From positions 4,776,001-4,840,000 of the forward strand of contig NC_087251.1 of NCBI RefSeq assembly GCF_037042905.1: a stretch of 64,000 nucleotides of DNA, given 5' to 3'. The notes under the pieces are model-generated. The model did no database searches and had not been told where the DNA came from. It saw nothing but the letters and a program-made list of their open reading frames with translations. Source of the DNA: Lytechinus pictus (Eukaryota). Positions within the stretch are counted from its first letter, which is position 1. Each line of letters begins with the position of its first letter. This document shows positions 1 through 64,000 of the stretch, piece after piece. Both the position numbers and the translations under genes were made by a program.

Positions 1-148
1 GGGACCGTTTCATCAACTGTTTTGTCCGACAAGTTGTCAGATCTGACATCTTGCTTGATTTTGATTGGCTGAGAAGCACAGTTTCTATGGTAATTGTCGG
101 ATAAAATGGGACTTGTCGGATAAAGTCTTTTCATGTAACGCTCCCCAG
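1..148. mobile_element. MITE with GGG(A/G)CCGTTTCAT-type ends; same family as 22116-22288
   Basis: gggaccgtttcat ... ttcatgtaacgctcccc inverted ends; shares the gattggctga/ctatggtaa core with the copy at 22.1 kb. Confidence 0.65.
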
Positions 149-249
149 ATTTATCGTGGTCTGACCATGGACCTATAACCAATCAGCGGTGGCAACTGCA
201 AACTATATCCCTTAACATTTCCCAATAACTCCCGTCCCCTGACATACAG

Positions 250-429
250 GTGGTAGTCCAGGACCAAGAGACCCAACAGAGTATGGTGGTAGCTAACCTA
301 TCCGAGGGAAACTACTTCGGTGAGATCAGTCTACTCAAGCTTGATGAGGGTCAAAACAGGAGAACAGCTGATGTCGTTTCGCTTGGATACTCAGAATTAC
401 TCTGTCTCTCCAAGAAGGACCTCATGCAG
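250..429 (+). CDS. Cyclic nucleotide-gated cation channel (alpha/CNGL-like), exon encoding the CNBD beta-roll; gene is 5'-truncated by the window edge
   Basis: cag|GTG acceptor, CAG|gttggt donor, 180 nt. Translation NLSEGNYFGEISLLKLDEGQNRRTADVVSLGYSELLCLSKKDLMQ has the CNG-type FGEISLL...RRTA...GYS.L.CLSK.DL signature. Confidence 0.93.
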
Positions 430-757
430 GTTGGTGCATGGTTCGAATCTCACAAAATTGTCAAAAAAAGGAAAATGATAAAGTTTCGACTGCTGGATAC
501 ATTTTAGTATACGTCTTATTTTATGCCAGTCCCACATTAATTGCCCTGCAGAATATTTGGTGAAGCCTATCTTCAGACTTACAGAAATTTCTACAGGCGG
601 TGGAATCACATACAATTTTTATTCATGTTTTGCTTATAAATTTTTTCTCGTGAGATATATGTTACATTCTAAAAAAAGAAATAAAGAAATTCATCATGAC
701 ATGACGCTTGTTTCCATGGTTACACGATTTTTATCTATATATTTGTTTTTTCTTCAG

Positions 758-840
758 GCGCTGGTAGAATATCCGGATGCAAAGAAAGTATTAGAGAAAC
801 ACGGGAGAGATCGGATGGAGAAAAACAAAGAGGCGGCAAG
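758..840 (+). CDS. CNG channel exon: CNBD B/C-helix (ALVEYPDAKKVLEKHGRDRMEKNKEAAR)
   Basis: Polypyrimidine tract plus cag|GCG; AAG|gtaaat donor. Continues the previous exon in frame; the EYPDAK motif is typical of CNG alpha subunits. Confidence 0.92.
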
Positions 841-1049
841 GTAAATTAATTAGTGAATTTCTTATTTTGTTTTCATCAACGAGTCCTTGCCGAAACTAGA
901 TGATTTAAATTTACTTTTTCTATCTGATATATGTTTGTTAGATATATATCGGCCGTAAGTAGATCACGAAGAAATTAGAATTTACAAACATTTACGATCT
1001 GCGCGACTTTGTGAAAATGATAGAAATTGATTGTACCGATCAACTGGGA

Positions 1050-1330
1050 TGCAATACCATTCCCCATTCAGGACTGATGCTATAAACTATCATCTCTTTT
1101 TTGATATATTACTTTATATAATACTGTTATCACTTTATACGTTTGTATTTTAACAATATCATATGGACTGATGATTGTATAATTATGTATTATCACCATT
1201 GATTGTTTTTAATTGTATATAATTGTATTGTTTGTTATCCAGGGCCTCATGGAAGATCAACTTTTGTTGAATGAGCTACCCTGGTGAAATATGAATAAAT
1301 AAATAAAAAAAAAAAAAAAAAAAAAAAAAA
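1050..1330 (+). mobile_element. 3' end of an L2/CR1-group LINE remnant
   Basis: T-rich UTR, terminal stem-loop ccagggcctcat...atgagctaccctgg, then aataaataaa and poly(A). A similar end occurs at ~49060-49135. Confidence 0.55.
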
Positions 1331-3784
1331 TGCCAATATAATGTTGCAGAAAGAGAAGATGTACTTTTAAATGTCTCTAAATGGATTGTGTTATGATTCA
1401 CTATACTTTAGACAAAGGTGATGATTTATTTCAAATATTGATTTTAGTGGCTCTCGCTTTGCTCGCTTGTCAATTATCTGGAAGGAAGCCAATCAATAAA
1501 AAAAAAGATGAATGAAAAAATGCTAACAGAATAACAAAATATTCGCAAATTTTGATTTGATAATCTATATAGTTTGAAGCTACATAGTTTTTCATGGGGC
1601 AACGGCCACAAACCTTTCTTGACTGCAGAATCAATCCACGATTATTACAATGATAAAACCAACAATAATATATATTTCAGATAGTAGAGAACAGATATAC
1701 ATCATCGTATCGGGTCGCTAAAACGGGACACAATCTACTTGCTCTTTTTGGTAAATTAAAGAGTGAGTTTACATTGGGACGTTGCCTCTCACTATGTCTC
1801 ATCCCCTACCCTAGCATTCAATCGAGATGTTTATTATGGAATAAACAAAACCCACTGCATCTTGCCTCAATTCAAATCTCTAATTGCTATTGCTCTGTAA
1901 TTCATCGCTACTATGATCGTCCTACCGTCAGTTTTCTCGATCAAGAATTGGGGACATCGTGTTGTAAACTAACGAGCAGGTAGATGACAAAAGGGATAAA
2001 ATGGTATTGGTAAACGTAAAAACAGAACTACACCCCCGGTGTGATTAGGAGTATATATTGAAAAGTTGGATGTCATTCTCGACTCTATACAGATGAGAAC
2101 ACTGCATCAATTTTTCGTTCTGCCCCCCCCCCGTATCAACGTTAGTAAAATATAGAATAGTTCAGTATTTGAAGTAAAAAGTAGAATTTCCAAAGAGCAA
2201 ATATTAGGTGCAAACACTCACATCTATTCTCTCCAATAATGTTGAAGAGAATAGATACATGGAAGGCTGTTTCATTGATGATTTGCAATAGGAAGAGCGC
2301 TTAACACCTAAAATCTAGACACAAAACATCCAGGTACTTTATCGGGAGCAATTATAATTGTTATTTGGCTATTCAAATATATGATTTTCATAATATCATT
2401 GAACATAAAATAGGCCTATTGACGGAGGCAATGTAATGTGGTTTGATCATTGTGGAAAGTGTGAGTTTATTCCGTATACTTCTTTTTTATATTTTCAAAC
2501 TTGATTATCAAAATAGGTTCAATCGCACTCTCATCCATCAAATTAGCAGTGAACTATCTATCATGATAGACATTTGATGCTCGCTCGTTGTTCAAAGAAT
2601 CTTTCTTTTTGGAAATTCATTTCACAGCACGCACAGACAGATAACAGGATACAGTTTCGCTGATCGTTATTTTGACTGCTTGATAAAGTAGTATATCCCA
2701 CACAAATCGTTTGAGATTAAGGTTGAAATGTCAAAATAACATTTATCATAAGCATTGAAGAGATTCAATTGAGTGAATGTCACGTTCAACACAAACCAAT
2801 CATGGTGTTTTTCTTCTGTCGAGAAAACATTGATATTAACTACTCTTGTGTTGTGTCGTATATGATAAACGTGAATCAATGATCGGTGATTAAATTCAAA
2901 TGATGTATGCCAAAGTAGAGAGATGTGGTGATAATATCAATGAGTATTGTGTGGTTTCCAATTGAATGAGAAATAGAGAGATTGTGTTGGAAAGAGGAAT
3001 TGCAGGATTACAAGTTTGGTTATTTTGGCCCCATAAACATGTTTATGAATAACTGATTAAGACTCTATAGTGTAAATAATCTTTCTGCCATTTACGATTA
3101 TTTTAATGGGAGTTTGATGTCACATTTCTATTTTCATTTAAAAGTGAAAATATTACAAGACATTATTCATTTAACCCCCTCCTCATAATGACATAATGTT
3201 ATTTAAATTACGACTCGATTTTTATCTGAATTAAGAAATATAGTCTGCATTTTGTAGGATTGCATCTCCTGCTTTACAATGTTAAGTCTATTCAATTGTG
3301 TACCCACTTTTTATTCTGTTGATGTAATCTGGAATCTGGTATTGACATTTGACTGTTATTGCACATTTTGCTAATTTACCAAAAAAGTGCCGTAACAGCG
3401 ACCAAATCAATTTTCCAATAAATTTGAAATAAATTTTGAATTCGAAAAATAATGTGTTTGAAATAAAGGCCCCAATACCAGTCTTTTTACTCCGCTGATG
3501 CTGATGCTTTACTATACAAAAACTGTACTACTATTTTATTTTCCTTCACGTATTTTTAATTTTTAAGTTTTTATAGTCAGATTTTCGACGAGGAAAATAT
3601 CGACCGATTCTGCTGCCATGGTCGACTTGTGGGGGGGGGGGGGGCTCTCATATGGGCTTACATAGGGCATTTATAAAACCATGGATCTGCCGATGAACTT
3701 GACCATTATTTTTCAAATTTAATTCAAGACCTTTACTAAATTTCATTTCACCCCCTATATCTCATCGCTCTCCATCAATGTTAG

Positions 3785-3975
3785 AATGCAGCGGAGGAAA
3801 TCGGAGGCTACCCTTCAGGTTCCTGATGCTTCAAAACTCCTTGATGAAGGTACCAAAGATGGTGATGGAACCAATGACAACCCGGGTACCATCACAGGAA
3901 CAGGTGGTGGTAGTAAAGACCAAACCATCAAGCAAACAGCGGTTACTGGTATACTCACCAGGATGATTGATAAAA
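3785..3975 (+). CDS. CNG channel exon: post-CNBD linker (MQRRKSEATLQ...TRMIDK)
   Basis: ttag|A acceptor completes the phase-2 Arg codon; AAAA|gtaag donor (phase 1); open frame. Confidence 0.8.
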
Positions 3976-5124
3976 GTAAGAATGCTCTCAATAAATTAAT
4001 ATGGCGATGAAAATGTGAGGGGGGGGGTAAGAAAGGTATGAAAAACGAATATTATGCCAGCTGCAAGAAATCTTTGTCTAAATTACAAATGTTGGAACCC
4101 GAACCACTCTTCCCATAAGAAATACTGTCTGTAGTAACCAAACTGAATCGACTTACTTTAGATACAATGTATTTAAATTCGTGCATTTAGATTTAAAGAG
4201 CGTTTGCAATTAGTCTTAGATTAAACCATAGGCCTAAGGTGTGAAAGTATATTTACCAATAATGGAACTCGCGGCATTATAAGCTAATTCTGAATAGACG
4301 CTGTCTTTATGGAAATCTGTTAAATCTAACTAATCCAATCTTCATCTGATAAGCATTTAACTTCGTGAGGTTCTTTTAAATATAATCCTCCTACCAAAAT
4401 GAGTTTTCACACGTCTTGCTTGTTACAAATTAACTCTTCGATGAAAACTTCTGCAAATTCGTCTGATTGACATTTCATTATTTATGTTGAATTTATTCCC
4501 TTTCCACCCACAATGCTACGCTTAGTTCTGGCTGATTACAGACACCAATGTGCAAATTGGTATGTCGTTTGATTCCAAAAGTCTTATTTCTCGGACCAGC
4601 GTTTAACAATCAATAAAGATCTGGCCATTGGAATTGAAGGTTTTTAAATCTGATAATTGTAGGCAATTCAATCGCAATTCTGTCCATTTTCAACTTTAGG
4701 GGGCTAGCGATATTCTTTTCAATTAGATTCTCCATAACATTCACCAACAATCAATTATTGGAAGCTGATTTCAAGCATTGTATGTTATTTAAATATTTCG
4801 GCTTGACCTAATCCTTTAATTTCGAGGTTACAATAAAGTCTGTCTCTTGTTTCCGGAATGATAGGAAATTAGCCATGTTTAACAAAAAGACAGATAAGTC
4901 AAATCTTTGGTAGCTTAATTGATTCTCTAATTCATGACGATCATTCCCTCTCCATCGCCATGTCTTTCTCTTATTTCTCTCTTCCTTATCAATTATTGTC
5001 TTTCTCATTCTTCAATTTTTTGCACTTTCTCTGTTTTTCTCTTTCCCTCCCTCCCTTTGCTCTCTCGCAACTTCATCCCCTTGGTAATTCTTTTTGGTAT
5101 TATTATGTTGCTCTCTATGTTCAT

Positions 5125-5286
5125 CTGGGCGCCATAACACAAAGGTTAGCGATTAACCGCTAAATGAAATGACTAATCAAGATCATCGTTGCATGCGCAT
5201 TTTTCTAAGTAGACTGACTATGAACCAATCAGAATTGTCCTTTGAAATTAGCGATCAATCACTAACCTTTGTGTTACGGGACCCAG
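5125..5286. mobile_element. ~160-bp MITE; second copy in opposite orientation at 59347-59508
   Basis: TIR taacacaaaggttag / ctaacctttgtgtta; internal sequence shared between the two copies. Confidence 0.8.
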
Positions 5287-6166
5287 GTCATGTATGAGCT
5301 AGTAACGTGGCTGTGTTCTGGGCCCTCTTTTATCCAGTATCTGTTTTATTATTTCACACCGATTCTCTGTTGATATTCGTTCAATAAAGCGATGCAAAAA
5401 CAAACGTAGACCATTTCCCATGTTCTGCCTAATTCCCATCCACCATGCCATTTCACAAAATAATAAGTTAAGAAATTTGATATACAACCAAAATAACGGT
5501 ATTTCCAGCCCTGATTCATCCCGTTCGTGTTCTTGTGCCCCGGTTTTTTGCTGCTCCTCCTTTTGGTAGTGATATCTCTTGTACTGTTATATCCCTTATA
5601 TAGTGGTAAGCATAGTTTCTTCGTCCTGTTATGATGTTATACATTAATTAAACGAGGCAACGCGGTATCAATCCATCCCTCATCATTGTGCTAATTGTTT
5701 TTCGATAAATCCTCTAGTCTGAATCATATACGGTCGCCGTAAAAGATCAAATAAAAAATGAGTCATCGACCGTTCTGCACACGTTCGTGTTTTCTGATTA
5801 GGTGGGTGTTAGGGTAGCACACAATCGATGGGGGAATGAACATTAACATGGTGTAATTTGTCAGACTGCATTGTGTTGAAGGTTATCATCGTTAAGTTTA
5901 GTTTTAAACAATGGGGTTGTTTATAGTTTTGAAATTTCATTATTGATTCATGGATGATGATTTTAATTGAATGTTGTAAGGTTCATTCTCCTGATATGAG
6001 ATGATCTGATTTTGGATAATTAATTGCCTCTCTCTGCCGATAGTTCCATACTACTATCTAATGAGTAAAATATGTGCTGTATAAAGAAATAATCTTAGTG
6101 GTACTGGTAAGCCCGTTCTTATATTCTACTAAAACCATTTTAAAATTATATTTTATTTCTTTAAAG

Positions 6167-6225
6167 CAAAAGAGACGAGTGAGCTCAGACATATCATAAA
6201 CGAGCTTCGAAAATTTGATAGTCTT
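6167..6225 (+). CDS. CNG channel small exon (59 nt; TKETSELRHIINELRKFDSL)
   Basis: ttttatttctttaaag|CA acceptor, CTT|gtaagt donor. Phase 1 to 0 exactly bridges the flanking exons. Not in the ORF track. Confidence 0.75.
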
Positions 6226-6384
6226 GTAAGTATACACTAATACACGGTACCTTAATGTAAGATATTATGTACAAATTGTTTTAAGATGCAGAAAGATTAT
6301 TGTAGACAATGCACCACAATAGCACTGCCACAATGATAAGATACTCCAGATGTTTGATAACATTACCTTTAAACTAATTGAAGC

Positions 6385-6429
6385 CATTGGCGTATAAATG
6401 GGGCGGGCTTTGAATCATGCCCCCCCCCC

Positions 6430-6471
<42 letters not shown>

Positions 6472-6616
6472 TTCAGTACCAAAAAATAAGGAAATTAGAA
6501 AAAAGAAAAATAAAGGATCTCGGTCGTTTTGCTCGGTTTCAATAAAAAAAAAGAGATTTTGCTCCATTCAACATGTTTGACACCCTAAAATATATATGTG
6601 GCTCATTATGCCACTG
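6385..6616. mobile_element. CAGTGGCGTA-type MITE with C- and A-tracts (related copies at ~53592-53800 and 55321-55576)
   Basis: cattggcgta ... tatgccactg inverted ends. Confidence 0.55.
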
Positions 6617-6720
6617 TTAGAAAGAGTTGAATATGTGAGATCTAATTTCATTTTACCATGGCAGCTTGCCAGAAATTAATTGGCAATGTGTTTTATTTTC
6701 ATTCTTTTATTTCGTTTTAG

Positions 6721-6756
6721 GCAACTAAGCAAAAGGTCACAGAGCTTTCTAAACGG
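6721..6756 (+). CDS. CNG channel micro-exon (36 nt; ATKQKVTELSKR)
   Basis: Strong pyrimidine tract plus ttttag|GCA; CGG|gtaaga donor; phase 0-0; fits the coiled-coil pattern. Confidence 0.72.
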
Positions 6757-7415
6757 GTAAGATTTCCTTTTTGGTTTTTGCCCATCTTAAGTACAGTTAA
6801 AACATTACTCTCTGCAACTGTTTGTGTTCTGATAAATACACGAACACACAAATTGAAAAACACACCATTCTTTTGAATCACGTTCATCTACTTGCTGTAT
6901 AGGTGTAGAGCCTTTTCACTGTCTTGATTAATTCTTTGCCTGTTTAGACGAAGCATCGCAATGGATAAAACGTCTTGGTTTTCATTCATCATGGCCGCTA
7001 TCAGCAGATAGAAAGTGCCATCGCATCTCGTCGATGTTCCATTTTCCTAATAGAAAAGCGATTTCCGAGCGTACATCACCTATCCTTCCTAACCCCTAGC
7101 GAGTGATTGCCTATCTGCATTAAACGTATTTCCCGGCGTTCTATTTTAATTGCACTTGGAACGAGCGCCCGTGCTAGACTTCTCAAGTTTCACACGCAGA
7201 CGATCTCCGAGTCCAATGTCGAATAAAAACAGCTTCGATCCCAAACCAATCAACTTGATGAAAGTCGAGGGAGATTTTGGAGGAGCTCATTTTAAAATCT
7301 TCTCATAACAACCCCTGTCTGCAATCAGGCCAATTTTCTTTCAATTTCCACTTTACCCTGATATTGGTTTCACTTGTTTTACTGTCTCGTTGTTTTCTCT
7401 TCTTTCTTTTCTCAG

Positions 7416-8018
7416 TGTGATGACTTAAAGACGCAGCTTGAGGAACGTGACGCAGAGTTGAAGCGCGCTCTTCGACGAATCAGCGAACTTGAAAGTCGCG
7501 TGGCGGGAAAATTACATCACGGACATTTCGGGCGTGTAAATGGTAACCACCATACAAGAATGAACCTAGGTCGCTTGGCATTTAAAAACTTAAGACATGG
7601 TGGAAGTGTTGAAAGCAGTGACAATGATTCTTCAAGCGTGTGGGCAAGTTTTGATGCAGAAGACAGTGGTCCGAGGATCCTTATTACACTTTCATCTGAA
7701 GAAAAGTCGGGATCCTTAAACAGCGGGAACGGGAGAACACTAAACGGGAGAACGAGAACTATAACCGTTCCCGGTATTTGCCTGAATGGGGTTATGCAAC
7801 AAGAGCCGTCTGAGTATCAATTGATTGGTTTCGTTGGTAATGGCAATGGTATCTATAGTGATGATGGACTAGAAGAGGAAGCAGCAAGACTTGGAAGAGA
7901 GTTATTATCAGAGAAAAGTGATTTATCATCTCGTAGTTATCTCGATTCCAGTAGGATGTCAGCTGATCTTACTGATGCATCATGTTATAGTGATAACTCA
8001 ATTGACAGTGACTTCTGA
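7416..8018 (+). CDS. CNG channel terminal exon: C-terminal leucine-zipper coiled coil and acidic Ser-rich tail
   Basis: tctttcttttctcag|TGT acceptor; heptads CDDLKTQLEERDAELKRALRRISELESR; 200 codons to TGA at 8016-8018. Confidence 0.85.
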   Translation, partial: CDDLKTQLEERDAELKRALRRISELESRVAGKLHHGHFGRVNGNHHTRMNLGRLAFKNLRHGGSVESSDNDSSSVWASFDAEDSGPRILITLSSEEKSGSLNSGNGRTLNGRTRTITVPGICLNGVMQQEPSEYQLIGFVGNGNGIYSDDGLEEEAARLGRELLSEKSDLSSRSYLDSSRMSADLTDASCYSDNSIDSDF

Positions 8019-11000
8019 ATATTTATCATTCTTCCCAGTCACATTTACAATATTCATTCTACATGTTATTTGAACATTTTTTTCAATAAATTGAATTATA
8101 ATATTTGAAGTTTACAACTACATGTATGATGATACAAAAAACGGGAGGAATATTTGTTTTATAAGTTTACCATTGTAATGGTAAATAGACTTTCCTCAAT
8201 CTTTAATTGAATGTTCATATACAAATACACTTTGAATTAAAAGGTGCAAACATAAAAAACAGATATCAGAAGTAAAATAATTTAAAAATAGTTGTCGAAT
8301 TAGGTGCCCTCCAAAATACTAACACACTAACGACCACGTCATGTTAAGTGATAAACCGGTTCCAGTTAAAAACAAAGCGACTTCATAAATTTACACTTAC
8401 TAACAAACTTTATATTTCTTTCTGGTCTACAAATGAGGTACAATCGTTTATCATTTTGCCAACTTAATATATTCAACAATATCGGCAGTAATGTGTATTC
8501 ATTTAAGTGTTTATTCCTGTAGATATATTCAAATATTGTGGTATTATTATTTTTATGAAATCATTTTGATACACCTACTTGTCATTCTATTCATTAAGGT
8601 CAGAGTTAACAGTCTCTGATTAGATGAAAACATTTTTTTAAATATTCCAAATGTCTGCCGAAAATCATTTTAAGGATAAAACTTATGATAGTTCTTTGGA
8701 TATTAGAATGCCCTAAAGGGTACTATAGATGCAGATTGTCGATCTAAAATACATTTTTAAGGACCTCTGTTTTGCAATAGGATTGGGAATGTCTAAAGTA
8801 ACGATACTTTAATTTCGTAGTGCCATTAAGATATCAATAAGAATGAATGACAATTTGATGGAACTTTGTTATTTACTGTCTATAATCAAATAAAATATTT
8901 TTGGGTATTTTCAATCAGGTCGAGCAAATATTAATTTGGATAGTTTGGGCTATTTTTCTTGATACTCTTGAGAGCATGAAGGATTTGGGTACGATATTTT
9001 GGGTGCTCTATTCATCTTGTGTGCAGTTAGTCTCAGTTCCATTATGTTTTGCCTCACTGAACTTACTATTCGGTCAAAATACAAACAAATAAAGTGTCCA
9101 AAAGCAAGTGTCAGACCAAATTAAGTTCCACCTAAACACGCTAAATGTCAAGTTTAAGTACGGATTTCTCATGGGGAAAATATATTTTTGGTCACGATCA
9201 TTATGATACTGAAATGAATTAATATCTAGTTTAGATTTCAGCAAATGATACACATCTCATCTCTGTATTGGGAGAGTTTAGATTTAATTGGTCAAAATAT
9301 AAACATTTATTTCTCTATTACTCTATATCAACTTAACGAACTTTACATTGACGTTTTATGTGATGAGTACTGTACCAGTGATGTTGCTTCAAAATTTGCA
9401 TAATTTCTGCAGTTGTCTTCTCATGACCTTTAATCCGGTTCACATTGACTATGAAAACCGTTGGTGTTCATAATATATTGAGATTGAGATATTTTGCCAT
9501 CCGATTTTATTCATCATGATTATGGTGTTGGCAGAGGATTCAGTTTGTAATCTTTATACGTTGAAATTTGAAGTAAACTTTATCAATTTGATCGTAAAGA
9601 GTCAGTTTACACGTTAAAAGGTTCCAACATTCAACAGTGTCATTTACAAATGGGGCTACTGTCATTGATAACCATAATAACACATTGTGAAGGCCATTGC
9701 TTATTAAGACCATGATGATTGTATCTGAGGTGTACTAACCATTACCTCATTAAGGACAAGTCTTATGTCTCTTGTTTAATATATGTTGGTGTAAATTTTT
9801 AATGTTTATTGTTTTCGTGTTAAAATGTTTATTATGAGATTGTGCAATTAACTGATTTCACCTGCACCTGCGAACTGTGACCTCCGTCCTATGAATGTTA
9901 ACCAGATTCATTTTGTAAATGTCTATCTAGGCTTTTGTGCTTACCTCCAAATTATTATAATTCGAATATTCTATTCTTAAAACAAAAGTGATAATAAATT
10001 CGATGCAGTATTGCTCATTACATTATGTTGTGTCTCTTCGTGATTATTGTAAGTAAACTACGAAATCACGCGATGACTCACATCGGTCATCATTTTTTTT
10101 TTGCTGACAGAACGTGAAAGTTATGAAGGTAAATTTATATCTAATATACACTTTATTCATTATTATGACTTCTCTTCCTTTCATGGAAATTGTGTTTCAT
10201 TTTAGCACTGTTAAGATGAAAGAGTGAAGTAAAACTTTTACTGCCAGATCTGCAAATTGATATGAATCTATTCATAGTCCATGTTTTGATTAGTATTAAG
10301 AGAAAGTCAACAAGCTTAAAAGTGTCATGCTTTTCCAACAAATTTATTTAATCTACTACACAGCTTTTCACCATTTCCATTGGGCCTACCGTCTTTATTA
10401 ACTTGTTAAAGACGGTATGGTCTGATGGAATCGTTGAAAATGAACTAGATAAAGGATTTTTTTTGGGGGGGATAAAGAATGACAATTTCAACTTTGAACT
10501 TTTTCAAGGACAATTTTTATTGTACCAAAATTTGATGTGATGTGATGTAACACAATTTAAAAGAAACCTTTAATTATTATACAGGCTTAGTAACACAATA
10601 AAAAATATAACAAATGATTACAGAATTGTCGAATAATAATTCATGAAAACCTTTATGTCAACAAGGTGAATCTGGTTTCACTAAATCTCCGAAATTTTCA
10701 TCTTGAAAAGTTTTGATAGAGTGTATCGGTTTGAGAGGGCGGGCGCCATTGTGAAAGCAACCATTGTCTTGAGATGCCTCTCTTGATTATAAGATTGATG
10801 TTCGACAATAGTCCCTAATTGACCTTAAAATGTGAGGGGTATATATCAAAGGGCTACACCCTGCTGAGATGGTGAATAATCTTGATCCGACCAGAGTAGT
10901 TCAACACTATGATACAGCCAACTAGCGGCATACTCAAGGCATTTATGGCGGGATATGGCGGCATCCACAAGGCATATCTCATGGTATTATCTGTCTCGGA

Positions 11001-14000
11001 ACATCTTAAAGATGGAACTTTTGTAAATGAAAAATCCATAGTCGAGTTTTGATGACATAATGAATTGAGGAAGCAGTTGCCAACAAGTAAAAGAAACGCG
11101 TCTCTTTTTGTGAATTGTTCGGCACCCCGGCCTTGCCGATGAGCAAACTGTCGGCGAAAAAAAAACCTTAATTAGTGCACATGTGAAGGTCAGTTAGTCA
11201 TGATATTAAAAATTAAAATTGATTTTTATCACCATCCTCATCACCATGGCCATGACAGCTAATGAATTTTAGTTTGCGTCTTATTTTCTGTTTCAGAGGT
11301 GAACGGGCCTGTGAGGTCGGAGGAATAGAAATTCGAATGTTTAGGTCTAGTATGTCTATTCCAGTTATGATTGGTGATGTGTTTATATCATTAATAGACG
11401 GGAAGAAACAAGAACTTTATTTTTTTGTTTTATCTTCTTCCTTCACTTCCTAGTGCATAAATAAAAGAGAGCTAAACTTTCCTGCAGCTCCTGTACAAGA
11501 AAATCTTCAAATATTGTCTCGATTTGTCGAAGTGAATTCTTGCAAAAATAGCTGGTACATCGAACTTAGGTGTTAATGCGTAGGATGAAGGGAAGGGGTA
11601 TATACGTCGTGTGTTACCAACATTTACTTACTGATACAAACATACTATCGTAATGACAGGTCCTAGAAGCATAAAAATATGATTAAAAAATCGCACGATA
11701 TTTGAAAATGTTCCCAATTTATGATTTTAAATTCTTCAGAACGGTGATTCCCATTCCATATAGCGTAAGAAATTCTAAAATCGGTTCCCTTGTTCATATT
11801 ATTACACGAAAGTGACTCTTTAAGATGTTCAAAGTATAAATAAATTGAGGGAGGCTTGAAATGAGTGGTATCTTCTTTTTAATGGATAACGTTTATCCAA
11901 GCGTTATAATTTCACAAGGATGTGTTCATGTCTTGATCGATGTGTGTTGATTAATCAAATGATTCCGACGAATTCAGATAATTCTATTGATCTTTCCATC
12001 ATAGCCATTCCAACGACTTTTTTTAAAGTCAGTAAGTAGCTATTTCTCATAACGATAAATCGTTCTGATATATCACTTTACAATAGAAAATATGACTATG
12101 TCTACTTAAATACATTGTAATACTTCACTCCCTTACTTTTCCACTATTCGCCACTACTCTAGAATGAAAAAAAAATCAAAGCAATACAGAACTGAATATC
12201 AAGTGTTTACTTTTCAAATGAGCTTAATAAAGGTGCATTATAATATGCTACACTATAGTTTAGGAAAGCACAGCGGCTAGTGAAAGATATCATGCAGAGA
12301 CCCTTGTTCATTTTGTGTTCTATTTTTCGTTTCATCTTTTCTTGTTGGGTATGAAGTGATCATCTACTATTCTTTCTATCTAGGTTTAATCCAAGCCGGT
12401 GGCCTTACTTGACTAACGTGTCAATTGTTAGGTATGAATACCCCCTGATGAGGCCGTTCAATAAAGACACTCCTCACTTTAAAAGGTTCTTCGAGCGAGG
12501 CGCCGCCTTCTTCATCGAAGATCTTCGAAGTGAAAAGAATAAGAAAGAGATTGAGGGAGATATGAAAAGAACATCGTAAAATGGGAGGAGGTGTCATCTG
12601 ACATTATGCGATCTTGACAAAGATAATTAGATGGCGCCCCATTCTACGATTCATCCTACCCACACCAACAATAGATCTTTTCTTCAAGCTCCTTCTAACA
12701 GTACCTCCCCAAATGGGATTTTACTTTAGTTCTTTTAAGTCCACAATGTCCACTACTTATCCAATTAGGCACTCATCCTAATGAACTGACCAACTTGGCT
12801 ATTGTAAAGTCCAGTTCTTACCCAACCCCCTCCAGCCCTGGTCCTCCTGAAGAAATACTTATTTTAGATCGTTGTTTACGCACTGGTTCACGAGATAATA
12901 ATCCTGTCATTCCCTTTTCTCTTTTTTTTTATCCAAATACTGTTTGGTCCCCTCCTTTATATAATGAATTGGTCTTTCAAGTAATCATTACCCTCATGAA
13001 TACCAAGTGTTTATATCACGGAGGAATCTAAACAACTATTACCGGTTTTGATGATTTCCTTAAGCTTTTAACGTTTCTTGTTATTTTGTAGACTTTCCCC
13101 TCCCTGTTCGCTAGCCTTTTGGTTATTTTATACAGTAAAAAACCCCTGGGTATATTAGCCACATAAATACTCGTGAGAAATCGAAACTACTGCATTGAAT
13201 ATAATTATTAGCATAATTGTGGGATCTTAAACCCACAGAGACTCGCTTCATTTGCAACTTACGTCGTAGTCGTTTTGTAAATATATTACATTGGTTCTAT
13301 TTGCAGATATTAGACCATGACATTATACCACCATCGATACAAAATCATTTACATAAATACATGAACATAAATGGAAGAACAATCGCCAAACATTTACAAT
13401 AAAAAATCACTATAAACTGGCCAAGAAGTTATTATATACAGTTATGCTCAAAACTCAGTGAACCCCGCCACGAAATGCACTCCTTCATGCTGAATATTGA
13501 ATGTAAACAACGATACAATGTTCGGCAAGCCCGGTGAAACAAACTTTATTGTATGTACCTAAATTCACAATTAAATATTTTCATTTTCTGGTGCAGTTCA
13601 TTAATATTTGAGCACCACCATAACCACTGTATATTCAAAATGAAAACACTTTCCCTTGATCATTTCCGTGTTTAATCCAGTATGAATGTTACTTTTGAAA
13701 TGTATAGTCATTTTAAAATTGAACCATTTCACTTTGTAAGAGGCAAATTACATTGAGAAGCAGGGGAGACGAAAAATATTTGTTTGTTCGTATTAGCTTG
13801 TATAACATTGTCATGATCTACTCAATCTTCCCCACTGCCAAACATGCCTACAAAAGAGAAAAAACGCCCCAAAGACTGACACGTTTTTACAATTGACACA
13901 CTGTTTGATTCGTTCACAAACACGGAAGCTTAAATCGTATGCATGTTAATTGGTAAAGTTTATTTCGAAGGTACAACAATGATACTGGCCAGGAATCACA

Positions 14001-14050
14001 ATATTACGTTCGTTTCTTTTACACATGTACAATCTACTGTTTCGTCCGTC

Positions 14051-14211
14051 AGGTTCCATGATATTTGCTCCGGCAACAATCGCTCCGCTCTAAATTCCAC
14101 CCTATACCCTACTCTAAACCCACCATAAAACCCTATTACAACAACCTTAACCCTAACCATACATCTTAAGCCCGGAGCAATTATCACCGGAGCAAATATC
14201 TTCTCACTACC
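14051..14211. mobile_element. MITE-like repeat with degenerate TAACCC interior (related copy at ~44686-44830)
   Basis: gatatttgctccgg (14060-14073) / ccggagcaaatatc (14187-14200); the same aggttccatga(t/c)atttgctcc start occurs at 44686. Confidence 0.7.
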
Positions 14212-15214
14212 AGGGTTGGGATGGTGTTGATTTGCAAAGGCCGAGTTGATAGATATGTCTATGCTTAACCTATCATGAAAAAAAGTTTGATAGAATCAAT
14301 AGAAGGTTGGTGCTTTATTCTGAATGATTTCAAAGCGGGAATGTGTATCTTGGCTTAGTGAGTTCATTCAAGAGATTTCAATCTAATTTTGTGCTCGTTA
14401 ATATTATTTGACTCTTTACTTGCCGAAGTAATTCTGAGAGTGTTATTATTATTATTGTGACCATTCTTTCTCCCAATCTTGCTTTCGTTACTTCACAATT
14501 GAAATTGGTTATCAATCTATGAATATTACTTGAGCACTTTAACCATTTAGGCTAACTTCGCTAGTTGATGACGGTGAAAATTAACGACTGTTAAATATAA
14601 TTTAATTTCATGATTGTACGAAGGTTATTATTTAAATGCAAAGTAATATAAATTTTAAATAACATCAAACATTCTAGACCCAAACTTTCTGAAGACGAGA
14701 ACCAGATAGGTGGTATGGTTTTAACTAGTAATATATCCATAGTTGGATAAGGTGTGATAGACATGACAATCATTAAACCTGCTGTCATTCACCCTACTTC
14801 GATTTGATTTTACAGTCAGTCGGCAAGCCCTCAAAAAGTAGCTTCTTTTATCCAAGTGATATTCATGACGAGAGGGTTTTTGCATTGTTAATAAGCTTGG
14901 TGCGGACGATAACACCTCTTTTTATTTGGCCATTGCCGCTCTAAATATTGACCAAATTTCATGTTTTTGGTATCTTTATATATAGAAGAAATATTATTCT
15001 TTTAGGTCATGTGTATGAGGCGCCGAATGTACCAATATTATATAGAACAATTATTTGTTATATAATCATTATTTATTAAATAATAACTATTATTTATATA
15101 TAATTTACATTTTATTTGTAAATAACTACTATTATATAAAATATCATTTCTAATTATTTATATATAATTCCAAGTAATACTTCATTATTTGTAAATAATA
15201 ATAGTTCGACATTC

Positions 15215-15431
15215 CATTATTTATAAATAATGATTATTTGTTTTTCATTATTTATAAATAATGATTATTTGTTTTTCATTATTTACAAATAATGATTATT
15301 TGTTTTTCATTATTTATAAATAATGATTATTTGTTTTTCATTATTTATAAATAATTATTATTTGTTTTTCATTATTTACAAATAATGATTATTTGTTTTT
15401 CATTATTTATAAATAATGATTATTTGTTTTT
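15215..15431 (+). repeat. 31-bp minisatellite x7 (cattatttataaataatgattatttgttttt), left foldback arm
   Basis: Period of 31 counted directly. Confidence 0.92.
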
Positions 15432-18400
15432 CATTATTTATAAATAATTTGTTGAGTTTTCCATTATTTATAAATAATGATTATTTGTTAAATAATGAAA
15501 ACGTCTACTTCATTATTTATAAATAATTTTTTCGAGTGCACCTTTATTCTCATTATTTATAAATAATCATTATTTAATGTTCGAGTTTTCCATTATTTAT
15601 AAATAAAGATTATTTGTTAAATAATGAAATATCTACTTCATTATTTATAAATAATAATTTTGTTTCAATATCCCATTATTTATAAATAATCATTATATAT
15701 AAACAATTTTTACAGTTTGCCATTATATACAAATAATCATTATTTATATACAAATAACCATTATTTATTAAATAATGCCATTATTTATTAAATAATGCCA
15801 TTATTTATTAAATAATGGAAAACTCGCTATAACATGCAAATGTGGGACCGCCCATGATATGAATATTCATGATGCGATTTCCTTTTTCGTGATTTTTCTT
15901 CACAAATTTTTGTCCATTTCCTCTTCATAATGACATTTCTTGAAGCAATTTTCTAGGGATATGGTCTGATTGTAATATTCTTCATTTTCTATATAACTTC
16001 GTCTTCGTAGAAATATCAAAAAGTGTAATTTTATACGATTTTTCCTACAGTTCACAATCCCCATAGGCGCGCGTGTACGGTAGGGACAACCGGTGAATCG
16101 ACGGAGTGCTCTTCATCGAAATACTACGTTGGTTGGTCCCCGGAAGTGGCGGGCGGAATTTAGCCCGAATCCTCGATGGAAGTCGATCAAGTGCATATGA
16201 GCTGAGAGAGTGAAATATCAGTGTACTTGTACAGGCCCTTCTACTTTTTATAAATATTTCTTGTTGCTTTTTTGTTGAGTTAATTTTTCCTGGTGTAGAG
16301 ATAAGTTTCAGTTCTAATAATGCACTTCAAATACATTTTGGAGTGTTTGAGGCGCTTGGGGCGATTTCACCCTGGCCCCAAAATTCTCGCAACGACAATA
16401 CGGGGGCATGATGACCCCTAAATTTTTAAAAACTTATTTTTCTATTGAAAATTATCACAAAATTCACCAAAAGTGTGCACGAAAGCCTTCGTATTTCACT
16501 TTTAAAACTCCAAAAAGTGCCCAAATGACAAGCTTGGTCGCTTCGCTGTGTCGCTTTCAACTTGAGAACGTTTACGCGTCTGCTTCCCCCCCCCCCCCTC
16601 CTCCGAAAGAAATTCTGTATACGGCCATGCTGTAAAGAGCCTGGCACATTGATTTATGTATACTTCATTTTCATTATTTTTATCTCATTATCATCATGGC
16701 CTTACGCAGAATTTTTTCCGGGGGGGGTGGGGGGAGCAGGACGCGCGTAAACTTTCTCATAAAAATCTTGAAAAAGCGAAGCGACCAAGCTTGTCATTTG
16801 AGCTTGGTCGCGTCGCTGTCTCGCTTTCAAGATTTTTTTTGAGAAACTTTACGCGCGTCCTAGCTGCTCCCCCCCCCCCTGGTAAAAATTCTGTGTAAGG
16901 CCATGATGATAATGTGATAAAAATAATGAAAATGAAAAGTACATATTTTAAATCAATGTGCCATATGCTCTTTTGAGCATGGCCGTTCACAGAATTTCTT
17001 TCGGGGGGGTGGGGGCAGATGCGCGTAAACGTTCTCAAGTTGAAAGCGAGACAGCGAAGCGACCAAGCTTGTCATTTGGGCTTGGTCCCGTGGCTGTCTC
17101 GCTTTCAAGATTTTTTTGAGAAAGTTTACGCGCGTCATGCTCCGGCCCCCCTGGAAAAAATTCTGCGTAGGGCCATGTTGATAATGAGATAAAAATAATG
17201 AAAATGAAAGTATACATAAATCAATGTGCCAGGCTCTTTAGAGCATGGCCATATACAGAATTTCTTTCTTCGGAGGGGGGGGGGGAAGCAGACGCGTAAA
17301 CGTTCTCAAGTTGAAAGCGACACAGCGAAGCGACCAAGCTTGTCATTTGGGCACTTTTTGGAGTTTTAAAAGTGAAATACGAAGGCTTTCATGCACACTT
17401 TTGGTGAATTTTGTGATAATTTTCAATAGAAAAATAAGTTTTTAAAAATTTAGGGGTCATCATGCCCCCGTATTGTCGTTGCGAGCATTTTGGGGCCAGG
17501 GTGAAATCGCCCCAAACGCCTCAAACAGACACTCCAAAATGTATTTGAAGTGCATTATTAGAACTGAAACTTATCTCTACACCAGGAAAAATTAACTTAA
17601 CAAAAAAAGCAACAAGAAATAAAGTAGAAGGGCCTGTACAAGTACACTGATATTTCACTCTCTCAGCTCATATGCACTTGATCGACTTCCATCGAGGATT
17701 CGGGCTGAATTCCGCCCGCCACTTCCGGGGACCAACCAACGTAGTATTTCGATGAAGAGCACTCCGTCGATTCACCGGTTGTCCCTACCGTACACGCGCG
17801 CCTATGGGGATTGTGAACTGTAGGAAAAATCGTATAAAATTACACTTTTTGATATTTCTACGAAGACGAAGTTATATAGAAAATGAAGAATATTACAATC
17901 AGACCATATCCCTAGAAAATTGCTTCAAGAAATGTCATTATGAAGAGGAAATGGACAAACATTTGTGAAGAAAAATCACGAAAAAGGAAATCGCAACATG
18001 AATATTCATATCATGGGCGGTCCCACATTTGCATGTTATAGCGAGTTTTCCATTATTTAATAAATAATGGCATTATTTAATAAATAATGGCATTATTTAA
18101 TAAATAATGGTTATTTGTATATAAATAATGATTATTTGTATATAATGGCAAACTGTAAAAATTGTTTATAAATAATGATTATTTATAAATAATGGGATAT
18201 TGAAACAAAATTATTAATTATAAATAATGAAGTAGATATTTCATTATTTAACAAATAATCTTTATTTATAAATAATGGAAAACTCGAACATTAAATAATG
18301 ATTATTTATAAATAATGAGAATAAAGGTGCACTCGAAAAAATTATTTATAAATAATGAAGTAGACGTTTTCATTATTTAACAAATAATCATTATTTATAA

Positions 18401-18436
18401 ATAATGGAAAACTCAACAAATTATTTATAAATAATG

Positions 18437-18746
18437 AAAAACAAATAATCATTATTTATAAATAATGAAAAACAAATAATCATTATTTATAAATAATGAA
18501 AAACAAATAATCATTATTTATAAATAATGAAAAACAAATAATCATTATTTATAAATAATGAAAAACAAATAATCATTATTTGTAAATAATGAAAAACAAA
18601 TAATCATTATTTATAAATAATGAAAAACAAATAATCATTATTTGTAAATAATGAAAAACAAATAATCATTATTTATAAATAATGAAAAACAAATAATCAT
18701 TATTTATAAATAATGAAAAACAAATAATCATTATTTATAAATAATG
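18437..18746 (-). repeat. 31-bp minisatellite x10, right foldback arm
   Basis: Reverse complement of the left-arm unit, 10 copies. Confidence 0.92.
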
Positions 18747-18966
18747 GAATGTCGAACTATTATTATTTACAAATAATGAAGTATTACTTGGAATTATATA
18801 TAAATAATTAGAAATGATATTTTATATAATAGTAGTTATTTACAAATAAAATGTAAATTATATATAAATAATAGTTATTATTTAATAAATAATGATTATA
18901 TAACAAATAATTGTTCTATATAATATTGGTACATTCGGCGCCTCATACATGTGTCTGGATTTTGAA

Positions 18967-19531
18967 AGGGATGGTCTAGGCTGAAAATATTTATATCTTA
19001 GTACATAGAGTAGAATTCACTGAACAAAATGCCAAAAATTTCATCAAAATCGGATAACAAATAATAAAGTTATTGAAGTTTAAAGTTTAGCAATATTTTG
19101 TGAAAACAGTGGACTGGTGATGTCACATCTCCACTTTCCGCTTTCTTATGTTATAACATAAAATCATAATTTTTTCATTATTTCATACTTGTGTGAATAA
19201 TATGTCTCCCTTATAGTGAACTAAGTTGCAGCAATAAATATCTAATGCACTAAATCAGTTGTCAATACAATTTGTCTAGTTCTTGGAGGAAAAATTTGAA
19301 TTGTCCTAATTTCATATGATAAAATACAAAAGAACAAGTGGGGATGTGACATCATCAGCCCACCTAATGAATATTTATGACGACTGTTCTCACAAAATAT
19401 TGCTTAACTTTAAAATTCAATAACTTTGTTATTTGTCATCCGATTTTGGTGAAATTTTCGGCATTTTGCTCAGTGAATTCTATACTATTTATTAAGCTAT
19501 AAATACTTTCAGCCCAGCCCAGCCCAGACCA
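18967..19531. mobile_element. Kolobok-like MITE with long imperfect TIRs, right end damaged
   Basis: agggatggtctaggctgaaa...agaattcactgaacaaaatgcc mirrored by ggcattttgctcagtgaattct...tttcagccc. Confidence 0.7.
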
Positions 19532-20992
19532 GATCTAAAACATAAAACAAAATAATTACACCTTACACCTTTAAAACGATTGTGTAACATGGATGAAACT
19601 TTTGATCTAAAACATAAAACAAAATAATTATTTTCATGCAACAAAACTTGTTGTTTTTACACCTAATTTTTGGTTGGGCCCAAATTTTTTTAAGATTATG
19701 ATGAAGCTGAAGATCTAAGCTTTAATATGATATAATTTGTATAAGAAGAGGGTTCTTAGATGGGTCAGCAGCCAGCTTTTCATAGGCCAAGTACATTTAG
19801 CACTTTAAAAACAAGAATACTGCGCTCTGATTGGTCATATACCCTTTTTACACAGGATTTTCTTAGCCCCGGACTATCGCTACCCCGTACTATCCATAAT
19901 CCCGTACTATTTTTTTTCCTTTTCACACATGCCAAATTGTTATTGCTAACCCCGGATAAGGAATGCTTGCTTTTCACACACGAAACTCGCTAACCCCGGA
20001 TTATAGTGGTAGCTCATTCACTCGTACCCTTTTTACACACGCTAAAATTTCCTTAAAGTATACATCCGAAGAATCAAAAGTATTTTATAATGACTTTATG
20101 TGGTCATCATTGTAAAGGGGAAGTATTACTAATCAGATATATAACTTCACTTTTCAAAATAGTGATCAGAGTTTGCAGAAATCAGCTCTCAAAAATGATT
20201 TATTTTCATGCCATATTTCTGCCTTCCACCGGTCCTCTTGCGAGCTCCAGCTGAGTGACGTCACACAATGAGCAGTGAGCAGCTGAGCTGACAGCAGCCC
20301 ATTGGAGACGATCTTTCCAATCAGCGTTTTTTGCTCTTAGAATTGTTTATTGCTCTTAATATTGGTCTTGTTATATAGATAAAAGTTTGAATTTACTGAA
20401 CAGTGAAAAAAAAGTGCACATTTAACGTATTTTGGTAACCGATATTTAGCTTAGAATTTTTCTTTTTCTTTCAAGAAATATATGTGAATAAACAAAGCAT
20501 ATTTTCACGTAGAAATCACACTTGCGTCACATTAATATTATAATCAATATAAAGCATAGACATTCTTCTTTATGACTGAACAAAAATTATGAAATTTCAT
20601 TAAGTAGCAAAGTCAGGAACCACAAAAAAAACACGGCAATATCCATCGCGAAATGACTGAAATTGCAGTTGAATTGCCGAAGCATTATTAGGCAACAGCG
20701 GCGAGCGGACTTTATTTCATATATCTTAAAAATGACTCTCCGGCAGGGCAATGGTCTGTGGCCAAATGCGATGGCCATTGTTTTGTCATGTGCGAGGACC
20801 CTGGTTCGAAACTCGGATTTTTTTTTTATTCCTTCCCCGTCCCTACCCATCTTTTTTTCTCTTTTTATTTTCTTGTGAAATTCTATTCAGACCTGTATTT
20901 ATCAAATCTTGCTTCTTAATTGTTGCTTTTGATTTTCAAGTTCTTGATTAGATTATTTCTACTCTTATTTGGGATGGGAGGGGTAGAGTTAA

Positions 20993-21322
20993 AAGTCAAG
21001 TCCACATCAACTAAAAATTATTTGAATAGAGTAATTTTCCTTGTTTTTTTTACTCAAAACAGTCATATACACAAAACAATGATATGGAAATTAGAGTTGT
21101 CACTCACATCACATTCGTTTCTATTTTTTGTGGCATTTTGTTTTTTATTCTTTGCAGATTTGACGATAGGAAACTCTTCATCTGATCACAATAGGTTATA
21201 TTTACGGAACTGTTAAAATAGTAATTATATAAATTTGAATCAAAGTTTTTATGAAATTTCCTGCAATATCTTGTTATTTTTCCTTAAATTCAAATGAATT
21301 TTTGATTGCGTGGACTTCTCCT
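20993..21322. mobile_element. Older Kolobok-type MITE nested in the 4.27-kb element
   Basis: ttaa|aagtcaagtccac ... gtggacttctcct|ttac. Confidence 0.6.
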
Positions 21323-22115
21323 TTACTCTTAATGTAGGGAATGCATAGCAAAATTTATCCAGAAACAAAATTGTCTTAGAATATGCAAATCAGTAATTGG
21401 ACACATGTTCACTTTTCTTTCATCCAGGCCACTTCCTCACATCCACCAGGCTTTCAGTCTTATAACAAAAATGATGAACCATCACACAACAGCACACAAC
21501 ATTCACAGTGCTTCACAATAAATATTTCACTTCTGTTCATACATGCAATAAATATTGTGGAAAACAAATAAAAGGCGTACCCATATTCAAATACCGTTTA
21601 AAAGGACAAATATATTATACCTTTCGAGAAAAATCAGCACGTTAAATATCTGATAACAAAACATAATTATGGGGCACTGCAAGAAACTTATGTTCAATTG
21701 CAAATCAAGCGTAAGTCTTAAATTCAAATTCAAGCGTAATAAGGTCGAGTTGCAATCGCATGCAATTCAACTACATGTTTAATCAAAGGACTTACCCTTG
21801 ATTTGGGACGTGTGATTGAGTATAACATTTCTCGCAAAATGCCCTAGTAACATTAAAATTGTTCTTTCGTTTTAAATTGTGTGTTATTATTTTTGACAAG
21901 CTGTATTCCTGTCCAAGTCAAATTTCTTAGTACTCTCCAAAACTGTGCTCAAAATTGTTTCTAAGATTGATAAAGAAAAATTTTCTATTGTATCATTATC
22001 AGTCCACAACTTGCAAACCGTAGGTCCTGGAAAGAGTGAAGAAAAAAATGGCTATATCCAAATCATAGTAAAAGGACATGATGGAATCTCCCAGATTGAG
22101 GTAGCAAGCAGAGAC

Positions 22116-22288
22116 CAGGGGACCGTTTCATGAAAGTTGTCAGCACTGACAAGTTGTCTTTCTCCGACAGTTACCATAGTAACAGTCAGAGCCAGTGCCT
22201 TTCAGCCAATCAAAACCAAGGATTTCACTGAAATTGTCAGCACTGACAATTTAGTCAGTGCTGACAACTTTCATGAAACACCCACCTG
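22116..22288. mobile_element. MITE with CWG-flanked ends (Harbinger-like by inference)
   Basis: gtttcatgaaagttgtcagcactgac / gtcagtgctgacaactttcatgaaac TIR. Confidence 0.8.
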
Positions 22289-22483
22289 AAGTCACCAGAG
22301 TCAGCAAGTGTGCAGATCTGTGTGTAGAAGAGAGAAAAAAAGAAATAGTTTAAATAATCAAATCAAAGTATGAATTTAATTATCGTGATGATTGATGACG
22401 TGCGGTGGCATGTAATTCCCGGTCAACAACAAATGATAGTAGGTTTAGACACCTGAAAAGTTCCACTCAGAACACTGGTGCTC

Positions 22484-22632
22484 TACCTCAAGTGATGTTT
22501 GTGTAGGCCCCACTCCACTTCACTACCGCTATACTACCGTACATGTACGCCACACCTACCCGGGTAGGTGTGTAGCGTAGTGTAGGCTGTAGCAGTAGTG
22601 AAGTGGAGACTACACGAACATCACTTGAGGTA
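22484..22632. mobile_element. 149-bp hairpin MITE, hAT-like (8-bp TSD)
   Basis: TIR tacctcaagtgatgtt / aacatcacttgaggta; TSD tggtgctc/cggtgctc; central perfect palindrome at 22551-22572. Confidence 0.8.
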
Positions 22633-22756
22633 CGGTGCTCTCTGAGTCTCTGTGTCATTACAAAGATTGCATTTATCTTCATTGTTGAAGGCATTACGCA
22701 TGCATATATGCAGCAACACTCTAATCAGAAAGAAACACCAGACTCTAATTTTAGCC

Positions 22757-22936
22757 CACCCAAGGGTTCATTGCATGCCGCCGCGCACAGAAAATTCAAG
22801 CCATAGAAGTCGTGTGTTGTGGACCCAAGAAGTGAGATCCCAGCACGCGCGACCCACTAGTTAGAAATCCACTGCCAAACGCGGTTCGTGGTGCGAGGTT
22901 AGTATACTAATACTAACCTCGCAATACGTGTGAGTG
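22757..22936. mobile_element. 180-bp element, copy 1 (9-bp TSD attttagcc/attttggcc)
   Basis: CAC...GTG ends; near-identical inverted copy at 23004-23183. Confidence 0.8.
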
Positions 22937-23003
22937 ATTTTGGCCAGGAATCAGGGTAATCACTGCTGAAAATTTGTCTGGCTTCATGACATCGGCATCA
23001 TGG

Positions 23004-23183
23004 CACTCACACGTATTGCGAGGTTAGTATTAGTATACTAACCTCGCACCACGAACCGCGTTTGGCAGTGGATTTCTAACTAGTGGGTCGCGCGTGCTGG
23101 GATCTCACTTCTTGGGTCCACAACACACGACTTCTATGGCTTGATTTTTCTGTGCGCGGCGGCATGTAATGAACCCTTGGGTG
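23004..23183. mobile_element. 180-bp element, copy 2 (9-bp TSD gcatcatgg)
   Basis: gcatcatgg at 22995-23003 and 23184-23192. Confidence 0.85.
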
Positions 23184-23449
23184 GCATCATGGTGATATAA
23201 TTCTGTGTATAATAAAAACTTAAACATTCCTCTGAAACAGCAGATTTTCAGCCATGGTCCATACCAGTGCTAAATAATTTAATCGCCTGCCCGAGTCCTG
23301 ACCAGTTTTAGAAATCTGACTGAAGAAAAAATCTGCTGGAATTGTGCAAAAACATTATTTCTAAAATAAAGACTTTTTAATTTTAATAGTAGTTATGCCA
23401 AAATGCATGATTCTAAACTTATATCAGATCTGTATCTGTCATCTGACCT

Positions 23450-23710
23450 GGTCGTGTGGTCCAGTGGTTAGAGCATTGGACTCATAATCGCAAGGTTGTG
23501 AGTTCGAATCCCCACCCTGCTATTGTCTCCACTTTGGTAAAAAAAGGCCCAAGAGTAATATCTGTCGTCTATAAGGTCAGCCACTATGACTGATTAACCT
23601 AGACGTAAAATGTTTCCTAGGTAATTGGTTACATACCATCTTAGCGTTTACCAGCAAAATGCTGTCCTGCCGAGTTCCTACGGGAGTTACCATCACAAAC
23701 AATCACAAAC
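23450..23710 (+). mobile_element. tRNA-derived SINE (Met-like CAT loop)
   Basis: Box A TGGTCCAGTGG, box B GTTCGAATCC, broken acceptor and anticodon stems, ~190-bp body, (atcacaaac)x2 tail. Confidence 0.75.
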
Positions 23711-26700
23711 CTGAATGCATCGTCAGAACAAGTACAGTTTCCAAACATGCTTACCTTGTCCTTGACTTTTGACTGGATCAAACAGCGTAACCTGCAACAT
23801 GCATCGGGAGCAAGTGAATGGGACCGTGCAGCTTGGAGTTTTTCAATAGTTAGTAGAGCAACACAACGAAGACTGATCGAGTGGACAAAATCGATCTTTC
23901 CAGTTCACAATTCAATAAAAACCGGGCAAAATAACACAGTTCTGGTTCCCTTATAGTCTGAAGTTGTCGAAAACAGAATTCGGATACCACAATACATGAA
24001 GAAAACGGTAAATTCGAAGAAAAATAGAGACCATGCAGGAAGGTGAATCAGCTATCAGTGTACTGCTGGCTTGCACAGAGCTAGAGAGCGGCTGAGTGAG
24101 TCGATCATCATGTGACGTCATTATTCTCGACTGTATTCGATCGCGTTTTGTCTGTCTGGGGGCGGCTGGGGGCTGAGAAGAGTCTCTAATAATTTCATTT
24201 CTTGCATTTCCACGACATTAATAAGACTTTTTAGTGACATATTTGTGTATAAAAAGACAAGACCTTTCCATTCATATATAACTTGTCTATAATCATCACT
24301 TTCGTTAATTTTCTTTGGATGTATACTTTAACCCCGTACTATATGCCATTTAGCCCCACCTATAGTACGGGGTTAAGCTTAGCCCACTTTCGTTTTACAC
24401 TAGCGATCTTAACCCCGTACTATCGCTCTTAGCACCGCAATTGCTGGGATAACCCTGCTTTTTTGCAGGGCCAAATAATCCCGTACTAAAGGTGTGGTTA
24501 GCCCACTGAGCAAAAATGCTGTGTAAAAAGAAAGTGGGCTAAGCTTAACCCCGTACTATAGGTGGGGCTAAATGGCAATTTAGCCCCACCTATAGTACGG
24601 GGTTAAGGAAATTTTAGCGTGTGTAAAAAGGGTATTTGAGACCGCACCTACGCAAATTCCAATGTTCCCACACTGGGCCTCTGCAAGGTCACACTCACCA
24701 TGTGGTAATCTCTTCAAATTGCCCGCGCCTGTTGTATTGAAAACACTATTCAACCAATCAGAACTCTGGATTTTATGCTGCTCAGAAATTTCAGAAATCT
24801 CGTCTTGCATTTTGGTGGAAAAAGCTGGCTGCTGACCCATCTAAAAGGTGCCACATATCAAGAGTGACATTGTAAAAAAGTATAGAGTTTGAGCTTTCTG
24901 ATGATATAAATAATGTTTGTGCCTAGAACACAAATTTTTGCACAATTTGCAAGAGAAAAAAAGAGGAAAAAAATTCCGTTTGAGGCATCTTTTCATGCCT
25001 AAAATTCACTTATTTATCAAAATATTTTATTAAAAAGAAATAATTAGTATAAAAGAGTAACGTTTACTCTTTCATATGGTACAAAATAATCAATTTTACT
25101 TAAGGAAAAAGTGGTTATTATTCTTTGAGAAACAAAGTCTCACAATTCACGAGATTTTGCAGGGACATGAATTCAGCCACGAGAGGACTTGGATAAATCT
25201 TGCTCATTAACACAGGGGCTTGCAGACTGACTGTTTAATGTCATCATCGAATTAGAAATCGAAGAGGGACCACCGAATTTTAAAACCGAAACTACGTATA
25301 AAACACTAAGAATGGATGATGCAAGGAATAATTGAATTCTAGTCCTGTCAGGCTTAAGGAACCATTGCCATTGTATTAGTTCCATTGATAAAAGACCCCT
25401 CCGAATCTCGTCCACCTCTAGTTGACCCCCTTTCATTTCAAGACCGCCATTAACTTCTAAAATGATGAGATAATTACCTGACACAGCAGATTGTTTGTTA
25501 TCTGAAGGGAAGCTAATAGTCTGGGAGGGGCACATTGAAGTTTATGGTGAAGGGGCACAAGAGGCCCATCCTCTTTAATCCTTGCCTTAAGTCACTTATA
25601 GTATTAAGCCTAATGATAATGGCTTTCTGAGCGCCATATAACGGGCTAGTTTTGACAAAGAGGTGATTCCTTTGAGCATGTCCATGCTTTGAGCGAAGCG
25701 CTTGTAACTTTCCTCTGTGGAAAGCTTTTTATATGTTGCATTTCACGAAAAATTGTTAAGATGACTTTAGCTATTACCTAGTACCGTGTGATACTATTTT
25801 CTACATACTAGATATATGCTTGATTTATTACTACTGATCTGTACTGACATCTAATCAAATTTTACTAAATCTCTTTTTTTTTAATACTCGCAGAGAATAG
25901 AGAGGGTAAAGTTAATACAAAGGCTTGACATTCCGTTAGGAAATTTAGTATGATTGATCAACACAATATAGTTCCAGATCGCCGTTAGAATGTAAATATG
26001 AATGTGACCATTTACTACCATCTACAGAAATTATTGGCTGTTGAGATTCGTTATCTAAGTGAACAAAATAACTAATTGATTTGTATATTCATCATCGTAT
26101 ATTCAGCATCCAATAATCTTTAACATTAATACTTATCATTATGATCATCTTTTTAAAAATTCTAATCAACATGAATAACTAATTACTTTCAAATAACAAA
26201 CCCTAACTAGTATTTTTTGGTAAACCAGAAAAATATGAGAAAAAATTAAAACTCTTAATATCCATATTCCATGCTAAAATTGCTTTGAGGTCTTGAAGAC
26301 GTGTTTCCCCTCCATATCTTTCCTTTGTATAATTATTTTTCCTGTCCGTGCTAAATTGCGATTTGGCACGGACAGTGGATTTATCGCCCTTTAGAAATAA
26401 CCTCTCCGTGTGTTATTGGGGGTTACAGGCCTTTGATCAATCGTAATTACGCAATAATACACGACGATCATTATCATATTTCTATTAGAATAAAAGTTGT
26501 TGACCTCGTCTGCGAGCAAATCGATAACTTTCTAACAATTAAGCGATCTATATCTGCCGATTATATTCCTTATTGGATTAGTTATTTGACAAAACTTAAA
26601 CAAATAGCATTATTAAAATACATGTGCGAATCGATGAAAATCATTCCGGTTTATTCAATTTCTATGCTAAATGTTTCTCTGGCCAATGACCCCATGCGGG

Positions 26701-27039
26701 GACCAGCTAGATGTCAGATAATTGCATGGGGGCAAAAATCAGTTATAATTCCCAGAGCAGACGTAAAGCTTGTAATAACAATTGGTGATTACACTTCCAT
26801 ATTTGTTGGAATGTCTATTCAACTAATTAAAATTGAATAGCATATTGCATCGATTGCACATTATAATTAAGTGACAAGAGACACAACGAAAACATGAAAT
26901 GTTTCAATTCTTTTTTTTTTAGTTTCACTTCTGCTATCCCACTATACCGACATTTTATGCAAAAGTTGATAGTAATATAGCTTCACATTTTTATCAATGT
27001 TTAACAGTGGACATGGTGGAAGAGATGAATTGTGAATAT

Positions 27040-27530
27040 GGGGGCGTCGTGGTCTAGTGGTTAAGACTCTCGTCTTTCAATATGAAGGACGTGGGTTCGA
27101 TTCCAAGCCATGGCGTGTTTTTCTTCAGCAAGAAGTTTACTCACATTGTGCTGCACTCAACCCAGTCGAGGTAAATGGGTTCCGGCAGGAAGTAATTCTT
27201 CAAGAAGCTGTGCGCGCCGGAATCGGTATACTAGCTTAGCCGGGGGTAATATAGGAGCTCCCTGAGCACCTAGCAAGGTGGATACGTGCGCTATACACTC
27301 TAAAAAATGTTGGGCAACATACGGTCCACACAACAATTGGTTAAAACTTTATCCAATTCTGGGTAGTTTTACACCAATAATATGTGCTTTGGGTGAAAAC
27401 TACACAGTATTGGTTGAAAACTACCCAGAGTTGGATAAATTTTTTAACCAATTGTTGTGTGGACCGTATGTTGCCCAACATTTTTTAGAGTGTACAAATC
27501 CTATATTATTATTTTATTGTTATTATTTAT
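27040..27530 (+). mobile_element. tRNA-derived SINE with L2-like tail, interrupted by a MITE
   Basis: Box A TGGTCTAGTGG, box B GGTTCGATTCC; central cactcaacccag..gtaaatgggt domain; tail gcgctata|caaatcc(tat)n resumes after the MITE. Confidence 0.8.
27296..27492. mobile_element. 197-bp CACTCTAAAAAA MITE with TA TSD
   Basis: ~50-bp essentially perfect TIR cactctaaaaaatgttgggcaacatacggtccacacaacaattggttaaaa; TA on both sides. Confidence 0.9.
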
Positions 27531-29879
27531 CGATCACAATCTCATGATTTGCTTTGTAAGGTATGCAAGTTTTGAATATTGGACACATGATGAATACATA
27601 TGATGAATATATATTGCATACTGAGTATACTGTCATATAATATGTATTGTATGCAAACAATAAGCTTAAATTGTATTCTATATATTTTCATGTTATACTG
27701 CCATCAAATATATATCCAACCTAATTTCCAATATGTGGATTCTTGAGCTAGCCTATATAGATGATTTCATGATACCATCATTAGTAAGCAAGCATTGTTT
27801 CTTTCTGCAACTTCATCGCTTAAACGATTTGGCACTGTGGTGGCGACATGGTCATTTAGCAGGAGACAAAAATCTTTGTTGATAGATCGATAAGATAATG
27901 GAAGTAAAGCATATTATCAATTGATGCAAACATGCCATGTTGTACATGGGGTGTGAAAACTGGTGTTTTAAATCGATGACTGTTGTATATAACTCTGACA
28001 TGAAATGACAAGTACTCAAAGAGTTAAGTATTAAAAGTACTCACCCCTCAAAAAATAAATAAATAAATTAAGGTACAAGTTCAGTCAAGACCCTTCGTGA
28101 CTATTATAAATTACCATTAAAATAATTCGAATAGGAGGGACATCTAACGTATTTCAATTAGCAATATAATTTGTTAACCATTGAAGTAGGCCCAAACTTT
28201 AGTAGGGTGGATACTTTTTGTGAAGATTCATAACGATCTGATATATTTTATTACAACACATTATGCTAAATACTGAAAGGTTTAGATGACAAAATTTGCC
28301 TGTAGTGCCGTTCCAATATTTCAATAATGTATGATTAACCTGATCCATTTCTGCTAATGACCCTTTTCTGCGTTATGTCCTCAAGACAAGATAATCAGCC
28401 TGTTTCCTATTTCTAATATCCTGTTTCTGATACATTTGCTCTTTTGTTGGATTGATTCTCCCTAAGAAAAACAATCTAGGAGAACGAGCTAATTAATTAC
28501 CCACGACCCCCGGCAGAGCTATATGTGTAATATTTTCCCCTCGATTCGCGTCATATATATGTTTTTCAGCTGTCGTTCCAATCTCCTTCAAAATTAGTCC
28601 GATTGATTCCTCGCAGCCGACTACTACCAGCTCATCTCTCCTTGACAAGGCTATCACCAATCATTGACCAAACCATTTTTTTCTTCTCTTCCTTTAATAA
28701 CTTCATAATCAGTCTGCAAGAGTCATCATCTACCATCATCTTCATCATGTTATTCATCATCTTCCTGTTTAACTTCTCGCTACCGTTCGTTTCTCGGTTC
28801 TCATTTGCTTGATTGGAAAATGGTGCTTAATGATAGGTTTACGATTTCGAGTTGTGGATTAGGAACTTGGGATTGTGGCGTACGCCTTGTACGGTTCAGA
28901 CCTTCTCTATGGGGTGATGTGTCCCAATGTTCCTCAAGTTGTTCGTATAGGATGGCAGGCTTTGACGCAAATAGCAAGAGCTATTACCAAAGAAACTTGT
29001 CAATTCCCGTAGCTCAATCACCAAATTAATCCATGATGAAATATTAGGCATCGTCAGAACGGCAATCATGATACTTCCTCATATCGCAGCTCATATATCA
29101 ATGATTGGTAGTTAGTCTGCGAATGAGTCTGATGGTAAAATCATGGAGCAACTCCCTTGTAAAATCAACTCTTGAAGAAAAAAAAAGGGAATGAGAAAGA
29201 ATACGTATGGAAAAGATAGGGGGTGTGAGGAAGACATAGGAAGAGAGATGGGAGTGGTTCAATTGATTAATATTAACATTATGAAATAGAGAACAGCCCC
29301 ACTTTGAACAGCAGCTCTTTATTTATCAATATCCACACAAATCAAAATTCAATAAGGTTTTAGTACTGTCGGTTAATTCAAATCAACATTTTCAAATAAT
29401 ATACACAATGTTAGTGTCGATGCAGTTGAGGGTATACACACAAAGGCGCATGCGATGAGATGCATTCGCATTCGACGGATCGGCATCAACATCGTGAACT
29501 CTCTCTTTCTTACATTTTAACTTTTTATTACAAGATTAATCACAGATGCTCCCACTGTGCTTGAAAAAAAAAGAGAAAGAATCTGGAACAATGGATGCTT
29601 CGTAAACTATAACAATTTTTGTTTTCTCGAAAAGAAATATTGTCGATTAATATCATTATTAAATACATAGTTACATGTCATTTTAAAACACTATTTGCTT
29701 ACTTTATAGGATGAATATAAAAAATTATAAAATACCTCTGTTTACGTCTAAGCTGTAATTCAGTAAGTTTTCTTTTATCTAAAATAAAATTTCCATTTAT
29801 TTATTTCCGTTGTAAATCAGAATTTTATTGATAATTTTCACCACCACCATCACGGTCTATTATTCATCACATTCTCCAG

Positions 29880-30130
29880 TATTGGCGCCTCTTCTATCCA
29901 CCCATTAACCCCACCACGATGTCAGCAATAATCTAGTCCATTCTCCCAATATACCCTTTGCCTAATCAGGCGCTAAAAGGGCACCAAGTCAAGATAACTA
30001 TAAATACTTCACGCCATCGAAACTCAACCAGAAGTAACAAGAGAAGTTGACTCCACCGCTAAGGTGACGTCATCATTCTATGACCCCTCGAAGGTCAAGC
30101 CAATTAAAGCACGATCTGCGCGCATGTGCA
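29880..30130 (+). promoter_or_regulatory. Candidate Msxlx proximal promoter
   Basis: ATTGG at 29881, CCAAT at 29946, TATAAATA at 29999-30006 and TGACGTCA (CRE) at 30065-30072, roughly 500-700 bp upstream of the ATG. TSS not determined. Confidence 0.4.
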
Positions 30131-30595
30131 GTACAGGTTGGTGCCGTTTTATGTGTGGTGTTCATTGTAGATGGAAGGTGGTATTATGAGAGAAACTTGT
30201 TTGCGAATTGAATCTTTCTACTTTGATACCAACAAAGTGGGAATGAATTTGTGAATAGACACCACCTATCGCTGCTTTCTCTTCAAAACGTCTGCCCATC
30301 TCGTTACAAATATTGTTTTTTTCATTCGACAAAGTTGAGAGGAAGGTTTTTATAAAGAAAGTCGTAGGGTCGCTGTCACTGACGTATTTACCACTTTTCA
30401 CTGGTTTTTCTTGGGGTATATCTAAAAAGTCAATGAGGGTTTATATTGCTCTCCTTTATGTCTGATGATCATTTTTAACTTGGAGTTCATCGTCTTCACT
30501 CAATGCTGAGAGAATATATGGTCTCTTATATATCCTATCTCTCCTAACTAGCGAAAGTAAAAAGTCAGGATTAGCGAGTCGATTTATTGTTCAGG

Positions 30596-31202
30596 ATGGC
30601 TCTCTTAAACTCGGCTTATTCACTCCAGCAGGGGTTCTACGCCGCCGGGGTCTTCCCGGCGCCACTCTCCAACTATTCGGGCTTTTCTTTAGTCGGGCTA
30701 AGAATGCAGCCACCGTTTGGAGCTCTATCCTCGACTACAATGGGCCAGCTTACGACTTTCCCCGGAGGATCAGCGGCAACGATCGCTGCTGCTGCCTCGT
30801 TCAGCATGGAGAACCTACGCGTGGCGCAAGGTTTGAGACCATTACCTAGCAGTGGTGCTGTCTCTCCGGGCAGCCTTGGCGATAAAAGACCCGGTGTTAC
30901 CGACTTCAGCATAGAAGGTATCTTGGGTAAGAAGGACGGGGATTCGTCGAGCCGTCTAGAAAGTATCAGAGCCAAGCATAAACTAACATTACACAACAAA
31001 AATGGAGTCTCTTTTCAAGAGAAACGTTTCCATTCACCACGAGAATGCATTGATGATAGTCAAGAAGCGACGTCACCCAAACTGATTGATGATGATGAAG
31101 GAGGTTGTCAAGACTCAAAGACAGATAATGATTCTTCAGATAACCCAATGACAAGGTTTTCATGGCTTCAATGTACAAGATATAAACCACCGAGACTTCC
31201 AC
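30596..31202 (+). CDS. Msxlx: Msx-like (Msxlx family) homeobox gene, exon 1
   Basis: ATG at 30596; eh1/Groucho motif TDFSIEGILG; pre-homeodomain motif FSWLQCTRYKPPRLP; CCAC|gtgagt donor (phase 1). Confidence 0.88.
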
Positions 31203-34200
31203 GTGAGTATCATTGTTATCATTTTACAATGTATATTTAAAGGAGAATAATAATTATTTCAAAAAGAAGTTTGCGTGGAATGGATTGGGTTATTTATTGG
31301 GATTGAACTAACTGACTAACCCTATGCACATATTCGCATTGTAAAAAAAATGATTGCAATAGCATATACCAATTCAAAATTTACATTATTTATACACTTT
31401 TAAAGAGGGGATTATTGGCCTTTAACGTGTGCGACATTTGATTTATTTATTCCAAGTTTATACCTATATTAAGATCTGTCGACGCAGTCATGTAAATACA
31501 TGCAGTAAACATGGTTTATCGGAAAACTTGTGTATTAATCTATAACATCATCATAAGCCACCATTTATGTTTGTTAATTTCTAAATTCAGTCATGAAATA
31601 TTATACCTAAACCATGTTGATTAAAAATGAGGGTGCTATGATATCAATACTTCAACAAATAACTCTTTTCAGGTGTTCTGTCAGTCTTGTCAACGTTTTC
31701 TACATCCTGTTTTTCATATATTCATGAGAATATTATTCTTTTAATAAACTCTTTAATTGGTAATACATCATTTAGTTTAATTTCTAGACATTCTTTTTAG
31801 ATTCCTTGACTGTTTTACAAGTCCTCATCATATGAAATGTTACTTGAAGTACACTTGTCTACCACATTTTTCACGATATACATCTATCGGTATTTGTTTC
31901 CAATACATGGTGTTTAATTTATGATGAATTACATACATCATGTACATGGTATATGTCTTTAAGAGAACTTGTGAACGTGTATGTAGACCAAAGATTTATT
32001 TAACTTATGTAAGAATTTAAGACTTATTTAAGAATTTAAGAATACCCAGTATTGATAATTTTGAGAATTGCCCAGTGCAATAAAATAAATATGATTACGT
32101 TAATTACTCAGTAGGTATTCTCATCGCTTATGTTAAATGTATTTATTTTCTATTTTATATACTACAAGCATGGGAGCAAATGGTGGTTTATTGAAAAAAA
32201 ATGACAATTACAATATTAAATGGATGACCAAACTGACCAATGTATTGATAAGATTAATCAAAACCCAATATTAAGTAATCTTGAAATGTCAAATCCTACA
32301 TGTTCTAGTGATAGGCAAAAGCGACAGAGTTTTTATTGAGACAACACGCATTTAGAATTAACAAGAAAAAAAAAACAATTGCAAAATTATATAAATAATT
32401 CCTAATTATGGCAATATTCAATGCGGATGTTAAATGTTTAAATAAAACATTCAGCAACCGTATAACCGTTCAAAATACTAATATCATTAACAAAATTTGA
32501 GTATGAATATTTACCATTGTATACGTGAGCAATTTGAATATGAAATGCTTTAGATTTATTTTTCAATCTCTTATGTTTTTTTTCGTAATTTAAAGCATGT
32601 AATCATTCGGTATATCAATACAACCCAGCACCCTTAAGAGGGTTCGATGTTTGTCCCTTATTTGGAACCTTTAGCATGTTTAGAGGCTCCCCAAAAGGTT
32701 CGAAATTACCTTAAACAACCACTTTTGATAATGTTTCATGCTCTTTTTTAGAGTCGTTTAAAATTCTTGAGCACGTAAAGAACCTTTTTGGGAACCCTTT
32801 TTCTCGAGGGGCTCCAAATACGGGACTAAAGGAATTTAGTTCCTATACCTGTTTTTTGTCTAAGAGTCCAATACGCCACTCGCGTAAAGTCATTATCATT
32901 ATTCCATATCAAAACTACATGTATCCTGATCCAATTCTATTTTTATGAAGAACAATTTTCGAAAAGTATAAAGTAAATATTAAATACGGTACATGTTCTA
33001 TTTTTAAGACATGCAGATATTGCTGGCTGATGTGAAGATCAATAATTATTTAAATAATAATAAAAAATAATAATGGATATCACAAAGTTGATTTGTAATT
33101 ATGTTATTAGTCGATAACCAAGAAACTACTTTAACATGTTCCAACTTCAAAAGATGTGTTTTATCAACGTGAGTTTTTTTTAATGATTTTAATAGCAAAA
33201 GTTGCATTTCAATTATTGTTTCTGATAAAAGAAGAATTTCTATAGATTTTAAGTTGCTTTATTTATAAGAACCATCAAATTACTTTCTTCGGGCCACATT
33301 TTATACCCGCTGTAAACATTTCATCTTTATTAGACTTCATTTGACATTTCCATTGACTTTTAATTAATCATGCTTAAAAACATTTTTTAAAGATTTCACA
33401 AAGTACTAAGTTATAACGTTGCATACTTCACACTAGGCTTTTAAAATATCTGTGTCCATTGATTAATTTGATGTTAACCATTCGTCTCTTTTCGTCACAT
33501 CGGCAAGGATGAAAAGAAAGTAAGAAGTTTACTGACGAGCTTCTACTAATTGATTTTGATGAGAAGCAAGTTTATGGCATTATTTTACAAATTACAGTGT
33601 AAATAAATGTATGTAAAATTGAAATATGCAACTATCATGACTCTGTTTTCTTTGAGCTATATTTATATTTGCAAGATAAAATAACAACAACAATAATAAC
33701 AATACCTTCTTTATAATAGAACAATAATTGTTACGAAATCAAATAGCTGACAAAATGTAGATGAAATAATTTTGTTATATATACTTTGATGTATATGTTT
33801 AAAATCGCTCGTGCAACGACAAGTCTACATCACTATCTACATGCATTATGTTTGATATAATCCAGTCTATCAATCATCTTGAGTACTTAAATAAGTACAA
33901 ACACAATCTTCGATTAAATTGTTTGTTTGTATATCCTGTAGTAACAAAAACAGATATGCTTAATTCTTTGGATATTGTTATTTTGAACGAAAATGACCAT
34001 AAGTGTCAAAATTACGAATATTACAATATCATTTCTCTTCTCAAATCATCAAACAATCTGTCTAAAACCAGAAGAACAAAGAACAAACAAATTTCAAATC
34101 GAATCATATCGTAGTATGTGGCATAATCCTATATACTGCATACATAATATAGCCTATGCTTTGAAACTGCAAATGGTACTATTGCGATATCATTGTAACT

Positions 34201-36583
34201 CTGCTCATTTAATTGATTTGCATGACAAAAATGTCCTTGATTTAAAGCAACTGGCTTTTGTTGGGTATGGACAGGCTATTCTATGCTTCAAATAAACTAC
34301 ATTGGGTCGTCAAGCTTGCTGTTAGACGACCTATGTCAAATGTCTTTTGAAAGGAATTCATGTGGAAGAACCAACAACCGAACGTAAATAGCATAAGTTC
34401 TTCTGAAAAAAGGGAAAAGTTAATGTTTGGTTATGATAACAGAAGAATCATTGCTCATCCATCATGTCTATGGCTGAACTATGTTTTGAAAAAAAATGTC
34501 TGGCGTTTCATTTCTCTCGAAAATGATCGAATGCCAACCTTTGTTTGCGAGTACGTAGGTCCGTTAAATAGAATTTGATAATTTTTCAGAAATTCAGAAC
34601 ATAAATAATAAAACAATTATGGGAATTTTGATTTCAAAAATTGAAAACTATACTTGAGAGGGATTTGTTTATAAAATCTTTATATACATCCATAACCCAT
34701 TGCTGTATAACTTACATTAAACATAAATATCACAATGATGTAGGCTCCAAGATTATTCATACATTCATAATACTATAATAGAAGCTTCATTGGCACGATA
34801 TGTCTACGGATAATTAGAAATACATTTGATATAAAAAATGCATCTCAATTCGAAATGATTTTGCTTCATAATTAATGGTCCCAACATACCTTTAGATATA
34901 TGAAAATGTAGAAAACTTTTATCACTAAAATTTAATTGTTTTGAACGTAAAGTCCAGGTACAATTGAATCTTTAATTTTAATTATGAACATCATTATCAC
35001 ATATGTGTTTGGAGTATAATGTTATATGTCTGTATTTTACTTAAGAAAACTCTTACCAAACCTTAAAACCATAAAGTATCCAATGCTAACTGCATGATCT
35101 AGGCCGACACATCTTAACTTTGAAACATTTTTAAAGTGTTTTAAAGCATGATGACAGATGGAATGTTTGCATCATTTGCATATAGTGAGTGATATTAATT
35201 GCAAAACTGGTAGATTATTCCAAAAATTCACAATTATTTATAATGATCATCTTAATAATCCTGACAAGCAAAACCAGCTATAATTTTAATAAGTTCGTTG
35301 TTAACATACAGGTCAATCAGGACTATCAGGTGAGGTAGTGGCCTTTATTAATCATGCATGAAGCTCAGGCTATTAAATATACTTTGATAAATTATTAAGA
35401 AAAAATGAGGTGATTGTTTTCAGAGTCTTTATAAGATCATTTGTTTCCTACTTTAGAAAAAGGAAAAAGCGTCCCTTGACAACCCAAACATATCGCTGCT
35501 GGCGTGGGGTAGTTTATTTACGTGATGTCTCCTAACTCTCCTTTCATCGTACGTAGACCAAGCCAGTAGACAAGGCGGGGCGCCTCCTCAACCACTCGTA
35601 TAATAATCCATGTTTGTCGTATGTGCACGCGTGCATTCATTAATTGGGACAGCGTGTCTGGTTTGTTTTCTCTTATCACTTGTTACACTAACAATCAACT
35701 AAATTGCCCCTAAAGTTGTGATCATTATCATAGCTTCGGTCAACTTTTCAAATTGGATTGACGTCTCTATTGGCTCTGACAGGAATGATGAGGATTGCTG
35801 AGATTAATGGTGCAAAGTACCGTTTCCTGATTTATAACAAAGATGTTTGTTTGTATTTGTGTATTTAGATCTGCACTTGAAAAAAAAAACAATGATAGTT
35901 TACTTGATATAAATTTAGAATTTATCAATACGTTTGTATATGTATTATGAACTTATTATACACCTCTTTTGATGTTGTTGGCTGATTGTACTAAATAAGT
36001 CAAGTACCCTACCAACATGACCAATAACCATGGAAGCCGAAATATTTCTACAAACAAAGTGCGCGTAAAAACGAATGACTCGATCACACTGTAGGTGCAA
36101 CATTTATCATTGGACATTATTATTTTTTTCATTATGGCTATTAGTATAATTTGATAGCATAACATCTATATGATAATAATACACGAGATTTGTACAGCGC
36201 ATTTTCCACAGATAAATGATTTAAAAAAATCTTTTAGAATACAAATTGTACTTGCCTAATTAAAAATATGCATGAAAGAAAATGCATTTTTGTTAAATTA
36301 ATATTTATCTGCTTCATCTTGTAGATTCATAATCATTTTTTTTTTTGGGGGGGTGGTTGTACTGTCGTTTTATGAGCTTTTCCTACATAACAAGTTAAAC
36401 AAAAATAGTGTTAGGCATATTTGACGATAAAAAAAGTAACCATAACATGAAGATTATCTACTAACCAATACCTATTCATGACATTTTAAAACGCGTAACT
36501 TACGAATTCATCGTGACACTCTGCAAAACTGAAGCTATACCAATATAATTATGTTCGATTCCTTTTCTTTTGAACTGTTGCAG

Positions 36584-36753
36584 GTACAAAGAGAAAGGAC
36601 GGTGCGAAGAAACGTAAACTGGGCCGTAACCCTCGCGTACCTTTCTCACCAACACAAGTAGCTACGCTGGAACAGAAATTTCGCTGTACACACTATCTGA
36701 GCAGTATTGATGTTGCTGAACTGTCAGCTGCCCTTAACCTCTCCGAGAATCGG
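36584..36753 (+). CDS. Msxlx: Msxlx exon 2: homeodomain residues 1-44
   Basis: ttgcag|GT acceptor, CGG|gttagt donor. Translation RTKRKDGAKKRKLGRNPRVPFSPTQVATLEQKFRCTHYLSSIDVAELSAALNLSENR. Not in the ORF track. Confidence 0.92.
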
Positions 36754-38691
36754 GTTAGTCTATTAGATTTATACATCTAAATCATTTTCCTGTTCAATTT
36801 TTATTTTATCATAATCGACACTCGTTTTAAGTTGAACCACAATGTTATATCTTCAGTGAATATACTAGCTGTCGTCGATCCCGTCGTCATTGATGGCCAT
36901 ATCTCTTTATCATTTTCATGATTAAATTGAAGTCTTTCACACTAACTAATTAGTGTTCAATTTATGTTTCATCGGAACTATTCATTATCCCGCTGACTTC
37001 TGGAACCCTTGGAGAAATCATACATGAATCCAAAGAATTCAGGAGTCAATGAGTTTAAAAGCTTTACTGCATCCAAAAGTTTGACTTCAAAGAAAATAAA
37101 ACTTCAACAAACTCAACATTATACGGTCACTTTATTAACCCAACTAAAACAATTGCTAAACGATGTTTACATGGAGAGATGAATAAAATGTATATATGAT
37201 TTTGAAAATCATTTGAAAGAAAATGGAAACAAAGACTAGTTGACAACAAAACATTTGTAACAAACATCGATTCACTATTAAGGCTGATTACACGCGATCG
37301 AAATATATATAAATAATTTTTGTCTTTCTGTATTGGTTCATGTATATATCCCTCAACAGACAGACAGATACATTAAAATTAATCTATTGAGATTAGTTAA
37401 CGATGAATCTTACAGAGAAAACCTATTGTTTCCTATGATAGTAGGTAGAATCATTAAGACCACAAACGTCATCCATTCTTCAAGAAACCAAAAAGTATAT
37501 ATAAAAAAATTACCTGTGGCTTTTTGGTCATAAGTAAACTCACTCGTATCCACATGAGAAACACTGAATATCTTTCATAGTGAGATGTAACAATACTGTG
37601 ACTCATTTAGTTTTATTCTTAAATCGAAGAAACGGTCAATGAAATTATTCCTAGAAAGTTTCTTTTCTGATACATATTCAATAGAACGGCTGTAGATTAA
37701 AGTTTCATTATCTATATAAAGTGACATAATCACCCAAGTAAAAAGTAAAAGTTTTAAACTGTTTTTTTTTTTCTGGGAGAGGTTTCATCATGGATGCTAT
37801 AGTATTGCCTATCCAGGGAAAAAAGTACTTTGTTATGTCTTCGAATGTAAAACGGATTAAACTTATAAAAAAACACGCTATCATCTTTTGATTGTAAAAC
37901 ACGGAGAACGATTTATATTTGAACTAAATTTTATTTTAGTCGTTCATTATAGTTCCATTGTTTGCCAGCAAATATGGTAATCAATCCAATCGAAAACAAA
38001 ATAGTAAAAATAAACTTTTTCTGGGATTTGCTGCTCCCTTCTCTTTTATCGTACATTGGAAACAGTTACAAATAACATAAAGCTTAAATATGACTGAGAA
38101 AGTGACGAAGACTGAGTAAATACCCGAGTGATATCGGTCAGTACTTCATTTTTATCTTAATGTAGACCAAGACTTATGAAAAGCTTGACAAAACTCGTAC
38201 AAAAATTGTCTGAAATTGTTTGTTTATCAGTTTTTCTTCACGTTTTTTGACAGCCAATAAACCCATTTCTTGAAACTGTCATGTAGAAGAGGAAGTAAAG
38301 TGACATGAAGCTCATCAAAAACCCTTGTCTTGGTATTAACCCAGATTTATTGCCAGACATGGTGTGTCCGGAAATAGATTATGAACATTGCATGGTTTTT
38401 ATCAACTTGATTACCAAAACGCCTCAATATTTCAGAATGCCAGGGAAAATATTTGCTTATACAGTCATGTAGCATTCTTCGTCCAATTTCACTGAAATGT
38501 ATAACTTTATAGTTTTATGATTTGAATTTTCTTTTACTAAGTATTTTTAAATAAAAAATTGAATTGAACAAAAAATGATAATTGAATTCAACTGTATCTA
38601 TGATGTAATATGATGTTGCCTAGCGCACGGAAGAACAGTAACCATGGCAATCATGGTAATGTGTTAATAAAATGAAGTAGGATATCCGCCA

Positions 38692-38723
38692 CTATATATA
38701 TATATATATATACATACACACAC

Positions 38724-38756
<33 letters not shown>
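38692..38756. repeat. (TA)n/(CA)n microsatellite
   Basis: Seen directly. Confidence 0.95.
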
Positions 38757-38804
38757 ATTGTGATGAGCAAGGACCTAAACATTGCGTGGGTGCTTCAGTG
38801 AGTA

Positions 38805-39069
38805 ATATATTGGCGAAGAAGCTCAAAAAGCATTGAAGCTAGAGACGTAGCCTGTATTTCTTCAACTTGTATTAGTACAAGCTTTCGGCGATTTAGTTAG
38901 GCCTTCTAACCCACACACAAACCCACACATCACCCACCTGGTTAAGCACTTACAGTAAAACTTGAAGATACCTGAAGAAGGCCTAACTAAATGGCCGAAA
39001 GCTTGTACTAATAAAAGTTGAAGAAATACAGGCTACGTCTCTAGCTTCAATGCTTTTTGAGCTTCTTCG

Positions 39070-39078
<9 letters not shown>
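38805..39078 (+). mobile_element. Penelope-like element terminal remnant in inverted configuration, abutting (TA)n
   Basis: 103-bp arms 38805-38907 / 38976-39078; CTGAAGAAGGCC...GGCCGAAAGCTT...AATAAA. Confidence 0.72.
38966..39008 (+). ncRNA. Minimal type I hammerhead-ribozyme-like motif
   Basis: CUGAAGA (38972-38978), stem II GGCC/GGCC around UAACUAAAU, GAAA (38997-39000), palindromic AAGCUU. Stem I is weak (about 3 bp). Confidence 0.55.
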
Positions 39079-39129
<51 letters not shown>

Positions 39130-39165
39130 CATTTATATATATATATATATATTCATATATATACA
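39073..39165. repeat. (TA)n microsatellite
   Basis: Seen directly. Confidence 0.95.
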
Positions 39166-40316
39166 TAGATATAAACGCCTATAAAACAAACAGTATTAAA
39201 ATCTATCAAGAAAAATCAATTAGAAAGATTTGTACATAATTTGAGGAATGAAAATAATCAATGATTATCTTTTTTTTTTCTACACCGGTTATAATTAGAT
39301 ATTTTATGATGATAAATGTCAATCTTTTTTGTAATTTCATTTAGTAAATTTGATATAAGAGAACGATATCACAGGTGTTTTTTTATTTATTTATTTCTCA
39401 TAGAAGATGTTCCTTCACCATTCCATTTGAAATTATTCATCTTATTCTTTTAATCATTACATGTTTTTACTGGAAATGGATAGAAAGGTATACGTGCCTG
39501 ACAGGTGCGTTTATGCAACGGATTTCATGATAAGGTTGTTCTGATATTGATTTTAGAATAGATATGAAAATTACACGTTTCATTACGAGCCACTGCAATG
39601 CAATTTACCCGCTGAAAATTCGAAATCAATATTATCCATTCTGACTCCGGCGGCCCCTTCGGCGCTGTAGAGCACTGCCAATCTTCATTCGAAAAGTTAA
39701 TTCAATTTCTTACTCATTTATTAATCGTTCTCCTTCCCTCTCTCTCATCTATTCTCTATGTCTCTTCCTTTCTACATGTTCTAAGACTGTTAGCCATTTG
39801 AAATCATTTTCTCCTGTACGTTTATTTTCTTACTCGAACCATTTGAATCAACATAAGATTAGTTCAGACGTCAAAAGGCCACCATGTTATCTACTGCCTG
39901 GCCCTCATTAGCTTGCGTCGCTTAATTATCCAATAACGATAACACCTCGTCACAGCGGTGATCGGACGAGCACATTCGTCTAATTAAAACACAGCAATGT
40001 TTATTAACTTCTTTCCTACTGCCCCTTTTATTATTCATCACATATATCTCGTGATTAACACACAGTGATCAAGAAGTAATGTTATCGTTCCAATTACTAG
40101 TCGAGATATCGTGCTGTTTGGCAATGTCCACTTTTATTTCCTGTCAGAGTTGCGATTGATTAATCAGTTGTTCACCTCTGAACTATGGATATTCAGTTTG
40201 ATTACTCCATTGAATTTGGTCTGGTTTAGAAAAATGATGACGCTCAACTGAGCCCAACATGGATATCTTCAATAAAACTACTACTACTAGTAGTAAATGA
40301 TTATAATAAACAGCCT

Positions 40317-40351
<35 letters not shown>

Positions 40352-40442
40352 TAATTATAATAATAATGATAATAATAATAAAAAATAATGATGATGATGA
40401 TAATGAGGAGGAGGAGGATGATAAAGATAATAATAATAACAA
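40317..40442. repeat. (AAT)n/(GAT)n/(GAG)n microsatellite
   Basis: Seen directly; explains the poly-Ile and poly-Tyr ORFs. Confidence 0.95.
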
Positions 40443-41439
40443 TTCCCGCCAATTTTTTTTGTACGCTTGCCGCTCCGGTTTTAAACCTTTAATCTTTAAT
40501 AGATTTAATTGAACAAAGTGAATCATTTTATCATTAATTCACTAATTTGATTGCAAACGTGATAGAATATTCATCAAGATCAATGAAGAGATTCTAATTT
40601 TGAAATTGCGCCATCTTGCGGTACCTAAGTCAATTTCAAACTTTTTTAAGTGACAGGAATGAGTTTACCTATAGATTTTCGAAAATCTGATAATGATCCT
40701 TCGAGTTTTAACGCATTGATTCTTCCCATCACATATTCAAAGTTCTCATTGACAAGCAAATGCGAGGTTGATGACATTTTCTTGCCTTTAGCATTGATTT
40801 CCGATAATCGTTGTGAAATTGTTTCATTTAAAGCATTCATCATATTTCCACTCTGCTAGCGCCGCAGTTTAAACAGATGCAAACGAAACCTTTATGTACA
40901 ATGACTTTAATGAAAACTATTCATGGAAAATAAAACATGTAAGGCTACTGAAATACCCTCACCTAAAACTATTGCAATGTACAATTCTCACAAACGAAAT
41001 ATCGAGTGACGCAACAAGATGTTTTGTTCACATTTTTCTTTCATTGGGATGACGAAAATGTATCGGTTAAGTGCCTTTATCGACAGATAAAGAGAAAGTA
41101 GAGATAAGTGACTTCAAAAAATGGATTTATCAACCCAGTGTTTCTTATTGATCGACAAATGAACAGGGAAATCATTGTTGCTCTTTTCCCCTAATTCCAC
41201 GTATTTTATGAAAATATATACCGATTTTTTTTTCTATTATAACACTCATTTCGACATCGCAAGATCACAACATGAAATATATTATAACTTTTTGTTTGTT
41301 TTACAAAAAATAGGAATTTCTTATTTCGTGTGTTATTCGAATTTCCTCATTCGAGTGTTTGCAAAGGGGTCTAAATAAAAAGGAAAATGCTTTGAACGAA
41401 TAATCATACTTTTGTTACCTTGTTGTTTTCATTATCCAG

Positions 41440-41910
41440 GTCAAGATTTGGTTTCAAAATCGGCGAGCACGTGAGCGACGTGATAAAGAAGGTATCGATC
41501 AAAAACTACCGTCATCATCGACATCAAATCTCCTACCTCCATCTCCCGCTTCACTCTCTCATTCTCCTCACACACCCATCAGTCCCCTTTCGTCATCGTC
41601 GCCATCCTCGTCTTCATCCACCTCATCAATGATCGCGATATCGCCATTTGCTTCTCCACCTTCGACGTCAATGACTACGGGGATGATGCCTCGTTTATCG
41701 TCACCGCGATCATCAATCGATGCTGCATCTCCATCAAATTTCTCTCATGTTTCGTCATCGCCCATGTCATCGACGTCGCATCATAGCGGGATGATGACGG
41801 AGAATTCTCAGATTTCGTTGTGTCAACCACCGCTCCATCACCTCTCTGTTTCCTCGGCTGATCAAGGCACGGCATCTGCGTTCACTCCTGTATCTCCCTA
41901 CTTGAAATAG
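41440..41910 (+). CDS. Msxlx: Msxlx exon 3: recognition helix and Ser/Pro-rich C-terminus
   Basis: tccag|GTC acceptor; VKIWFQNRRARERR; in frame with ORF 41629-41910 ending SAFTPVSPYLK-TAG. Spliced CDS is 1248 nt = 415 aa. Confidence 0.92.
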   Translation, partial: VKIWFQNRRARERRDKEGIDQKLPSSSTSNLLPPSPASLSHSPHTPISPLSSSSPSSSSSTSSMIAISPFASPPSTSMTTGMMPRLSSPRSSIDAASPSNFSHVSSSPMSSTSHHSGMMTENSQISLCQPPLHHLSVSSADQGTASAFTPVSPYLK

Positions 41911-42759
41911 CAAAATGATTTTTCATCTTACTTAACTTCGATTCTTGCCCTTTTATCACCTCTTTAAATAAACTTAAGATATATTTATTTGCATGGACAT
42001 GAATATTAAGAGTTTAAAAGAAAAAGCATAAAAATTATTAATTCAAACTGTTTTAAGGAGTTTTCCGGGGATGGAAATGTTAAAATTGCGTTAATTTAGT
42101 CGAGTATTATTTTGGAGCTGGTAGTGAAAGCGGATGCAGTTTCGTTTTATTTTATTTTTTTTATATTTCAGCTGAGATAAGGTTTTTGACAATGAATTAT
42201 GAGCTACATATAGCTTATGCTTATAATAATCACCATTTTAAACGGAATGATGTTGTTCTCTGGAGAATTCATGTGAAAGAAATAAACGAACTCAAAATCC
42301 ACTGTAACCCATTTCTATTTTCATGCCAAATGAATATCATTTTCATATGGATGTAGGATGAATATTGGTACTTTAATTTACACTTTATGATTAATTTTAT
42401 GCCAGTCAGGGAAAAATAATCAATAATACTCTTGGCTCTTCACCAGGCTTGCCATGTATTATATAATTATATATTTTTGCCTTTTCCAATCTAAAATACT
42501 GAGCACATCTAAGACCAAATTAGGTCCATGGCAGGACTCTCTGTTCTGACTTTATGAACATGCATGCCAGCATGGTCCTGGGATTGGGGTGCTGCTTGTA
42601 TTACTCTCAGCACCCCTGGCCTGGATTTCTGAAAGGTGTGGAAAATGGAGAAGTGTAACCAAAAAGACCTTCATTTTGTAGTGGATTTTTTTTTTGGGGG
42701 GGGGGGGCTTTTCAAATTAACTTCAGCACCCCCAGTAAAAAAAATCGTTCCCAGGGTAT

Positions 42760-42843
42760 TGTGCCTGCCAGGGATTGAGCCTAAGACCGTCCGTCCATGA
42801 GCATGGGGAGGCGGGTGCTCAATCAATTGAGCCAACATGGCGG
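42760..42843 (-). mobile_element. Degenerate tRNA-like SINE head, adjacent to a MITE (~42571-42759)
   Basis: Minus strand TGGCTCAATTGA (box A-like) ... GGCTCAATCCC (box B-like). Confidence 0.45.
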
Positions 42844-45800
42844 TGGAAAAAAAATCTCTGGAGGTTGTTAGAATATGACAGAACAATCTAATTTGAATTC
42901 AGCATCACGAAGAGCAATAACTTGGAAGTTTGTGAGCGACAGTCAAAATTAGGAGAAATTAAAATTATGAAGGGTGCTTTGAACTCAATTTGTGGCCGTT
43001 TATGAATGTGCGTTTTCAAAGTTTATTTGTTTACTGATACCGTGTGAACTATATTTTGCGTGTTGTCTCTTTATTATTCACACTCACTGTGTAAATAAAA
43101 CAATGTAAATAGGAAATGTATTATAAACAAAATACAATATATTATGTAATAATTTCGTTGCGTTCTGTGTTAATTTAAGAAAATGTGACAGTGACATTAA
43201 AGATAGGTAAAATACAATTTTCCAAGGGGACGTGCAAATAGTCGCAAACAGTCCCATTTTCTCCCCATAAGTCTGGTGGTTGAAAAATCACAACCCTTGT
43301 TTGGTTTTTAAATCAGCAATTAAGTTAGCAATATTTGAAGAAAGTTGTCTCTTAAAAATAAATAAGATAACAGAGTTAGCTGCAGGGCAACTATCACGGT
43401 ATGTAAATATTTGACTATTTTCTAATCGTATTTGATTACAACACAGTCATGTCTGACTAAAATATCCTGGCTACATTATCTCATTTGACTAGTCATTCAG
43501 ACCATTTATTTATTTAGTTAGTTTTTAAAGATGCGTTTACCAAGACCACTCACATTATATCACGTTTTGTCGTCACGATTCCGCCCAAATAATTCTTAAA
43601 AATATGCTTATTATATACAATTGTGGAAATGCTTAACCTTTTTTAGAGTAAAAATTGAATCCTTAAGTTCTTATCTTCTTGCTGATTAATTTTCCAGAAA
43701 ATATATCCATTTTCATATGCGTATTGTTATTCTGTAAAACGACACCTTTTTAAAATCATACCTGCGATCTCCTTAACTTTCATAACTTCAATCATTCCGC
43801 TGTCCTAAAAACATTTAAAAAATTTGCTTCTCCGTTCTCAGTATACGTCGATATAATTATTTTATTTTTTAACATCTCCAACATGACCTTTTATCATTCG
43901 CTTAGATGGATTAACTCTTAAATTTTATACCGAAAATTTCAACATTTCTCTTCTATTCAGACTAGTGATGGAATTTACTTCAATTTATTTTTTCTTAAAG
44001 AATGCAGTGGCAAAATGCCTATCGATATTTCTTTTCGTACATGTATTCCTCATTATGTAAGCTATATTACAATATTCTGCATATGTGTTGTGCACAATAA
44101 AGCAGTGAAAATAAAAGTTTGACTTGTCCAAAAGAAAAATGATTATACGTTTTTGTTTGATGTCATATGTATTGGATCGAAGGTGCACATCTAAGTTGCA
44201 TGCTATTAAAAAAATAAAATAAAATTCATTATTCGTCTATGTTGTGTGTTCTACATTGTGACGGACAAGATACAACTTTTTCGTTTTTTAATAACTGAAA
44301 CTTAATTCAAACGCTCGTCATAATTGTTTTTATTCTTGAGTGGAATAAGCTATTCTGTGGCGTAGTTGTTATTCGATTTAATTTCTATGTGCTATAACTA
44401 ATGTAAACAGGTTGTTTTTAAAATCAATGAAATCGAAGTATAATTGCTATGTAGGATAACGATTTATTATGAGTTGGAATGTATGTTGATATGTACATTG
44501 TATGTCTGCACCTGTTTTTTAGATCATTGTTGGGTATGCATGTGTATGCGTGGATGCGAAGGTGCGTGTGTGTGTGTGAGAGAGAGAAGAGAAAGTGTGG
44601 GAGGGTGAGATGATGGAACGTAGAGGGCGTAAGGACAGAAAAGGTAGTGGATATGGATCATTTTCTGTAAAAAATCTGTAATAAAGGTTCCATGACATTT
44701 GCTCCTGCGACATTTTGCTCCTACTTTAGATGCTCACATAAAACACCTAAATGCAAATCAAAACCAAAACCACTATCATGACCCCTAGCCTCATCCTATA
44801 TCTTAAGAAATTAGCAGGAGTAGGTCGCGTTAGCGAATAAAGGCATAAGCTTTTTGAACTCTCATCTCCACAAAATGGAATACAAATCAAAATACAAAAA
44901 AAGTGAACAATCAATGAATTAAAGAAATTACTGCATTCACAAAACAATTAGATTGCCGGTTCCTGCTTTACTTCAATCCACTCATTTATGTTTGTATCAT
45001 GATCTACTGAGTGCCCTCTCGAATAGGCAATCACACCGATTCGAATTGGACTATAATAATTTTGAAAATATCTGTAAGAATGAATGAATCGACTGGCTAA
45101 AAATAATTTCCACTAAGAAATGATTGTTGATATTGTTGAATTAAAAAAAAGTATTTGTCAAAGTATAATAAAAATCCGTTTATCCGTTAATTATCTTCTC
45201 AGCAGCCATGCATTAATCCAGGGAGTTCTCAGTTTGTATCATTTTTTTTGCCTTTTGGTCCAGTATTTTCTAGTCATTCATGAATGTTTCACTATTTTGC
45301 AAAAGAAAACTGAAATGAATAAAGGGTATAAAGTTGTAAATAAAAAGGACAGTAAGGAACTTAGCACATTTTGAAGTGTAAAAAGCCCGCAATAGCCTAA
45401 TAAGAGAATGATGGAAAGGAGAGAACGGGGAGAAAGAGGTGGGGTGGGTGTGTGTGTGTGTGAGGGGGTGTGTGAGAGAGAGAAAGAGAGAGAGATAAGT
45501 AGAGAAACAGGAGGCGGGGATGAGGAGGAGGGCATATAATAACAGAGACCTTTTCATATCAAATCACAATCTGGCAGATCTTGCAATCTTTCCAAATTGA
45601 AATCATTGATGCTGAGTAAATATATACCCAACTTGAATATAGCACAAAACAGAATTTACCGAAAGCTGCAACCTGTAATATGAACAATAAAATAACATGT
45701 TCACAATATATTCTTATTTATTATCTTTTACAGTTTCAAATGCATTTACAAGTACGTACAAAAACGTAAAAAGTACCATACGATCATGATGATTGTGATT

Positions 45801-48800
45801 TTTTGCATGGTCAGCCCCCCCCCCCCCCCCCCCCGACTTAAAAACCGTTTCGCACCCCCTGTCGGTAACGACTTTTGCCACTGATCTTTTTATTTTCTTT
45901 TCTTAATCTTTAGTACTCCAACAACAATAAAATAACAAGCATGCACAGATACAAATATCCAAGGTTTAACTCCGAAAACATCCGCAAGATACACCACCGA
46001 AAACACATGTCTCTTTTTATCATTGTGTCAAAATTGATTTAAATTTCTTATCTTATAACGTAACTCCCCTTAGTGTAGTTAACGAAAGAGCGAGCAATGT
46101 GGTGTAGGGCAAACTTTAACATTTTTATTAACAAATCCACTGATATTGAAATCTAAAGACATTTCATATTCTAAAACAAAACAGGAATACCAAGTGTGTC
46201 ATTTGCAACTTTGTTCATGCTGTTATTAACATGCACACCCGCTAACTCCCTGGGCTTACTTCGGATTTTGCCCATATTTAAATGTTTTTTGATGATTCTG
46301 CTTTTTTCTTTCTAAACCGATTATTACAACTAACTTGATGTTGAATTGAAGTTGTCAATTTTAAGGTGTGGTATTGGAACAGACCGTTTGATCAATTAAG
46401 GAGTTTCTCTGCCTCTCTCTCTCTATGATCATACTTGTACTTGGTTTGTTACGTCACTCATAGCTAATCTGTCACTGTCTGTTTTTCACAAACTCTTTTC
46501 ACTTCGTAACGCGTCTCATCCCCGAGCTGGCTGCCAAATGAACAAATGTTATCCCCCAATTTAGAAGGAAGGCTAATTAAAGCTATCATGATGGACGTGG
46601 CCAGGAGAATGAGTATAGCGTGGCTGGTCAATTCAACGATAATACAAACCTTTTGAAATGGATGAGAGTTGAATAGAACCCCGCAATGGTACTAATCACC
46701 ATCCAACCTACCATTCCTCCGGACTTCATTCAATAGAAGATCTTCACTCTTTTATTCACTTATTAACCAGACTCCGTAATACACTTTACCTACAACAACT
46801 ATAATAGCTTATCGATTATCAGTTGGGAGACGTTTTCTCTATAGTAAGAGGGGAAAAAGCTATTTCTCAAAGAAAAATCATAGGGGGGAAGGGAAAAAGG
46901 AGGAGAGTTTATTGTCTGGGATATAAGCCAGTTCAATTTGGTGAGGATGATTTCGGAGATGTTATTAAAAGGTCTTTCGGAATCTCTTTCTTGATTCTTT
47001 TGTCAGAGTATCATACGATAAGAAAAAGACAGTATCTGGTGTCAATCTTTAGACCACTTAACCTGTCACTATTCACTGGATCCTTCCAAACACTATTTAG
47101 TGTGGGAGGTCTCTGACGAAGAGGTTTTATATCTAGAAAAAGAACCACAAAACGAAAAGAAAATCGGTCATTGTAACTAGTATCCAACCTCCTTGTCAAG
47201 TGATAATTAAAGAATCATTAGAGGATGGCTTGCATATCAACATACAAAGTATACCAAAGAGAAAAACATGACAAGCGATGGGCGATTGTTGAATTAATGA
47301 CCATTATCAGATATGTGGTCTAGAGGCGTGAAACAGACTGCCTAAGTTGGACCAATCATTAAAGTGAACCAATGAAAGCGATACAAAGTAAATAACATTT
47401 TGATGACTTCACTTCGATTGGACACATTACATTGAAGTTACCTTCGACGCTTCTTGCTTTTTGACTGAGCTATGCTTTGTATCCGTGTCAAGTAAGAATA
47501 TCTTTTTTTTTCAAAGGCAGTTTGATTAACCAAAAATTACCTATTGCAATCATCGGCTTAATTGTGGTTACATTGGTAATTGTAGTCTCTGCATCTGTTG
47601 ATAGGAAACGGATGAGCCAGGTTTTAACGCCATTATAAACCACCTGTATATCAGAAGGTATCAGATGGTATGGATGGGGGATCGCCCCCCCCCCCCACAA
47701 ACGACAGTCACAACAGTGCAACCGATTCAAGATCGATCAAATTTAGTACGTTATTACCAATGACACACCATCGGTCAGGTTTAGGGTAGATTTCGTTGGT
47801 ATGACTAATATCATCGTTCACATAGGAAAGGAACTATTCAAAGTGAATCTTTAAAGATATTCAATTTTTGTGACAAAGTCAGGGTGAACAAGATATTAAT
47901 GGAAAATAGACATCGGCGAATAGGAAAAAGAAGAAAAGCAACACAATGGCCTAATATCTCCGTTCACAAAAAAATACCAGAGATTTTGATTTCTTTCCGA
48001 TCATTTTTTTTCGCTAAATGATGAATTTGTATACCCCATTTAATTTATTTTTTATTTGAATCCGATGACTTCTCCGACCCCCTATTATTGGTCCTAGATT
48101 CCAGTCATATCCCCTCTATAAGGAATAGTGAGTGGTATAGGTAGGGGGTATCGCTATCCTCTCAATTACCCAAAGGTGTGAAAATCCTTCGCTCAGCCAC
48201 ATTCATAAACAGTTTTACAGATTGTAAGGCGTGGAACATGGCGCCTTTCCACTCACTCTTATAAGTCTGGCCTTAATTATCCTATAACAATGATACATGA
48301 AAAGGTAACATTATCAGATGGATCAACTTCACTGAAGGCATGTATGTTTAGGAAACGATTATGGGTTGAGTATAGGCGCCAGGGTGTCCCTGTTAATAAC
48401 TTGTAAGAAAAGATGATGATAGTCGAAAATATCGTGGCGTCGAATAGAAAATCGTGTGTCATATATTACTTTAAAACTTTTAATAAATAGAGGACAATAA
48501 ATGCATTAACCAAAGATCGTTAGTAGAGTCTGCTGTGAAACATTATAAAGTTGATTCATCTGGAGAGTATATCGGTGTTCTTATTCCGGTTTATATCTTT
48601 AAAAAAATCTGCATAATAGACACTTGTATAATTATGATTGTGTGTTTGTTTTGGGCTTTTTCTATCTTTCATCTGTTTGCCCCCCCCCAAAAAAAAAAAA
48701 ACTTTCGTTGTTAGAACAAACCTCTAGATCTTCAAAAGTATCTGTCTAATGGTTTTGTGTCTCTCTGAAAAATATACATCAACCAAAGTTCGTTCGTAGT

Positions 48801-50683
48801 ATGATAGATCGATTTCTAAATTCACCCTTGCATTTTCGCTGAATTGATAAATTCATAATTATAAAAACGTAGTAACCTATAATAATAAAAATACATACCT
48901 ATCAATTTTTCCTTGTTTTCCTGTCAATTTCCAATACTGCTTCCTTTTTTCAAGAACTCAAATTATTTTTCTCTCTTCGTATTGCAGTGTAACAATGTCG
49001 ACTTTATAATGTGTTGTATAAAATGTGTTCTTTTGATTGTTTTGTGTATATATGTATTGTGCAGGGCCCTGGTTGACAACAGTGTCTAAACCACTGAACA
49101 GGTTACCCTGGGTAAAGAAGACAAATAAAAAAATACATGGAGATCATTTTCTTTTTCATCAACAACCAAACAAATATTTCAACATTTTACTGTCATGACT
49201 TTATTTTTACATATATGCCTATTTTGCTACAGATGTATTTAAAATTAATGGAATGATAATATGCTGAAATACAATATTCATACGGATTTGGAAAGAAAAA
49301 CAAATACTTAAACATGGTTCTAACTATTTTCTTGTCCAATTTGATTATAGAACAATGGCTGACTGGCATATCTCACACAAAATTATAAATAAGACGAATG
49401 TATTTCACCTAGGGAATCCTTAATTTATTTTGCTATTAGCGTGGAATCCTGCAGTAAAAAGTGTATAATCAGGATGTATGGAATGAAAATATACATTTAA
49501 AAATGTCAGTATAAAGGAGTTTCAATTACTTTTTAGGAATTTTTAAGGAACCCGAATGCGTTTAAAAGATGTGAGTCTCTTTATACTTTTTTGTAATACA
49601 ATGAGAAGAGTTATTCCCCGTGTTTGATAAGAAAATTCTTTCTCATTTTTTCACGAATTTATCCATCGCATCGTTATTTGGTTTTACATCGACCCATTGT
49701 CATCTTGAAAATTCCCAAGTGAGAGGGTTGAAATCATATTTTGGATTATTCTTCGAGTGGTTCTCTTTGCGAAGTTTAGTTTCTCGGAGTGACTTGTGCT
49801 CCGTCAAAAGTGGAGACGATGACAACAAGTTGCAGTAGAGTGAATACCTATCCTAGTCAGAAGATGGCGCTCTTGATCGGCATTGGCATAATCATAGGGG
49901 TCATCCTGTATGATGCACTGACGTACATACCCATCGAATTTGAAATTCTGTGCGAGCATTACACATATAGCTCTCTAGAAAACCTTTTTGCGGTGGAGGG
50001 GGGGGGGGCGCTGTCATCTTATGTATCCATTCAAGCTAATTAGACGCCCATGCATCTTGTTATTGGTCAGACGTCCATGAATCAAGTTTAGCACCGTATA
50101 GCCTGAAACACCAAGTAGGAAAATTCCCCATACAAAATGCTATAAAAATGCAGGGAAATATGAATTATATATATATCCTTGTATTCTGTCTATTCCTGGT
50201 TTCATGCGGTGGGGGTGAAACGAATAGGAATAAAATATATTGGATAAAGAATCAAAGAAAATGATAAGAGAGGGGATAGGAGCCACATGTATAGAATTGC
50301 CGGAGTATGAAATTATGTGAATTCTAATCGTCACCATCCTCATGAACTACAAACAAGTCTGTTTAAACATATTAAATTGGAAATCCACCCCAAGAAGAAG
50401 TATATTCGAATATAAAGAGAAAACACAAACAAGCATAACACTGCAAACACGATCGAAACTGGAAGTAAAAAAAAAAAAAAGTTGACATGTATGTGGTGTG
50501 TGTGTGTTTCTGTTAATGGCTCGTATTCTGAACATTAGTTTGATTTAAACTCTGGTCTAAAGTTGTGGTTTAACTATGGATGACCAATTGTTACACAAAT
50601 ATCTGACAGTACAGGTCAAATTACCACCTCATTTTACTCAAATAATTCACAATTGTCCTAGAATAATGAATAATCTGTATTTA

Positions 50684-51733
50684 AGGCTCGGTCACACCAC
50701 CCGAACTTTGTTGGAGCGTTCATTGTACGGAGAGGGGGCCGAATTTCGACAACGCTCGTCACCGCGAACAAAAAAAGGGGGGGGGGTCGAAAACACGGGC
50801 GTTGCCGTAGCGGTGCACCGCTGAAACCGACGTTGCTTTAGCGTTGGTTTAACGATAGCTAGCGGTAGCGAGCGTTGGTTTAGCGGTGACGCGAGCGCTG
50901 ATAGAGCGGCGTTATGTGCATGCGGGCGTTGGCTCGGCGGGGGGTTTGCAGTTGGTTTAGCGGCATACTGCTTTTGACTACGGAGCTGAACGGATCGCTT
51001 TAAGAGCAGTTCTGATAGATTTTTTAGAGAAGTCGATAGTTGAAGTTCATAATGCCACGTGTCACGCTGATTCTGCTGCTGGACTAGCGTACCAATTTTA
51101 GCAAGTCTCCCAGCATCCATGGAAGTACAGTTATAATGTAACTTTGAGCAAATTCGATACAAAATTAATGAGGACTGCACTCAACGGCAGCTGGATTCCA
51201 AATGGGCTCCTGTCCAATTTTTCCCCGTATTTATTGCCAAATTCTGGTCCCGCTCAGACACCTCCATACCAACACCAAGCCAAAGTTCATCACCGCAATG
51301 GATCGCTGCTCCAAGGCCCGACGCCGTTCCAGCAATCCCGTGTCCGGTCGTAAAACGCTTACAACCGCTCAACCAAAGTTTGTGCAACGTTTAATCACCG
51401 CCTGGGCAAAGCTGGCGAAGCAGTGGTGGTCCTAGCGGACTCAAGCGTCCACGAACTTACGTCTAGCGGTGCCAAACTTTGACTGGGCATTGTTGGAGCG
51501 GTGGTGAACTTTGCCGGAGCGGGAAATTGCCCGCTCCTCAACGCTAGCAATATTTTGTGCAGCTCAAATCTTTCGGAGCGGTAGGAGGGACCATCAGCGG
51601 TGGCCGAGTGTATACGGCGTTGCCTTAACGGGGGCTAACTTCTGTTAAACGGTGGTGAACGGTAACGAGAGGAGATGATTTTTTCACCGCCCTAGGAACG
51701 CTCCAGCAAAGTTCTGGCGGTGTGACCAGGCCT
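50684..51733. mobile_element. 1.05-kb non-autonomous PIF/Harbinger-like element
   Basis: TTA TSD (50681-50683, 51734-51736); ~38-bp imperfect TIR AGGC(TC/CT)GGTCACACC..GAACTTTG(T/C)TGGAGCGTTC; GC-rich with many (a)gcggt subterminal motifs. Confidence 0.85.
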
Positions 51734-52293
51734 TTAACATTGAAGCATGAGAAAAGAGCACGGTAAACGTAAAAAGGTTGCAACATAATATTCGCATTTT
51801 TAGACCATGGCCTAAGTTAAACTGAAATTTAGAACAAAGGAAACCCATATGCAGGAGAATGTCTTTGATGGGCGCGCAGGTGCGGTAGCGTGAATTGCGT
51901 ACATGATTTTCAGACCAGACTCATTTTATTCATCTTTTTTTTTGTTAACTGAAAGTCGAATTTGAAAGTCAATATGGCTACATTAACTTTGACCGAATAG
52001 AAAGAAATACGGGTCGTCATAGCAATCCAATTCAGGAATTTGTTATATCGGCAGTAATTTTTTAAATGCTGAATTTAGTTATGATACTACATTACATTTC
52101 GTCACTCGTGTTGATTGAAATATAAAAATAATGATGTACTCAAGACCACCAATAATATACCTTGATTATGCATATTTTTTTTAAATGTTTCTTTAGTGTA
52201 CTAGTATTTATTTCAATCACGTTCTAAAATATTCACACTCATCTTTAAACAACTGTAAAGACAATTTTGTTAAAACTATTTTAACATTATACA

Positions 52294-52426
52294 TGTATTG
52301 TAAATACAAAAGCTTTCAACCCTTATGATCGCATTGATCGATCTATCTGTAAGCCAGAAAAAAGATAGATCGATAAATGCAATCTTATTTACTGGGTTGA
52401 AAGCCATAAATTGTAATTACAATACA
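52294..52426. repeat. Imperfect palindrome / old MITE
   Basis: tgtattgtaa..gctttcaaccc..atcgatctatct mirrored by agatagatcgat..gggttgaaagc..ttacaataca. Confidence 0.65.
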
Positions 52427-53848
52427 ATGAAACTTTCCCAGCAAACCTATTTTGGACATGATATACAGTAAAAATTACAAGATAACAGTAACACACATTG
52501 TGATAATAAAAGAGCTAATATTTACAATTTAAAGGAAGGGTATGAGAACTTCGTACATTTAAATAAGATGCATATGTCTATCTAGTAATAAATCTAGAAT
52601 AGTCATGTTATTTTAAAGAAATCTTAATAGGCTTTTTAAAATTGTCATAAGAAGATGTAACAATGCAATATATTTTATGGATAGATGAAATAAGCCTTAG
52701 CAACCCATCATGATTAAGGATGAGTCTAATAACATTTCAGCTTGAAAGAGGTAGATGAGGTAGATGGTATATTATCTGCCCTAATTATGATAATACAATA
52801 AATAATCTGACTATTTGAAATTCAAAGACGCATTTCTTTCTGTTTTATCATGAAACTTACATTCATATTCATAATATTGTGTTCAAATTTTTACAAAATA
52901 TATTCCTAAATTTTAAAATGTTATGGGACGTGGATGTTATCTGGGCACTTACATTGTGGATATCAGCCAACTTTGTCAACTTAGCGACCAAACAACGAAT
53001 ACCATCAGATTCACGTAAATATTTAATCTCAGCACTAATAGCGAAATTCCTGGCAATAATCATGACCTGTCATTGAGAACCATGGATAGGTGGCATACGG
53101 CATTCTCTATATTTTACCGATGAGGGCAGTATTATGGGAATACAGAATTAGTATAAGCAGATATTACCAATTTTTGCAAGATGTTAATTTCACTTCATAA
53201 AACATTTACCTGTTAGATGCATGCTTATTAAACTCTTAATATCAACATCCTATAGTACGAGCGCACAGTGCATTTTTTCTTGTATAATAAATAGATTGAG
53301 GCCCGCCCGTCACCTCTGGATTTGTCAATGAAATTGATTGCCAATATTAAGTCTTTAAACATTAAAGTTGTAGCTCTAGTTAAAAACCACTTTCCGGCTT
53401 TCGGTCACAACTTTGGCGAATTCGGTCGTTTACATTAACAAGGCAACCATTACTGGGCAGCGTTATACCATCTAATTAGAAAAGATCCTAAAAATGTAAA
53501 ACCGTCAAAGTTAGCAAACATATTTGGCAACATTCAAACGATGAGACCTATCATAACGGCCGCTACACACTTTTAACAGAACCTAATTATTCATTGGCAT
53601 ACAGATGTGTGTGTGTGGGGGGGGGGGGGGGGGCTTGAGGGCCACACAAATTTCATGACCAAGAAAAAGAAAGTGATAAAAAGAAAGAAAAGGGAACGAA
53701 AATGGTGAGAAATTATACGACTTTCCGAATGATATGCCAAAATCTATAACAATATTAGGGGTTTGTACTAAAAAAAAAAAACTTTTTAGCTCGCTCGCAT
53801 TTTTTAAAATGATCCCCCGTACTATGCAAACTGTAAATTGTATGCTCT

Positions 53849-54031
53849 TCATTTGACGATGAGAATTTGATCCAATGGTTTGCGTTTAAAATCAGGAACG
53901 GTAGCATCTTTAGCAGGGTAGCCAACGGGTAGAAGTAGTAGCACCTTTTCATTAACTGGTCTGTGTAGTAGAGCACGCAGTTTGGGTCCAGCATTCATCG
54001 GGGTGCTTGTTAGAGTAACCAAACCAGCATT
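53849..54031 (-). CDS. IYD: IYD terminal coding exon
   Basis: tccag|AAT acceptor; NAGLVTLTSTPMNAGPKLRALLHRPVNEKVLLLLPVGYPAKDATVPDFKRKPLDQILIVK-stop. Confidence 0.95.
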   Translation of the reverse strand, partial: NAGLVTLTSTPMNAGPKLRALLHRPVNEKVLLLLPVGYPAKDATVPDFKRKPLDQILIVK

Positions 54032-54536
54032 CTGGAGAGAAAACAAAATATTCATAAGAAACATTTTGATGGTCAAATTACATATAAAATATGGTTTGTA
54101 ACCCTGTGTACCCTTTTGATTAAAATGTTTAAATAAAAAAAAAATCCTTGTAAAATTCAATATAAAGTGATTAAAATATGCATTCAGCTTGAAAGCCATG
54201 GTCCAGGTCAAGGCCAAAGACCAGGGTCCCTTTTATAAAGATTTGTTAATAACAAATAAACTATTTCTATAACAAACTTACCATCAGCCAATCAGATTGA
54301 AAGATTTCCTATCTAAATAACGATGGCGCCGCCCCTGAGAAATGTTTTTTTTTTTCAGTCTTCGGGGGACAGTCAAGAGCATAGACTTATGTTCATACAC
54401 ATCAAGGCATTCCTGAACATCAATATGGTTATCATATCGAGAATACTGGCAGTCAGAACAGGCCAGTAAATTACAACATTACGTAGGTATACATAATCAG
54501 AATCACTCCCGATTTTCTTTGGTGGAAACATTTTAC

Positions 54537-54632
54537 CTGAATAGCAGCGAGTAGGAGTCCCACAGATATGCCCGCACTCGTCTCATGGTAATAATGCGTC
54601 TTTCTTCTTCCATCAGCTCGAAACCCATATGA
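54537..54632 (-). CDS. IYD: IYD exon (96 nt; SYGFRADGRRKTHYYHETSAGISVGLLLAAIQ)
   Basis: aacag|TCA acceptor, CAG|gtaaa donor; HYY.E.S..I..G.LLAA.Q motif. Not in the ORF track. Confidence 0.93.
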
Positions 54633-55035
54633 CTGTTAAAAACAAACAAAGGTAGAAGAGGGAAATTAATAATAGCTCATTATCGTGATTATAATGTTCT
54701 TTTATAATCAAACAGTAGACATTGGCCTCCATCCCCAAAATAAATTATTCCATTGGTCAACTCTTCTGAATTCCTAAAAACGTGAATCAGTCAATCTACT
54801 TACACCAACCATTGCCAATCGTCACTACTCAACTCCTTTATTTTATGAGAACGAACAGGGGTAATATTATCCGTCTTTCATTCATACATTGTCTCTAGAT
54901 AATGATAATGATGCATCTTGTCTACTTCAAAACGTAGCACTTTAATTATTCCTGGTTTTATACATTAGGACCTACTTTCAAATGATGCCTTCTATTAATT
55001 TTGACAGTTTTTACCTGGCACTTTCTATAATTTAC

Positions 55036-55256
55036 CTGTTTGAAGACAACAATGAGATAAGGAGCAGTCTTGAGATATGGCTTCCTCCATGAAGTTCCTA
55101 CGCTTTTGAGATCATCAAGCCAGGTTTGACCCATTCTTTTCTCGTAATTAATTTTTTCTTCTGCTTCAATGATCGTTGCTATCTGTTCTTTGAGATCTGT
55201 ATCTTTCACAGCCACGAAGGTCCATGGTTCCGTGTGCGCCCCACTAGGACCAGTTC
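55036..55256 (-). CDS. IYD: IYD exon (substrate-binding lid)
   Basis: [13 protein letters not shown] and [11 protein letters not shown]...WRKPYL motifs retain the Glu/Tyr/Lys substrate-binding triad; GT-AG ends, phase 1 to 0. Confidence 0.95.
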
Positions 55257-56327
55257 CTGACAAAAGTAAAGGTGTACATTATGCATGGTGACTGACGATC
55301 ATGATTATGAAAATAATAAGCAGTGGCGTACAGACTCGGGGCTTGGGGCTCTTGAGCCCCCAAATCTTTCACGACCAAGATATAAAAAAGTAGAGAAAAG
55401 GGAATACAAAAGAGGGAAATGTGATATCATTTTTTAAATATCATTTCAAAAATATGCCACAAAATTTGATGTTTAAAAAAAGAAGTCGAAATTTTTGCTC
55501 GCTCGCAACTTTTTGATAACTTTTGCCCGATACGCCGTATCTAGCCCCTCAATTTTTTTTACTCATTATGCTACTGCTGGTGAATATAGGATGGACAAAA
55601 TATAAGAGGCGATTTGGATGTAGGATGTGGAGGGGGGGGGGTAGTGGTGAATGTCCATCGATCGTGCCTTTGCAGGTGAGCTGTTTGTCAGTTACGCACA
55701 ACATACACGGGACTGGTAACCTTTTCTTGCGCTTAAGTAGATTCTAAATAAATCAACTAAAAGCTGAAGTCAAATCTTTTAAGATTAAACGAAATGTTGT
55801 TAACAAGCGTTCGAATGCTGCTTTGTTATTTGTCAGTATTTCATTTTAATTATAGAACGCTAATTCAAATTATGAAATTCTGAGTATCTCAATTAGCATG
55901 AGAAAAGATCTCCGGTCATCTGTAACTTACAACAGCTTTATGAAATGGCCTCAGGACACTTAGGCAGATAAAATCGTCGCCACCATTTTCCTAAGATATG
56001 CTCACAAAATATACAAAATATCACAAACTTTTGCAAAGGTATGTGTTTCGTAATATTATCTGATATTAATTTCGAACACTGCCGTCGAAGATTACCGTCT
56101 GGTGTTCCGGACCCCCCCCCCCCACCGACATACTTTCCTGGATATTGCCTATCTTCCTGAATCGCACCTGCCCATATAACGATAACGTTTGTTCTGACTT
56201 TCTAGGCGAAAGCTGTTAACTGAGGAGGTCAGCGAAAAACAAAATACCAAATTATTTATTAGCAAATCTGAAAGATATCACTTTATATAAATTGGACAAC
56301 AACGTTTAAAAGCGTGGAATATCATAC

Positions 56328-56426
56328 TGACTACTACTACTACTAATGAAGATGATGGTAATAATAATGATAATAACAACAATAATAGTAATAATAATAA
56401 TAGTAATGATGATGATGATAATAATA

Positions 56427-56459
<33 letters not shown>

Positions 56460-56515
56460 ATACTAATAATAAGAATGATAAACAGAAACTATAATGATAA
56501 CAATCATAATCATCG
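56328..56515. repeat. (TAC)n/(AAT)n/(GAT)n microsatellite in an IYD intron
   Basis: Seen directly; explains the poly-Leu and poly-Ile ORFs. Confidence 0.95.
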
Positions 56516-56785
56516 TGATCAGGTGATAACGATAGTGAGTTCAATATTTATTTATATCATTAATATTTCTGCTATTACTACTACCACTGCTATTTATACT
56601 CTGATATTGGTACCGTTTCCACTTGTACATGCACTTCTACCTCTTATTAACATGTGACACAATAGTAATTCTTGAATTTGTCTCTGGGCATATTTAAAAC
56701 TTCTCTGAAAATCATTGACCTGATCGTAAATGCAAATTGCATGTTCTGCCCAAACCCTTTCACATATGCATTTAGGCCTACATAC

Positions 56786-56986
56786 CTGCAGTCCTTATAA
56801 GATTCCCAATGACCGCTGCTGGTATTGGATCTGTAGAGAACATTCGTACGGAACGCCGTTGATTCATGTCGTGGTAAAATTTCTCTGACCGCTGCGTCAT
56901 CTCGTCGTCACTGTAACGCGGTAAACCATACGGTATGTGACGCCCTCCTGAGGCCAGTGCTTCCCAGTCAACGTCCACATCATTAT
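56786..56986 (-). CDS. IYD: Iodotyrosine deiodinase (nitroreductase fold), first visible exon
   Basis: ccag|AT acceptor, GCAG|gtatg donor; HIPY..PRYSDDEMTQRSEKFYHDMNQRRSVRMFS.DPIP...NLIRTAG. Confidence 0.93.
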
Positions 56987-58167
56987 CTGGATTAGACGAG
57001 TTGAAAATCAAGATACATAGGAGGATGAAGTGACGAAAAAATGAGGGTGAAAGACAGGAGGGAAAGGTCAGCCGCAGGAAGAAAACAGAAAAGAAAAAGA
57101 GATTCGGTATACATTACATGATGAATATTTAGTCAAATCAGCACTGTAGAAGTAAAAAAAAATTACAGCAGTAACATAAAGTTATGAAAATGGGTTTTAA
57201 ATCTTAGTTGCTCCTCCATACTCTGAAATTTTTGTAGTTGCAGATCATTTTAATGATTGGGAGTACGCGCCCCTTTCCTCATCGGCTGCCGTCTCAACAG
57301 CAACAAAACGAAACAAGGAAGGAAAAAGTAGAAAAGAAGAGGGAGAGAAATAATGCAAACACGTATAACAGTGCTATAATCCATAGGCCCTGATCCACAA
57401 GGGAGTGAAAGGCTGCGACGGGACACGACGCTCGCGCCGTGACGCTCGCGTTGCCTGTTCCTATATTTTTATACAATAGGAACGGCGCTCAAAGCTTTCC
57501 GTTTTCAATAAAATACTTCTGCTCGTGCTTCGAGCTTTTCAATATTTTGTTTAGTGAAATACTCATCTTTTAGGTATGAATATCAAAGATTTATAGCTCG
57601 CGCTTCGCGTTCACATTGATGAGATGTGTATGCTCTTCAGGTCAAAATATAAAGTAAAATAGTGAGATACTCTCAATGAATTACTACAAACAATATTTAA
57701 AATGTCTCTTTTTCAATTCAGCTCGCATATCGCTCACGCAATATTTGATAAGTGGGATACTTGCTAATGATGACAAAAAAATGCTCGTCTTTTAGGTCTA
57801 AATATCAAAAGATTTTAATCGTATATACGGCTTGCGCTCGCGTTTCTTTATTATTTTTGTTCGGAGATACATGTACGTATCCTCTTTATCATGTCTCTAT
57901 ATGTCTAACAGTGCTTAAAACCTTCCTATTTTGGTTCAATATTACATGGAAATGATAATAACATAAACATTTTTATGAGATACGTGACACGATTAAAACA
58001 AGTCCTCAAATTGTGTCCAGGAATGAATATCAACAATTTTAGCGCTCACTTTATTGAGATGCGTTTCCTATCATGAATTTCTACGACAGTCCTTTGAAAT
58101 TTTAAGTTGTTCATGCCAATATACCTAGATATCGAATGACTCACATTTTATATTTTGTGGCTCCACC

Positions 58168-58440
58168 CAGTGGTGAATCAAGGTAGGAGCATATCTGGCC
58201 CGTGCCCCCCCCCCCTTCAGTGCCATAACAAAATAATTATTGTTAGGGGAATATGTCGTGCATACGCAGTTGAGGCTCTTTTTTGTTTGTTTTTGCTTGT
58301 CAAATTTTTATTGACCATTGATTTTTTAATCACCATTGATTGGGAGTGACCTATTTTTTGTGGGGGTGGGGGCTTGTTATTTTTTTCTGTACAAATGCCA
58401 GTCCCCCCCCCCCCCTTGGAAAATCCTGGATCCGCCCCTG
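58168..58440. mobile_element. CAGGGGCGGATCCAG-family MITE (related copy at 62512-62740)
   Basis: cagtggtgaatc ... ctggatccgcccctg ends; C-tracts. Confidence 0.6.
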
Positions 58441-59346
58441 GCCCCTCCCATGCTGCGACCCATATGATACGCCTTTGGTAGCAATGTTCCATTGACGGCA
58501 CTGTGCTATTGGAATTTCTGTGTTTGTATTTGGATGTGAACATTAATTTTGTCACTTGACACTTGATGCTTTGTAAGTAAGAGGAAATTGTGTTTCCAAT
58601 TCCGCTCCCAAACTCTAAAAATATATTTTTAGTACTCATAAGAATAGACAGACGGATTGTCAATTATTTCTATGCATCAGATCTGAAATCATCAGTGACA
58701 GGAAATATTTAGTCAAACAGTGGCATACGTGATTCGTTTACATAGCATTCGTAGTTTAATGTTTTGTATTAGTTAAAAAAGTCACATTCTTTTTTATTTT
58801 TATTTTTAATTTATGTTTATGTTCAGATGTTATTTTAATGTTCACACCCCTCTTTGTTTCTTTTAACTTAATTTCTATTCTATGTTTTTGGCATCACTAC
58901 AAAGTGCATACAGGGGCATAGAAACGGTTTTTAAGAGGGGGTGCTGCATGGTCTCTTAAAAAAACATGTTTGACAAGGAGAAAGAAAGGGTTTTCACTCC
59001 AAAGTGAAGGTGGTTTTTATCATAAAAATTGAGAAAAAAATTGCTCCCAAATCTCTACACAGCATACCAACCTTATTTCCAGACAGATCATTTGGGGTAC
59101 CCCTCTTCCAAAGGCCATGAGTTCAGAGTTTACTCATATGCTGTAACTATCTAATGCTGTCACAACACATAATGACAGCTATCAATTGTGTCGTGGTTAA
59201 TGAGTTTGCCATGGGTACGAATATTGCTCAGGTCATGTGATGGTGATGTATCACACGATCAACAGGCTACAGTCACACCGATGAAACCGACTTCAAACAG
59301 ACCGATTGTATGTCATAGGTGACACCGTATAATAGCTTTGATCGGT

Positions 59347-59508
59347 CTGGTCCCGTAACACAAAGGTTAGCGATATGATCGCTAATTTGAATCAACAATA
59401 TTTATTGGTTCCTAGTCAGTCTACGAAACAAAGTGCGCTTGCAACGATGATCTTGATAGGCCAATTCATTTAACGATTAATCGCTTACCTTTGTGTTACG
59501 GGGCCCAA
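59347..59508. mobile_element. ~160-bp MITE (family of 5125-5286)
   Basis: cccgtaacacaaagg ... cctttgtgttacggg TIRs; reverse-complement similarity to 5125-5286. Confidence 0.8.
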
Positions 59509-59799
59509 GTCTCGATTTCACCGGTGTTACTTTGGCATTAGGCCTTGGGACATGAAAGGTGTATTCATGTTGGCATGTATGTACAGACATTGGTCCATAA
59601 GCTAGTCCTGATAAACGAGGATAATTGATTAATTATTGCCTTTTAAACATGATCAAGGTCAATTTAGTCAGGATACCCATATGGGATTCGAATTTCTAAA
59701 AAGTGGTCGTTTTTTTTTACTTTCCAGATTTATGGGCGGAGATAGTGGAAAACAAAGCCCGTTGGTATTGGTTGGTTATCATGGCCAGTCATGTAAGAA

Positions 59800-60110
59800 C
59801 TTTTTGGATGTCGTTCCACAAGTTCTACATTCATGTAGCATCTGAGCAAAGCACACATTTTTTCTACTGTTTAAAAATTGACTGGTTTAAAGATGTTGCA
59901 ATAAATAAAAGGTGTTCATTTCAAAAAGTACAGTTTCCTTCCTCATTACTAAACATGCTAAAGGGGGCACAATAAGGGGGCATAAAATGACAGTGGTGTA
60001 CAACTTTGGGCTGGAAGAGGGATGTTCCCATAAACCCCTATATGGATCCGGGCCTGTGTGTCGAAGTTTGGTATATAGGTTTGTAAATCTTTGGAACACT
60101 TGATCATTGG
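59800..60110 (+). mobile_element. Possible fossil CR1-type LINE ORF2 C-terminus
   Basis: Fragments IRGHKM...YRFVNLWNT resemble the CR1 TRGH..KL...RVVN.WN.LP motif; heavily degenerate. Confidence 0.35.
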
Positions 60111-63100
60111 ATGAATTGGAATTTAATTAAAAATGCTCCATTATTCAATCTCGTTTAAACCCACAAGTCAATGAATATTAGATGATTTAATATGAAACCA
60201 TAGTTCCGTAACAACAAGTGAGTGGATAAGTTCACAATGAGATCATGACTGATGACAAGCGAAGTGTGAGTGTGAGCCACTTTATTAACATTCGAATTTT
60301 ACAGTATAGTTATTGAATTGTGTAACACAAGCTCATGAAAAGCAGTATAATGAATCTTTATTTTTTTACGTTAGTTTGAGTCGATTATAATGTTCATCTA
60401 TAAATAGATATCGTATGAAATCAGTTAGCAATTTCTTAGTATGCCAAGTCAATGGGGGGGGGGGTAAAAATAGCATTTAAAAAGTTCAATTTTCTGCGTG
60501 GAAATGTTCGTCAATGTACATGTAAATTATGTATTGTATTCATGACTCACGACAGAGCAAAGATCAAATCAAAGATCGTCTCCTTTTCATGTCTGAACGA
60601 TAGGACCATCCTTCATGGTTAATAGTATATTTATTTCCATTTCAATGTGAACAAAGTACAAAGTAAGATTGATTAAGCGATCGGCAGAAGAAAAAAAAAT
60701 ATGTCCAATGATTTGAGTTATTCCAAACCAAATTAAACATAAGTGAACTCTTAGAAAATGTAAATAGAAACACGATTGTATGCATTTTTTGGTAGATGTC
60801 TGAATTAGATGCATTATTTGACGTTTGGCTCTCTTTAACATAATGAATTGCTCTAACCTCTTCATTCACATCTTTTCATCGAAATAACAATTTAAAGTAT
60901 TCACTTTAAAATGAGCACCTAGAACAAGAAATTTCCCATAAACACAATCGTTTACAGAAAACTTCCAGAGGCCAAAAGTGAATTCAACGTTGATGCAACA
61001 ATTACTAACATAAAAAGGTGTGTTTCGATGTTATTTTTGTATAGACTCCTATTGTAAAGGCACGTCAAACGATAACAACCATGACAACTCGTGTGAAAAT
61101 TGTTTTACTTTTCTTTCATAACCTCCGGCCAGATTCATGAGAAGTTCGCACAGGCAAGGGTCTAATGGCGTCAATCACACACAAAATTTACACGTTAGGA
61201 GAGTCATTATTTCCACATCAAACTTATATTTCAAAATATTCAATATATCTTTCCGTTTTGAGAGTTGTTCTGAATTCCCCTCTTTACAATGACATAAAAA
61301 AGACAAATATTTGTTCATGCTTGACCTAACACTGACAATTCATAACCAGAATGTTACAAAATTGATAACGGTCTTGTTGCCAAAACTGAAGGAAATTGAT
61401 ACAATTCAAGTAGCAGTCTGAAATTGAGTATTTACTCCCAATTGAATGTTTTACTCCTTGTATTCATGTATGATGCTGTTGGAAGTATATGTCAATTCGT
61501 TATCATGAATATATTAATAGGCCTATTATTTTTTCAGCTATTTATGCCTATTGAGTGGAATGTAAACAAGGAATGATTATGGATTTGACTGAATTATCAG
61601 TCTTTGTACTTCACGTTTTGGACTACAGAAACTTTCGAAAATGGGCAGAGAGAAAAATCAAAGAACATGTTTATTTTCTAGGGGATATTGCTTAAAGGAT
61701 ATCTGTTATACTGGAAAAACTATAAATTTGGCAATATTTTTCTTGACTGAATGTCTGACATGTTGATTTGATATACGTACGTTGAGTAAAATGTCCGGTC
61801 AACATGATGGTCAAATTTTCACTTAAATGACACTTAGAGTACATAATTAATCCTCAATCATGCAAATACAAATTAAAGATAAATAAAATAGTGCCACATA
61901 AATCATATATACAGCACAGGCCCCCAAAACACGAAATGTTAAATCAACAATTAAAGGTATATCATGTATATGGAGGAGTGACAACCTTTTCTAAATGTTA
62001 CATTTTCCACTTAAAATTGTTCGACCAAACAATTAAATTGTTGGATTCAGCTTTATGCAAGGTTGGATATAACATTTGGAGAAGGTTGCCACTCCTCCAA
62101 CCTTTCAGTTGTTAATTTAACGTTTCAGTTTTTAGAGTGGATCAGCTCATTTTGATTGTTGGTACGCCTCCTCAAATCATCGTTAAGATACAGGAAACTT
62201 TCGGTTATTTATTAATATTTCAAATATCCTGCATATTTAGAAACTTAATTTGAATAGACTTTCCAATGGTGATGCATTGTTCATTTTTCTTATGCACCGT
62301 CTATATACGCAAAACGACGACATTGGCATGTGATCTGCCCGACGACAGATAAAAAGAAAACTTCATAATTTACATATCAACTAGGTATGTGTAGTGGCTT
62401 GGTCTTTTTTCGAAATAATTTCATGAAGGTAAAAGCTTGGGGTCGACATTATTCAAGGTAAAGAAAAAGGATTTGAAAAATATAAGCATTTTTACTTCCT
62501 ACAAGGTGAGAACAGGGGCGGATCCAGGATTGTCCAAAAGGGAGGCACATTTTCCCTAGAAAAATTAGACAAGCCAAAAAATAAAGGCCTTCACTTTCAA
62601 AAGGAGGGCGGGGAGCACACATCCGTTTTAACGGCATTTTTACATTACAAATTTTAATTGTGCCTCTCAAAGGGGGGGGGGCACAGCCGGCCCGTGCCCC
62701 CCCCCCCCCCCTTGAGAGGCACAATTAAAATCCACCAGTGGGTGAGATCATTAAAGGGCATTATTCCGCTGAATACTAAAAAAAATTGCAGCCTAAATGA
62801 AACTTTTACCAACCTTTTGGGGTGTAATCTTGCACCCTAAAGTGTCTTTTAAGGTGCATAATAAATGAGCACCCCAACCCCTAGGGTTCAAATTTGAATC
62901 CATATTTCTCTGTGAGTACAAATCAAACTGTCATTTTATTATACGAAACTATTGTCTTTTCAAACTATTTACATACTTGGGGGTGTGTATGTACTTTTGC
63001 ATGATAAAGCGGAGCTCAAATAAACATTCCTTAATTTATGTCACGAGGGTCCAAAGTCATGATCGAGCAAAAAAAGTATCGTGGAAGGTTAAACCATGGA

Positions 63101-64000
63101 GCTTATCCTTCATTGAAGTTTATAAGTTATAAGGACTCCGGTATGCCAAGAAACTTCTCAATGGTCGTGCAAACGTAACATCTATTGTAACAAATAATTG
63201 TATCAATGATGGAAACAAAATGACTAGTGACATATTTTCATGCATATTGAAAAACAATTAAAAAGATATGAATTTTGAAATCTAAACATAGCATCTGAAA
63301 TGAGATTTTGTACCAACCCCCCCCCCAAAAAAAAAAAATCCAGTTGGACCGATATGAACACGAAGTTTTTCCCATACCGTGATAATAAAGTATGAAAATG
63401 TATGAAACATTTTTTTTTCTCCATCAAGAAGAATTCTTTTACTATAGGCTACATATTACCCAAAATTAATTGACGAGGAAATGAGGTTGATCGCCTTATT
63501 CTCCCCAAATTAATGAACAGCATAAAATTAGCTCGAATTTTGCTAAAATGCTACCAATTTCTTTATAATTCTGCTATGTTTAAGAGAATTTTCAATTTTG
63601 AGTTATTTGTCGGGTGTAAATCAGTACTGTCCATCGGGATGTTGAAATCTCATAGTCCTTAAAAAAGGCGTGCATCTTTATTGCCTAGACCAATCTTCAA
63701 AGGGTATGACATTGTCTATACAGTATAGAGATCAAATAGAAAAAAAATCTACTAGTAAATATTGTTCGCTTCTACAGTGCGTATAAAAAAAAGTTTACAC
63801 TTTGAAAAAGCCCTGGGAATTAAAAAATATACAACATGTGGGTAATTTATTCACATATAATCTTGGGTTGGGTCTCATCTATCCAATGGAAGTAAAAGTT
63901 TTGACAGAATGATATACTTGAGTGAGCACTGTCCATTTTTGTAAAGCTCGCAGAAATCTGTTTGCGCAGAAATGCTGGTTTTCACGCTGTGTCAAGGGGA

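Follow-up and report, generated by a model that had tools for sequence, protein, structure and literature searches.

A 3934-bp element at 15014-18947 of the 64,000-nt stretch of Lytechinus pictus DNA analysed here (the window) is read, with a probability of roughly 0.7, as the insertion of a non-autonomous foldback cut-and-paste DNA transposon, most likely mobilised in trans by an IS3EU/GingerRoot transposase. Self-comparison of the window finds 92% of the element to be mirror image with CATGTG flanking both sides, as a sequence-only reading had noticed; the element itself is regarded as real with near certainty. It belongs to a dispersed family with a TAT terminus and a 6-bp duplication, the duplication being demonstrated for one copy; the terminal 187 nt are dispersed, and the full foldback form, with flanking target-site duplication (TSD) and no coding capacity found, is seen in this copy. 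The features are collected in Table 1.

Table 1. Features of the foldback element and its insertion site (window coordinates)
Feature	Position	Strand	Remark
Older high-copy host repeat, insertion target, outside element	14813..15013	.	X3 summed depth, loose ends
Left target-site duplication CATGTG	15008..15013	.	terminus placed at 15014 by public contigs
Whole element, TAT..ATA ends	15014..18947	.	3934 bp, 92% mirrored
GC-richer terminal 27 bp of left terminal inverted repeat (TIR); presumed transposase recognition end	15014..15040	+	GC 0.41 vs 0.12 adjoining; family terminus
AT-rich subterminal zone, degenerate palindromic cores	15041..15211	+	
Left minisatellite of 31-bp units (7 complete), every unit with 16-bp palindromic core	15215..15431	+	
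Irregular repeats bearing cores, spacing 17-64 bp	15432..15820	+	
Left unique inner domain, no coding sequence in frames searched	15821..16518	+	
Unit U1, closing the left arm; inverted copy of U3	16519..16773	-	unit grouping
Strand-switch junction	16773..16775	.	U3 mirror stops at 16773, forward array restarts at 16775, within 16-nt word
Unmirrored 312-bp spacer: tail of lost unit plus unit U2 (16801-17081, self-inverted)	16776..17087	+	
Unit U3, tandem partner of U2	17080..17352	+	92.7% alike, 11 gaps
Right unique inner domain	17353..18039	-	
Right 31-bp minisatellite, 10 full units	18437..18746	-	
Right terminal 27 bp, exact reverse complement of left	18921..18947	-	
Right target-site duplication CATGTG	18948..18953	.	

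Termini and Insertion Site

The left end of the element is TATGAGGCG and the right end is the reverse complement of TATGAGGCG; the probability of a 6-bp match between the flanks by chance, at the composition of the window, is 4e-4. Three pairs of symmetric ends fit direct repeats, namely 15014/18947 (6 bp), 15013/18948 (4 bp) and 15012/18949 (2 bp); with ends at 15014/18947 the 6-bp repeat is the only fit in this copy, and no direct repeat longer than 6 bp was found at nine symmetric end positions tried. The ambiguity between 6, 4 and 2 bp is real when the window alone is considered, and the alternative that had been offered, a 4-bp ATGT duplication with G..C ends, does fit the window; it is disfavoured by the terminus of other copies. 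Since these diverge at exactly 15014 (18 X3 contigs and one X1 contig depart from the reference there), the ends are very probably TAT..ATA with a duplication of 6 bp rather than 4 or 2 bp, which upholds the first reading of the termini.

The comparison with public contigs covered four runs (X1, X3, X6 and X8) over 14000-15200; 18 of the 24 listed sequencing runs hold part of 14000-20000, none of them half or more. Among the loose-end rows listed, the 18 contigs of X3 have unlike flanks ahead of 15014, with a median of 255 letters and an agreement of 0.42, and record 7 of X1 reproduces 15014-15200 with 0 differences over 187 nt behind a different flank, which ends in A where the window has G. 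No row at 15014 was present for X6 or X8 among the six rows listed, and smaller groups of ends at 15013 or 15012 could exist beyond the loose-end rows listed; record 23 of X6 begins at 15015, one base inside the 15014 terminus. The ratio of summed depth on the terminal bins to that of single-copy flank is 37-195 in X3, 7-67 in X6 and 1-19 in X8, which suggests tens of ends, not a copy number. An X3 joint from 15199 to 15182 proved to be merely the 31-bp array on the opposite strand. Within the window no further copies were found by BLASTN, and a 15-mer search with 3 mismatches gave two matches, both of them the ends of the element. The terminal pattern was matched at one locus in metagenome contigs (L001, a 20-bp match in a gene-dense unrelated contig) and the terminal 16-mer at five loci in viral contigs, without further similarity; both are attributed to chance.

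The element was inserted into an older repeat: X3 summed depth reaches 238,567 at 14820-14860 versus ~81 in single-copy flank, with many loose ends before 14813. The proposed search for an empty site yielded an empty-site-like contig, record 4 of X1, which matches 14829-15014 and then continues with ~19 loose letters resembling the right flank at 15/19 (16/20) and the element itself at 6/19; a score of 15/19 is reached at 3 of ~128,000 window positions. The first 13 loose letters match the right flank at 11, and the last 7, which run into the beginning of an adjacent hairpin repeat, may match by chance. Because this contig resembles the flank at 93% and sits inside a high-copy repeat, it is probably the empty site in a paralogue of the host repeat rather than the orthologous allele.

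Long palindromes are a known class of assembly artefact, and none of the 32 contig pieces listed of 3135 bridges the occupied junction; X1 has zero cover over 14205-14819 and therefore gives no confirmation of this allele. That the structure was assembled from a fold-back (missed-adapter) long read is nevertheless very improbable, as both ends coincide with the family terminus in independent contigs and carry the 6-bp duplication, the outer flanks are unrelated to each other and are joined as an empty site in one contig, the centre is asymmetric, and the arms show 25 substitutions and 8 gaps over the whole mirror, with three entire 31-bp units among the gapped sequence.

Transposase was not found in this copy, as expected for a non-autonomous derivative; none of the eight internal frames searched against Pfam gave a match above the curated cut-off. 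Two weak matches in internal frames (E 0.028 and 0.097) fall below it. The element lies ~11.6 kb upstream of a homeobox gene; for the exon at 7362-8015, protein-atlas matches are below 0.9 and give coiled-coil leads only.

Arms, Centre and Strand Switch

The arms are layered as described at the outset, a repeat zone followed inward by a unique inner domain and the centre; the GC profile and the map of the 31-bp repeat agree on this. GC content falls from 0.41 in the terminal 27 bp to 0.12-0.16 in the repeat zone at 15041-15820 and rises again to 0.37-0.39 in the unique inner domain and 0.46 in the centre. The 31-bp unit holds a perfect 16-bp palindromic core, which occurs exactly 24 times within the element and nowhere else in the window. 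Differences in substitutions, indels and repeat number between the arms had also been reported, and all three are present; full 31-bp units number 7 on the left versus 10 on the right. Alignment of 15014-16600 with 18947-17271 gives 1565 matches, 14 substitutions and indels of 93, 8, 1 and 4 bp, with 0 differences across 15014-15210. In the outer 1.58 kb, 11 of 1582 sites differ (0.7%), plus four indels, whereas the inner 179 bp of the mirror differ at 14 sites (7.8%), ~ten times the divergence of the outer arms; the step is marked (Fisher p 1.3e-8). The element, read as formed by mirroring one end, had been called recent; for the mirroring this step contradicts it: because the inner 179 bp are ten times more diverged, the mirror appears to be old and the outer arms to have been re-homogenised later.

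The centre consists of three self-inverted ~270-bp units in the order rc(U), U, U, and 312 bp of it form an unmirrored spacer; the halves of each unit are 83-89% alike, and the window has no further copy. A central MITE array within mirrored arms had been described; the units are indeed present, but the array is asymmetric, and they are candidate MITEs, which would form an independent high-copy family with TIRs and TSDs of their own; no TSDs of the units were identified. Of the 30 variable columns, 18 place U1 with U3 and 6 place it with U2, so that the left arm mirrors the right end through U3; together with the junction word, this grouping supports the mirroring of one end. The strand switch falls in a 16-nt word common to the inverted halves of adjacent units, with a net loss of 6 nt within it. 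PMC3907307 gives as the signature of fold-back inverted duplications a single-copy spacer with short inverted sequences at its edges, and by analogy the 312-bp spacer and the switch within a shared word can be read as a fold-back signature. A match of the central hairpin to mir-1789 (Rfam) is sub-threshold, at 30.5 bits versus a gathering score of 88.

Affiliation

Sea-urchin TU elements are foldback elements with long modular TIRs. The element has the long modular TIRs, with tandem-repeat outer and non-repetitive inner domains, by which foldback elements are described in PMC4079207. Tetris of Drosophila virilis (PMC4079207) and Tm1 of Meloidogyne (PMC3169594), as described there, are likewise non-autonomous with long modular TIRs, and share with it a flanking domain, outer tandem repeats unequal between the arms, an inner domain and a non-coding middle; the middle of the present element, however, is merely the 312-bp self-inverted spacer. 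Both are assigned to Mutator, with TSDs given as 8-10 bp for Tetris (PMC4079207) and 9 bp for Tm1 (PMC3169594), whereas the element has 6 bp and TA..TA ends; a Mutator-type foldback element, with its 8-10-bp TSD, was rejected since the longest direct repeat at the nine symmetric end positions tried is 6 bp.

IS3EU and GingerRoot, one lineage according to PMC10045372 and PMC6839031, are described there as having ends that are always TA..TA and a TSD that is usually 6 bp. The element has TA..TA termini (TAY..RTA), a 6-bp TSD and terminal inverted repeats, as in IS3EU/GingerRoot, and shares their occurrence in aquatic animals (PMC10045372, PMC6839031, PMC12730594); IS3EU has been annotated in another sea-urchin genome (PMC11316814). 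In contrast to these, the element is without a transposase and carries a minisatellite within its arms, which measure 1.76-1.86 kb compared with 100-150 bp for the GingerRoot TIRs described in PMC6839031. Its terminus is TATGA, whereas all 15 fungal IS3EU consensus rows compared from PMC12730594 start with TAYGG, bases four and five thus being GA versus GG; TAYGG..CCRTA is a trait of the Pucciniales families, outside the superfamily definition, and the termini of animal IS3EU/GingerRoot may bear on this comparison. The earlier assignment to an IS3EU-type element is supported by the match in ends and TSD, with the fourth and fifth bases as a point against it; membership is argued from the ends and the TSD. 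An IS3EU-type mobiliser is considered likely; no transposase-bearing relative with a like terminus was seen, the transposase of IS3EU/GingerRoot being an IS3/IS481-related DDD/E enzyme.

Another superfamily might be involved, with G..C ends and a 4-bp ATGT duplication, with TGT..ACA (Ginger-like) ends and a 2-bp duplication, or derived from a Polinton with a 6-bp duplication. The 4-bp and 2-bp readings are consistent with the window alone, and Polintons likewise produce 6-bp TSDs (PMC10045372, PMC6839031); however, among the loose-end rows listed copies part from the reference at 15014 rather than 15013 or 15012, and neither the AG start described for Polintons nor the TG..CA termini described for Ginger elements (TSD 4-6 bp) in those two papers is compatible with TAT..ATA. 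Polinton/Maverick was set aside as the element starts with TAT, and Ginger1/Ginger2 as a TG..CA reading yields a 2-bp repeat and other copies begin at 15014; membership outside IS3EU/GingerRoot is accordingly held to be quite improbable.

Origin of the Palindrome

The following series of events is proposed. An ancestral end comprising TIR, minisatellite, inner domain and a tandem array of self-inverted units would have broken inside the array; its 3' end would then have folded back and primed on the adjoining inverted half-unit within the shared 16 nt, and synthesis as far as the terminus would have produced a palindrome with two like ends and the 312-bp spacer. Later, arm-to-arm conversion may have re-homogenised the outer 1.58 kb up to a poly-C tract near 16596, and slippage may have altered the number of 31-bp units. 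An IS3EU-type transposase would recognise both ends and perhaps also bind at the palindromic cores, and this copy would have been inserted via a 6-bp staggered cut. An origin by fold-back priming rather than by conversion is given slightly better than even odds. Repeated conversion on its own would likewise produce a divergence step.

A conversion origin would leave element and superfamily unchanged and derive the mirror from TIR extension of the Galileo type, through one or more rounds in which a broken end was repaired from the other end, of this or another copy, with a conversion tract exceeding the old TIR; this is quite possible, if short of an even chance. Galileo 2RT copies of Drosophila mojavensis likewise have TIRs lengthened by the recruitment of internal sequence and by change in tandem repeats, with repeat number unequal between the ends, and PMC3573991 describes an extension route TIR1-F1-F1-TIR2 with the longest TIRs in gene-less, non-autonomous copies. 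The step at 16596 demands a conversion-like second event under any model, and a conversion tract resolved at the homology of the shared word would yield an identical product, so that one copy cannot separate the two routes. Galileo differs in belonging to the P superfamily, with a 7-bp TSD and TIRs of at most ~1.26 kb as described in PMC3573991, whereas the mirror here almost reaches the centre. Against extension, stepwise inward growth predicts that the innermost sequence is the most alike, and it is observed to be the least alike; a switch within a 16-nt word beside a short spacer is what fold-back priming predicts. The fold-back inverted duplications of PMC3907307 share the single-copy spacer edged by short inverted sequences, but they are chromosome-scale, non-mobile and human, while the product here sits between transposon ends.

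The palindrome could also be private to this locus, one end of an inserted short-TIR element having been overwritten afterwards so that the 3.9-kb mirror itself would never have moved. A second full-length copy was not seen in the window or in the public contigs, which were compared over 15014-15200 of the element. The age relations speak against such an order of events, which is judged unlikely: because the inner mirror is 7.8% diverged while the TSD is intact and the 187-nt copy elsewhere is identical, the mirror appears to be old and the insertion young, the first predating the second. The fullest version of the fold-back proposal is put forward tentatively: a young IS3EU/GingerRoot family would transpose as the entire 3.9-kb near-palindrome, having arisen by broken-end fold-back in a captured array of self-inverted modules. 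A foldback-form IS3EU element was not found in print in the literature searched.

Significance

A 3.9-kb near-perfect palindrome should be a fragile site prone to hairpin or cruciform formation. Selfish DNA of this kind is already known, the element being a variant of it, and specialists would recognise its architecture, since unrelated superfamilies have repeatedly acquired long TIRs (as discussed in PMC3573991). IS3EU is listed in Repbase, and its structure and function are described as largely unexplored (PMC11934779); a clean copy of a non-autonomous element, its ends and TSD fixed, offers a way to the transposase partner. With the junction preserved, fold-back priming and conversion can be tested against each other across copies as origins of foldback arms. 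If the whole palindrome is the transposing unit of an IS3EU/GingerRoot family, IS3EU would join the superfamilies that give rise to foldback elements, and the founding junction would be kept at base resolution.

Structure and Setting of the Element

The foldback transposon occupies 15014-18947 (3934 bp); its first letters are TATGAGGCG and its last letters their reverse complement, and CATGTG flanks it at both ends, a 6-bp match with a chance probability of 4e-4 at window composition. When 15014-16600 is aligned with the reverse complement of 17271-18947, 1565 positions match and 14 are substituted, with four indels (93, 8, 1 and 4 bp); the mirror extends inward to 16775/17088 (in all 1723 matches, 25 substitutions and 8 gaps), and the mirrored share of the element is 92%, or 83% at about 99% identity. 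No further copy of any part of the element occurs elsewhere in the 64-kb window.

The sequence-only reading had described a palindrome flanked by CATGTG, with arms layered from the outside in as AT-rich palindromic repeat, unique inner domain and central array; all three zones were found. The AT-rich zone is based on a perfect 16-bp palindromic core, which occurs exactly 24 times within the element and nowhere else in the window. As that reading had also held, the arms differ in repeat number as well as by the substitutions and four indels, the 31-bp tandem unit being present in 7 copies in the left arm and 10 in the right; the central units (U1, U2 and U3) are ordered rc(U), U, U. Stop-to-stop frames in 15700-18200 reach at most 104 codons; none of the eight internal frames scanned reaches the Pfam cut-off, and the single Rfam match to the element is sub-threshold.

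The segments 15041-15820 and 18040-18920 hold 113 sites of the forkhead-type 7-mer RYAAAYA (68 per kb vs 3.7 per kb elsewhere), the palindromic core itself containing two overlapping ones; tandem amplification of the AT-rich unit explains this count, and the sites are candidates only.

The element is predicted to be intergenic, about 7 kb past an exon (7362-8018) that may be the last of a cyclic-nucleotide-binding protein gene and 11.6 kb before the homeobox frame at 30575.

Features of the element and its surroundings (window coordinates)
Feature	Position	Strand	Description
Cyclic-nucleotide-binding protein exons	238-844 and 7362-8018	+	PF00027, E 2.4e-8; binding exon 238-420; presumably a CNG-type channel, by motif
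High-copy small repeat	14052-14204		Loose ends are numerous ahead of 14052; in run X3 the summed depth reaches 24,046; short inverted repeat 14060-14087 / 14173-14200
Terminal segment	Outermost 27 bp		GC 0.41
AT-rich zone	Inside terminal segment		GC 0.12-0.16
Unique inner domain, left arm	15821-16518		
Centre	U1 16519-16773; U2 16801-17081; U3 17080-17352		Three ~270-bp units, each with a spacer flanked by inverted halves (83-89% alike)
Hairpin repeat	18968-19525		558 bp; 143-bp arms 88% alike; begins 15 bp right of the element; right end disrupted by short tandem repeats
Short hairpin element	22756-23184		181-bp arms 99% alike; 67-bp spacer
Homeobox gene, at least 3 exons	30575-41910	+	PF00046 at 36592-36756 and 41404 onward; presumably Msx-like
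Short hairpin element	38805-39078		103-bp arms 98% alike; within TA repeats
Exons with weak nitroreductase matches	53849-57113	-	Presumably iodotyrosine deiodinase-like

Termini and Empty Site

In the window alone, three nested symmetric end pairs fit direct repeats of 6, 4 and 2 bp. Contigs of four of 24 listed public sequencing runs (X1, X3, X6 and X8) were aligned to 14000-15200 at 85% likeness, the evidence at the ends coming from 32 of 3135 contig pieces and only part of the loose-end rows (538 further rows). At least 18 of the X3 contigs among the rows listed diverge from the window to the left of 15014 (a median of 255 unlike letters; agreement 0.42), as would be seen for a dispersed family whose copies lie in many different flanks; record 7 of X1 matches 15014-15200 with 0 differences and carries another flank, ending in A vs G in the window. 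Both make the T of TAT the first base of the element, and for ends at 15014/18947 the sole fitting direct repeat is 6 bp. The proposed TAT...ATA termini with a 6-bp target-site duplication (TSD) are thus supported; the 4-bp ATGT alternative fits the window alone, yet other copies end at 15014. The six rows listed for X6 and X8 include no 15014 row, and record 23 of X6 begins at 15015. One X3 contig switches strand in the terminal region (joint 15063-15200; depth 69.8; shorter side 50 letters), which hints weakly that the family includes a hairpin derivative of far smaller size.

Record 4 of X1 covers 14829-15014 (12 other letters, 2 gaps) and continues for 19 letters, 15 of which match 18955-18973; the element itself scores 6, and 15/19 is reached at 3 of about 128,000 window positions. 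Of these 19 letters, the opening 13 agree at 11 positions and the closing 7 overlap the adjoining hairpin repeat. Because the left flank, from 14813 on, belongs to a repeat of very high copy number (in X3, summed depth 238,567 vs about 81 for single-copy sequence), this record probably represents a paralogous empty site; even so, it has one target only, and right-flank sequence comes directly after it. The suggested search for the empty allele returned the expected kind of join, but probably at a paralogous site. Record 12 of X3 and record 22 of X6 also stop at 15014 and then continue. The host repeat (14813-15013) is older; its end at 14813 reads TA then CAGT, presumably Tc1/mariner-like, whereas a search of the joined flanks as far as 21500 did not reveal the opposite end of this repeat.

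The occupied junction is bridged by none of the 32 contig pieces listed (of 3135). Even with no spanning read seen, a read fold-back artefact is considered very unlikely, because the ends carry a target duplication and coincide with a family terminus seen independently, the flanks are unrelated and can be joined as an empty site, the centre is asymmetric and, as already argued from the arm differences, the arms differ by whole units.

Origin and Age of the Mirror

The three-way alignment of the central units has 30 variable columns, of which 18 group U1 with U3, 6 U1 with U2 and 5 U2 with U3, while 1 has three states; this grouping indicates that U1 is the mirrored counterpart of U3. Similarity to the inverted U3 stops at 16773, and similarity to the forward array starts at 16775; a 16-nt word common to both templates at this switch (17093-17108 inverted and 17040-17055) is 6 nt shorter in the product. 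Both results agree with the claim that one end was mirrored. The single-copy spacer at the centre of the element is 312 bp; such a spacer edged by short inverted sequences is described as a signature of fold-back pairing after a break (PMC3907307). It is hypothesized that a break occurred in a unit upstream of U2, that the broken end would have paired with the inverted half of U3 by folding back, and that it would then have been extended out to the terminus. This route is given a probability of only about 0.55, because the same product would result if a conversion tract, of the kind suggested for Galileo (PMC3573991), were resolved at this homology; conversion is a serious though less favoured possibility.

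Arm divergence is 11/1582 sites over 15014-16595 vs 14/179 over 16596-16775 (Fisher p 1.3e-8), the inner value being similar to the U2-U3 divergence of 7.3%; this points to an old mirror whose outer arms have since been homogenised, as far as the poly-C tract. Given an intact TSD and, elsewhere, a copy with no differences over 187 nt, the mirror most likely predates insertion at 15014-18947. X3 and X8 appear to derive from diverged animals and the subfamily looks young, because these runs show 19 and 16 differences from the single-copy flank in about 280 sites, and at position 15144 the family copies in them depart from the window (29 contigs in X3), where X1 agrees with it. Of the recent element formed by mirroring that had been proposed, youth would apply to the subfamily but not to the mirror.

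Probable Affiliation with IS3EU/GingerRoot

The element is a foldback element of similar structure to Tetris and Tm1, and we take it to resemble the sea-urchin TU elements. Its ends and TSD do not fit a Polinton, Ginger or Mutator-type identity. [quoted passage not shown] The element shares both traits; however, in fungal IS3EU the motif is extended to TAYGG (15 of 15 among the rows listed), whereas the element has TATGA. The element carries the end signature expected for a non-autonomous IS3EU/GingerRoot transposon and appears to work like one, so the proposed IS3EU type holds as a probable membership. No report of a foldback-form IS3EU element was found in the literature searched, outside which lie most subscription journals and Repbase Reports. 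Long terminal inverted repeats are a convergent trait of several superfamilies (PMC3573991), and the element is therefore new only as a variant on a known architecture.
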